Source of the DNA: Amphiscolops sp. MND2022
Taxonomy: Eukaryota
Direction of reading: 5' to 3'
Assembly: GCA_964187785.1 (NCBI GenBank)
Contig: OZ076409.1
Coordinates: 5,458,001-5,522,000 of the forward strand
Length of the DNA stretch: 64,000 bases
Positions 1-64,000 of this stretch are shown one piece after another. The translations under genes and the position numbers were made by a program. The notes under the pieces are model-generated. The model did no database searches. It was not told the origin of the DNA and was given only the letters and a program-made list of their open reading frames with translations. Position 1 is the stretch's first letter. Each line of letters starts with the position of its first letter.

Positions 1-739
1 CTATCTTTCGTAACTCTTTCCAGGACAGTGTTTCGGATGTCCTTAGTTTGGGAGAGTGCACTAAATTGCCAGACCCGAACCCACTTTTCACTGAGATTTT
101 CGAAAACCGTGTGGCAGTCACAGGGGAATCTGGTTTCACCGTGCTCCATCAACCACAGCAGCTCAGCGGTCAGGTTGATGATTTTGAAACTGATACTGCA
201 GATGGGGACCAGTGTAATACAAACAGCAGACGTGCCAATACCGTTCTAAACACTCTTGACCCGATCCCTCGCCTCAGGCGTCTCTGTGGACCTTGCAGGT
301 CTCTCCTGAAGAAATTATTTTGATGAGAATGAGCCTGTAACCCTTTCAAAAGATCACACCACTGTTGTCTTCAGTGAAAGCAAGTATATACTTTTATAAA
401 ATTTGTGTGTGATGAGACAGCGCAGGCGTCTTTTGAGATGATGAGCGGGTTACTTCAAAGAGCTTCGAGGTTACCAACTGGTTCCACTATCCAATCTAGA
501 CGGACAAGGCCTCGTTCTTCAAGTAGAGTTAGGGCAAGTAGAGTTAGGGCAGTTAGGGCATAGGCCCAGTAAGCAGTCACTCCAAAAGTGACACCAGTGG
601 AGTCATCCAAACTGGGGAGAAAGATGTTAGTTTCCAGAGCAACAACAACGCTGAAGGCCCGACTGCCCTACGTTCAGCTTCTAGTCCCAAGATTGGTGTC
701 CTGCAGTCAACAGAAGCTTCCGGCAGCAGCCAGTACTGA

Positions 740-3300
740 ATAAATTCTCTTCAGAAAGTGGCACTCGGCGAGTTTTTTTATGATAAGAGTGGGGCTGAAT
801 CCACAAGGACCGTTGGAGTTGGCGATTCTTTACCCAAAAGGCCAAGAATGAGCCAAACGGATAAAGATTTCAAGGTGGCTTTTTTCCACAAAGTTGAGTT
901 GTCCCGAGTGTTTGTCTCAGGCCCTATAAACCCTCTAGAGCATCCTCTTATTTCTCTGCCAGATCTGCCAAAGGAATGTCTCCATGAGTTGGAGCTTGAG
1001 CTACGCAAGTTTTTTGATGAGGATTTGATGGAAATAAGGGATAAACACCACTTTTATGTGGACGTTAAGGCCTCTAGAGAAAACGTCACACCGAACAGCA
1101 GTCGAAATTACCCCCAGGCATGTCTAATTGGTGATTACTTGAGGCCAGGAGGTAATGTTGCATTACTCCGGAGCATCTGGACAAATGTTGAGACAATTAC
1201 CAATTACCAAAGTCGATTTGCTGATTTCGACTGGAGCGAAGAAGGCATGACTGTGAAAATCTGAAAAATTGATATTATATTTAAGCTGTTTTTACAGTTA
1301 GAGTTAAGTTTTGGTATAGCTATTAGTTTGACCATTCTATCACTTGGTTGTCTTCATGTGTCCACTTTATCATTGATTTTGATTTTTCGTTTCTTTAGGT
1401 TATCTTCCACCCTTGACCACTGGACAGTTTGTCTTAGAGAGTGAGACATCTGGTCGTTTCAAATTTGCCTACGTCCGTTTCTGGAAAAGTGACAGCCTCG
1501 TCAAGAAAGGCCTTCATATGTCGTTATGGTCTTGAAAGCACCCCTCTTGCAGGATATATGAAAGTGAGATCGCGCATTCTCTCAGTTGTATCAACCAAGC
1601 CCCACATGTGCAGCTCAGTTGTGTCAACCATGCTGCCCATGCGATTTCATCCAGGCTATAGATGAGTCAGGTTTATTTCGCCGCACCCTGCAGAAACCCT
1701 TCCGTTTCGAGACTGCCGATTTGCATTTTATCACGCATCGGGATTCCTACAGTGTGTTGAATCGCATTGACTTCTTCTCAGTATTGCAAGGACTGATTGT
1801 ATCCCTTGGAGGAAGTTTATACTATCCATGGACTTTGCATGGTCCCGAGTTGACTAAGGTATCGTATGGGTTTTGTCTGGTAATCCCTTTCTTTTTTGCA
1901 GGAGGTACTTTATCATCATGATTTTAGGCCATCATTGTCTGCATATTTGACCTGCTTGCTCTCCCTCTTGTTTGTCACGAGCTAACGTCCCACTGATCTG
2001 AAGTGACTGATTACTTCCACAAGCACAGTAGACGTCACAAAATGCATGGAGTTAGGACCAAGATTGGACACTCACTCGAATAGCTTCGTTCTTATAATCT
2101 ATTATGCTCTCATTCGGGACTAAAAGGTTGTCTTCTTTCCATTTTAGCCACAGACTCTGGATTGGAGGATTGGATCACTCTAATGGACGATCTGTTCACT
2201 TTACGTCTCGAGCTTTTCTTTCGGATTGTGCATCACTGTACGTACTCTTAGTATCGTTTTGTCTTGTTACTTAGGCTGAGGTATTAAATAAGTCGTGTTT
2301 CCTGCTTTGGCCGATCACTTAGGATCAAACGTCATGCTGGTTTCTTCGTCTATGCTGAAGTCTCCCGATTCTCCACAAGCTGTGCGTTCGATGGCTCCTT
2401 GATCGTCGTGCCCTGCCAACGATGACTGGATATGACTTCTCTCACGTTGAAGGATAAAAGACACTTCTTGCTGACAATTTTCACAGCAACTCAATTCATT
2501 CAAAAAGATGGAGCAAGCCATGAAGAAGGCAGCTGGTGCCTTGAGTGATAACAAATTGGATCGCGAGCTAATAGTCAGATTTGATGAAGAGTTAAAGTCT
2601 GAGTGTTGCAATTTGGGCAGACCTTACTGTCTCTTCCTGACTGAGGGGGTCTGGAAACAAGTCACCATGACAACCAACAACCAAGAACGTGCGTGGAACG
2701 GTCTCCTTCGACTCAAATGTCATGTGCGTAAATGCTAATTGAGTTCGAGACTCTGTGTTCCATTGATCTGTACCGTGGCTTCAAGGTACGGGGTTGGGTT
2801 CACGACACCAGCAAGCAATTTTGTAGGATTGAGTACTTCAGTGTGTTGGCCCACCTATGTGGTACCAAAGCGTCCCTATCTTCTAGTCCGAGCGCCATTC
2901 ACGATGTGGTTGACTTCTCATCTGCTTTACCTGCTCTTAAGGAGAGTCAGCACAATATTTGTTCCGACTCAGTATTTTGTGCCTCACTGACAAATTGGCC
3001 CCCTTGCCAACATTTTGCTTTGGAATCATTAGCACTGCTAACTTGATTTGTTGCTCCATTGATGGTGTTTTACCAGTACAGTCATACCTCGCTAACTTAC
3101 CCCAGTCAGTTCCCGTGTGCACATCCGATAGTGCTGTGGAAGACTTGTTTGCCTTGGGTATTGATTTTGGTGAAACTGGTTTAGATCCCTCCTACGACCT
3201 TTGGCGGAGTGTTGACTATTTTGGGCGGAGTGAGATCCACAAGAAGCTAGCCACAAGCGATTGATCGAAGAGCGTAGCAGTCCGCGTCAAGCTCGAGGCA
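740..3300 (+). pseudogene. Decayed, possibly spliced, coding region of unknown (probably transposon) origin
   Basis: Chain of same-strand ORF fragments (758-1264, 1586-1921, 2508-2738, 2732-3046, 2959-3264). An alternative frame at ~955-985 reads CQICQRNVSM (CxxC). Candidate 42-nt GT..AG intron at ~1859-1900. No family-defining motif recognised. Confidence 0.3.
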
Positions 3301-3754
3301 GTCCCCTGAGGCCTGGCGTGGCCCGCATAAAATTTTGGAGGTTTTTCAGGATGGTCGTGTTTACGTACTTGACACTGCACAAAAGTTTCATTTTGAGCGT
3401 CTTAAACCTCGTCAAAGCGGGCCGTTGGAATTCGCCACGGCGCAAGCGGATAGCGGTGACTTTGTAGTGTTAATGGACCCTGAGCCTAAACGTTTTGTCG
3501 ATGTTGTCGACGATGACATATCTCAGCCGTCTTACAAAGCTGAAAAATTTCTTTCAGTGGCATCCGATGTGTCTTTGCCTTCGCGCAGACGTCACTGGTG
3601 AACACTCGCCTGTGCACGAAGCTCCGTGCAGGAGGTTCGCGCATGCATTATCAACATTTCGATTATTCTACCTCTGGTACTGATGAAGAAATGTCTGATG
3701 TCATGCTACCTATTCCTCCTAACCCAATTGATGCTGATCAGGTGAAGCCTGAGG

Positions 3755-6700
3755 CTCCTATTCCTTCCTCGGATCAATCAGTATCACCTACGAAACGACT
3801 ACCGCAACTATTCTCCGACCATAAGCGTGCGCGCTCACAGTCATCCAAATTAACAGCGTCTGAGAAAGAACCCTCATTGCTGGGTACGTCGGCACCCTTG
3901 TTGACCAACCCCTCACTGACGGGTTTCCTCAGCAACTATCCCTATTGGCCTACTGCCACACAACTACCTCTCAAATCTGCCAGTACTGACAGCGATAATT
4001 CGCGTTCCCCAGTCCCTAGTCTTCCCTCTTCATTGCCGGGAGCGGGGAGCGCTCCTTCTCTTAAAAGGGATAGGGGGAGACCACCCAAGACGCGGAAGAA
4101 GCGACTGGCTCAGTCGAAAGCAAGAACAAGGAAGAAAAAGACGCCGACGCCGCATCGGAAGCTCCCAGGTACCAACTACGGAGTATGCGACAGCCGCGCT
4201 ACAAATTTGGAACTTGTGGGCTGCGAGATTGCATTTGTTTGTTGGCTGTGATTGAGAACCGGGGGGTTCCCACTGGAGCCCGGGGAGTTCCTCCGGAAGG
4301 GAGAAGCGGAAAACCTGGTTTATTGTCTCACCGTCCGAGCTGAGAAGACGTATTCTGCTCTAGAGCGACCTGGAGACCACCCAGTGGACACTATTCTTCA
4401 AAAGTTATCGTCAACAGCTGCGAAAGCCCTGTATCCCAGGTTTAAGGAGTGGTCCAGTGATGGAAAAGGCCTGGAGTTCACCCTGGCTACCGTGATGCCT
4501 TCGGTACTAACCAACATCGTGTTTGGACTGTTCAGCTTTGCGCGCGAGCCCGTACAAATGGCCCGAGGTATCACTGCTGACCTGCTGTGTGATAATGTGA
4601 TAAGTATGGAGTATTGATTGATATCAGGAATAGGTGGAAATTGCTCGGTGGTTGGAGCTAATCATCACCTGCTTCACCGCTTATCCTCGAATCCTCTTGT
4701 TGCATGAGTGGACGCATACCTTCGAGAGCCCACTTTCCCCAAAAGCCGCCCTAGGCACTTTGGATGTCTGGGCCAAGGCCAATAGTGACAATCGAGCGAT
4801 GTCACGCTAGGTGTGGCAAGACTTAGCCTCAATCCAAGGGCGTACTCCTCGTATGTGTCTTCCTCCTGGCAATGGGCCTGGACGTGAAATTGTTTTTCTC
4901 GGAACCCTGTATCCTAATTCAGCGTATTACACATCTTATGATGTGACGGATTTTCTGCAGGCGGAGGGCGATATAGTGTTGGCCTGCCCCGCCGATCTTG
5001 AAACCAATTCTGCCGTTCTGCGGTATACCCATGAGGGAATGTGGGAAGGAACGTTTTTTTTCCATACAACCACAAGTGGGTGAAGTTTTAACCTATTCTT
5101 TCCTCCTATTCCTTTCTCGGATGAATCAGTATCACCTCGAAACGACAACTGCAACTATTCTCCGACCATGAGCATGCGCGCTCACTGTCACCCAAATTAA
5201 CAGCGTCTGAGAAAGATCCCTCATTGCTGGGTACGTCGACACCCTTGTTGACCAACCCCTCACTGACGGGTTTCCTCAGCAACTATCCCTATTGGCCTAC
5301 TGCCATACAACTACCTCTCAAATCTGCCAGTACTGACAGCAATAAGTCGCGTTCCCTAGTCCCTAGTCTTCCCTCTTCATTGCCGGGAGCGGGGAGCGCT
5401 CCTTCTCTTAAAAGGGGTCTTAAAAAAGACCACCCAAGACGCGGAAGAAGCGACTGGCTCAGTCGAAAGCAAGAACAAGGAAGAAAAAGACGCCGACGCC
5501 GCATCGGAAGCTCCCAGGTACCAACTACGGAGTATGCGACAGCCGCGCTACAAGTTTGGAACTTGTGGGCTGCGAGATCGCATTTGTTTGTTGGCTGTGA
5601 TTGAGAACCGGGGGGTTCCCACTGGAGCCCAGGGAGTTCCTCCGGAAGGGAGAAGCGGAAAACCTGGTTTATCGGCTCACCGTCCGAGCCGAGAAGACGT
5701 AATCTGCTGTAGAGCGATCTGGAGACCACCCAGTGGACACTATCCTTCCTTCAAAAGTTATCATCAAGAGTTGCGAAAGGCCCGTATCCCAGGTTTAAGG
5801 AGTGGTCCAGTGATGGAAAAGGCCTGGAGTTCACCCTGGCTACCGTGATGCCTTCGGTACTAACCAGCATCGTGTTTGGACTGTTCAGCTTTGAACGCGA
5901 GCCCGAGGCATACCTTCGAGAGCCCACTTTCCCCAAAAGCCGCCCTAGGCACTTTGGATGTCTGGGCCAAGGCCAATAGTGACAATCGAGCGATGTCACG
6001 CTAGGTGTGGCAAGACTTAGCCTCAATCCAAGGGCGTACTCCTCGTATGTGTCTTCCTCCTGGCAATGGTCCTGGACGTGAAAATGTTTTTCTCGGAACC
6101 CTGTATCCTAATTCAGCGTATTACATATCTTATGATGTGACGGATTTTCTGCAGGCGGAGGGCGATATAGTGTTGGCCTGCCCCGCCGATCTTGAAACCA
6201 ATTCTGCCGTTCTGCGGTATACCCATGAGGGAATGTGGGAAGGAACGTTTTTTTTCCATACAACCACAAGTGGGTGAAGTTTTAACCTATTCTTTCCTCC
6301 TATTCCTTTCTCGGATGAATCAGTATCACCTCGAAACGACAACTGCAACTATTCTCCGACCATGAGCATGCGCGCTCACTGTCACCCAAATTAACAGCGT
6401 CTGAGAAAGATCCCTCATTGCTGGGTACGTCGACACCCTTGTTGACCAACCCCTCACTGACGGGTTTCCTCAGCAACTATCCCTATTGGCCTACTGCCAT
6501 ACAACTACCTCTCAAATCTGCCAGTACTGACAGCAATAAGTCGCGTTCCCTAGTCCCTAGTCTTCCCTCTTCATTGCCGGGAGCGGGGAGCGCTCCTTCT
6601 CTTAAAAGGGGTCTTAAAAAAGACCACCCAAGACGCGGAAGAAGCGACTGGCTCAGTCGAAAGCAAGAACAAGGAAGAAAAAGACGCCGACGCCGCATCG

Positions 6701-8982
6701 GAAGCTCCCAGGTACCAACTACGGAGTATGCGACAGCCGCGCTACAAGTTTGGAACTTGTGGGCTGCGAGATCGCATTTGTTTGTTGGCTGTGATTGAGA
6801 ACCGGGGGGTTCCCACTGGAGCCCAGGGAGTTCCTCCGGAAGGGAGAAGCGGAAAACCTGGTTTATCGGCTCACCGTCCGAGCCGAGAAGACGTAATCTG
6901 CTGTAGAGCGATCTGGAGACCACCCAGTGGACACTATCCTTCCTTCAAAAGTTATCATCAAGAGTTGCGAAAGGCCCGTATCCCAGGTTTAAGGAGTGGT
7001 CCAGTGATGGAAAAGGCCTGGAGTTCACCCTGGCTACCGTGATGCCTTCGGTACTAACCAGCATCGTGTTTGGACTGTTCAGCTTTGAACGCGAGCCCGT
7101 ACAAATGGCCCGATGTATCACTGCTGACCTGCTGTGTGATAATGTGATAAGTATGGAGTATTGATTGGTATCGGGGAAAGGTGAAAATTGCTCGGTGGTT
7201 GGAGCTAATCATCACCTGCTTCACCGCTTATCTTCGAATCCGCTTGTTGCATGAGTGGACGCATACCTTCGAGAGCCCACTTTCCCCAAAAGCCGCCATA
7301 GGCACTTTGGATGTCTGGGCCAAGGCCAATATTGACAATCGAGCGATGCCACGCTCGGTGTGGCAAGACTTAGCCTCAATCCAAGGGCGTACTCCTCGTA
7401 TGTGTCTTCCTCCTGGCAATGGTCCTGGACGTGAAAATGTTTTTCTCGGAACCCTGTATCCTAATTCAGCGTATTACATATCTTATGATGTGACGGATTT
7501 TCTGCAGGCGGAGGGCGATATAGTGTTGGCCTGCCCCGCCGATCTTGAAACCAATTCTGCCGTTCTGCGGTATACCCATGAGGGAATGTGGGAAGGAACG
7601 TTTTTTTTCCATACAACCACATGTGGGTGAAGTTTTAACCTATTCTTTCCTCCTATTCCTTTCTCGGATGAATCAGTATCACCTCGAAACGACAACTGCA
7701 ACTATTCTCCGACCATGAGCATTCGCGCTCACTGTCACCCAAATTAACAGCGTCTGAGAAAGATCCCTCATTGCTGGGTACGTCGACACCCTTGTTGACC
7801 AACCCCTCACTGACGGGTTTCCTCAGCAACTATCCCTATTGGCCTACTGCCATACAACTACCTCTCAAATCTGCCAGTACTGACAGCGATAAGTCGCGTT
7901 CCCCAGTCCCTAGTCTTCCCTTTTCATTGCCGGGAGCGGGGAGCGCTCCTTCTCTTAAAAGGGGTCTTAAAAAAGACCACCCAAGACGCGGAAGAAGCGA
8001 CTGGCTCAGTCGAAAGCAAGAACAAGGCAAAAAAAGACGCCGACGCCGCATCGGAAGCTCCCAGGTACCAACTACGGAGTATGCGACAGCCGCGCTACAA
8101 GTTTGGAACTTGTGGGCTGCGAGATTGCATTTGTTTGTTGGCTGTGATTGAGAACCGGGGGGTTCCCACTGGAGCCCAGGGAGTTCCTCCGGAAGGGAGA
8201 AGCGGAAAACCTGGTTTATCGGCTCACCGTCCGAGCCGAGAAGACGTAATCTGCTGTAGAGCGATCTGGAGACCACCCAGTGGACACTATCCTTCAAAAG
8301 TTATCATCAAGAGTTGCGAAAGGCCCGGGTTTAAGGAGTGGTCCAGTGATGGAAAAGGCCTGGAGTTCACCCTGGCTACCGTGATGCCTTCGGTACTAAC
8401 CAGCATCGTGTTTGGACTGTTCAGCTTTGAACGCGAGCCCGTACAAATGGTCCGATGTATCACTGCTGACCTGCTGTGTGATAATGTGATAAGTATGGAG
8501 TATTGATTGGTATCGGGGAAAGGTGAAAATTGCTCGGTGGTTGGAGCTAATCATCACCTGCTTCACCGCTTATCTTCGAATCCGCTTGTTGCATGAGTGG
8601 ACGCATACCTTCGAGAGCCCACTTTCCCCAAAAACCGCCATAGGCACTTTGGATGTCTCGGCCAAGGCCAATAGTGACAATCCAGCGATGCCACGCTCGG
8701 TGTGGCAAGACTTAGCCTCAATCCAAGGGCGCACTCCTCGTATGTGTCTTCCTCCTGGCAATGGTCCTGGAAGTGAAAATGTTTTTCTCGGAGCCCTGTA
8801 TCCTAATTCGGTGGATTACATATCTTATGATGTGACGGATTTTCTGCAGGCGGAGGGCGATATAGTGTTGGCCTGCCCCGCCGATCTTGAAACCAATTCT
8901 GCCGCCCTGCGGTATACCCTGAGAGAATGTGGGAAGGAACGTATTTTTTTCCACACAACCACATGTGGGTGAAGTTTTAACC
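3755..8982 (+). repeat. Four head-to-tail copies of a ~1.2-1.35 kb segment of the Gypsy pol tail
   Basis: Each unit ends in gtgggtgaagttttaacc (5093, 6287, 7640, 8982). Copy 2 lacks ~160 bp. The ORF track repeats the same peptides (e.g. 5224/6418/7771). Confidence 0.95.
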
Positions 8983-9303
8983 ATCCCACCTGAGATCACT
9001 GCCAATTCCAATCAAAGTATCCATTTGCTGATAGTTCGGGCGAATCAGCGTGCGCCGCTGTTGACCGATGACTATCTGCGCTGCTTGACACGATTAATAC
9101 AGCACCTAATAGACAAAGGATCTACGATGGTCTACTTGCCTATCTCGGATCCAGAGAGGCCAGCCTTTTCGCTGGTCAACCTTTATCACACTGTAATGAA
9201 TTTGTTTGAGGGTACTGACATCCGCGTGGTCTTGCACAACCGCGTATATGTATCCATACTTACCGTAGGGCTAGACCAGCCTCATCAAACTTTGTGTCCC
9301 TGA
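8815..9303 (+). pseudogene. TARG1/OARD1 (Poa1p-like) macrodomain; one frameshift in a T run at ~8945
   Basis: YDVTDFLQAEGDIVLACPADL...VGEVLTI...IHLLIVR...DDYLRCLTRL...VYLP...LFEGTDIRVVL follows the macrodomain layout (DLF..LAHC..D / VG.V / IYYLITK / L..CL..L / LAMP / F....I.I.V). Confidence 0.6.
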
Positions 9304-10030
9304 TCCCATAACCCCTTATTTTCCACAACGTTGTTTTTCTGTGCTACGGGAGAATCTTGAACCCTCCCATGTAAATGGCTAAATCACTGTTAACCACGTT
9401 CTTTTGTTCTCAGTTAGTGTTAGTATTAGTTAACATTAGGTTCAACACCCTTTAACTGCGAGGTTCCCTTATGGAGTTGACTTCATGCACTTTCATCCTG
9501 GTGATGAGCCTTAAGCTCTTGCCAAAAGTCACCTTGGAACCTGACACCGATTTGAACCTGACACCGATTTTTTCAGGCCTATGAGCTTATGGCATACTAT
9601 CCTTCCTATTCAATGCGTCCTCCAGTGCCTGCTGGCACTCCAAGGTCCCAAGAAACTGCGCGAGCGCAGAAGGTCAACACTAAGCTCAATATGTTGAGGA
9701 GCGCCTTAGAAACGGTCTTCCGCCAGTAGCCACAGCCTAGTTTGTCAAAAGAACGCCTGGGCTGGGTATCATTTGACCCACCAATTCCTAGACGAAAGGT
9801 CTATCGCTGTATATGGACCCAGCCAGGGCATTGTCTTTGAGCAGGAAGCATTCTTGCGGATGATGCCCGCCAACTCAACAACTCCGCAGTTGCCACCCCC
9901 TCACATGGTGTCGTATCAGCCACTAGTGCCATAGCCAACGCCAATGACGCTTGCGTATGCTGGTTCTCCTGCCTTCGGAGCGCCACACAGAGCGCCGCAC
10001 ATGGTTATGCAGGTGACATCTCAACCACCA

Positions 10031-13000
10031 ATGTCTGACCGGGAGCCTTCGGGGTCCCGCCTACCTCCATTGCCGAGTCCTGATCTCACTGGTTGAAGCC
10101 CTGGTGAGCAAGCGGTGACAGTTGCGCTGCAAGCCGTCGCCAAATATCCAGATTCGTCGGACTTTGTGCGAGCTGTACAACAACGTCTACCAGGTGTAGC
10201 TGCGTATTTGCAAGCCGCAGCTCAGCCCTCGGGCTGTGACCAACCAGCCACACATACCGAAACTATGCCGATGGAAGCTGAACCCACAGCTGGCACCAGT
10301 GGGAACGCGACCGCCGGTCCCAGCGAGGAAGCAGGCCGAAAGAGCATGGCACAAGAAGTTACCGCATCTGCATCCACAAGCTCAGTGACCGAGAGCCCCA
10401 CTAGTCGTCCGCCCCCAGACAAGCAACGAGCTGATGCACCACAACCCACGCTGAAGAGTCTGGTAATTGCAAGATTACCCTTCCGAGTGGGACACTTGGG
10501 TGCAGCAGCACCGCAAATATCGATGGGAGAGGCAATCGACAGATATGGAACCCTGAAGCTGGCTCCGATGCGAGCTCTGTCCACTCGGGCACAGACTCAA
10601 ACGCAGCTGTAGCAAATCCTAAGGCACCAATGGAGGCGGAAGAACCACGCCCGGCAGCATACCTTCCACCATCTGAGGATGTATCTGGCTCAGTAGTCAC
10701 AAGCGCTGCCAAACGCATATGGGAGGAAGCGGAGTTCTTCCACGCCCATCTGTACGCGACGAAGAGACGAGCACCACCAACGGTGCTGATCAGCGTGTGA
10801 TTAGCCAATACAGCCTCGCTGCCCACGTCACCCGTGCGCTGCGTACTCACAATGCCGATATGTTCGAGCAAGCTGGGGAACAGCGCGCCGCTGAGCAGCT
10901 ACCCAAGACACATCACAACTAGTTGGCCGCCCTGCAACACGACATATCTGAGCAGTTCCAGTTCCCTGCGCGGTATTCATTGCGGGAAGGAGAGACTTGG
11001 GAAGCCAACGCCCGGTACGCAAGACATCTGACATCACAGAAGCCCTTGCTAAAAAGCATGCTGCAACGTACCCGCTATTGCTTAGCAATTGACTCGACGT
11101 GTAGGAGAGGTCTGCTCATAGGCAACCTGATGCCGGACTATGCCACTAGCGCCTATCCCCGAGATGGCAGAGATGGTAGTGTCAATATTCGATCCAAACC
11201 TCACCGGTTCTCTGAAGGATCCACCCCCACAGCGTGTGATAATCGCCAACGTTCTTGATCACATGGCTTGTGAAGGACTGTTGATGGATTTGGATGCAGT
11301 CATGAACGATACGAGACATCGGGAAACGCAGGTGGTTTAATACAGGTGGTAGCTGACGCGATGGAGACAGCAGCCGGGATCCTTAGGGGTCGGTTAGGAG
11401 CGTCCGCGTTCTTTGTGTTGCCAGCTGGATTCACACTGGCAGCAGATTTTCTCAAATATCATATATTTGTTGATGGAGGTGTGCAAGGCTCGCCGTATAA
11501 AGTTTGCCATCTGTGCCCCAAACTTGCGAGTGGGTGCTCGAGACCTGCGCCCTGCTGCACTTTCCTATCAAGCTTATATCGCAGCAATCTCAAGGGTAGT
11601 GCAAGCTGTGGAGCACTCGGGAAACTCTCAGTTGACCATTGACGACGCAATCCAATATGACCACGGAACGAAAATGGGTCGGTTAAATTTTGACCAACAA
11701 GGACGCTGACTGATGAGGGAGGCCACCGCCATCGAGAGAGAAGCCGTCCGCCGACACAATTGGTTGGTACGCAAGACCCTGGAGATACCCATCCGCGCAG
11801 AACTCACTGAGTTGAAAAAACAGATCAGAGACTGGCCTGCTGCACGTGCAGTCAAGGGAACTATCCTTCAAATTCGTTTCGCGCCAGGCGCAGAACCAGT
11901 GAAACTTCCTGTGGCACTACGTCACATCGTCGCAACCGAGTCCACCAATCTGAAGATAGAAGTAGATGCCAGTGCAAGCACTTATGCGCACAGCTATCAG
12001 ACCCGTTTTATAGACCGAAGCCTGGTAGATGTAGCTTGCGAGCTCAAACTTCCTCTGGAGGCTACCTGCATCAGTCTTGTCCTGGGTTGGAACATCGACG
12101 TGCTTACCGCTGAGTTCACACTCACCAACATCCAAGCCGACAAGTTATTGGAACCAATAGGAGAATTGACTATTGGAGAGGTGCCAGCGCTCGCGCTAGC
12201 GGTAGGTCCCGCAAAGTTTGTGGCTGGCCACCTGACCCTGTTGGTTGCGATCGTCGTATCCTTTGACCTGGTCTTGTTCTATAGCTGGTTTTGGCTCAAG
12301 GACAGCTTCGCAGTCTGACTCGTTGGGGTCCCCTCTATCCACAAAGGACCGGCAGGACTACTCAGCCCAGCTAGAACGCATGCGTGCTTCTATACAACAC
12401 TGGCTATATTCGACCCTGGTGTTCGCCTCAGGACTATTCGTTGGCGTGGATCAGGTGCAACCCTTACACAATTCCGATCGCCAATTGCCCTGGAAAACGG
12501 CAGGGATCCTCATGCCGCAGCAGCTTGCCGACCTGATCTTGGCCGAGGTAGAAGATTTTGTGCGCGCAATGGCTGCAGTCTTAGCCTTTATTTTTGGTGC
12601 ATATTAGCCCTTATTATCGGAATGGCCCGCTATCCAACAAAGCCAGTCGCAATGGCAGTGCTGGTGCATCCTGTGTCCATCGGCACTTATCTGCAAGGCA
12701 GCCCGCCTTTGGCATACCCCAAAATGCTTGGCACTGCCATGAGCGGAGAGATGCCACAGGCATACACCGCAATCAATTCGGAAAAGCAGTTGGAGGAGAA
12801 CTTGATGGGTTTGTTGCGTGCCCGTACCCGAAAAGCAGGCCAACTACCTCGAGAGCATGGCCCGGTCAACTGGTATGCCGCCCCGTTGAGAGCCTCGACG
12901 GAGTTCTTTTCCGGTTTCCATGGTCTCAAGACAATATCCGAAAAGTGATCAGAGCTAGCACTAGTGCTAGTCCTAATGTAGACAACCTATATACCTTCAA

Positions 13001-13768
13001 GTGCATCACGTTCCCTAACCTGTACTGGAAAGATCCGGTAGGATGGCCTCGAGCCCGCCCGTGGGAGGAGCCCCTGAATGTCTCCATCATCAACTTCAGC
13101 ATCTAGACCTAGCCCGAGTCTCAGGCTGGATCGAAGGAGCAGCACAAGTACGCCAGAGAAATCTGTGGTGCCGTATTACGTCCCTTGAACAGAAACCCGT
13201 CTGGCAACCACAAGGCAAATTGACCATGTCAGGCAATATGCTGCTGGTAATGCACGACGTCATCAATTCCGTGCTAGGACCCCAAGCCCGTGCGGAATGG
13301 GAAGCACCTTGCCTTGAAATCGAGATCGCCAGATTCCCCTGCTGGAAAAGAGCTTGCGAGCTCTGGAACCAGCCTGGCTGGGTATCTAAACATATCTCCT
13401 TGGCAGTCGATAGTAGAGGAGAGACCGCCAGACAGCAGGCGTTCGCGCCTGCCATCCCAACTCCTACAATGGCCATGTCACTAGATCAGCCGGTGACCAT
13501 CGACGACTTGCCCGCGCATGAATTGGAGGCCGAACCAAACAGTCCACAGACTACCCAGAAGTCGACTGGTGAACATGCAGCGGAGTTGACTCCGGACACC
13601 GATTTAGTACAGCCGATCGCAGCTTTGACCTTGCCCGAGGACGTGTCTGACTCGGAAACTGTGATCACAGTGGTGTCACCCAGAAGAAGAGCCTCCTTGT
13701 CTACGCAGAACGATGAAACTGCGAGCGAAGCCGCCAGAGATAGATCTCAGCGTAGCTCCGCCCAGTAA
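10031..13768 (+). pseudogene. Long additional ORF of the Gypsy element (~1240 codons, several stops and frameshifts) with a putative SGNH-like domain
   Basis: ATG at 10031 is in frame with ORF 10115. Consecutive fragments continue to 13768 with uniform, higher-GC composition. LAIDS...APIPEMAEMV...PQRVIIANVLDH resembles SGNH blocks I-III. Confidence 0.55.
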
Positions 13769-16700
13769 TAAATCAAGCCGTAGCCGGGAGTTTTCGCGCT
13801 CCCTGGAACTCAGTGAAGCCATTTGAACTAAAACTCTACTTATGAACACAGTGCCTTATGCCATTCCGCTTTTTCAAGGTGCTACCCATAACCAGGTGCA
13901 ATTTTTGTTGTTTAGTTACTATATATTAGCTACTATTGTTACTATTGTTTAGTCCGCAGTGGGTGTATGGCCTAAGAGTACGTCTGCCCAGTTGCTTGTC
14001 TTACCATCGGAAAAAAACCATGAAACAAAAGAATACTGTTATTCTTGTTTAATACCGTTTGCGGTGTCCTTGAGTTGCCATAGCCCAAAAAGAAATTTTA
14101 GTCGCCTTGAACTGTAGTTTTATGTCCTGTGCATTCTATCAGTGGTCTCGTGAGTGAGTGTACCTGACCGCTACTAAAAATGTTTTAAAAGTGCCTGAAA
14201 TGAGAAAAAGTGCGAAAAAACCGAACTGAGTAGAAAAAAGTTTTTAGCTGACTGTTATCGCAAAAGAAATTCTAGATGCAATTGCGTGTTCAAAACAAAT
14301 TTTTACCGGCTGAAAAGCTTTCGAGCTGGTGCTAAAACTTCGTTCATTTTTTTGTAAACATACCAAGGTAGTAGAAAAATTTCTAAGTAAGATCGCGAAA
14401 AAGGACTAAAAAAGTTGCTGAAAAACAAGGAGTCGTCGTTTTCTCCTGATGTGTGGATGACGGCCCTCAGAAGTCAGCGTGGTTCAGTTCCAGGACCAGG
14501 CCCAATGCCGCTTGCCAGGGAAGACAAGCCAGAAGCCCAGGGATTGATGTAACGGCAACTGCCCATACCCGCAATTTCAACATTAATTTTCAAACTGGTA
14601 CCAAATTTTCGTTCAAATCTGACGTGGCAGCCTTAGCATGTTTGAGGTCAAAGACCTGCCAGAAAACAGTCTCAGAAAAGACAAACCGCCGCCCGCGAAG
14701 AGCGAGAACAGCGATATCGGCAGCTAGAACGTATATTCTGACGTTATTTCACGAATTGTGCCCATCTCCAGCAGGATTTCTCTACTTTGGTATCCCGTGA
14801 ATCCAGATGTCTGCTTGAAGATCCCTGCGGTGTCCTCTGGTGACCAGCTCGAGTGCTGGGTATCATTTTGGTCTTTTTCCGCAAAACAGACTCAAACTCG
14901 TATTTTTTGATGTATTTGTTGCAGTTTAGATTGATATGCTCGAGAGCTGTCTAAATATCATCTGTTTTACTGTTCTGTAATGGCGATTTATCAGATTTCC
15001 CAAGAAACTGTGGATCAACTCTAAATCAGTTTTCAGCCCCTTTTTTAAAGGCTAACTAAGCAGTGGTTTTTAGTTCCAGGAAGATGCCTGTTATTGTTAG
15101 CAGTTACAGACTAGGACCAGGCCAGAGAGCGTCCAACAAGACGGTTCCCCCACCTTGGGACTGGCACCCTTGGAGGTAAAATGAGCTAGGGCCGTGGAGA
15201 TCTAGGTCCCGGAGCACATTCACTGTTCTAGTTCCTCCACTTTTAAGTTTCGGTTAAGCGCCACCGCTTGTCGTTACATAGGAACTCATTTTTTGGCGAC
15301 CACAGAGGGATCGTCTTGGTAGGCTTTCCCGAGCGGTTTTTGAAAGATCTGGCCCCTGGTGATCAGCGCCAAGCCCGTTTCGACTCTGACGAAGAAAGAG
15401 AAAGCAGAGTTTTACCTATATTTAGTCGTATTACGTTTTATTGGAAGCGGAAGAGGTGTTGAACTAGGGAAAACCCGAAAAATTCTCGTTTTCAGGTGCG
15501 AAAATGGCATTTTTAGGTGTTTTAGATGGAATTCGCCAAATTTGTGTGATGTGTTGTGTACCCATCAGCGGGTATCGTTTTGCAGGTTTAGAGGACCGTA
15601 CTGCATGGCTACGAGTGTTTAACAGGTTTTTGGAGCTTTTTTCAGCCATTTTATGCCATGCAAGAATGTGACTGGTGGATAGTTGCGGTGGCAGAGGTGT
15701 CAAATCGTGAGTTGCAGACTTTCTACTCCCATTTTTCGTGGAGATGTACTAGAGATATGGTTTCTGGTTGACAGTAAGTGCAAGACTAGACGATGCTAAT
15801 GATCCAAATCGCGTGTCTCTATCTGGTCTAGATGTGGAGAAAAAGCGTGGTGAAGATGCACCCCCTGTGACCGGATGTGTCGCTCAGTTGGCTCATGGTT
15901 GGCGAAAGCTTTGAAAATGCACCTTTTTGACAGGGAATTGTTGGTGCAGGTCGGTGACGTTTTTTTCGCGAATGTAACGACACTCTATGAAGTGTTCTTC
16001 TGCGAAAAAGATAGCACTTTTGAGAAAAAACCTCCTTTTTGGTGTTTTTTGGTGTTTTCTTGGCTTTGAGCACTCGTGCATACTAAAACCGGGAGAACCT
16101 TGCGAAAAGTGTTGTAAACAGCAGCTACAAAGCTCGAGAAAGCCGGCACAAGGCAGTGTTTTGGCCTTTGTTTGTAGAAAAAGTGCTGATGGTCAAAAGA
16201 GTACCCAAAAACACAAGTGTACACGTGTGTAAAAGCTTGAAAAGTTGGTGTACAGTAGTTCCTCGAGCAGAGCTAACCCACACGGCACTAATTGCAACTG
16301 TTGTAATGGATCCAGGCAGCTTGAAGCTGGTATTGTGTGAAAAACTTGCGATTTTAGGCATTTTCAGGCATTAGATAGTGCTTTGTATGAAAGTCTTTAG
16401 AGCAAAGCTTAATTGGCGGTGGAGAGCCTGCGCGCTCTGGTTTCCTGTTTTTGTAGTGACAATACCGCGTGGTGGTGAAAACCGCGTGTGAAAATTCCCA
16501 TTCAGTGCATAGAAAATTGGAAAAGTGGATCGAACTGAATTTGATCGATTTTCCTGTTCGAAGTAAACGAGTTATCCTGTTTGGGCAAGGCACCCAAAAC
16601 ACAGCAGAAGACGCGATTCATATGCCCTGTTTAGACAACGAAAACTTGCAGAACAGAACATGATACTATAAGAAGAATAAAACTATCCCCCGATCAATCC

Positions 16701-17473
16701 AGGAAAGCCACCATAAAACAAAAAGTGGCGCTTAACGCTTTTCTTTGTTTTGGTACTATCCTGGTTCTCTGTTAAACTTTCATTGTTTACCATACTAAGG
16801 CGAGCCTCAACTTCACCTTGATAATGAAATTCGAAAGGTTATTTTAGCACATTATGTGACATACTACCTAGCGAGCAGTCTTCAGCCTGGTGCCAACCAA
16901 GGTTTCTTCAAGTACAATTGAATCTTCTTGAATAGTCATCATTGCTCCACTCTGAGCAACGCTTCTTAGGGTGTAAGCATTGGTCAGGAATTGTAAGCAT
17001 AAATTTTTGGTTTTATGGAAAGAAAGTTATCATCTCCAGCAGTGTGTTTCGACACAGGGCTATGAAATTTACATAAACATCAAAAATTGAGAAGACTCTC
17101 AAATCTGCTAACAGACAACCTTGCCAAACATTCAAGTGCTATTTTTGCACTAAGAATCTATGCCAGGTGCGGAAGAGAGCGCCCAGCTGGCACAAAAGTG
17201 CAGAACAACTCGTCGGTACCCTCTTGTAAACAAGTTGTGTTGTGACTTCCTGGTTTCAAACGATGACACAGCAGCACCCCGGATTTAGCAGCAGAGCAAA
17301 TTTTGGGGATAGCAGGTACTAGTGAGATAAAAAACAACTCGTTTTTTCCCGGAAACTTGTCAATTGAGTTTTTTATTATTTTGTTTGGAATATTCAGGGT
17401 AGCGCTGAGGTTTTGATTCTATGTTTTGTTCGCATAATTGTGGAATTTCGTTGTGTCTTTTAGGTGATGGTAG

Positions 17474-17679
17474 TGTTAGCGTAGACGGCTGAGAGGCAAA
17501 CTAAGAAGGAAAGAAAGAAGAATAGAGATGATGATATATTGCGAACTATATCTCAAATCACACGCGACAGCTAAGGAATTTATTCATTCTATTTCACTCT
17601 AGCATTTATAACAAGTGTTAGTTGTCGCGGGCTGCCGCCTGTGATGGAAACTGGTATTCGATTGGATACAATTACGACA
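17474..17679 (-). repeat. 3' LTR, preceded on the minus strand by PPT agggagag (17680-17687)
   Basis: tgttagcg...attacgaca. Shares gctgagaggcaaa, aaggaaagaaagaagaat, gatgatgatatattgc and cactctagcatttat with 24286-24503. Confidence 0.75.
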
Positions 17680-18068
17680 CTCTCCCTGGTACGCTCCCAA
17701 TGGATTAAAGGAAAGACTGTTGGTCCAGAAGCCAAGAAAATAAACTACAAACTGCTATGTTATTGTGATTGATTTCTTACAAATGTAATGTTTGTTTATG
17801 GCCTTTCTAACTTTAAGTCCAAAGTGGTTTGTGTTAATTAATCCAGAATTGCTATGTAAAATAAACATTTAATTATTTCAAAGTTGAATCTCATGTAATA
17901 ACGCATGTAAAATTATATACTTATATACATTAGCCGAGAAATTGGACACCAAGCCGTACAGGTTGAGGAAACGAGTTCAAATGTTTCCTCTCCTGTCTCG
18001 CTAGACGCGCTGTTCGTCCAAATACTCAGCCAATCACAGCGCGCTGTTCATTCATTCATACATTCTTA

Positions 18069-19272
18069 TGTAGTCCTCTAATTAAAGGACTCAAAGGCCA
18101 TATGCCGTCAAGCAGTTGCTGGTGCACTATTAAATAAAAGCGCGTGGACACTGAGTCCAAAATTGAATGAAAGGTGCTTCCAGCGGTATCTTTTAATAGA
18201 TAAATGTTGTACTCAATGTGGTATTGTCCCTTTTGATGAGAACCATTGAATTATTTGCGCTATTTATGACAGAAGCATATTGTCAACCACACGCATTTAG
18301 ACGTATATTGTTCAACATGCAAATCGTTGCCATTTAAATACAGTTACATGAAGTGTTTCATTGAAGCTACATGTATATTGGAAAGGCCCTGAAGGGTACT
18401 CAGACCTTGTGTTCATCTATGTGGAATTGTCAGCGGTGCTAGTAAGTTTCCCAACCCTTTGATGTGGTCCCTTTGTCGTACCGCCTTCATGGCTATAAAT
18501 AGTAGTTGCTATTTTTAGATGTGATACAGGTTATTTTTAGTAACATGACTGAAAATATTTTGAATGTCATGCAAGGTTAATTATAAATAACCGGGACTCG
18601 TGGTCCTGGGGACATAATTTTGCCTTGGACTATTCATAATCAGTTCGTTCGTAAAACACTCGAATAAAATACTGTTTGCAAGCCTAAAGATAATTAACTC
18701 TTACTTCTCGCAATTGTCGCTTATGCCTTCCACAAGAAGACAGAAAGATAAAGCTAGAAAGTCTAGGGAAATGGACATGATGTCCGACATAGATAATCTA
18801 GACGTAATGTTGGGGAGCGGGAACGAAAACCCTATTGAGAGGGAATTAGCAGACGCAATCGAACAGTCTTCTGTCCAAGAGGACTACGGGGCAAATGAGT
18901 ATCAAGAGAACAATTATAGAACCTTTGTACGAGAAAATGAGCCTTTTAGACAAAATGAAGTTAGACAGTCTTTTGAGACATTCACGACCGAATTTAACCT
19001 CAGATTGTCTCAAGAAATGGATTCCATGGTGTCCATGGTTCATAATCAAATAAACAGAGCGATTAGCACAGCTATATCAGAAAGGGTGATCCCAGAAATT
19101 CAAAACATCGTTAGTTCAATGTCATCTTCAGGGAACAGGGACACTGAGGACAGCATGTCCCCTAGCAGCCAGGAAAATAGGGAAAATCCATCCGGGTTGA
19201 AATCAAAAAGAACAAAAAAGGACTCACGGTCCGTAGGTGATTTAGGAGACACCACGGGACGTGGCTCTTACA
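18069..19272 (+). mobile_element. Inserted solo-LTR-like segment containing a gag-like N-terminal ORF (MPSTRRQK...)
   Basis: Begins TGTAG and ends CTTACA, with tta on both flanks. ORF 18714-19361 is coiled-coil/S-rich until the ACA end, then runs into AT-rich flank. The left boundary is uncertain. Confidence 0.5.
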
Positions 19273-20199
19273 TTAGTAAATCATGCTATCGAGTTCGCAT
19301 TTGTTGTACTGCTTTTTTCAAGTACACCTACACGCTCTGTTTTATTATAACTCTCTGTTAAATTATAATAATGTAATGTTGTTCATTTCAGATTAAATAG
19401 TGTGTAGTAATGTTATTTATTTCAGGTTGCATGACTGTTAAGAATAAAAAGTGTTATAATTAAGGAATGTGAAGGGAAAACACAAAATTAATGTTTCTTC
19501 AGCTTCAGAACTTATTGGTAACAACGTTTTAGTGTTAATGTTTTAGTTTAGCTATAATTCTTTCAACACTTTTTGTTTGCCACTTTCGTGTCACTTAGTC
19601 TACGTTCGCCTTCATCGACTCACATTAACACGTCGACGCCGTATCTCTCAGTCAGTGTACTTCTCTTCGTTCCCTTTCGGGGCGAGTCCAAGCAAGCAAA
19701 GACTTCCCGTCATTCTTCTTTGTTGGGATTTTCTCCTCTTCTGGGTGTTCGCTGTTCCTGAGGACTTGCCATTTCCACTTGTTCCAATTGTACCACTGGT
19801 GGTGCCGACACTTCTTCTGGCCTTTCAATGCTTTCCGCGTCCTTCAATGATCCCATCTCTTCTATCGTGTTGTCACTTCATCTTTTAGTCATTTTTTTCA
19901 GATACGACGTAAAATTCGTCTTCGGACGACTCTTCTACAGCTTCCCACATTCGTGATGGGCTCGTTTTTTCCATGTCGTCCTACTTCGTCTCCTTTCGCT
20001 CCGGTTTTCGCACTTTGGCCACATCGCGATTTGAATACATGATCTCCTTTTTGCTATTCGTTGGCAGAAAGATAATGATGTGGGCTGCTTCTTTTACCAC
20101 TTTCCCGGGGGTTTCGTCTTGAACTGTCCTTCAAGTTTCGATCTTTTGGTCCGCTCTCTGACCGAGTCATATTCCTCAAAATCTCACGTATTGATTTTT

Positions 20200-23075
20200 A
20201 GACTTCAATCAGCCTCTGAAACATTATTGATTTGGTCTACTATATTACTTCTCACCATGTTCGGTTTCCGGCCATACAGTTTTTCAAATGGCATTTTTCT
20301 TTCGCTTTCTGCCCCATTCTTTTTGAATATAATTTTTCCGATGGACCTGATTTGTCTCGTTTTAGAAAAATGTTCTAATTGATCCCTAGTTGCTGATTTG
20401 TGGTTCGGATCAATCGCTCGGTTTAGCCGTTTCCTCGATGGTCACACACCGGACATGTTGCTTGTTTTATCTGAAATTGGCGGAAGAATGCTTTCAAATC
20501 TTTGCTAGTAAACACTGAACCTGGATCTGATTTATTTTTTTTTGGTATACCGTATCGCGATATGTAATGTTTTTTTTTTAAAAAAAGTCAATGACTTTCT
20601 TGGTTGTCGGTTTATGTAGAAAATAGGGCGTCGGGACACGCAGGAAATTTATCTATGGCTAGTAACAGGTATTCTCTTCTGTGTTCCGCATTTTGGCATG
20701 GTCTCAGGAAATCTAAAGATATTTCTTCGTTCGGTTGTGCTGATTTTTGAATTATTCCCAATTTCGATTGTTTTAGTAAAGATTTAACTTATTTACCTGC
20801 TAGATTGCACTGGTCGCAACACGTTGCCGTCGTAATCACCTCTCAGTAAATCTTCGGCCACCAAACAACCGAAATATAACGGAGCATGGTATCCCTACCG
20901 GGGTGTCCATAGCGGTTAGAACTCATAATCGAAGCGCGTAATTTTGACGGAATTACTAATCGTTCGTCCAGGTACAGGTAATTTTGTTTATCAACACTAA
21001 AGGGATTGAACATTTCGCGCCAAGGCGCTGGTAAACGAGAAAAATTTGCCCCTTTTTTGTTTTAAACAATTGAATATCTTTTTGGAGCTTTTTGTCAGCT
21101 TTCAAGTGAGGCGCGCGCGGCAGTCTCTTCACTCTTGACGTGTCCGACGGAGTTGTCTCATTCTCTGAAATAGCTATAATTCTTTTGAGTCCATTTTCTA
21201 AGATCCAATCGTTCCATATTTTTTCCGAATTTATCACTTTTTCTTTAATTTCACCAGGATGTCTCAACATAAAATCTGCAAGCCCTAGCGCACTCCCTTG
21301 TGCGTGTATTATCTCAATTTCGAAAGGTAATAGCTTACGTCCTGTTAGACGACTAGAAAAAATTTTATTGTCCCTGTTAGGTTTCAATACCGATGCGAGT
21401 GCTTTTTGATCGGAAAACACCTGAAAAATTACTCACCAAAATACTTTTGAAGTTTTTCGATTGCCAAAACTACCGCCAAGAGCTACAATTCGTTTTCGCA
21501 GTACTTAGCATCAAACGTTGTTAAAAATCTAGACGCAAATGACACATGTGTCAAGTTTTCGTTATCTTGCTGTTGTTGGAGCGTAGCTCGTAACATTGGT
21601 TTACTTGCATCACAGATCATCCGCAACTTCTTACCTCTTTTAAAATGGGTCAGTTACGTTAATCTTCCACCTTCTTGGTTAACTTCAAAAAATGTCTCTT
21701 TGTGTTATCGAGTCCAAACCCAATCAGCTTCTTCAATCAAAATCAGTCTGAATGGTGCGCAAAAAAATGCTTGATCAAACACAAATTCGTTTCGTTGGGT
21801 AACAGCACCCAAGATTGTGCTGAATTATCTCACGTTATAGGGTCTCAGTCTTTTGGTTGTTTCTTATACTTTGTCGTTTACTGGGGAGATGCCTTCATCT
21901 GACAATACGTACCAGATCTATTCAGGTTTTGTGCACGCTAGTTCACAATTGTCCCCTCTCATTTGCAAATAGGCTTTATCTAACACTCCTTATACCTCCC
22001 GAATGCATAAGTACACTTTTTTCACCTTTTGTAACAAATAAGATGCCGTCCATATACACAAATGTCCAGTCCATATTTACAAGTGATATGTCCAATAATT
22101 TCTGCAATTCGGTCGGCGTCATTGAGAGCTCGTAATGTCCAATTACGAATTGATATGTACCTGTCGGTTTTCAGTCTACAATCAGGAAACTACAATGTTT
22201 TGCGGTGCTCTCATCTAATGGTACATGTCCCTGGGCGTCTTTCATATCAATCAATGAGTATATTTTTTGTCCTTCTTTTCTGTCAATTTATTCAGCAATA
22301 ATGTCCAAGAAGTTTTTTACTTTCGGCATTTGTTAGTTGTCGTTTGCATTTTACCTGTTTATTGCACGTGCGTCTAATGCTTTCACTGACCGATCTTTCT
22401 CGACTGCTAATACTACCGGCTGTATGAAAACATCATTTTTATAGTACTCAATTTCCTAATGTGCTACTGTTCCAGTACATTCTGTTTTTCCTAATCTACT
22501 TGTTCTTGCAGCTGTAAAGGGATTCTGTTGAGTGTCTCGAGTTCCGTCTTTCATTTCACTTTTAATTTAATAATTGTTTACTCTACCGCGTCTTTCAAAC
22601 AAATATGGAAACTCTTCACTGTTCTCACCGCGTCCTGACCTAACCTAGTCTCAGGATCTGCATTTTTGCGGGAAATGATATTTACTGCTTTCACACCTTT
22701 TGTAATTCAGTCTTGCAAGCTAATTGCGGCCAACGATTGATTTCGCGCCTTTAAATCCCGACGAACACTCACGCTTTAGACAAGATTCTTGTCTTCCGCA
22801 CCTGCAAAAAAATTCCCAGCAGAGGTAACGGGCGTCTGATGGAATCCACATCTTTCGTCCTCGATCATCTGTCTGACAACCACCCAAGGTTGTCCGATGA
22901 TTCGTATCATTTCATCGACTGGAAAACAGAAACAGGCAATCCGGTGTCAATGATTGCCTGGAATTTAATACAACACATTAGGTCTCCCATCATGAACGGC
23001 TGTACTCCTGATCCATCAATTTGCAGCACTATTGTATCATCGTCGCGCTCGTCAGAATCGTCCGACACGTAGTTC
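20200..23075 (-). pseudogene. pol: Gypsy pol remnants: protease, RT, RNase H, integrase
   Basis: IIDTGLPV (~22955). FVYMDGIL (~22050, decayed YxDD). CDASK...VSFASRFL...KYCENEL (21490-21620). SDQKAL..VLK (ORF 20956-21420). YLLLAIDKF (~20650). Confidence 0.85.
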
Positions 23076-23089
23076 ACTCTCGACAGCCC

Positions 23090-24260
23090 TCTTCACCTAT
23101 TCTGCATTCTCTGCTTCACCTGCTCCTTACTCTCGGGGAATTCTAGGTTGCAGAATTTTTCGAGATGGCCAATGTTATCACAAAACACGCATTTGTGCTT
23201 TGTAGCCGGGCATTTCTTTATGTGTCAGTTGTGACGTTTCCTACAGCGGATGCACTCTACAGCGGATAAATAACGAAGTATACTTTTTTGGCTCAATGAA
23301 ATTGAATATTACACCTGTGAGGTGTAAAACGGGTTATCCGGGGTGTTCGTGTTAGGTTCTTGCTCACGCTCTAAGCTCTACGGTTAACAATCGTCGAGAT
23401 AACCCAATTGGGGGAATGGGGTTTACGGATTTTTAACGTTTGGATTCTCTTCAAAATCTTACCCAAGTTTCCAAGAGTTTAAGTTCTTGTTTCTCAATTA
23501 GCATGTTTCAAATCGATTTTCTTTGCCTGCTGATGACTGGCTCCAAAACTCTCTTTTGTTGACCTTTTCGACTACTCATACCGCCTCGCTTTTGATTGCC
23601 GCTTTCAAACTTTCTGCCACTCCTATCCCCATATATATTTGTCTCTTCACGCCCTCTTCGTTGGAAATGGCATATCGCAAGGCTTCCTGTGGATCGTTGA
23701 ATGGCTCTACACATAACTTTTTCTGGACTTTCTTGTTGTTCATATTTAAAATGAACACCTCGTGCATCAACGTCTGAGTGATTCCACCAAATTTCCACCT
23801 CTATGCCGTTGAGGGCGTGCCAACATTGAAGTAGAAATTCGTTATTCTGTTATTTTCTAAACATGACTCTATGCCTATCTAACGTCATGTTACGGGCAAT
23901 TTGGAAACAGTTTCCACATGTTTCAATCATGTCTCTAACTCCCAATGTCCAGACTGATAAATCAGGCTGTTTGTCTTTGTACATCTTTCTCGCAGGTTCT
24001 CCCACAAAGAGATAGTCTGTAAACAACTTTCTTCTCCACAACTTCCTCTGTCATATCACCATTTAATGCCTTAATTCTGTAATTGTCAGTATCCGACGTT
24101 ATTGTCAACCCCTGAATTGAGATGAAATGTTTAGCCATAACTGCTACGGCGAACAAATCTAGCCATCTCTCCCATGCCATTGTTGGGGGTCTTGTTGCAT
24201 CTGCTCCGGAAAAGCGTAGTACTGGGAGTAATGAATGATATTCTTTCTGTGAAGACGCAG
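23090..24260 (-). pseudogene. gag: Gypsy gag remnant with CCHC zinc knuckle, interrupted by a dispersed repeat
   Basis: AWERWLDLFAVAVMAKH, LDRHR, VFILNMNNKKVQKKL. CVFCDNIGHLEKFC at ~23150-23192. Confidence 0.8.
23290..23548. repeat. Dispersed repeat inserted in gag, related to 24590-24900
   Basis: Shares ttggctcaatga, tgtgagg and cttgtttctca..agcatgtt.caaatcga.tttctttgcctgctgatg.ctggc.ccaa with 24608-24896. Confidence 0.6.
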
Positions 24261-24271
24261 TTGGAATTGTT

Positions 24272-24285
24272 GGTCACAGCACCCA
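24272..24285 (-). promoter_or_regulatory. Primer binding site, tRNA-His-like
   Basis: The minus strand reads TGGGTGCTGTGACC immediately after the LTR's ACA. The complement of the eukaryotic tRNA-His 3' end is TGGTGCCGTGAC. Confidence 0.6.
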
Positions 24286-24503
24286 TGTTGTATACAGCTG
24301 AGAGGCAAATAAAAAAGGAAATAAGGAAGGAAAGAAAGAAGAATAAAGATGATGATATATTGCAAAATATATCTCAGCACAAAGGCAGCAGCAAATGTAT
24401 TTATCTAAATTAGTTCACTCTAGCATTTATGACATGTGTTAGTGAATACTCGCCTGCTATGGAGTTCACATTTGTTTTACTGCTCTTTGCACGTACTACT
24501 ACA
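24286..24503 (-). repeat. 5' LTR of the minus-strand Gypsy element
   Basis: tgttgtat...tactaca, homologous to 17474-17679 and abutting the PBS. Confidence 0.75.
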
Positions 24504-25585
24504 GTGGTTGAATTTCCACCTAGTTCTAAAGCATGTTTACATAATGTAAATATCATCAATTTCAACAGAGATTTACATTCTAAGTGGGCCATACGGGGCT
24601 TACATTTTGGCTCAATGACCTTGAATACCACACATGTGAGGGGTAAAGGGGGTTAAAATAGGTGGAGGACCTTGAAACTTGGCCGCTGTGTCCGTGTTAG
24701 GTATCTGCATATGTGTGCCAAGTTTCATGTCTCTACTGTTAATAGTTGTTTAGAAAATCCCGACTGGGGGGGTTTCGATTTTGTGATGGTCGACTTTTCT
24801 CTACATTTTCATCTAAGTTTTTAAGCGGTTAAGTCTTGTTTCTCACTCAGCATGTTCCAAATCGAGTTTCTTTGCCTGCTGATGGCTGGCGCCAACACTG
24901 ACCGCTCTGGAAAGTATATAGGAACGCTCATGTTCCTCATGGAACGTTGTTACTTGCGCAAGGGACGTGACCGGACTTGGAGTGTGGAGATTTGTTGCCC
25001 CAAAATCTAAAATGAGGAATTTCATTGACATATGAAAATTCCTTCCAAGGGTTTTTTTTGGGTAGAAAGTAAAACATTTTTGCCGGTCTTTCGATAAAAC
25101 TCTAAACTCTAGAATCCTAAGAACGCTCATGAAAAGTTTCAAAAAGGGATTGAAATATGGAATCCTGAAACCACCCGATCCCACATAAACATGTTAGCAA
25201 ATGTGTTCATCTCTGTATGTTAGACAAAGTGAGCGTGTCCAAAGCATGGCATTGTTTCCTGGTTACTGTTGGCTCATCATAAAACTTGCATCACAATTGA
25301 GTTGACCTGTAACTTTGCATTCGAGAAAACTAGTTTCAATTACTTTCTTACGTATTGAAATGATTTCGAACTAGGAGAAATTTTTCAAATTTATTTTCAA
25401 TCAAATGTTTTGTTGATAAATTGTGTGAATTTTTGACCCGATTGTAACAATACAGAAGCAACAAGGAGTGTCAATTCGACAAGCTCAATTTCGACAAGTG
25501 TCAAGTTAAATTCCCATTCATTAAGTTTATGGCGCTCGAAAATATGAAATTTGAAGCACTTCAGAAGGAAATGGATCCTTTTATT

Positions 25586-25636
25586 TTACCAGCTGACACA
25601 TTTTGTTGGTCCGAGTTCTTCCGTCAACAATGGACC
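25586..25636 (-). CDS. Kelch-repeat gene, putative terminal coding exon (GPLLTEELGPTKCVSW*)
   Basis: Acceptor ctttgtttcag|G. Phase 0 matches the upstream exon, giving ...DEWTE|GPLL.... AATAAA follows the stop. Confidence 0.6.
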   Translation of the reverse strand, partial: GPLLTEELGPTKCVSW

Positions 25637-25945
25637 CTGAAACAAAGGCCTTCTCAGAGAAAGAAAAAACAAAGTTTGAACATTCATGTTTTCTGCATTT
25701 TCTCTGCCTTGTAAGTAATGGAAAGCATCAAACAACAACGAATAGATTTGCAATAAATTTAAATAGGAGACCAAGTGAACTTTTCACAACAAATGTGTTT
25801 TCGCGAAATGTGCAAATTCTACATTAGAATTTTTGAAATGTTTTCTTTATGCACTTTATCTTTTTTAATTTTTCAAAAATTTTTTGAACTTCATGTAAAC
25901 CTAGAAGCAAAACTTGTTGAAGTTTGGTATACTTTTTCAACTTTT

Positions 25946-26027
25946 CGAAGAATATCCATATTGGTTGCATGAAGCATACGACTACCGGTAGTCGTATGCT
26001 CCATGCAACCAATATGGATGTTCTTCG
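25946..26027. repeat. 82-bp spacerless palindrome
   Basis: 41-bp arms with 2 mismatches, centred on tacc|ggta. Confidence 0.95.
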
Positions 26028-26239
26028 TTTAGATAAGCAACCAATATGTCATGCAACCAATATGGATGTTCTTCGTTTAGATAAGCCGTTTAGATAAACC
26101 CGTTTAGATAAGCACATACATGAAGTGAACTCATATCTCACAAACTTGATGATAAGAGATCAAATCGACTTATCATCCTTTTGGACTGTAAACTGGCCAG
26201 TTTTGACCCCGAAAGGATGATAAGTCCATTTGATCTCTT

Positions 26240-27101
26240 CCCAGGTTTTTGATCTTTGCGAATCTGTGCAGATCTGCAGGATTTTTCTGCAGGGTTCTGC
26301 AAAGATCGTTGCACTGAATCTTGAAGATCCATACAGATCTGCAAGATCTTTACAGAAGTGTGCAGATTTTCTTTAAAGATTTTTGCAGAAATATGTTTTT
26401 CTGCAGCTTCTAAGGAACCAATGACTGCATTTTTGGACTTCTTTAACTACTTCATCAACTAATTTAGCTGACCAAGGCTCAATCAGTTGATACTCTCAAT
26501 CAGTCAAAATTCTCGAGAAGAAAAATTTTTCCCCATCACGGTAGTTATGGTGACTGGAGAATGAGCCGTATTGGTTATACACCGTAATTTATCCATTTAA
26601 CTTGAACTTTCCAGATATGGTTGTTGAACTTTGAGAAGCTCGTTTGCCTCATTGACTTCGTTTTGATGGATGAAATTTGACATGTGGCAACTTTCTGGGT
26701 TGGTAGATGTGTTGATAAAGTGTTGTTGTTGTAATATTTCGGGAACATGGTTTATTGGAGTAATTTTAATAATTTCCGGTAACTCGGAATACGTTATAGT
26801 AATTTACTGGTCATTGTTTGGATCTGTGAAGATCTGTTAAGATCTGCAAAACTCTACAGATCTGTACAGATTGCTGCAGAAAAATATTTCATCATTTTGA
26901 CATGAATGAGACTTCTCTCGAGTTTTGAACATTTTTATTATTCGTTTGATATCGCTGTTTGGTTTTTAGTGTGCTTCTGATAAGGTCATTTTTCTTCGAA
27001 TCTGCACATATCTGCAAAGATCTGCAAAAATCCTGCAGATCTGCGCATATCTGCAAAAATCCTGCAGATCTGCACAGATTCGCAAAGATCGAAAACCTGG
27101 G
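26240..27101. mobile_element. MITE-like element with ~47-bp TIRs (CCCAGGTTTT...) and internal agatctgca repeats
   Basis: 26240-26286 is the reverse complement of 27055-27101 with 1 mismatch. No ORF. Confidence 0.75.
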
Positions 27102-27206
27102 TTATCATCAAGTTTGTGAGATATGAGTTCACTTCATGTATGTGCTTATCTAAAATGTGTGTCCATCATTCAAAATTGTTCGGCCTTTTTTTCACTATCA
27201 GACGTC

Positions 27207-27694
27207 TTTTTAGTCGGCGCTTTTCTTAAGAAAAGAGCCCGACTATTACAGTCACTCGTTTTTTTTATTTAAGACAGACTCGAAGCGACGAACGTTAAAA
27301 TTAACGTTCAACTACTAAACTACTAAATACAGTACTAAACTACTGGACCGGTAAAGGCAAACGGGGAGCGCATTCATTTACGTTTTAAACGTTACCTACA
27401 AGCCCGGACGGGACTATGGGGTCCCCCCTTTCGATTTTTTTTCGGCACTGTGAGACTTTTTTTCGAAACTTTTTTAATGTCCCCAAAGGGTCCCCCCTTT
27501 TAGTTTTTTGTTATTTTGCTACAGAATGCGTGTTTATAAATCAAAAAGGGTCCCCTCTTTTACATTTTTCAGCACTGTGCAACATTTTCCGAAAGAAAAA
27601 TTTTTTTTCGAAAATTTCAATTTTTTTTCCAAAAAATGTTTTGCGCTTTTTGAGCCTTAGATATAGCGCCGACTTGAGACGTTCCCGTCTTGTT
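27207..27694 (+). mobile_element. Non-autonomous Helentron-type (HINE/DINE-1-like) element, copy 1
   Basis: Subterminal IRs AGTCGGCGCT (27212) / AGCGCCGACT (27665), a 3' hairpin gacg..cgtc and T-rich ends. Related copy at 50197-50686. Confidence 0.7.
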
Positions 27695-27817
27695 ATAATC
27701 TACTGCAAATTGTTGCCCTTAGCAAGAACACAATATACTATTTTAGATTGAAGATTGAGAACGGTGATCAGATGGTGCCACTACAAGACAGGGGAGTCAA
27801 TGTGAGGCGCGACTTAC

Positions 27818-27992
27818 TTCAGTCCACTCATCCCTATCAGGATTATACACCTCTACTGTCGTGATTGCTATATGTCCAGTAGTAAAACCTCACACCACAT
27901 AGATTCTATCACCATTCAAGCATACTCCACATCCATAACGTGGTACTCGCATGTTGGAAATATTCTGCCAAGTTTTGTTGATGGGCGAGTAT
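27818..27992 (-). CDS. Kelch-repeat gene exon (contains an in-frame TGA)
   Basis: ttttcccag|A TAC... reads YSPINKTWQNISNMRVPRYGCGVCLNGDRIYVV*GFTTGHIAITTVEVYNPDRDEWTE|gtaagt: a canonical Kelch motif with canonical splice sites. Confidence 0.85.
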
Positions 27993-28738
27993 CTGGGAAA
28001 ACAAGATAAACAGCTCAACAAATTATGTATTGATGAGAGTGTCTGACATCAAAAACATGTGTGAGATCTCAGAACGTTTCAAAAGAGTTACAAAAGTTTC
28101 AGTTCTTTCAATGCCACGAAGCGTCTTGTTTGTAAAATCTCTTCTTTTTCAAATTTAAGACAGGCTATGTTGACTAACTAGATTTTATTCACAGTTCATG
28201 ACAACATATTGCCACTCGTGTCTGAGTCAACTACAAAAATTTTCACAAAATGAGACAATACTCAAACGTTTCAAATTTCATATCTGAGTATTGAAACTAC
28301 TGTGGAAGGTTCGATATTCTTTTCATTTCTTTTGAAAATAAACATGTTTGTATACAACATAATGATGTTTGTATAGTAGTGTTAACACTGATAGCAGACA
28401 ATTTGTCTGACTTTTCACATAGAATCAACAAGTTTGACAGGAAACAGATTATGTTGAGGGTCAATTTTCCGAACCATTATGACTGTAAAAGACCTTCAGT
28501 GTCTGCTAGGTGCTCTACTTCACCAAAATTTACGACTGCCTTAGTTGTCACACACACCTTAACAGGCTTCTTCAATCTCCTGTCTAAAGACTGGTTTTTA
28601 GCTTTGCTTTCAGTTTTTACCTTTGAGCCAAGTTTTCGAAAAGAAAACCGACAATTACAGACACTTGTATTGGTTGAAAGAACTTTCTGTAAACTCCTGA
28701 TTTCAGCACTTGTTTTGTAATTTTCAAAAAGTGCCACA

Positions 28739-29407
28739 TGTTACGACTATGCAAGGGTCGTTGTTTTGAACATATTTAATTCTTACAGTTCTCGTTGGTG
28801 TATAGAAGTTCCTAGACTCATTCTCAAAAGCATTGTCGTCTTCCACCCTCAGACTTTCTCCTGTTTTAGGTTTCATTAACTTCAACAGTTCTTTCTGGGA
28901 TTCCAAAAGTAGACATTTTATCTCAGAGTTATCTCTTGTTATCACATCCCTCAAGGAAGCCCTTAAGTTTTTCAAATTGATATTTTAAATTCTGGGCGAT
29001 AGGGCTCTAGACGGGCCTGAGACGGCCACTTCCTGATAATTAGTGTTTACATCCTCTACCGAAACTGGGGAAATTATTACATTACTTACGTTCTCAGAGG
29101 ACTCATGTTGATTGTTCTTCCTTTTCTGGCTTCTTGTAGATACTTCGGTGGAGAGATTAGGTTTTAAATTTTGAATTGATATTCAGTTATCCAAGGTTTT
29201 ATCCCAATGAACAAAGTACAAAACATGAATTCAGAGCACAGAACAACTGTTCCTTGAGTTTGAATAGACAAAAGTCCTTTACCCTTGGAAGTTTTTGATA
29301 TATATATATGGACAAATATATTATATATAGACAAAGATATATTATACATATATAAAGTAGTTTGAGGAATCCCGATCCTGACCAGGCAGACCATCAAATT
29401 AGGCACA
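28739..29407 (-). mobile_element. LTR/gag-start fragment (STRSQKRK...) ending in ...CGTAACA
   Basis: The minus-strand frame starts STRSQKRKNNQ (~29140) and continues as ORF 28724-28975. Similarity appears to stop at an ACA terminus (28739). Confidence 0.45.
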
Positions 29408-31054
29408 TTTTCAAGGCAAAACGTTTAAAATTAGTTTCTTTTCGCAACTAGAAATCTAACAAAATCAAAAATCACTGAGCAAAACCTTTCACCGAAGGCG
29501 CTTTGCGTATTGAAAAAATTTGTCACAAGGAAAAATTCACCTACCTCCATGTATGCGCAACCAGCTCTGCTGTATGGTAATATAGAAAACTTATGTGGGG
29601 GAAATGAAAAGTGTAACATGTGCAATTCAATTCTATCTTAGACAAATTGTGTAGTGAAGTGTCATTGACATTTCACACTCGACAAATATACGAAGCCAGC
29701 TTTTCTGTATGAAAGAAACATCAAAGCAAATTTGCCAGACTTCGTGCCATCCTGGCAAAAATTCTGGCAAAGGTTTGTATCAGTTACAATTTTTTGGCTC
29801 TTTTTTACAACCGTTGAGAATGAAGTTGTTCTGGTTTTTGTGAATTATACATAATGTTAAAACATGGGAAAAATGATTTACTCAATATCTCAGCGGAAAA
29901 TGATCTTAGACAAATCCACGGAAACAAAAAGTTGTAGATAATCAAAAGTTACACATATACTGCTTCTGAGTGTTTTATACAATCAATCAAGCAATCAGCA
30001 CCTGCCAAAACAGGTGTTAAGAACTGGTTTTTCTCATTGTTCTCGAGAAAGGTTGGAGTAAAACTAGTAACAGTTGTAAATTAGGTCCACTCTCATATAT
30101 GATTTTTCTTATGGTATACTCAGCTTGTATGTGACCCCAACAGGTGTTGAGATCAGGGTTGACCTTGAAACTTCCCTGATCAAAGGAACTTGCTCAACCG
30201 TTAGTTTTTGCGTAAAGGCTCATAGGAACAAAAATGTAGGGCATCAGAAAAAATCTCTTAAACAAATTTCAACTCAGTACTAAAAACTCACTGGTTATCA
30301 GGTGATAGAACTGGTGTGAAAATGGGTGTTTCTCCCTTTTCTCGTAACTGAGTAATCCTACTATAACGACTCAGGAAATCAAAGTTATAGACAAAAAAAA
30401 GAAAAATTTTTTTTCAGAAATAAAATTTTTATAACCCGAACCCAGCAATCAGCACCGGTCAAAATAGTCGTAAAAATGGGTTTTTATCATTTTTCTCGAG
30501 ATTGGTTGGTTCTGCTGTAAAAAGGTGGGGGACTAAAATTTTAGATATCCAAAAATGAACAACTTTTGTCCTTGACATTTTTTCTAACCTTGAACGCACA
30601 GGTGGGAAAAATAAAAACTTTGTTGAAAAATTTTTCTTTGAAATTATAACTTATACAAGCAAGGCTTGGAAAAAAAATTCATAAAAAACTTTTTTTCGTA
30701 AATGAAATATGCGAAGCCACCGAAGCTGTATTTATCATTCGAAGAATTTGTCTACGCGAAGCGCCTTCGGTGTGATAAATTTTAATACCTTAAACCCACA
30801 AAATAAAACTGTTTTTTAAACAAATTTGTTGAAAAATATATTTGATGAAATATTTTCAATTAAACTATTTTTTCTTTGATAAAAAGATATAGAAAAGTGT
30901 CATATTTGCAATTCGGATTATTAAAAACCCTTCAAGTCTGATCATTGTAAATCAGTAGAACATTTTGAAAAATTAAATCGATATTATTGTAAGAATGTAA
31001 TATAAAGATGCCTCTATCAGGTAAAGATTCACATTCAAGTACAGATGATCACAA

Positions 31055-34000
31055 GAACAAAACCAAACAACATGTTTGGTGTGAAGATTGTAATAAATTT
31101 ATCTCTGATAAAACAAGACATTTCTAAAGTGAAATTCATAACGCGATATCCCTTATCCTAAAAAGTCAACAAAATCAACAATTTCAACAAACGCAGAGCG
31201 CCTCCGGTTTAAAAATAATTGTGAATGAAAAAACATACATGAAACTTAAAATAAAACCAACTGGCAATCTTGAACATTGCGTAAATGAATTAATAAGTAA
31301 AGGATACTTTCCCCGATTTAAATGTCAATTGAGTTAGTTAGTTAGCTTAGTTTGTATAACACATCAACGGAGAAGAACATAGTTTTCACAAATTGTTAAA
31401 ATCAGATTTGAATTAAATATATATTAAAGAGAATGTTCACAACACGTTAATACAGAAATTAGATGCTAAACAATTAGAAGGATCAGGTTTTCAATTTCAA
31501 GAATTAGAGGAAGCCTTATTAGAAATGTATAAAATTAATGATTTCAAGCTTTTTCATACATTGAGTTTCCAGAGAAATATAGGAATAACAAATCAATTAT
31601 AAATTTTAAAAGTGATCAATTTTGTTTTTTATGGTGTATCTTAGCGTGTTTTTATCCGTTGAGGATCAAAAAACTAAACACCAAATTATTAAATGTAAAT
31701 GAATAAATTCAACCTAGATGGTTTAGGAATCCGTATGAAAGGTAAAGATATACCTAAGTGTGAAAGACTTAATACCCTCAATATAAATGTATTTGAACTC
31801 ACTGGAACAGTATGCGAAGCATGCAGAGCTGTGCTAACACCAATCCACATAAATGCGAACAATGATCAACCACAAATAGATTTATCATTGTATGAAAATC
31901 ATTTTTGTCTAATAACAAAATAACATTGTTTAATAGTTAAAGACTCACATAAGAAACATGTATGTAGAAGATGTTTGACAGCATTCAGTTCTGAGGATAT
32001 TCTCAATCAACACATTGACCGTTGTCAAAAACAAGAACCAACTAATGTCACAATTAGTTGGAAGGATCATCTAAAGATTGAAAATCACAATATGAAAATA
32101 CTTTACCTATTAGAGTAAATGCAGATTTCGAATGTATTAACCATCCTCAGAATAATCCATAACCGACAGCACTTTGTGTGATCCCAAAGTTACCTTGAAA
32201 AAATTTCCAATTGCAGTAGGATATTATCTAATTTCACCATTTGGAAACAAGTATTACTCATATTTCGGCAAAGGTTGTGTAAAATGGTTTGTAAAGGAAA
32301 TGTTGGCACTAGAAAAAAATGCAATTAACTATTTCAAAACAAACTTAGAGTTACAAACAACTCCTCAAGAAGAAGTAAAATTCCCAGAAGCTAAAGTGTG
32401 TTGGTTATGCGAAGCCAGCTTTGTTGTACCGGAGGCGCCCTGCGTATGCAAAAACCTTTTGATTCACTTACACAAAATGCTACCGAAGGCACCGAAGGCG
32501 CTCTGCGTGCTTTGCGTAAAGTTAGAAACCATGATCATCTTACTGGACACTACCGAGGAACAGCCCGTAATAAGTGTAATTTAAATTATAAACAAAAGGA
32601 TTCATATTTTGTTCCTATCTTTTTCCACAACTTTTCTGGGTATGAACAAATCAGACAACAACATGTTTGGTGTGAAGATTGTAATATATATTTCTGATAA
32701 AACAAGACATTTCCAAAGTGACAGTGAAATTCATAACGCGAGATCCCTTATCATAAGAAGTCAACAAAATCAACAATTTCAACAGAATCATCAACTTGGT
32801 CAAGATACGCAGAGCGCCTCCGGTGGAAAAATAATTGTGAACGAAAAAACATACATGAAACTTAAAATAAACCCACCTGGCAATCTTGAACACTGCATAA
32901 ATGAATTAAAAAAGTAAAGGGTACTTTCCCCGATTTAAATGTCAATTGAGTTAGTTAGCTTAGTTTGTAAAACACATCAACGGAGAAGAACATAATTTTC
33001 ACAAATGGGAAAATCAGATTTGAATTAAAAATATATTAAAGAGAATGTTCACAACAAGTTAATACAGAAATTAGATGCTAAACAATTAGAAGGATCAGGT
33101 TTTCAGTTTCAAAAATTAGAAGAAGCCATATTAGACATGCATAAAGTTAATGATATTCAAGCTTTTTCATACATTGAGTTGCCCGAAAAACATAGGAAAA
33201 ACAAATCATATAAAAATTTTAAAAAATGATCAATTTTGTTTTTTATGGTGTATCTTAGCGTGTGTTCATCCCGTTGAGGATCAAAAAACTAAACATCAAA
33301 TTATTAAATGCAAATGAATTAATTCAACCTAGATGGTTTAGGAATCCGTATGAAAGGTAAAGATATACCTAAGTGTGAAAGACTTAATACCCTCAAAATA
33401 AATGTATTTGAACTCACTGGAACAATATGCGAAGCCCGCAGAGCTGCGCTAAGACCAATCCACATAAATGCGAACAATGATCAACCACAAATAGACTTAT
33501 TATTGTATGAAAATCATTATTGTCTAATAACAAAATTACATTGTTTAATAGTTAAAGACTCACATGAGAAACATGTATGTAGAAGATGTTTAACAGCATT
33601 CAGTTCTGAGGATATTCTCAATCAACACATTGACCGTTGTCAAAAACAAGAACCAACTAATGTCACAATTAGTTGGAAGGATCATCTAAAGATTGAAAAT
33701 CACTATATAAAATTACCTTTACCTATTAGAGTGTATGCAGATTTCGAATGTATTAACCATCCTCAGAATAATCCAAAACCGACAGCAATTTGTGTAATCC
33801 CAAATGTACCTTTAAAACATATTCCAATTGCAGTAGGATATTATCTAATTTCACCATTTGGAAACAAGTATTACTCATATTTCGGCAAAGGTTGTGTAAA
33901 ATGGTTCGTAAAGGAAATGTTGGCACTAGAAAAAAAATGCAATTAACTATTTCAAAACAAACTTAGAATTACAAATAACTCCTCAGGAAGAAGTAAAATT

Positions 34001-37000
34001 CCCAGAAGCTAAAGTGTGTTGGTTATGCGAAGCCAGCTTTGTTGTACCGGGACGCCCTGCGTATGCGAAAAATCTTTTGATTCACTTACGCAAAATGCTA
34101 CCGAAGGCACCGAAGGCGCTCTGCATGCTTTACGTAAAGTTAGAAACCATGATCATCTTACTGGACACTACCGAGGAACAGCCCATAATAAGTGTAACTT
34201 GAATTGTAAACAAAAGCAATCAAATTTTGTTCCTATACTTTTCCACAATTTTTCTGGGTATGAACAAACCAGACAACATGTTTGGTGTGAAGATTGTAAT
34301 AAAAATATCTCTGATAAAACAAGACATTTCCAAAGTGACAGTGAAATTTATAGCGCGAGAACCCTTATCATAAGAAGTCAACAAAATCAAAAATTTCAAC
34401 AGAATCATCAACTTGGTCAAGATACGCAGAGCGCCTCCGGTGTAAAAACAATTGTAAACGAAAAAACATACAAGAAACGTGAAATGAATACAACTGGCAA
34501 TCTTGAACATTGAAAAAATGAATTAATAAGTAAAGGGTACTTTCACCGATTTAAATGTCAATTGAGTTACTTAGCTTAGTTTGTAAAACACATCAACGGA
34601 GAAGAACATAGTTTTCACAAATCGGTAAAACCAGATTTGAATAATATTTATATTAAAGAGAATGTTCACAACACATTAATACAAAAATTAGATGATGAAC
34701 AAATAGAAGGATCATGTTTCCAATTTCAAGAGTCAGAAGAAGCCTTATTAGAAATATATAAAGTTAATGATATTCAATCTTTTTCATGGATTGAGTTGCC
34801 AGCAAAATATAAGAATAATAAATCAAACATAAATATAAAAAATGATGATCAATTTTGTGTTTTATGGTGTATCTTAGCGTATTTTTATGCTGTTGAGGAT
34901 CATAAAAACAGAACATCATATTATTCAATGCTTATGAATAAATTCAACCTAGAAGGTTTAGAAATATCACACTGCATCCTTTTTGAAAAATTAAAGGAAC
35001 TCAATTTCGAGGACAAATCAATTTCAGTTATAAAGAACTATATCACGGGAAGAATTCAGAAAGTCACCCTGGATTCATGTAATTCTGATTGGATCGAATT
35101 ATATCAAGGTGTTCCTCAAGGCACCGTATTAGGGCCATTACTTTTCAATATTTATGTGAATAGTATGAAACAGACCATCTCCAATCAATGTAAATTGGTA
35201 CAATATGCAGACGATACCATGATATTATGTTCTGATAAAGATGAAAATCATGCTCTCAACAAGTTGGAAAAAGATATTGAACAACTTATACATTTTTTTG
35301 AAAACCATCGGTTGACAATCAATGCAGACAAAACAGAATTTATACTTTTTTGTAAACCATAAAAAAACAACGATGTCAAAAGTTACAAATTGCACGTGAA
35401 AGATCAACTAATTAAACATTCGAACTCAGTCAAATATCTGGGAATTTTCCTTGATCAGAATCTCACATTTCAAGATGAAGTAAAAAGTATTTTGCAGAAA
35501 ATGAGTTGTGGTATCAAATGTCTATACTCAATACGAGATCTTTTTCCTGAAAAAACACGATTGATGCTGTTAAATGCATTGATAGTTAGTCATCTACAGT
35601 ACTCGGCTGTTCTTTTGACCGGAATTACTGAAAATCTAATGACCACGTTAGAGAAACAACTTAACTGGGCTATTAGGGCATGTTTTTTTCGCACTAAATA
35701 CGATCATTCCTCAGATCTGAAATTACAGTATAAAATCTTACCGGTACGATATTTGCTCAACATGAAAACGGTACTTTATTTTTGGAAATGGAAAAATAAA
35801 ATGATCCCGGCTCTTATTGGTGAAAATGAACCATCAACCACTCAGCTCAGATTTCTTGAAAGAACAGATATACTTGTATATACTGGGCGCTGTGAGAGTA
35901 CTTTCATGAGAAATAGCTTTTTTAAGAAAACCGTCTCTCTATGGAACACCTTGCCGAAAAACTTGAAAACTAAATCGTACTCATATGCAACTATAAAGAA
36001 CAAGACCAAAGTTTTTTTCCTCAAACAACTTGAACGAGAAGTGGATACACCCGAGTACGGTAAAAAATGTTGGAGGGATTATCAATTTAGATGAAAGTTC
36101 TTTTTAATTTCGACCTCAATATTTTCAAATTGTATTTGTACACTACTTTTTTACTGAATCTTTCATGATTTTAGTAACAAAGATCAATACAGTGTTTTTT
36201 TTAAATTCCTATGAAAGTGAAAAATATATCAACTTTGAAAGACTTAATACCCTCAATATAAATGTATTCGAACTCACTGGAACAGTATGCGAAGCCCGCA
36301 GAGCTGTGCTAACACCAATCCACATAAAAACGAACTATGATCAACCACAAATAGACTTATTATTGTATGAAAATCATTATTGTCTAATAACAAAATTACA
36401 TTGTTTAATAGTTAAAGACTCACATATGAAACATGTATGTAGAAGATGTTTAACAGCATGCAGTTCTGAGGATATTCTCAATCAACACATTGACAGTTGT
36501 CAAAAACAAGTGCCAACTAATGTCACATTTAGTTAGGAGGATCATCTAAAGTTTGAAAATCACTATATGAAATTACCTTTACCTATTAGAGTGTATGCAG
36601 ATTTCGAATGTATTAACCATCCTCAGAATAATCCAAAACCGACAGCACTTTGTGTAATCCCAAATGTACCTTTAAAACATATTCCAATTGCAGTAGGATA
36701 TTATGTAATTTCACCATTTGGAAACAAGTATTACTCATATTTCGGCAAAGGTTGTGTAAAATGGTTCGTAAAGGAAATGTTGGCACTAGAAAAAAAATGC
36801 AATTAACTATTTCAAAACAAACTTAGAATTACAAATAACTCCTCAAGAAGAAGTAAAATTCCCAGAAGCTAAAGTGTGTTGGTTATGCGAAGCCAGCTTT
36901 GTTGTACCGGGACGCCGTGCGTATGCGAAAAACCTTTTGATTCACCTACGCAAAATGCTACCGAAGGCACCGAAGGCGCTCTGCGAGCTTTACGTAAAGT

Positions 37001-40000
37001 TAGAAACCATGATCATCTTACTGGACACTACCGAGGAACAACCCATAATAAGTGTAACTTAAATTGTAAACAAAAGCAATCAAATTTTGTTCCTATATTT
37101 TTCCACATTTTTTCTGGCTATGAACAAACCAGACAACAACATGTTTGGTGTGAAGATTGTAATAAGTTTATCTCTGATGAAACAAGACATTTCCAAAGTG
37201 GAAGTGAAATTCATAACGCGAAATCCCCTATCATAAGAAGTCAACAAAATCAACAATTTCAACAGAATCATCAACTTGGTCAAGATACGAAGAGCGCCTC
37301 TGGTGTAAAAATAATTGTGAACGAAAAAACATACATGAAACTTGAAATAAATCCAATTGGCAATCTTGAATATTGAATAAATGATTTATTAAGTAAAGGA
37401 TACTTTCCCCGATTTAAATGTCAATTGAGTTAGTTAGCTTAGTTTGTATAACACATCAACGGAGAAGAACATAGTTTTCACAAATGGGTAAAACCAGATT
37501 TGAATTATATTTATATTAAAGAGAATGTTCACAACACATTAATACAAAAATTAGACGATGAACAAATAGAAGGATCAGGTTTTCAATTTCAAGAGTCAGA
37601 AGAAGCCCTTTTAGAAATATATAAAGGTAATGATATTCAAGTTTTTTTCATAGATTGAGTTGCCAGCAAAATATAAGAATGATAAATCAAACATAAATAT
37701 AAAAAATGATGATCAGTTTTGTGTTTTATGGTGTATCTTAGCGTATTTTTATCCTGTTGAGGATCATAAAAACAGAACATCATATTATTAAATGCATATG
37801 AATAAATCCAACCTAGAAGGTTTAGAAATTCCTATGAAAGTTAAAGATATATCAACTTTGAAAGACTTAATACCCTCAATATAAATGTATTTGAACTCAC
37901 TGGAAAAGTATGCGAAGCCCGCAGAGCTGTGCTATTACCAATCTACATAAATACGAACCATGATCAACCACAAATAGACTTATTATTGAATGAAAATCAT
38001 TATTGTCTAATAACAAAATTACATCGTTTAATAATTAAAGACTCACATATGAAACATGTATGTAGAAGATGTTTAACAGCATGCAGTTCTGAGGATATTC
38101 TCAATCAACACATTGACAGTTGTCAAAAACAAGAACCAACTAATGTCACATTTAGTTAGAAGGATCATCTAAATTTGAAAATCACTGTATGAAAATTCCT
38201 TTACCTATTAGAATGTATGCAGATTTCGAATGTATTAACCAACCTCAGAATAATCCAAATACCGAAGGCACTTTGTGTAATCCCAAAGTATCAATAAAAC
38301 AATTTCCAATTGGAGTAGCATATTATCTCATTTCACCATTTGGAAACAACTATTTCTCATACATCTGCAAAGGTTGTGTAAAATGGCTTGTAAAGGAAAT
38401 GTGGACACTAGAAAAAAATGCAATTAACTATTTCAAAACAAACTTAGAATTACAAATAACTCCTCAAGAAGAAGAAAAATTCCAAGAAGCTAAAGTGTGT
38501 TGGTTATGCGGAGCCAGTTTTGCTGTACCGGGGGCGCCCTGCGTATGCGAAAAACCTTTTGATTCACTTACGCAAAATGCTACCGAAGGCATCGAAGGCG
38601 CTCTGCGTGCTTTGCGTAAAGTTAGAAACCATGATATTCTTACTGGACACTACCGAGGAACAGCCCAAAATAAGTGTATTTAAATTGTAAACAAAAGCAA
38701 TCAAAATTTGTTCCTTTATTTTTTCACAACGTTTCTGGGTATGAACAAACCAGACAACAACATGTTTGGTGTGAAGATTGTGATAAACTTATCTCTGATG
38801 AAACAAGACATTTCCAAAGTGGAATTGAAATTCATAACGCGAGATCTCTTATCCTAAGAAGTCAACAAATTCCACAATTTCAACAGAATCATCAACTTGG
38901 TCAAGATACGCAGAGCTCCTCCGGTGTAAAACTAATTGTGAATGAAAAAACATACATGAAACTTAAAATATATCTAACTGGCAATCTTGAACATTGCATA
39001 AATGAATTAAAAAGTGAAGGGTTAATAAGTAAGTAACATTCCCCGATTTAAATGTCAATTGAGTTAGTTAGCTCAGTTTATAAAACACATCAACGGAGAA
39101 AAACTTAGTTCTCACAAATGGGTAAAATCAGATTTGAATTATATTTATAATAAAGAGAATGTTCACAACACATTAATACAGAAATTAGATGATGAACAAT
39201 TAAAGGGATCAGATTTTGAATTTCAAGAGTTAGAAGAAGCCTTATTAGAAGTATATAAAGTTATTGATATTCAAGTTTTTTCATACATTGAGTTGCCAGC
39301 AAAATATAGGAATAATAAATCAATCATAAATATGAAAAATAATATTCAATTTTGTTTTTTATGGTGTATCCAAGCGTATTTGTATCCCGTTGAGGATCAT
39401 AAAAACAGAACATCATACTATTCAATGCCTATGAATAAGTTCAACCTAGAAGGTTCAGAAATCCCTATGAAAGGTAAAGATATACCTAACTTTGAAAGAC
39501 TTATTACCCTCAATATAAATGTATTTGAACTCACTGGAACAGTATGCGAAGCCCACAGAGCTGTGCTAAGACCAATCCACATAAATACGAACTATGATCA
39601 GCCACAAATAGACTTATTATTGTATGAAAATCAATATTGTCTAATAACAAAATTACATTGTTTAATAGTTAAAGACTCACATATGAAATATGTATGTAGA
39701 AGATGTTTAACAGCATTCAGTTCTGAGGAAGTTCTCAATCAATCAACACATTGACCGTTGTCAAAAACAAGAACCAACTAATGTCACATTTAGTTGGAAG
39801 GATCATCTAAATTTGAAAATCACTATATGAAAATACCTTTACCTATTAGAGTGTATGCAGATTTAGAATGTATAAACCAACCTCAGAATAATCCAAATAT
39901 CGAAGGCACTTTGTGTAATCCCAAAGTATCAATAAATCAATTTCCAATTGCAGTAGGGCATTATCTAATTTCACAATTTGGAAACAAGTATTACTCATAC

Positions 40001-40390
40001 TTGGGCAAAGGTTGTGTAAAATGGTAAAATGGTTTGTAAGTGAAATGTTGGCACTAGAAAAAATGCAAATAATTATTTAAAAAACAAACATAGAATTACA
40101 AATAACTCCTGAAGAAGAAGTAAAATTCCAAGAAGCCAAAGTGTGTTGGTTATGCGAAGCCAGCTTTGTTGTACCGGAGGCGCCCTGCGTATGCAAAAAC
40201 CTTTTGATTCACTTACGCAAAATGCTACCGAAGGCACCGAAGGCGCTCTGCATGCTTTACGTAAAGTTAGAAACCATGATCATCTTACTGGACACTACCG
40301 AGGAACAGCCCATAAAAAGTGTAAGTTAAATTGTAAACAAAAGCAATTAAATTTTGTTCCTATATTTTACTACAATTTTTCTGGTTATGA
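31055..40390 (+). repeat. Five diverged tandem copies (~1.6 kb) of the polB 5' half
   Basis: Units start at ~31055, 32645, 34264, 37123 and 38744. Each junction reads ...tctgg(g/c)tatga|acaaa(c/t)cagacaac. Only the fifth copy continues into GYDCH and the palm domain. Confidence 0.95.
34966..36202 (+). mobile_element. 5'-truncated non-LTR retrotransposon (CR1/L2-group RT) inserted in polB copy 3
   Basis: GVPQGTVLGPLLFNIYVN, QYADDT, NADKTE, KYLGIFLD, ..SLWNTLP. One stop at 35360. aaat duplicated at 34962-34965 and 36203-36206; the empty site ggtttagaaattcctatg is visible in copy 4. Confidence 0.93.
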
Positions 40391-42404
40391 TTGTCATCTT
40401 ATAATTGAAGAACGCTTAACACATGCTTTCAAAATGGGGTATGAACCAACAATAATTCCAAAATCAATGGAAAACTATGTTTCAGTCGAAGTAGGTTGTC
40501 AATATTTTTAGATTCAAAAAGATTTTTATCTTCTAGTTTGGACAAATTAGTTAGGAGTATAAACAGTTTTCCAATAATGCAAGAAAATTGTCTTAATGCC
40601 GAATTATTGAAAAAGAAAATGGCGTATCCTTATGAATACTTTAATCTTGATAATTTTCAAGAACCATTAAATCTAACAAAAGAAAACATTTGATCAACAC
40701 TAAAATAAGAAATCCCTCCAGATGACGAAATTAGCAGTACACAAGAAATTATCAAAAAGTTTAATATTACAAACGGACAAGAATTAACTATGTTGTTTAA
40801 AATTGGATGTTCTCATAATAACTGATGTCTTTGAGAACTTTGTGCAAACATTCACTGAAGAGTACGGTATTAATCCACTATCTCATACTCAGCTTCAGGT
40901 TATACAAGGAAAGCTGGTTTAAAATTGAGCAAAATCAAGTTGGATTTCTTAAAAGATAAAGAAATTTTATCACTTTTAGAAAATAATATACGTGGAGGAA
41001 TTTCAAGTGTTATGGGTGATTGGCATTTTGTGTATCGAATGTCAAAAAACAAATTTGATACATTGATGCGAATAGTCTATATGGATGGGCTATGTCCCAG
41101 TATCTTCCTTCTGGCGAGTACGAAAAAATACAGCTTTGTTCGGTACCTTTTATTCCGAATACCGAACAAGGCTGTAATTACAAACTAGAGCAACTAGTAG
41201 AAGATTTATCACAAGTACCAGATGATAATGAATATAGATTCTTTATAGAATGTGGTTAGGAATATCCAGCTGATATCAAAGAAAAAAGAGGAAACCTTTC
41301 CTTTATGTCCTTATCAAGTAGAAGCTAATTGTGAGTGATTCTCAGATTATATGATAATAGGTAAACAACCGAAATACAAACCAATCCAGAAACTTGTGTG
41401 TGACCTAACAAAACAAAAGTATATGATGCACTACAGGATGTTCAAATTTTACATCAACATGGGTATGAAAGTAACAAAAATGCATACAATTTATAGGTTC
41501 AAGCAAAGTCAATGGTTAGGAAAATATATTGATCACAACGACCAAAAAAGCACCGAAGCAAAAACAAACTTTGAAAAAGACCTGTAGAAGGTAATGAACA
41601 ATGCTTTTTTTGGTAAGACTTTAGAAAATGTAAGAGACAAAACCAATCTAGATTTCATTAGTCATTCTGAAATACAACAAATATAAAAAGAAAATCCAAG
41701 TTGGGTTTTAAAGGTATTGCGAATCATTATTCTACGTTTAGTGTAGACAAGTATGATAGAGAAAAAACACTCTTAAACAAACCATATTTTCGAGGTTCTC
41801 TGTGCTAGAATTAAGTAAACTTTTTTTTATGAAATTTAATATAAATGTTTAGAACAATATTGGCATGAGAAAGTACATTTACAATATAAGGACACTGACA
41901 GTTTTGTTCTTAGATTTGATGCAAACAAAGTAGGTTTGATGGATTTCCTATAACAAAAGAAAGATGAATTTGATTAAAGTGAATTAGATAAACATCATCA
42001 ATTACATGGTCCTATTACCAAAAACGTTATAGGAAAAGTGAAAATTGAAACAAGTCCAGATTTGGTGTTAGATAGCATCGCAGCTTTACGATCAAAGTCA
42101 TATTTTTTTTCGTATGATAACCCGAATGGTTCGCAAAATATGTCATGAAAAACAAAATAAACTAGCTTTGAATCCTTTTGACAATAAGCGTATGTACTTA
42201 AATCAAGTAAGAAAATTACCATGGGATAAACACACACAACAAAGCGATTGTCCATGTTCATATTGTGGGAAGTTTATACTTTTAGATATCATAAAGAAAT
42301 AATTGAAAATGAAACAGATGAAGAAATTCATTTAAACGTTTGGTATTGGAAAAAAACCCATCAACAACTTTTAAAACTGATAAGTGATCGAGCACATCTT
42401 TTAT

Positions 42405-42604
42405 NNNNNNNNNNNNNNNNNNNNNNNNNNNNNNNNNNNNNNNNNNNNNNNNNNNNNNNNNNNNNNNNNNNNNNNNNNNNNNNNNNNNNNNNNNNNNNNN
42501 NNNNNNNNNNNNNNNNNNNNNNNNNNNNNNNNNNNNNNNNNNNNNNNNNNNNNNNNNNNNNNNNNNNNNNNNNNNNNNNNNNNNNNNNNNNNNNNNNNNN
42601 NNNN
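42405..42604. other. Assembly gap (200 N)
   Basis: Run of n. Confidence 1.
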
Positions 42605-43806
42605 CCATCACTGCAGAAACTTGTCAGTTTGGGTGTTAGAACAAGCGCATAAGCTATATAATCAGCTACATCAATGACAGCACTGAATTTAAATTCTAAT
42701 CTAATAGGTTGACTACCAATATGATCTTTTTGTTCAGATAAGTCAAATACATGAAAATTACAATTTGTCCTGAATTTATGTAAACCAAAAAATGGCCTCA
42801 CTAAGTTAGTTTCACTTTTCAACCGATAGAAGTTTTCTCTTCCTTGATATGCTTCACGGTAGCTATCTCTATCATAATCACACTCAATGCCGTCAACAGG
42901 ATATTTTTTGATCCAATTTTACAAACAGCATTTGAAAAAGGTAAACGATCAATTATTGCATTATCATGTGTTTGCGAATCAATTCTATTTCTAGCTTAAA
43001 ATCCGACTTTTACGAAAGTTGAAGTAGATTCACCACTATTTCCCAAGTCAAAGGTTCAATGAATATTAGTGTTTACATCTTTTCTAAAAACAATTCTTTC
43101 GTCATAACTCAATTCAGTTGGATTTTTATTCAATAACTGATCCATTACAATTTGTTGGTTTTCTATGCTAGGTGTGAAGTGTGGAATATGCCAACCAATA
43201 TCGTTTATAAAAATTTTTGCAGCATCTACTTCATTATCCCTTATAATGGGATCGTTATTATTATTCCGTTTTAAAGTAAGAGTAGAACCCAAACCATATG
43301 TTATTTTTTCTTGATCAGCAAACCCAAATAAATCAGTTAGCTTGATGTTCACAAAGGACGTTCCTTTCTCTGTCATATTAGTAGTTAGTTCTAAATTTCT
43401 GGTTGCCTGTGTTTCTTCAAATCCATACATCAGTTCACTCGTTTGCTGACCACTAGTTAAACGTTTGTTCATTAAACTTACCGTGTGTAAATTATTTTTC
43501 CAAGGTGTTTCCCCGAACTGGTTGTCAGCTTAGCTTCACTAAAAAAGCAACAGGCCGAAAATTAATTACGCTCATCTGATCACCATCGGCATTATCTTGC
43601 ATCATCTTGCTTGAATACTTCAAAATCTCTTGATATTAATGATATTTGTAAACAGTTATATGCATCTTCTCTTCGCAAGCTGATTGAAATATTTGCATTA
43701 TTATTGTTAACTGTTGATAGAGTATTAAGTGAATATTTTATAAAACCAATTTAACGAGTATATTTATCCATAGCAATTTTCTTTTTCAATGAATATAATT
43801 CTATTT
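42605..43806 (-). pseudogene. Polinton major capsid protein
   Basis: Fragments 43056-43472 (LFGFADQEKITYGLG.TLTLKR) and a C-terminus FHVFDLSEQKD...PIRLEFKF...YALVL, typical of Polinton/adintovirus MCPs. Position within the element fits. Confidence 0.75.
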
Positions 43807-43879
43807 ATATTACAAGAAAAATCCTTATTTAAAATTTATACTTCTATTATTTTTACCAAATAAGATAAACTTGAAAAAG

Positions 43880-44407
43880 TAAACTCAGAATTTAGTTCAG
43901 TTTTATTTGTTTTATATACATCACATGTTTGTTTTAGTTTATTGTTTTCACTCAAATCAATTTTTTTGTCTTCTAGACACTTTGAATGTAGTTTACAGAA
44001 ATCATGTAGTGTTCTACCAGCAAGTGTATATTTCATAATATTTTGTTGTTCTTTTGTTTTCAGATACGCTCCAGCAATTTTACTAAATAAACATAAATCA
44101 GCTCCAATACCACTTGCTATAGGTACAACAATAATTCCAACTCTAGTAACACTTAATGTTATACATCTTGATGATACTGATACACCTAAAATCAGAATAG
44201 CACTAACAGACTGAATTAAAGCGGTTATAATTTTATATGTTTCAGATTTATTTTGATATTTTTAGCTTCAAGATTATAAAAACTTTTAACATCTTTTGTA
44301 TTTTGAATTGAATTATTGAAACTTTTTATTTCCTTCAACCGTATATTAAGAGATCCTTTATCTAAAGCATCTGATTTGCGTAAACTAGGATATAGTTTTT
44401 CACTCAT
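43880..44407 (-). pseudogene. Polinton hydrophobic/coiled-coil protein
   Basis: MSEKLYPSL..., a hydrophobic segment SAILILGVSV...VGIIVVPIASGIG, then HSKCLEDKKI. Frameshifted. Confidence 0.5.
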
Positions 44408-45199
44408 TTAAAGTCAAATAAAAACTTGGTTTTAAATTTATTTAAATGAACACTTGTTTTTGTAAAGCCTTCATTCTTTATAAAGTATGAAATTGAGCTC
44501 AGTATCGGTTAGTTTCATTCTATATTTAAGATAGACAATACCTTTGTACTGCTCTTTTTTCAAACTATTCAACATGGTTTGTTTTGTTGAATACCCTAAG
44601 TCCAATAAATTATACACAACATCTGATGTTTGTACTTTTTTCCCGTAATTTTCCTGCAAGTTTTTATTACCAAACGTTAGATACTCAATGAAACTTTGGT
44701 CTTTTTTTCAAATAAGTCAAACAATCTAATATACAGCTTTGCTGGCTTTGCCTAAGATTTTGTTCGAAGTTATTACGTAAAATGACTTGTTGGTCATTGC
44801 CTGGTTTGACTGCTTCCGAAATAATTTCTTCCTTTCTTTCTTTTAATTTAATTTTGATATCTCGTTCTAAATATTTCAAAATTTTTTAAAATTTTCTTTT
44901 TGCGAAGCCAGCTTGTTGTATTTTTCTTTATACCTAAGAATAACTGGGGCATTGACTACTACCTCGGTTTCACCGTCGTCAAAAGTAAATTCTTGTGTAT
45001 GCAAAGCGCCTTCGGTGTTTTGTAGGTGATTTAAATTATCAGATATGCCACCAAAGGCGTTTTGCATATCGTTAAGTTTTATGTTAATTAATTTGGTTTG
45101 TGATTCCAATTCTTTTTTAGGATTCTCAATCTTATCTTTTTGCAAACTATCGACACTATAACCAAATTAATGAATTGACATTTTTTTAGGTATAACTAC

Positions 45200-46053
45200 T
45201 CAAATTGATCTAAGAGTTTCATACTTTCTAACGTTTTGTTGTTAGATATAAATTTGAATACACTTCTTAGAAGTTCTTGTTCATAATATTTTCCTTCTAA
45301 TAATTCGTTGGTTTTGTCTTCTAAACCATAGGTAACCGGATTTGTTTTGTAAATTTTATGTTTTTTAAAAAGTTCTCTATTCCGAGTTGTTGTTTAACTT
45401 TTACTATATAAATTGCGTTTATCAGGAACTCTTACAAAATCTCCCACTTGAACTTTGGGATATTTATTATCACTACTAGGTGTTAGACTAGGTATTAGTT
45501 TTCGATTATTTGACATTTCAAATGGTGTCATTTTGGTTGTACCATGAACACGATTATTGTACTTTTCCAGAGCAGCATCAAGATGATTCAACCAACAAGT
45601 TTTACCTTCAAAATACATAGGTTCATTAATTAAGTCCAAAAGTGTTATATTGAATCGTTCAACAAAAATTGCTTGCAAATCTGAATTAGTTGAAGAATTT
45701 GATTGTTTTGCTCTTAGGTAGTGTAAAAATATTTTGTTATAAACCTCTTTACCTCTATCTGACCAAATTTTATCAGGTTTTCTTTTTGCTTTTTTATTAG
45801 GATTTTTTAAGGCATTTGTTGTATTTTTTCCGAATTTACCTTTAGGAGGAATCGCCCATGCATATTTAGTATAGTTATGAAACATTGCGAAAATAAACTT
45901 GTAGTTTTTGTTGTACTTTGCTAAGCTAGACCGGTCTATTAGATCAATACTCCAACACTCATCTCTATATTGAGTTTGTATTTGAATTCTTTGAAACTTC
46001 TTGATTACAGGAGAGAACATTTCTTTTGCAATTTCTTTCTTCTTTCCATTCAA
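45200..46053 (-). pseudogene. int: Polinton retroviral-like (rve) integrase
   Basis: WSIDLID, YAWAIP, IWSDRGKE, VERFN, YNNRVH.TTKMTP, VGDFVRV, GKYYEQEL. Confidence 0.93.
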
Positions 46054-46085
46054 TTATTATTCTAAAAATTTCACCTAATCGGTGA

Positions 46086-46148
46086 TACAGCTTCGCTGGC
46101 TTCGCATACAGCAAAGCTGGCTTCGCATACAACAAAGCTGGTTTCGCA
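46086..46148 (-). repeat. Three tandem 21-bp double mini-hairpin modules
   Basis: tacagcttcgctggcttcgca / tacagcaaagctggcttcgca / tacaacaaagctggtttcgca, followed by 18-bp modules at 46148, 46196 and 46221. Confidence 0.9.
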
Positions 46149-46339
46149 CCGAAGGAGTTTTGCTTACCAAGTTGTTATTATATTTTACCGGAGTTACCGA
46201 ATGCGCTTTGCGTGTTTTACACCGAAGGAGTTTTGCTTTTTTCCCTAATAAATGAATAAATATTTTTAAAAGGTTTATTGTGTGTAATTTTTTTTTTGGA
46301 TATTAATTGGTATTATATTAGGCCTTGATATTATAAAAA

Positions 46340-47247
46340 AATATACCAAATTTAAACAATTTAAAGGATTTAAACATTCTCATTTAACTAATCAACCAGA
46401 AGAACCCCAACTCAAACTAATCAGTAATACAAATTGTCATATGTTAAATTTTGGTACTAGTAGGTCAGGTAAGACATCTTTCTTAAACTATTATTTTGAT
46501 CAAACTAAATTAAATTTTATTGTATTCGGTAGAGATGAAACTGAACTCCATCATGAAAACTATATACCTTTATTTCAATTAGAAAACATGAATATAGAAC
46601 AACTTGCTAATTGAACTATAATTTTAGATGATGCAGGTGCACATAAAAGCCTTGCAACAAAAGTAGAAGATTGATTCAGATTTGGAAGACATCATAATAC
46701 ACAGGTTATTTATCTTGCACACTATGCAAAGGATGTTCTTCCAGTTGTAAGAGAAAATTGTTTCAAGTTTTATATCACAATAAATAATCCAGATAGTTTC
46801 TTTCAAACAATAGTAAGCACTTTTAGTATAAAAGAATTTAATTGGAAACAAAATCGTAGTCAGTTAGAATTTAGTTATGTTGAATTTGATACAAGATCAC
46901 AAAAGTATAAAATACTCAACCAGAAGTAGCAAGTAGTATATGATACAACTAAACATATATGGAGTCCTGAGGATTATGTGAAATTTGAAAGTTATTTTTC
47001 ACAGATGAAGAAAATAATAGACTAAAAGGACTTTTAGAAGTATTGTCAGATCAAACAATTGAATTATAACACCTTTTATTGTACCTTAATAATATGTATA
47101 TTATTGTAAACAAACTAAAATTAAAGTGAATGATTTAAAGGTAGATAATTATGTAGAAAGAATGCAAAGGCCATATATTTCAGACCAACTTAAAGAGGAA
47201 ATTAAAAATATAAGAAACGAACAAGCAATCACATATATTAAAAGTTA
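46340..47247 (+). pseudogene. A32/FtsK-like packaging ATPase
   Basis: GTSRSGKT (Walker A, ~46454), TIILDDAG (Walker B), FRFGRHHNTQVIYLAH. Internal stops. Confidence 0.85.
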
Positions 47248-47933
47248 ACTTTTTTGTTTATCATCAAAAATACAGCTTCGCTGGCTTCGCAAAATGGGTT
47301 TGACTTCTTAGTGATTTTTCATTCACTAAGAGTATATATTTCAGCACTAAGCTTATAGGCTACACTTAGGATGATATGCTCTTCTTGAATCTGCTTAGTG
47401 ATTTAGTGATTTTTAACTAAATAAATGAAGTGTTTAATTTGTGATAAAAATAGTGAAAAATCGTTAGGTGATGATTGTTAATAAAAAATGTAAAGAGTGT
47501 AATGTATTTTACAGATATTTACAAGTATAAAAAATTTTATAGTATAAGTAGAGAATGTTTCAATAAAAACGTAAAAAGGTGAATACTGTAACAAAGAATT
47601 CAATAAAAGATGTTTATCAAAACATATCGAGAGATGCCTAATAAAAAGATGTTTTGTCAAGAGTAATAATTTTACAATAATTGAAAATCATGATATTGAA
47701 AACAATATTATTACAAATGATAATGAAAATAATGTATTTACAAATGATAATGAAAATCATAATAATGAAACTAATGTTATAAATCATGATGATGAGTTCA
47801 AAGAATTATGCAGAGAGGCATGGGAAGAAAAATACAATTATTTATTAACAAACAGGTTAGAAGATAAAAAGGGTAAAAATGTAGGATTTGTACTGAATCT
47901 AATCCGCAATACCAGGTATTTAATCCACATTTT

Positions 47934-48870
47934 CTAACTTAAGGAGCTTGTGATTTTTTGGTGTTGACTTGTTGTAATGCATTCATAGTCCAGGAGTTTA
48001 TCAACATATGCTATGATTTGTTCACCAAGCATTGGAATATCACTACCCCTTACTTTTTCTAACACAATTAACTTGAGTTGATCTACAAGCTCAACTGGAT
48101 CAGATGGAAGGAAAATAAATTGTTTCAATCCACTTCATGATTGGGGTTGAAATAAACTTTTAACTATTTCATATCTACTTAGTTTGTGATCTCCATAATT
48201 TAGATTGTATTCCATATCATTCAGACAAGAATGAATTAGATTCTTATTTTGTATTTCTTTGTCCATTTGTGTTTTTGTTATAGAATTATGAAGATCCGGA
48301 TCATTTAAATTATAAGTGTTACGATTCTGGAAAGTCATCGTTGAACCTTTGATTGTTACTTGATGCGGATCAGCGGGGTTAATTAGGAATGAATTTGAAT
48401 TACCTTCCACAGGTTCTAAACTAAATAGCTTTTTGTTTTTGTCATTAGGCAAGTTAGAAACTGTCTTAACGATACTAGAATCAACTTGGTTTGAATTAAC
48501 AATATCTGTAACAAGTTGATTTTTACGATTAGTATTTTCATCATATTCTTTAATAGATTTTTGTAAATTTTTATTCAAAGCGTTACTCGATTCTCGTATT
48601 GCTCTAGTTTTGTCTTGTATTGCTTGTGTTGTAGTATGGGCAGAATCACGTAGCGCTTGAATTTGTTTAGTTTGGTTTTGTTTCTGGTTTTCAGTAGCTT
48701 CAACCTGCTTTGCAGTAACGGGTTCCAAAACTTCTTCCATATCATAATGAAAGTCCTGCTTCCCAAGTTTCGCTTTTAATCTTTCAGCTTTTAATAAAGA
48801 TTTTGATTCTTGTATTTTTTTTCAATTTTTCTAAATCATCTCGAATATGAATTGTATACATTCATTATAG
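47934..48870 (-). pseudogene. Conserved Polinton protein (coiled coil plus LPSDP.EL...L.L C-terminus)
   Basis: ORFs 48135-48740 and 47934-48128 (FLPSDPVELVDQLKLIVLEK). Confidence 0.6.
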
Positions 48871-48939
48871 AAGAAATATGTATATTTTTTTTAAAGTTTC
48901 GCAATCATAATAATTTTATATTTATATTTAATTAATGAA

Positions 48940-49352
48940 TTATATAATGAACTTTACCCAAATACAGGCCTCTTCCTTGATGAACAAATTTATAAAATGA
49001 GGAGCAGTTGCAGCTTTTATTCGAGGATTTTTACTCGCTGCGGCAGTTCCAGTATTTGCTGCTAGCTCTAATGCTCTGCCAGGATTATTCAAAAATTTCT
49101 TTCCAACCTTCTTAGCAGCTGTACCAATAGGTTTAAAGAAGCCACTCAATCCTTCTGCTTGTTTAGTTTGATCTGATACTATAGGTGACTTATTTCTTTT
49201 ATAAGTTGAACATCAACAAGTACTTCTTGATATTTTAACAGGCCAACCAGTTTTTTATTTTGAGTAATATCTCCAGGAAAATTTGTGGTAGCGGAATGAT
49301 GTTTTTCACCAACACCACAAAAGGAAGTCTTTTTAAATTTATTAAAGCTCAT
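48940..49352 (-). pseudogene. Polinton small basic core-like protein
   Basis: AEGLSGFFKPIGTAAKKVGKKFLNNPGRALE...GRGLYLG, an amphipathic/basic Gly-rich pattern typical of Polinton core proteins. Confidence 0.5.
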
Positions 49353-49633
49353 TTATTTGCAAGAAAAAAAATGTTTTTCTTCCCTTCGCATGCCTTATTC
49401 TTGTTTATTATATGTTACAAAATTTGAATGATTCATTTATTAAGAAAAAAACTTGTTTCTTAGCTTCGCATTAAGAAAAAGGTTGATTAAATCCACTTGC
49501 GGATATCTTGTTTAAAAACTCTTGGTTTTGTTTTTGTTTTGATAATTTCTTTTTTGGATTATTATTATGCAATTGACTTTCATTCTCACTATCCAATGGC
49601 TTTTGAATTATTTCAAATTGAGCTGAATAATTA

Positions 49634-50065
49634 TTAATTTTCTTCATTTAGGAATGATCGTTTTTGATGATATAGAATTAACACTGCATTTTTAAATCCT
49701 ATAATTTGAGTGAGATATAATATATACAAACAATTAGCTGCACAATAACTATCTTTTTTCTGAATTTGATAATCTGAATAAATACCATTATTGTGATTGA
49801 GTATAAGGAATCTCTTGATTTTAGTTGGAGGTGGACAGCCATATGAATCGAAATAGTTTTGATTTGAAAACATAACCTAGTGTGTTCCTTTAGTTGGATG
49901 TAAGTTAACTATTCCTGTCTTCGTAAAAAACATATCATCTCTCAGGTATATCCCGGTTGAGTTTAATTTGAGTATGTCTAGGATTTCTTTTCTTTTTATA
50001 ATAGAAGTTGCTTCCTTTTTTATTCCATATTTTTCAACAAATTCTTTGAATGATAAATATTTCAT
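49634..50065 (-). pseudogene. Adenain-like cysteine protease
   Basis: GIVNL...GTH*V (W to stop), YFDSYG, YQIQ...SYCAANCLY: catalytic His/Asp/Gln/Cys in the expected order. Confidence 0.9.
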
Positions 50066-50196
50066 TTAATATTTATTTTTTCCATTTAAAACTTGTTCAT
50101 GAACTCCATACTAAACTTTTGAGTTGTTAGAAATGACTAATTTTTATTGATTTGTCTTGAAAAAATGCCTAATTTGTTAACTGGTTACTTGATTAC

Positions 50197-50686
50197 TTTT
50201 AGTCGGCGCTTTTGTAGGGAAAAGTGCCCGACTCTTACAGTGGCTATTTTTTTCTTTTCTTTTTTTTCGTCGGACTACAATCTCACTCTGATTGGGCCAC
50301 TTTTCTTACAATCGAAACTTCTAAAACTACTAGCATAAGGCCAAGTCCGGTCAGCGGAAATTAGTGCAAAAGGGTCCACCCTTTCATTTTTTGCTTTTTT
50401 ACCGTAACCTACAAAACCGGACGAGACTAAAAGGTTCGATTTTTTTTGGCCTTGTGCGACTTGGAAAATTTTTTAATGTCTCAAAAGAGTCCCCCTTTCG
50501 AGTTTTTCTGATATTTTGCAACAGAATATATGTTAATAAAGACCAAAGGGTCCCCCCTTTGCATTATTCGGCACTATGCGACATTTTCTGAAAAAAAATC
50601 AAAAATTTCGTGTTTTTTTAAAAAAAAGTCTTTTGCGCATTTTGAGCCTTAGATATAGCGCCGACTTTAAACGTTCCAGTCTTGTT
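50197..50686 (+). mobile_element. HINE/DINE-1-like element, copy 2
   Basis: AGTCGGCGCT (50201) / AGCGCCGACT (50657). Shares tttgagccttagatatagcgccgact and gggtccccc cores with 27207-27694. Confidence 0.7.
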
Positions 50687-51053
50687 TTTTGTAAAAACGG
50701 TAATTTTTCTGTCTGTTATTTTTTATAGTAAAAAACGGCACTTTTGATGATTTGTCTTGAAAAAAAGCTTAATTTGTTGACTTGTTGTATCAGGATCAGC
50801 AATTCGTGTACTACTTTTTGCAAACGCCAAGAACTATTTCACTCTTTACTGTTTTGGTAACGTCTTGATACTTCACATCGAATAAAACTGAATTAGTCTT
50901 TAATGCTAGTGGAAGAAGTCAGTGCCCAGTCACGGTGACAAGGTTCTGGAAGGGGCTCTCAGAGAAACACCGATTTCTCAAATGAACGAAGCAAACAGTC
51001 AAAGATGCATCTTCCTGCTGATGTTGATGCATCTAAAATGATGCATTACTCAC

Positions 51054-51254
51054 TTTTCACATGATGCCAATATGTCTGAACCATTATCACCTCCAAACAC
51101 AAACAGTTGGTTGTTGAGTGCAATCATCGCATGTATTCCTCTCTTCTCTTGCATGGGGTCACACTGCTTCCATTCTGATGTTGCACGTCGCGAGTCATGC
51201 ATATCAAGAGAGGCAATTGTACCATCATCTGTACTTCCTCCCGACACAAATAAT
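51054..51254 (-). CDS. Kelch-repeat gene exon (open)
   Basis: ttttccag|A TTA... reads LFVSGGSTDDGTIASLDMHDSRRATSEWKQCDPMQEKRGIHAMIALNNQLFVFGGDNGSDILASCE(K)|gtgagt, with two Kelch GG motifs. Confidence 0.88.
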
Positions 51255-52417
51255 CTGGAAAAAGTTATCGTAAAAGATAAGCTTGTAGCGGGTACATGTA
51301 TTTTGGAAGCTGTTTGCATCTATCAAATTGGGTCTATCAAGCGTTTCTTTCAACTTTCATATTTTTCATTTTGAATTTTCACTCCGAGTAGCAATTAAAA
51401 TTTTTTCGGTCGAAACATAGAGCAAATAACGCTGCCCCAATCCAGGGGTATCTAGGGATCGAATTAAACCTATCCGGGTTTTCCAACAAGGTTGATCATA
51501 CTCTGATCATATATGGTACCATACAAATCATACATTTATCATGATATTATCATGATCTATCGGGAATCATATATGATTCAGTGTATGGTCAGCCTGGAAT
51601 TATAAACTTCTATGATCCAGTCTGAAACCTTAAATGATCCAGTCTGGAATTATAAATTTCTCAGATTGTGATCAAACTGGAATCATAAATTTTTGTTTCA
51701 AACGCGGTTTGTCAATCCTTTTAAACAAACCTTTTCAAATATTGAGAACCATCAGCTTTAGAGGCTGAAGGCAATAGAGCCACATTTGACTTTTTGTATC
51801 TGCGAACAATATATTGCGGGTCAGAACTCCGTTAAACTCTTTGCGGATTTAAAAACAAACTGTAGTCACTCAATTAGTTCTCAGCCACGTCTTAGTTAAT
51901 AACTATCTTTTTGTTACAGCAGTACCCATTTTCAGTGTAACTTTGGTTCTTTCGAGAAGAATTACCTAATAACGGTAGTATAGTTATTGTAACGTGCCTC
52001 GTTCCTAGGACATCAGTAGTGAAGAAAACAGCCGGGTTTGCAACGGGGAAGGATTCCCCCCTACGGCCGGGATTTCAACGGGGTAGGCTTCTTCCATAAA
52101 ATGACATTTAGGAGCCGCTCCTATTGGTTTGAATTTAATTCAGCGATCGGAATGAATGTCTGAATTGATTTGGTGCTCGGGAAACTTGTTTCTTTCGGCG
52201 GTCGGAATGAACGTCGGGATTGCTCGGAAAAATGTTGATTCGGCGGTCGGAATTGATTTGTCGCTCGAGAAAAACATGCATTCGGTTGCCCAAATTGTGT
52301 CGACGTTAGGAAAAACATTTCTTTCAGAACTTGGGAATACTTCGCTGCTCGCGAAAAACGTTTGTTTTAATTAGACACCTGGAATTGTTTCACTTCTTCA
52401 GGAAAAGCGTTCCTTTT

Positions 52418-52653
52418 CATTTGACGTTGGAAATTCAATATACAAGTTGTTCGATTCATCTTTCAGTTTAACGTTTCATACTTGGCGTGAAAAATGGTTC
52501 ACACGCAGAAGAATGAAGTCAAAAGAGATAGACGTCATTTGACGTTGGAAATTCAATATACAAGTTGTTCGATTCATCTTTCAGTTTAACGTTTCATACT
52601 TGGCGTGAAAAATGGCTCACACGCAGAAGAATGAGGTCAAAAGAAATAGATGT
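52418..52653 (+). repeat. 118-bp tandem duplication
   Basis: catttgacgttggaaattcaatatacaag...aaaaga(g/a)ataga occurs twice. Confidence 0.9.
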
Positions 52654-53897
52654 GATTAAATTACAACAAATATTCTACCGGTTACCATTGGAGAAAACTA
52701 ACAATTATGAAGTTCATCAAAACTATGTGATCAATTTTAGCCTAGTTCAACAGAGAAATAAAATTTTGAACCTTACTCCACAACAATTACAAAAATGGTA
52801 AAGGAACACCGAAAATCAGTTGTGGGTGTTTATACAAGTATAGTCAAGTTTTCTGACTGATTGTAATTGTTCGTGACGCGCAAAAAAATCTTGAAACTTT
52901 TTGTGATAAGTGTGACTGTTGGGAATGGAGAACCAAATTCCAAAAGTACCGTCAAGCTACACACTCTGGAGCAATTAGAGGTTAAATTGTTGGGCGCAGT
53001 CTCATTGGTTCGATGACTTGGAGTGTTGAGCGAAGATTCGGTGAAATGGATACAGACGCAAATCAAATGTGCCTACTGTTGACTCCTCAATTCAGTGTCG
53101 GTTTGTCACTATCGAACAACAGTCACTGTATTACCCGAACCAATGACGAGTACATTGAAGTTGGGGTTCACAGGGTTACAAAAAGAGGTGTGATACAATT
53201 AAATCTATCAGAATATTTCCTACCGAAATCAACGTTTGGTGTTGTGGACGCAGGAATTTTGGAAAGAGTATGCCAACCAAATCTGCGCCACGTGAGACAA
53301 AACTTTCGATGATTAAGAGGAAGTTACCACCTCTCAAAAAACCCTCAATTCAAAAACCCCCCGATTCAGTGGAAATTCCTAAAGAACATCCGAATATTCC
53401 TGAAATGCCAAAAATTGTAGAAAAGAACAATGTTCTCAGAAGTTGGTACTTTTGTGGATTTGGTAAAAGACGTCCAAGGATCGAAACCGATTTGCAGTGA
53501 CGATTTGGAATGGAACTCTTTCGATCATTTACACACCTCCAAAGAATTCAATTGCTTCTAAGAGTAAAAAACGGTTATAATTTGTGCTTGCAACCTTTTG
53601 TACATCAATATTTCACTTTTTAACCATGCACCAGAACCAGTAGAATCGCCAGACGCAACAACTAGTCAAAAAGTTATGTACGTTTAAAACAATTAGGACA
53701 GACTTGGTTGGAAGTTATTAATTCCACAAAATGACCAAGATCTCAAGTTGTGTTTTCGTTCACACGGTTTTATTATTCCTTCTCATATCAGTTTGCTTGC
53801 TAAATCTACTTTTCTATGAAGTACCCTGCGAGGATATGTCATTCTGGGCTTCACGTTTGGGTGGTGCAATTGGATAATTGATACCTGGCCGGAAGGT

Positions 53898-54575
53898 ATG
53901 CACGCACAAGATAATTTTACGACAGACAGAGTTTTCATGTCTGTAGTTGGTCCGTTTGGGTCAGAAAAAACTGGACTATTTTTATCAATGCTCACATTCA
54001 AGACTTTCTATCAACAGGTTCAACATAATCGACTACTTTTACATGGATTTCCACTTCGTTTTCAAGGAAGTAGAGAAAAAGATGATTATTGAAATTGTCA
54101 ATTGTCCCAATTTTGAACCCATAAAGACGCTTTAGGACTGTTTACTAATTTTTGATGATTTCTGTGAAAAAAGTTATGAACAAAAACTTTTGACACAATT
54201 GCAGTTTCTGGACGTCATAGAGGACTTCACTGCATTTCTATCAAACACAACATTTTTCATCAGAGCAAGTGGTCACGAGCAATTGACCAAAACACCACGC
54301 ACATTATTCTTTGAAAACTAACCTCGAGACAGTCATCAAATTGAATACTTTGGAAGACAATTGACTAAGTGTAATTTCCTGAAAGAATGTTATAGAAAAA
54401 CTGTGGCACATCCTTGATGTCATTTAGTAATTGATCTGAATCCAACGAAAAGTGATTGTTTGAGATTCTGTTCAAACATTGTTGGTCCAGAACCAACTGT
54501 GTTTTACGTGCCTTCATCACAGGCTAAAATTGCAGATATTGACAATGAGCGCGAAAAATTTGCAAATACTCAGTC
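53898..54575 (+). pseudogene. Polinton packaging ATPase
   Basis: VVGPFGSEKT (decayed Walker A), LIFDDF, SGRHRGLHCISIKHNIFHQ...IDQNTTHIIL. Confidence 0.85.
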
Positions 54576-55427
54576 TCTTGGAAAATTTCAATTCACTTCA
54601 GCAGCAACAATTTTAAAACTCTGTGACATTGAATTTCCAAAATTCTGTTGTGAGTGTGCAATCAGTTTTATAAACGGTACAGTACCAGTCAATTGGTCAA
54701 TTTGGGTTGGCCTAATTTCTACAAGCAAAAGCTCAAATACCTGTGTAAAATATCGATTTCCAATCAAAAGCGAAGAAAAATTCTGATATCCAAAGAAGTT
54801 CTGAAACTGCTGATTTTGATTTCTCGTTCTTGTTTCTTTTATCTAACAAATTAATTAGGAGTTGATATTGACACCTAAAAGTTTCTACAAACAAAAACAC
54901 AATTCAACTTTAGAATTGTTGAAAGTTCCAGAAATGGAGCAAACGGCCAAATCAATGACTTTACTCCAAAGTGACAAAACTTTTGAAGACGCTGTAACGA
55001 CAAAACCGAAAGAAATAAAAAAAACAACAATGAATCAGTTTTGAAATCATTGGATATGCTTAGAGCAGCCCAAAGCAACAAAATAGACAGATTTTGGGTA
55101 TTATCGAAGATTCTGATACCATTCATTTTATTGCCACCGGTTAAATAACAGTCAAGAAAAACTCCCACCAAATTTCCAGTCTCAGCATTTCTCTACAACT
55201 AACAACAACCAAACAAAAACTTGACTGATCCCTCATATTCCTTCATCTTAAAGGAATTGAAATTGAACAATAACCTGGTGCCCAATTGAACAGTCAAAAA
55301 CATTTTGAACCCTAATGCAGTGACGACAACAAAGAGAAGGAGTTCCACTGAGTTTGAATTCGATACCAGCAACACAGGATCTAAAAGCAAAGCGTCTGTA
55401 TCAAAAGAGTGGAAAACTCTCGCGAGG

Positions 55428-56320
55428 ATGGAAAAACTTTACACACTTTTGCATTTGGGGCAGCTGCATATGGCAGTGTACAAAGTTTGAAAAAAGGCAA
55501 GTCGACTACCGAAAAAGAAAGTGGAAAAGTGTTTGGCTCAAACGGATGCCCATACGAAATACCGATCGCCTAGAAAAAGGTTTTCTCGACTCAAAGTTCA
55601 AGCCTCGAGAATCAGTGAAATTTGGTCAATAGATATTGGCTATAATGATAAAACAGCCAAATATATAAAAGTGGTGTAAAAGATTTACTTGTTGGAGTAG
55701 ATGTCCTTTCACGAGTTTTACGAATTCAACCAATGAAAACGAAAACGGCTGTCGACACAACCCGTGCTTTTAAACGAATGATCTCCAAGGATATCCCCGA
55801 AACAATTTGGTCCAACAAAGGCACAGAAATGTGAGACGGAATTCAAACAACTTTGTGAGTCTAAAGAAGTTGAAATCTACAATACTTACAGCGAAACAAA
55901 GTGTGCTTTTGCTGAGCGCAATATTTGTTTACTAAAAATATTACCTACAAGCGCTTGGCGAAAAAGTGGATTTATCATTACATCAACAAACATTAAATTT
56001 GGATGACGGTAATAATTCACGTGTCAACATAGTTACTGCGTTGACTCCGAAAAAAAGTGTAAAAGAAGCATACAGCTCATCTAGCTTCTTTAACGTCAAT
56101 GCGTTACACAATCCAAATTTTAATGAAGGGGCTCTTGTGAAAGTGGCAAAGGACGATTTACCCTTCAAAGGCTACAAGCAAAATTTACACAAGGGAACTT
56201 TTTGAAACCGATAAAATTGCTACCCTCAATCCTTCTACATGCAACATACAAGTCTCCTTAGGAAAAAACTGCAGGAAAATTTTACCAAAAAGAAATAGTT
56301 TCGGTTCGGCAAAATGGTTG
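55428..56320 (+). pseudogene. int: Polinton rve integrase
   Basis: IWSIDI, LLVGVDVLSR, PMKTK, IWSNKGTE, FAERNI, FKGYKQN. Frameshifted. Confidence 0.88.
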
Positions 56321-57175
56321 AACTTGAAATTCATTCATTATCCACTGCCTCGATGGACATGTAGTTTTGAGGACAACACATTAGCATCATTCAAAAACCA
56401 GCTACCTCAAATTTTTTACTTGGAAGGCGATTCGAGAGTGACTCTAATCGGAAATTATTTTCCCTTCTCATAAAAATTATGTTCACAAGTATTGTTCCTA
56501 TTATGTACATGGACAACAAATGAAAAATGACGCCAATGAGAGCTCTGAAGAAGAAATCGAGACTGAGAAAGACGAGGAAAAAGAAACAGGTGTACATCAC
56601 TATCAAAAAATGCAGCTGCGTGACAAAGAGTATGACAGTATTCAATCGTTACTGTTTGGAATACGTAAGCCTCTTCCCGTGACCCTCAAGGATGGTAAAA
56701 AACACGAGATGGCGAAGTTGAAATCAAATTCGATGCAAATGCTGGTTTGAAGTTTCCAACAAGAAGCATACCAAACATTTATGGTTTCAATGGAAAAAAG
56801 ATTCCATTTGCTATACACATCGGAAATGAAGAGTTATCAACAACTAGAACACTTGGGGCAGATATCCTGATGACTTACTTTCGGAAAAACGTCGATCTCC
56901 GTTTACACAGAAATGATTGATTATCAGAATACAGGAGATGTGAAAGCACGTGTACTACGAATAGTGGATAGTCGAAAACGCATAGAGAACGAAAAGGTTT
57001 TGACTTTGCAAAGCATACAGACAAAATCATTTTTTGATTTGCAATACAAGAAACTGTTGGTTGATAACATTCAAACAATAAAGTACCCAACTTAGAACAG
57101 AAACGCGTAACTTTGTTACATATGTTGGAAAAGGACAGGTGGTATTAACCCTAAAGTTCAGAAAAGTTGCATGAT
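56314..57175 (+). pseudogene. Polinton minor capsid (penton-like) protein
   Basis: LSTASMD..FEDNTLASFKNQLP N-terminus; IDYQNTGDVKARVLRIVD; C-terminal G.V.LTLKFRKV. Confidence 0.7.
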
Positions 57176-57535
57176 GGATGAGTATTATGTAAAACAAGTG
57201 TATCTACGACATATTTCAAGAAAATTTAGACAACGAGGCAGTGGGATTGGATTAGCGGCAGGAAATGGTTGCATAAATTTACCTTTCGCTAAATTTTTTT
57301 ACCAGCAACAAAATCATTTGGAAAAGAAATGCTCAAACAAAGTGTTTCAGAAGTATAGAATGTGCTCACGAATCAAGAATCACCTCGAAAAGCTGCCAAA
57401 AAGCAATTTCAAAGACACTCTCAAAGCAGATTGGTGGATGAAAGAAACGTGTACAAAAAATGTCGACAAAACCAAAATCCATTACTAACAGAAAACGCAA
57501 GCAGAGAAGTGGGTCAGATGATTTCTTCTCAAAAG
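57171..57535 (+). pseudogene. Polinton basic core-like protein (duplicate at 59826-60190)
   Basis: MDEYYVKQ...RQRGSGIG motif typical of Maverick core/pX-like proteins. Confidence 0.6.
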
Positions 57536-58792
57536 ATGTTACCTAACGTTTTACCACTAGACAGCGCACTTGACCTTTGTGAGTCACGTTTTTAAAGTCA
57601 GTTTTTATTACTCTCAGTTTTTCTTTTAACAAAAAATTGGACCTATTTGCCCATCTAATCGACCAACATTGGAATTTGTGAATTTGAAGTTGTTGAAGAC
57701 CGAAATAGTTTTCTGGACGTACAAAAAATTTTCTGGAAGTGAAATGTAAAATTGTGGAAAATGACGGAACATACTTGCGGTAGGAAGCAGATGATGCCAT
57801 TGCAACAGATTCTCTCATTTTTGTAAATAATACTGTCCACTCCTTTTTTCTGAATGCACAGTAACTGCTAATGGGATAAAAATGTCAAACACCAACGGTC
57901 TTTATGCTCATAAAGCCTTCATTGAAAATGAGTTTTCTAACGGCTAAGAAGCGTCTGAGACGTGCTTGGGATGCCGGGGTTATATATACGGAAGTTAACC
58001 CACCAAAACAACAACTGTTGTTTTCACAACAATAGAACTGAATCCTGTTAATCCCATGAGTTGACCTTTGTCGGAAAATTGGCATCGGATGTGTTTTCAT
58101 GGGACAAACATTTGCTCTGTGGAGTCAGTTCGCGCATTTCCTTCGTGAGATACAAGCCCGAAATGATTTAGATTCACGAAGGTGCTGCAAAAAATACAAA
58201 ATCAACTTAACTCGAGTGAAACGTTTTGTTCGCAAAATGACTGTATCTGATCAAGTTTTCACTGCCATAGAAAAAACTCTGACAAAAATACCTGCACTGT
58301 ATCGGTATACTGAGGTTTTGCCAAAAACTATCTCATTCCCACTGGTAGCCGAAGTTGGAGCGAAGAGGATGTATTTAGCAGAAAACCCATTAGGCGCTTT
58401 GCATTGGCTCTATACTCTAATCAACCGTTTCTCGGTTCACAACTTCTTTTGCACTATCAGAAATATAAATCGAACTCGAACTAGTTAGCAGTATATTGGA
58501 ATGGATATCCTATTGCAGTAACACCATTGGCGACAAATGATTAGAAACGTGTATACATATCAACAATTGATGCCCTTGCCATTAGTTGTCATGGACATGG
58601 AATTCCTATGCGCGTGATTTTCTTTGCCCTGAACTCACCAATGCTGCTATTTTTTTGAACTCAAGTTTTCAGCGGCGTTTGCCGAGAACACTCGGGTTTT
58701 TCTCTTGGGAGAAAGAGCTTCAACTATTTATATTGATTCCAATCGAGAGGTATCCAAAAACGTTATTCTGGAATCACCAACATGGATGTTAA
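57536..58792 (+). pseudogene. Polinton major capsid protein, copy 1
   Basis: DSALDL, YAHKAFIE, KYKINLTRVK.FVRKMTVS, ALYRY, PIRRFALA. Lies downstream of the minor capsid and core genes. Confidence 0.8.
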
Positions 58793-58822
58793 ACCTGGTG
58801 GATGTAAAACTGAATTCCCCCT

Positions 58823-59040
58823 CTAACACAACTTTTCAAACTCTTTTTTTGTCAAGTTGACTTTCTGTGCAAGTGTAAATCCGTCGCCAGCCTTGTTTTT
58901 GAATATCTTCATAACAATGTAGGTTCCTGTTCTGTCATATGTCTTTATTCTAACTTGAACAAGTCTAGGTGAAGCGTGGGAAATGTTCTGATGAAAATCG
59001 CCAAAGTTTTCGTCTTTTGTCAAAGTAAAACCACTAGAGA
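58823..59040 (-). pseudogene. PC4-like ssDNA-binding protein (duplicate at 61477-61719)
   Basis: SPRLVQVRIKTYDRTGTYIVMKIF...KVNLTKKEFEKL resembles the PC4 fold pattern (V.V..F.G...V.IR...KGI.L...EW..L). Confidence 0.5.
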
Positions 59041-60190
59041 AATATATTCTGAGCGCGAGAATGTCCTATTATTGTTCCTATTGTGTACATGGACAACAAA
59101 TGAAAAATGACGCCAATGAGAGCTCTGAATTTGTTCCTCTGCCTATTGTTCCTATTATGTACATGGACAACAAATGAAAAATGACGCCAATGAGAGCTCT
59201 GAAGAAGAAATCGAGACTGAGAAAGACGAGGAAAAAGAAACAGGTGTACATCACTATCAAAAAATGCAGCTGCGTGACAAAGAGTATGACAGTATTCAAT
59301 CGTTACTGTTTGGAATACGTAAGCCTCTTCCCGTGACCCTCAAGGATGGTAAAAAAACACGAGATGGCGAAGTTGAAATCAAATTTGATGCAAATGCTGG
59401 TTTGAAGTTTCCAACAAGAAGCATACCAAACATTTATGGTTTCAATGGAAAAAAGATTCCATTTGCTATACACATCGGAAATGAAGAGTTATCAACAACT
59501 AGAACACTTGGGGCAGATATCCTGATGACTTACTTTCGGAAAAACGTCGATCTCCGTTTACACAGAAATGATTGATTATCAGAATACAGGAGATGTGAAA
59601 GCACGTGTACTACGAATAGCGGATAGTCGAAAACGCATAGAGAACGAAAAGGTTTTGACTTTGCGAAGCATACAGACAAAATCATTTTTTGATTTGCAAT
59701 ACAAGAAACTGTTGGTTGATAACATTCAAACAATAAAGTACTCAACTTAGAACAGAAACGCGTAACTTTGTTACATTTGTTGGAAAAGGACAGGTGATAT
59801 TAACCCTAAAGTTCAGAAAAGTTGCATGATGGATGAGTATTATGTAAAACAAGTGTATCTACGACATATTTCAAGAAAATTTAGACAACGAGGCAGTGGG
59901 ATTGGATTAGCGGCAGGAAATGGTTGCATAAAATTACCTTTCGCTAAATTTTTTTACCAGCAACAAAATCATTTGGAAAAGAAATGCTCAAACAAAGTGT
60001 TCCAGAAGTATAGAATGTGCTCACGAATCAAGAATCACCTCGAAAAGCTGCCAAAAAGCAATTTCAAAGACACTCACAAAGCAGATTGGTGGATGAAAGA
60101 AACGTGTACAAAAAATGTCGACAAAACCAAAATCCATTACTAACAGAAAACGCAAGCAGAGAAGTGGGTCAGATGATTTCTTCTCAAAAG

Positions 60191-61446
60191 ATGTTACCTA
60201 ACGTTTTACCACTAGACAGCGCACTTGACCTTTGTGAGTCACGTTTTTAAAGTCAGTTTTTATTACTCTCAGTTTTTCTTTTAACAAAAAATTGGACCTA
60301 TTTGCCCATCTAATCGACCAACATTGGAATTTGTGAATTTGAAGTTGTTGAAGACCGAAATAGTTTTCTGGACGTACAAAAAATTTTCTGGAAGTGAAAT
60401 GTAAAATTGTGGAAAATGATGGAACATACTTGCGGTAGGAAGCAGATGATGCCATTGCAACAGATTCTCTCATTTTTGTAGATAATCCTGTCCACTCCTT
60501 TTTTCTGAATGCACAGTAACTGCTAATGGGATAAAAAAGTCAAACACCAACGGTCTTTATGCTCATAAAGCCTTCATTGGAAATGAGTTTTCTAACGGCT
60601 AAGAAGCGTCTGAGACGTGCTTGGGATGCCGGGGTTATATATACGGAAGTTAACCCACCAAAACAACAACTGTTGTTTTCACAACAAAAGAACTGAATCC
60701 AGTTAATCCCATGAGTTGACCTTTGTCGGAAAATTGGCATCGGATGTGTTTTCATGGGACAAACATTTGCTCTGTGGAGTCAGTTCGCGCATTTCCTTCG
60801 TGAGATACAAGCCCGAAATGATTTAGATTCACGAAGGTGCTTCAAAAAATACAAAATCAACTTAACTCGAGCGAAACTTTTTGTTCGCAAAATGACTGTA
60901 TCTGATCAAGTTTTCACTGCCATTGAAAAAACTCTGACAAAAATACCTGCACTGTATCGGTATACTGAGGTTTTGCCAAAAACTATCTCATTCCCACTGG
61001 TAGCCGAAGTTGGAGCGAAGAGGATGTATTTAGCAGAAAACCCATTAGGCGCTTTGCATTGGCTCTATACTCTAATCAACCGTTTCTCGGTTCACAACTT
61101 CTTTTGCACTATCAGAAATATAAATCGAACTCGAACTAGTTAGCAGTATATTGGAATGGATATCCTATTGCAGTAACACCATTGGCGACAAATGATTAGA
61201 AACGTGTATACATATCAACAATTGATGCTCTTGCCATTAGTTGTCATGGACATGGAATTCCTATGCGCGTGATTTTCTTTGCCCTGAACTCACCAATGCT
61301 GCTATTTTTTTGAACTCAAGTTTTCAGCGGCGCTTGCCGAGAACACTCGGGTTTTTTCTTGGGAGAAAGAGCTTCAACTATTTATATTGATTCTAATCGA
61401 GAGGTATCCAAAAACGTTATTCTGGAATCACCAACATGGATGTTAA
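60191..61446 (+). pseudogene. Polinton major capsid protein, copy 2
   Basis: Duplicate of 57536-58792. Confidence 0.8.
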
Positions 61447-63498
61447 ACCTGGTGGATGTAAAACTGAATTCCCCCTCTAACACAACTTTTCAAACTCTTT
61501 TTTTGTCAAGTTGACTTTCTGTGCAAGTGTAAATCCGTCGCCAGCCTTGTTTTTGAATATCTTCATAACAATGTAGGTTCCTGTTCTGTCATATGTCTTC
61601 ATTCTAACTTGAACAAGTCTAGGTGAAGCGTGGGGAATGTTCTGATGAAAATCGCCAAAGTTTTCGTCTTTTGTCAGAGTAAAACCACTAGAGAAAGACA
61701 TTCTGAGCGCGAGAAACAAATGTATAAAATGAGAAGACTCTTAAAAATGTCTCGTTGAAACCCCTGGCTTCTTGGGAGGTATCATTTGATTAGTCTACCT
61801 GGATTTGTCTACACACGCTGTTTGCGGCATTTCTTTCTCGTAGATGTTCATTCTAAAGAAAAACACTTTAATGAAACTTTAATGATTTTTCTTTGAAAAA
61901 TGACATATGAGCAGCAGCGTTGTGGGTATTTGCTCTTTCTAGTGAATATTCCTTTAATGAGAAACACACTCTACATTAGGTAATAAATGAGCACCTTTTT
62001 TCAAAAGGGTGATCAAATACGGTTCCCCACTTGTGACCTAGCAAATATAGTTTAAACAACTAGAAATGGAAAACTTGATTCTTTTTGTTGGCAACAATCA
62101 CCAAAACTGAACAACCTTCGCGACAATGGCTTCAGTTTGCACACTTTTCACTTCTCAGAGATTTATTGTTAACGAAACCCAATTTCAAACAGCTAGAGTC
62201 ATCATTGAGCAGCAGAGGGGAAAAAACCAAGATGAAACAGGAGACAAAATTCGGCGTTGAAGTGGGAAATCAAAAGGAAATTTTGCTACCCATTATTCTA
62301 TTCGGCAGAAAGGCCGCGTTATCGGTACCAGCAAGTACCATTCTGTAAAAGAAACAGAAGCTTGACCGTGTCTTTGAATGGGGTGATCCACATGATTATT
62401 GGTAAGTCGAAGAATTTCATCATTCTGATCTTAAAATGCTACCAATCAACATCAAACGCACTTTGTGCAAACACGATTGCTCATTGGTACCCATCACACA
62501 AAATCAAATGGGGGTCTGGACGGAGATGGAATTACTGGATACTTTTTAGGTAGTGGAAAAATATCCGGAGTCGTCAACATCACCACAACCACTAGATGAA
62601 GAAAAATCCAAATGGATTGACAAGAAATCTACAACGCCAGACAGCACGCAAAACAACAATTATCAACCAGCAACGACAGCAAATGTGGAAGAAACGCATC
62701 GATTAGAAAAGAAACTCATCAAGGGACTGTAATTTGAAACCTATAACTAACTAAGAAATATTCCAACTAACACCCGATTTGAAAGTAAAAAGTTCTGGTA
62801 CAAAGCCTTTACAACGCGTTTAAAACTTCAGCGTTTAAAAGATCCAAATGAAACACCAATCTGAGAACATTTAAAAGTCTTGGCCATGAGATTGAGTTTC
62901 AATAGCTCACGAGAAAACGGACAATTTTAAATCCACTTTTTGTCACATTTTGAAAAAAACATTGATCAATTTTCAAGAAATAAAAAAATGGAACCATAAA
63001 GAAATCTCTTTTTGCAGTGAAAGGTAAGCAGATACCATTGGTACTGTCCGTTGGACGCTGGCAGCCTTCAGTGTTGCGATAAATGATTCAACGAAAAAGG
63101 TCATTTTTCTCAAAACGGCTGGTCTGATTGAGCTCAAAATTGGTGTGAAAATGCGCGAGATGATTCCGGAAAAATCAATTTTAAAAAGGGGGTACATGCA
63201 ATTTTCATTTTTGATTTGAAAATAACAGTTACCTTTTTTGAAGGAGGATTGTTTGAGCAAAACTCAAAATGACTCAGGTAAATATCATAAAAAGAACGCT
63301 AGCTCAAAAAAGATGTGTAAATTTTCCAGGAAAACTTGGCACCTGGACAACCATAAAAGGAAAAATACAAATAATTCAGTGAATCCAAAGTTCTGAAGGT
63401 TACCATAAACAGAAAGCTCTTCCAGGACGTGAACCGGATATTGTGATGTTCATTCACTCGATCGAGTATGGCATTCCAAAACATACTCTGGTTGAAAA

Positions 63499-64000
63499 TG
63501 GGTGTTCAATGCGATATTTGTTTCAAGACGTTTCAAAACTCTTGAACTTGTTTCGGCATTAACATACTTTGCATTAATGCAAACCAATAAAATAAATCAT
63601 ACATTTGCAGTAATTGTGAATTCCATCAGATACACAACTTTCCGGTGGTGAATCAATGCTGCTATTGTGAAAGTTTTTACAGAGATACCACTGAGTATAC
63701 AACCCATTTTGAAACTTTCCATTATTTACCAGTCAACTTTACCAAAAAACTACAAATCATTAAAAAAAGTACTGTTTATCAACCAGTAGAATCAGCTTTT
63801 GATGGATCTCTAAACACCTTTCAACTGGATGGAAAATCACTTCGATTGATTTATTTGAAAAGCTGTATCAACAAAAAAGTAACTCCAAAATCTTGTTCGT
63901 GAAAAAGTTCACAATGGTCCGAAAAAACTTCAGCTGACTGACCCATTGAAATTGGCAAAGCCCAAACTGAACGAAACGTCTGAAAACACCTTAACAAAAT
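63499..64000 (+). pseudogene. Probable 5' end of the polB of Polinton 2 (zinc-finger N-terminus)
   Basis: MGVQCDICFKTF, CCYCESF...HFETFH (C2H2-like) and VESAFDG, as seen at Polinton polB N-termini. Truncated by the window edge. Confidence 0.5.

Follow-up and report, generated by a model that had tools for sequence, protein, structure and literature searches.

Ultra-short GC-rich double mini-hairpin modules copied repeatedly to new places within one Polinton/Maverick lineage

Results

Carrier element and surrounding window

The window, the 64,000-nucleotide stretch of Amphiscolops sp. MND2022 DNA analysed here, holds a degraded Polinton/Maverick copy, Polinton 1 (29395..50176, + strand), with polB pieces, a DJR capsid gene, an rve integrase gene and an A32-like ATPase gene. 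At its ends, 29395-29435 matches 50136-50176 as a terminal inverted match. The gene content was established from Pfam matches (DJR-like and rve), from a tblastn search using proteins encoded by a related copy and from the gene set of relatives. Pfam searches of related copies identified rve (E 3e-13), DJR-like (E 7.8e-20) and Pox_A32 (E 4.6e-07) domains, and polB homologues were recovered at E = 0, one of them with a precomputed PF03175 assignment. Inverted ends of 244 bp (86% identity) likewise place the carrier in this group. The carrier is a Polinton/Maverick with a protein-primed family B polymerase, rve, a double-jelly-roll capsid protein, an A32-type packaging ATPase and terminal inverted repeats. 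Its polB also encodes an Endonuclease_7 domain (PF02945; E 1.5e-05, a match that passes the curated cut-off). The host genome is eukaryotic, with a size of 1.07 Gb, and the module-bearing Polinton copies are nuclear-integrated, on contigs of 60-104 Mb.

The polB region of Polinton 1 includes two further features.

31040..40390, + strand: the 5' part of polB in tandem, as five to six units of ~1.62 kb (repeat families D1-D10)
34966..36208 (limits approximate), + strand: non-LTR reverse-transcriptase fragment inside one tandem unit (RVT_1, E 3.8e-22)

Spacings within the repeat families are 1615-1646 and 2860 bp, and identities range from 60 to 96% by family. The unit bearing the reverse-transcriptase fragment shows a spacing of 2860 instead of 1618 bp. 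In related Polinton copies, by contrast, the polB 5' segment is single-copy. A second Polinton had been placed in the window by the preliminary description, and this was not confirmed: tblastn of the window with the proteins of the module-bearing family gave no match outside Polinton 1, and a Pfam search with the six longest ORFs elsewhere in the window returned no match.

Module types and anatomy

Three module types were distinguished: type A, ACCGAAGGCGCTYTGCGT (18 bp); type B, TGCGAAGCCAGCnnnGCTGTA (21 bp); and a hybrid type C, ACCGRAGGCCAGCnnnGCTGT (21 bp). In each, a pair of mini-hairpins lies side by side, bounded by A (or TA) at one end and T (or TA) at the other. The first mini-hairpin is CCGRAGG or GCGRAGC. 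The second is CGC-nnn-GCG in type A and CAGC-nnn-GCTG in type B, with a 3-4-bp stem and a variable loop; this form describes the second hairpin better than the 2-bp-stem triloop proposed earlier. Modules are polar: in 113 of 114 cases the GAA/GGA hairpin is the 5' one of the two. The 16- and 19-nt cores lack terminal inverted repeats, as their two ends are not mutual reverse complements.

In the second stem, 19 pairs had changed on both sides and still paired, versus one left unpaired. Because 14 of these 19 are reachable via two CpG transitions, covariation supports the stem less strongly than the raw count suggests; the double CpG outcome that breaks pairing did not occur, and the double-wobble outcome occurred once. 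The variants that are hairpin-competent are those present at several sites. Nearest-neighbour DNA folding did not separate single modules from shuffles (z -0.02 to -0.72), and the structural argument therefore rests on covariation and on published mini-hairpin data. PMC13037366 describes GCGAAGC and CCGAAGG as DNA mini-hairpins that are extraordinarily stable and nuclease-resistant in experiments.

Modules in the window

The window was searched for both motifs at up to 3 mismatches, with expectations taken from shuffles. Type A gave 22 matches (0.03 expected) and type B 18 (0.04 expected), and all 40 lie between 29491 and 47291, with 0 in the other ~43 kb. Features are listed below, located by motif match unless stated otherwise.

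29491..29508, + strand: type A, perfect, 18 bp, near the left end; empty in a related copy (80% flank identity)
29554..29574, + strand: type B, 2 mismatches
29689..29709, + strand: type B, 2 mismatches
30710..30730, + strand: type B
30754..30771, - strand: type A
31191..31208, - strand: type A; paralogous copies at 32807, 34424, 37287 and 38908 (motif match and repeat array)
31813..31833, + strand: type B in polB; paralogous copies at 33428, 36288, 37911 and 39545; one related locus (L021) lacks exactly these 21 bp
32408..32445, + strand: type B then type A, sharing one TA; paralogous copies at 34026, 36886, 38507 and 40153
32482..32517, + strand: nested type A, a TCT-loop 18-mer between both hairpins of another type A (sequence inspection); paralogous copies at ~34100, 36960, 38582 and 40227
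38261..38278, + strand: type A variant with compensated stem CAC...GTG; second copy at 39899, mutated copies in units 1-3
44732..44752, - strand: type B
44901..44916, + strand: truncated type B, 16 nt, absent from the matches at up to 3 mismatches
44999..45016, - strand: type A in ORF 44876-45166, read as TEGALH
45050..45067, + strand: decayed type A, 3 mismatches
46086..46238: cluster of three tandem type B (- strand) then three type A (+ strand), between the integrase and ATPase genes
47271..47291, - strand: type B, perfect
48407..48408: empty site; in four to six related copies a type A 18-mer occupies exactly this position

In the polB HNH domain, the pair at 32408..32445 separates the CxxC motif from the DHDH motif. 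The nesting at 32482..32517 is found elsewhere in filled and empty form (L001 against L018), and window positions 46069-46236, at the cluster, are missing from loci L016, L023, L024 and L026-L028. Seven module sites were multiplied by the tandem array, and 18 of the 40 matches are paralogous copies; about half of the window matches are thus duplicates produced by the 1.62-kb duplication of the polB 5' part. Between 34441 and 36288 there was no match at up to 3 mismatches, and hence none within the reverse-transcriptase fragment.

All 12 type A positions reported earlier were recovered among the 22 matches, as were 10 of the 11 type B places, the exception being 44901, where only the truncated copy is present. 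That listing was incomplete, having partly missed the array copies (34109, 34424, 36969 and others).

Distribution in the genome and in databases

Genome-wide, the 18-mer pattern gave 1131 matches and a reversed control pattern 0. All 28 other genomic sites that were sampled lie within diverged copies of the same Polinton family; together with the placement of the 40 window matches, this agrees with the earlier proposal of a spread within the viral genome. A search of IMG/VR gave no module match, and 35 metagenome matches were single occurrences in GC-rich contigs unrelated to the element. Among proteins from assemblies in a public protein collection, modules were present in 30 of 104 close homologues.

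Filled and empty sites

Approximately 273 kb of family copies, a sample that includes 28 loci picked for holding a type A module, contained 205 modules in 116 site clusters. The preliminary description had called for alleles differing by exactly 18 or 21 bp, and such alleles were found: at 32 of the 116 sites a homologue has exactly abutting flanks and lacks exactly 18 or 21 bp, versus 0 among 160 control segments picked at random. Flank-to-flank distances are bimodal: in type A they are 0 or 18 bp, in types B and C 0 or 21 bp. Filled and empty alleles numbered 2 vs 28, 1 vs 21, 6 vs 17 and 1 vs 15 at individual sites, counts that are inflated by overlapping loci, although the number of sites is not; flank identity reached 98-99%. 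As filled alleles are often rare (1 of 22, 2 of 30), the modules are insertions.

One site provides a stepwise series, from empty to B to B+A, and two copies of 93% identity differ by module indels of exactly 18, 21, 21 and 42 bp. Near-identical units occur at non-homologous sites, with flanks only 70-80% identical between copies. A given module site differs between close copies and is missing in many. Over ~16.5 kb compared at 97-98% identity, no whole-module indel was seen, so that the insertions need not be recent; one internal 6-bp deletion was found within a module. At one hot site, presence and absence are discordant with the tree of the surrounding 3 kb, which requires recombination, recurrent insertion or precise loss. 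Within a single Polinton/Maverick lineage the modules have repeatedly been recopied to new positions, in either orientation and beside or within modules already present, and they are among the shortest mobile DNA units seen.

Target preference and reading frame

Of 61 type A sites, 44 have a T at -1 and 43 an A at +1; of 43 type B sites, 36 have a T at -2 and 38 an A at -1. The junction of the empty allele reads TA in 18 of 32 instances, where the background is 10% (p about 1e-10); the target-site preference that was to be looked for is for T|A steps. The other 14 junctions are non-TA, some at 98-99% flank identity, and there the module comes with an A and a T of its own and the target dinucleotide is not duplicated. 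This fits microhomology better than a staggered cut.

Modules are not depleted from genes, since 54 of the 116 sites (47%) fall in ORFs of at least 150 aa and such ORFs make up 46% of the DNA. Within ORFs the T|A junction is at a codon boundary in 47 of 54 sites, as compared with 50% of the available TA dinucleotides (p 1e-8). The in-frame placement that was to be tested is seen in this single codon phase; density is the same inside ORFs as outside. By region, modules avoid the capsid gene, with 0 (4.6 expected), and the polymerase part of polB, with 3 (6.2 expected); the N-terminal part of polB has 47 (10.0 expected).

Four modules lie in frame within an open 1144-aa polB. The inserted peptides are absent from the close polB homologues compared and occur in 0-1 of 16 distant ones, in keeping with the earlier view that they are foreign to the protein. 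Unit lengths are indeed multiples of three (18 and 21 bp), and both orientations occur, each with its own peptide (TEGALR, TQSAFG). Lengths of 3n, a single codon phase and tolerant linker or terminal gene parts would together allow insertion to add six to seven harmless residues. The pattern is that of selfish DNA inside a selfish element, and selfish spread is its probable cause. The micro mobile element originally envisaged, spreading in frame through the Polinton, is supported by the exact empty alleles, the single codon phase and the confinement to one family.

Discussion

Short mobile repeats are known from other genomes. Allomyces mtDNA carries organellar double-hairpin elements of 26-79 bp, reportedly described by Paquin et al. 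in 2000. These resemble the modules in having two stem-loops, a high GC content, mobility inferred from relatives and some coding copies, whereas the modules are 18-21 bp long, non-organellar, and have a T|A preference and a codon-phase rule; the Allomyces elements are not known to have either property. Rickettsia palindromic elements, reportedly described by Ogata et al. in 2000, are bacterial, chromosomal and about 100-150 bp long and form a homologous sequence family. Like the modules, they are selfish repeats in frame inside protein genes with tolerated peptides; the modules differ in their 18-21 bp, in their eukaryotic 1.07-Gb genome and in occupying only one viral-type element. Stowaway/Tc1-mariner-type MITEs have a TA target-site duplication and terminal inverted repeats. 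With these the modules share TA flanks, non-coding content, high copy number and shortness, but they are far smaller, have cores without terminal inverted repeats and make no duplication at non-TA targets. Hairpin elements of the REP/RAYT or IS200/IS605 type have a cognate HUH (Y1) transposase gene; Pfam found no HUH or Y1 domain in the ORFs of the Polinton.

Yeast mitochondrial GC clusters (e.g. GC42; Wu and Hao 2015, PMC4478555) are mobile, 30-60 nt long and mostly intergenic, and are the closest analogues of the Polinton modules. Both are GC-rich hairpin units in AT-rich DNA, sporadically present or absent between close genomes, with short identical flanking nucleotides, conserved stems, variable loops and units that merge or shuffle. 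The modules differ in their 16-19-nt cores, their nuclear-integrated virus-like carrier, their equal density in genes and their one codon phase. The presence and absence typical of GC clusters and double-hairpin elements recurs here (32 of 116 sites against 0 of 160 controls); an organellar, mostly intergenic location does not, the Polinton copies being nuclear and 47% of sites lying in ORFs. Mini-hairpins of single-stranded DNA origins and ssi signals (PMC13037366) share identical heptamers and one strand forming an unusually stable, nuclease-resistant hairpin, but are single functional sites of phage and plasmid origins, unlike dispersed insertions inside genes whose positions vary between copies. 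Signals of that class have a fixed place and are bound by a primase or another replication protein.

We think it probable that these ultra-short GC-rich insertion modules, of 18 bp (A) or 21 bp (B, C), are moved by templated copy-insertion, with template switching during replication the most likely route of spread. While the element itself replicates, a growing 3' end would leave its template, copy one module from another place or molecule and then return. The return would be aided by T/A microhomology at both module borders and also by folding of the nascent module into two stable hairpins; a dedicated transposase would not be needed. Repair-type copying usually gives products ragged in length, and the very exact module borders count against this route. 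More tentatively, the modules might be the shortest self-propagating DNA units yet seen, with 16-/19-nt double mini-hairpin cores and a length that selection has matched to whole codons, which would let them enter the genes of a compact virus-like genome and steadily supply new surface loops, spreading transposase-free via polymerase template switching on single-stranded intermediates of protein-primed replication, or via the polymerase's Endonuclease VII-type HNH domain.

It is also conceivable, if unlikely, that an enzyme drives the modules: a structure-specific nuclease, either the Endonuclease VII-type HNH domain inside the protein-primed polymerase or a host enzyme, would recognise the extruded double hairpin and cut both at the TA borders of the unit and at T|A sites in the target, followed by cut-and-paste or copy-and-paste of the unit. 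Exact borders, the T|A preference, the PF02945 domain in polB and the recurrence of hairpin-competent variants at several sites agree with this, and precise excision could account for the patchy hot site. However, distant polB homologues have the same HNH domain and, in all but 0-1 of 16, no module peptides; the cores lack terminal inverted repeats, non-TA targets are not duplicated, Pfam detected neither HUH nor other transposase domains in the element's ORFs, and no excision footprints were identified. Quite unlikely is a role as selected cis-acting ssDNA signals, for priming or protein binding on displaced strands, that aid replication or packaging and spread into genes as a by-product. The stems are kept through paired changes, modules are dense near both element ends (~2-2.6 per kb), and PMC13037366 places CCGAAGG and GCGAAGC mini-hairpins in ssDNA initiation signals and in origins of phages. 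Counting against this role, module positions vary among close copies, any one of them is missing from many, and a related copy carries none within its terminal inverted repeats. The strands show no strong bias along the element (type A, 7+/17- in the left half and 21+/13- in the right; type B, 9+/4- and 11+/16-), part of which follows trivially from the inverted ends, and a signal role leaves the arrival of identical units at new sites unexplained.

Two further readings are disfavoured. That ancestral modules were lost by precise hairpin-mediated deletion, the empty sites being deletions, is highly improbable: hairpins do promote slippage deletions, and an internal 6-bp deletion was seen in one module, but filled alleles are rare among many diverged empty ones, near-identical units sit at non-homologous sites, units are nested within and adjoin one another, and the peptides are missing in close and distant protein homologues. 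We give hardly any credence to a convergent protein motif, with TEGALR-like peptides selected as such, or to an assembly artefact. The strong codon-phase bias would suit selection on the peptide, but the two orientations yield different peptides, roughly one site in two has no long ORF around it, and module copies number in the hundreds and recur among close homologues in the public protein collection.

Selfish hairpins in AT-rich DNA were previously known from mitochondria and Rickettsia. The modules extend the phenomenon to a virus-like transposon of the nucleus, and at 18-21 bp they are far smaller than any classical transposon. With clean filled and empty sites, a T|A preference, a polar two-hairpin anatomy and one codon phase, they offer a concrete system for the copying of very short structured DNA. 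They can serve directly as markers of lineage among the Polinton copies of this genome, which number hundreds to thousands, and they form a natural experiment on where a polymerase, an integrase and an ATPase tolerate six or seven added residues.

Modules and carrier element in the window

The GC-rich modules of the window were searched as two patterns, type A of 18 bp (ACCGAAGGCGCTYTGCGT) and type B of 21 bp (TGCGAAGCCAGCnnnGCTGTA). Type A matched the 64-kb window 22 times at up to 3 mismatches, compared with 0.03 matches expected from dinucleotide shuffles, and type B matched 18 times compared with 0.04 expected, both counts being inflated by duplication because a tandem array multiplies seven module sites. 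The matches are GC-rich islands in DNA of about 27-35% G+C. The search recovered all 12 type A coordinates of the preliminary description and 10 of its 11 type B coordinates; the other one, 44901, is a truncated copy. The features of the window are as follows.

27208-27694 and 50197-50686: direct repeats, 81-88% identical, at a distance of 22,990 bp; the left copy is 1.7 kb before the left end of the Polinton, and the right copy begins just beyond its right end
29395-50176: degraded Polinton/Maverick carrying the modules
29491-47291: range of all 40 module matches
31040-40390: tandem array of the polB 5' part, in five to six units of ~1.62 kb
32408-32517: two module clusters between the CxxC and DHDH motifs of the polB HNH domain
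about 34966-36208: non-LTR reverse-transcriptase fragment of ~1.24 kb that breaks one tandem unit
42405-42604: 200-N assembly gap, at the capsid gene's 3' end and beside the ORF following polB
46086-46238: module array
57100-61150: ORFs recurring at a spacing of 2655 bp (57111/59766, 57543/60198, 58060/60715)

We identify the element at 29395-50176 as a degraded Polinton/Maverick from a short inverted match of its termini, pieces of a double-jelly-roll capsid and an rve integrase, and a collinear resemblance to proteins of better-preserved relatives. In those relatives, Pfam identified rve, a DJR-like domain, a Pox_A32-type ATPase and, in the middle of polB, an Endonuclease_7 (HNH) domain. This Endonuclease VII-type domain (PF02945) of the family's protein-primed polymerase (L064:5800-9231 in one related copy) is conserved down to homologues of 33-36% identity, one of them from a wasp. 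The polB 5' segment, present in five to six units in the window, is single in related copies. Two related copies (L062:4174-4271 and L065:4247-4344) contain an imperfect palindrome of ~100 bp (79-80% self-complementary) at or close to the ATPase gene's 3' end, adjoining the next ORF.

The host genome comprises 1.07 Gb in 1929 contigs, and the Polinton family within it is large, with 1484 to 3339 first-look candidates per query. Identity of the window copy to other copies was at most 83% for the one 687-bp stretch searched. A second element named in the preliminary description, 'Polinton 2', was not found in the window, either with proteins of this family as queries or by Pfam analysis of the six longest other ORFs. 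The direct repeats at 27208-27694 and 50197-50686 are probably copies of a host repeat family, and the 2655-bp ORF spacing at 57100-61150 indicates another tandem duplication, outside the present finding.

Filled and empty sites

A census was made of 272,852 nt, consisting of 55 loci, two 30-kb stretches and the element of the window; about 22 kb of further copies were added later. At up to 2 mismatches the 272,852 nt held 205 modules, namely 117 of type A, 61 of type B and 27 of type C, the last being a hybrid (ACCGRAGGCCAGCnnnGCTGT). The two 70-nt flanks of each module were looked up separately in all other sequences. Distances between the flanks were bimodal for every type: 0 bp (198 pairs) or 18 bp (242 pairs) for type A, 0 bp (78) or 21 bp (42) for type B, and 0 bp (58) or 21 bp (83) for type C. 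Most other distances were multiples of three, reflecting composite arrays.

After merging, there were 116 orthologous sites, and 32 of these had at least one homologue that was exactly empty; the remaining 84 were mostly without a comparator or inside arrays. As a control, 205 random 18/21-bp segments of the same loci were treated likewise, and among the 160 with homologues none was exactly absent. The proposal that the modules are mobile units, leaving sites that differ by exactly 18 or 21 bp, is supported.

Clean 18-bp differences were already present when 28 loci were aligned pairwise to the window. At position 48407/48408 the window is empty, and four loci have a type A unit exactly there; conversely, locus L021 lacks one of the window's 21-bp type B units. 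The filled allele is often the rarer one (2 filled vs 28 empty, 1 vs 21, 6 vs 17 and 1 vs 15), these per-site counts being somewhat inflated, and the number of sites not, by loci that overlap each other or the 30-kb stretches. Flank identities at such sites reach 98-99%. Given the rarity of many filled alleles, insertion is the parsimonious direction. At one site with flanks otherwise identical, a stepwise series runs from empty to B to B followed by A. Module indels of exactly 18, 21, 21 and 42 bp distinguish two copies whose identity is 93.2% across 12.9 kb. Insertion of these fixed units has been repeated, precise and polar.

In ~16.5 kb compared at 97-98% identity we observed no whole-module indel and only a 6-bp deletion inside a module, indicating that turnover is slow relative to point substitution. 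These ~16.5 kb give no sign of recent module activity. A whole-locus tree of 30 copies did not yield single gains for a hot site near the ATPase/orf302 junction, a pattern that may stem from recombination, from recurrent insertion or from precise loss.

Target preference

Among 61 type A sites, T precedes the unit in 44 and A follows it in 43. For type B, T occupies position -2 at 36 of 43 sites and A position -1 at 38 of 43, with T following at 32 of 43. The overall picture is TA-core-TA, with cores of 16 nt in type A and 19 nt in types B and C. A target preference was likewise evident in the empty alleles: with the best one taken for each of the 32 sites, TA stood at the junction in 18, compared with a TA dinucleotide frequency of 10% (p about 1e-10). 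At targets other than TA, some with flanks 98-99% identical, the unit still supplies A and T itself, and no duplication of the target dinucleotide is seen. We therefore read TA as a preferred T/A step or microhomology rather than a strict target-site duplication. A new unit often inserts at the TA beside an earlier one, or between the earlier one's two hairpins, which explains arrays such as that at window 46086-46238. Strand bias along the element was weak and partly trivial.

Coding context

Of the sampled DNA, 46% falls in ORFs of at least 150 codons. These hold 99 of the 205 modules and 54 of the 116 sites, so modules are not depleted in ORFs. Type A units within ORFs are in phase 0 at 30 of 32 sites, encoding the peptide TEGALR or TQSAFG depending on their orientation. 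For all three types together, 47 of 54 ORF sites have the T|A junction on a codon boundary, compared with 49.9% of the TA dinucleotides in these ORFs (p 1e-8). This agrees with the in-frame placement noted in the preliminary description. All three types lack stop codons in every frame; as 12-35% of shuffles do likewise, this was discounted as a special property. The phase rule therefore suggests that the inserted peptide is under selection or that the target rule is finer.

Modules survive in tolerant regions as well as in one codon phase. The N-terminal half of polB holds 47 instances compared with 10.0 expected from coverage, and the element ends are also dense, as are some parts of the integrase, ATPase N-terminus and two unknown ORFs. 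Modules are scarce in the capsid gene (0 vs 4.6 expected), in the polymerase part of polB (3 vs 6.2) and in two other ORF regions (7 vs 44.6 and 3 vs 23.1); these regional densities are indicative only, part of the sample having been ascertained on type A.

One related copy has an uninterrupted polB frame of 1144 codons with four modules in frame. When polB was aligned with 17 homologues, the module peptides corresponded to gaps in the closest and in all distant homologues, and the same loops carry different short inserts in other lineages. Module-type peptides occurred in 30 of 104 homologues of at least ~64% identity and in 0 to 1 of 16 distant ones, the single match being to a loose pattern. 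They are not conserved as ordinary protein sequence in these distant homologues.

Unit anatomy and folding

The units are polar: directly after a CCGRAGG or GCGRAGC heptamer comes a hairpin with a stem of 3-4 bp and a loop of 3 nt, an order that holds for 113 of 114 heptamers with such a neighbour, as counted by a script that checked the 3' side first. Type A is laid out as A-[CCGAAGG][CGC-nnn-GCG]-T and type B as T-[GCGAAGC][CAGC-nnn-GCTG]-TA, while type C combines A's first hairpin with B's second. Loops of the second hairpin vary (TTT, TCT, TTC, GAA, AAA and others).

Covariation was assessed with the first hairpin as the only anchor and the second unconstrained, in 75 type A instances after crude de-duplication. 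Where both sides of a second-stem pair had changed, 19 pairs still pair and 1 does not; where one side had changed, 12 became mismatches and 11 G-T wobbles. As a caveat, fourteen of the 19 compensated pairs (CAC...GTG, TGC...GCA) are reachable by two CpG transitions; four (AGC...GCT) are transversion pairs. The double CpG outcome that breaks pairing (CAC...GCA) was, however, seen 0 times, and the double-wobble outcome once. Compensated variants recur at several unrelated sites and unpaired ones at one or two only, a pattern that fits copying of hairpin-competent units.

Nearest-neighbour DNA folding of single modules gave only the second hairpin, at ~-2 kcal/mol, no better than shuffles. Folding energy was set aside as evidence either way. 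According to a review of mini-hairpin DNA, standard parameters miss mini-hairpin stability: GCGAAGC-type hairpins have a stability and nuclease resistance far above standard-model prediction, CCGAAGG is present in the ssiA priming signal, and GCGAAGC-type motifs are present in phage origins (PMC13037366).

Confinement to one Polinton family

At up to 1 mismatch the type A 18-mer occurs 1131 times in the genome and its reversed pattern 0 times. Thirty genomic loci were returned for the 18-mer, two of which were the window itself; all 28 others contain DNA 70-80% identical to the window's Polinton. In the two 30-kb stretches around related copies, 15 of 15 detected modules were inside elements and 0 in the flanks. 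The modules are confined to this one element family.

The exact 18-mer had no match in IMG/VR. A metagenome collection gave 35 single matches, in contigs of 46-70% G+C without similarity to the element, and we read these as chance. A second, more distant copy of the family (L066:5500-10000, ~76% identical) is without types A, B and C and carries other small GC-rich units, GCGAAGC followed by TACGC. The module repertoire thus differs between subfamilies.

Discussion

Allomyces double-hairpin elements and Rickettsia palindromic elements are close to the modules described here. The nearest described system is the mobile GC clusters of yeast mitochondria, which resemble the modules in their flanking short repeats, conserved stems, variable loops and merging of units (PMC4478555). 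Unlike those systems, the present modules occupy a nuclear virus-like transposon, measure 18-21 bp, are equally dense in genes and follow a codon-phase rule. The hairpin repeats of a 2026 giant-virus preprint, which gives a slippage model for them, are intergenic and tandem, whereas the modules here are dispersed and in frame. A full-text literature search returned no account of such modules in Polintons or Mavericks.

The mechanism we prefer is templated copy-insertion by template switching. The switch would be guided by T/A microhomology at both borders of the unit, and return would be promoted by folding of the nascent unit into two hairpins. Such switching would explain why units occur in both orientations, form arrays and nest, why terminal inverted repeats and a transposase are lacking, why an intact hairpin is needed and why the modules are confined to a replicating element. 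The exactness of the borders is harder to reconcile with it. A structure-specific nuclease driving insertion would explain exact unit borders, and the polymerase's own Endonuclease VII-type domain is a candidate; however, that domain is also found in module-free relatives. The modules may also act as single-strand signals, which is compatible with either the template-switch or the nuclease route.

We infer that the units are selfish and spread while the Polinton lineage was functional, because the codon-phase rule and the avoidance of the capsid and polymerase regions would otherwise be unexpected.
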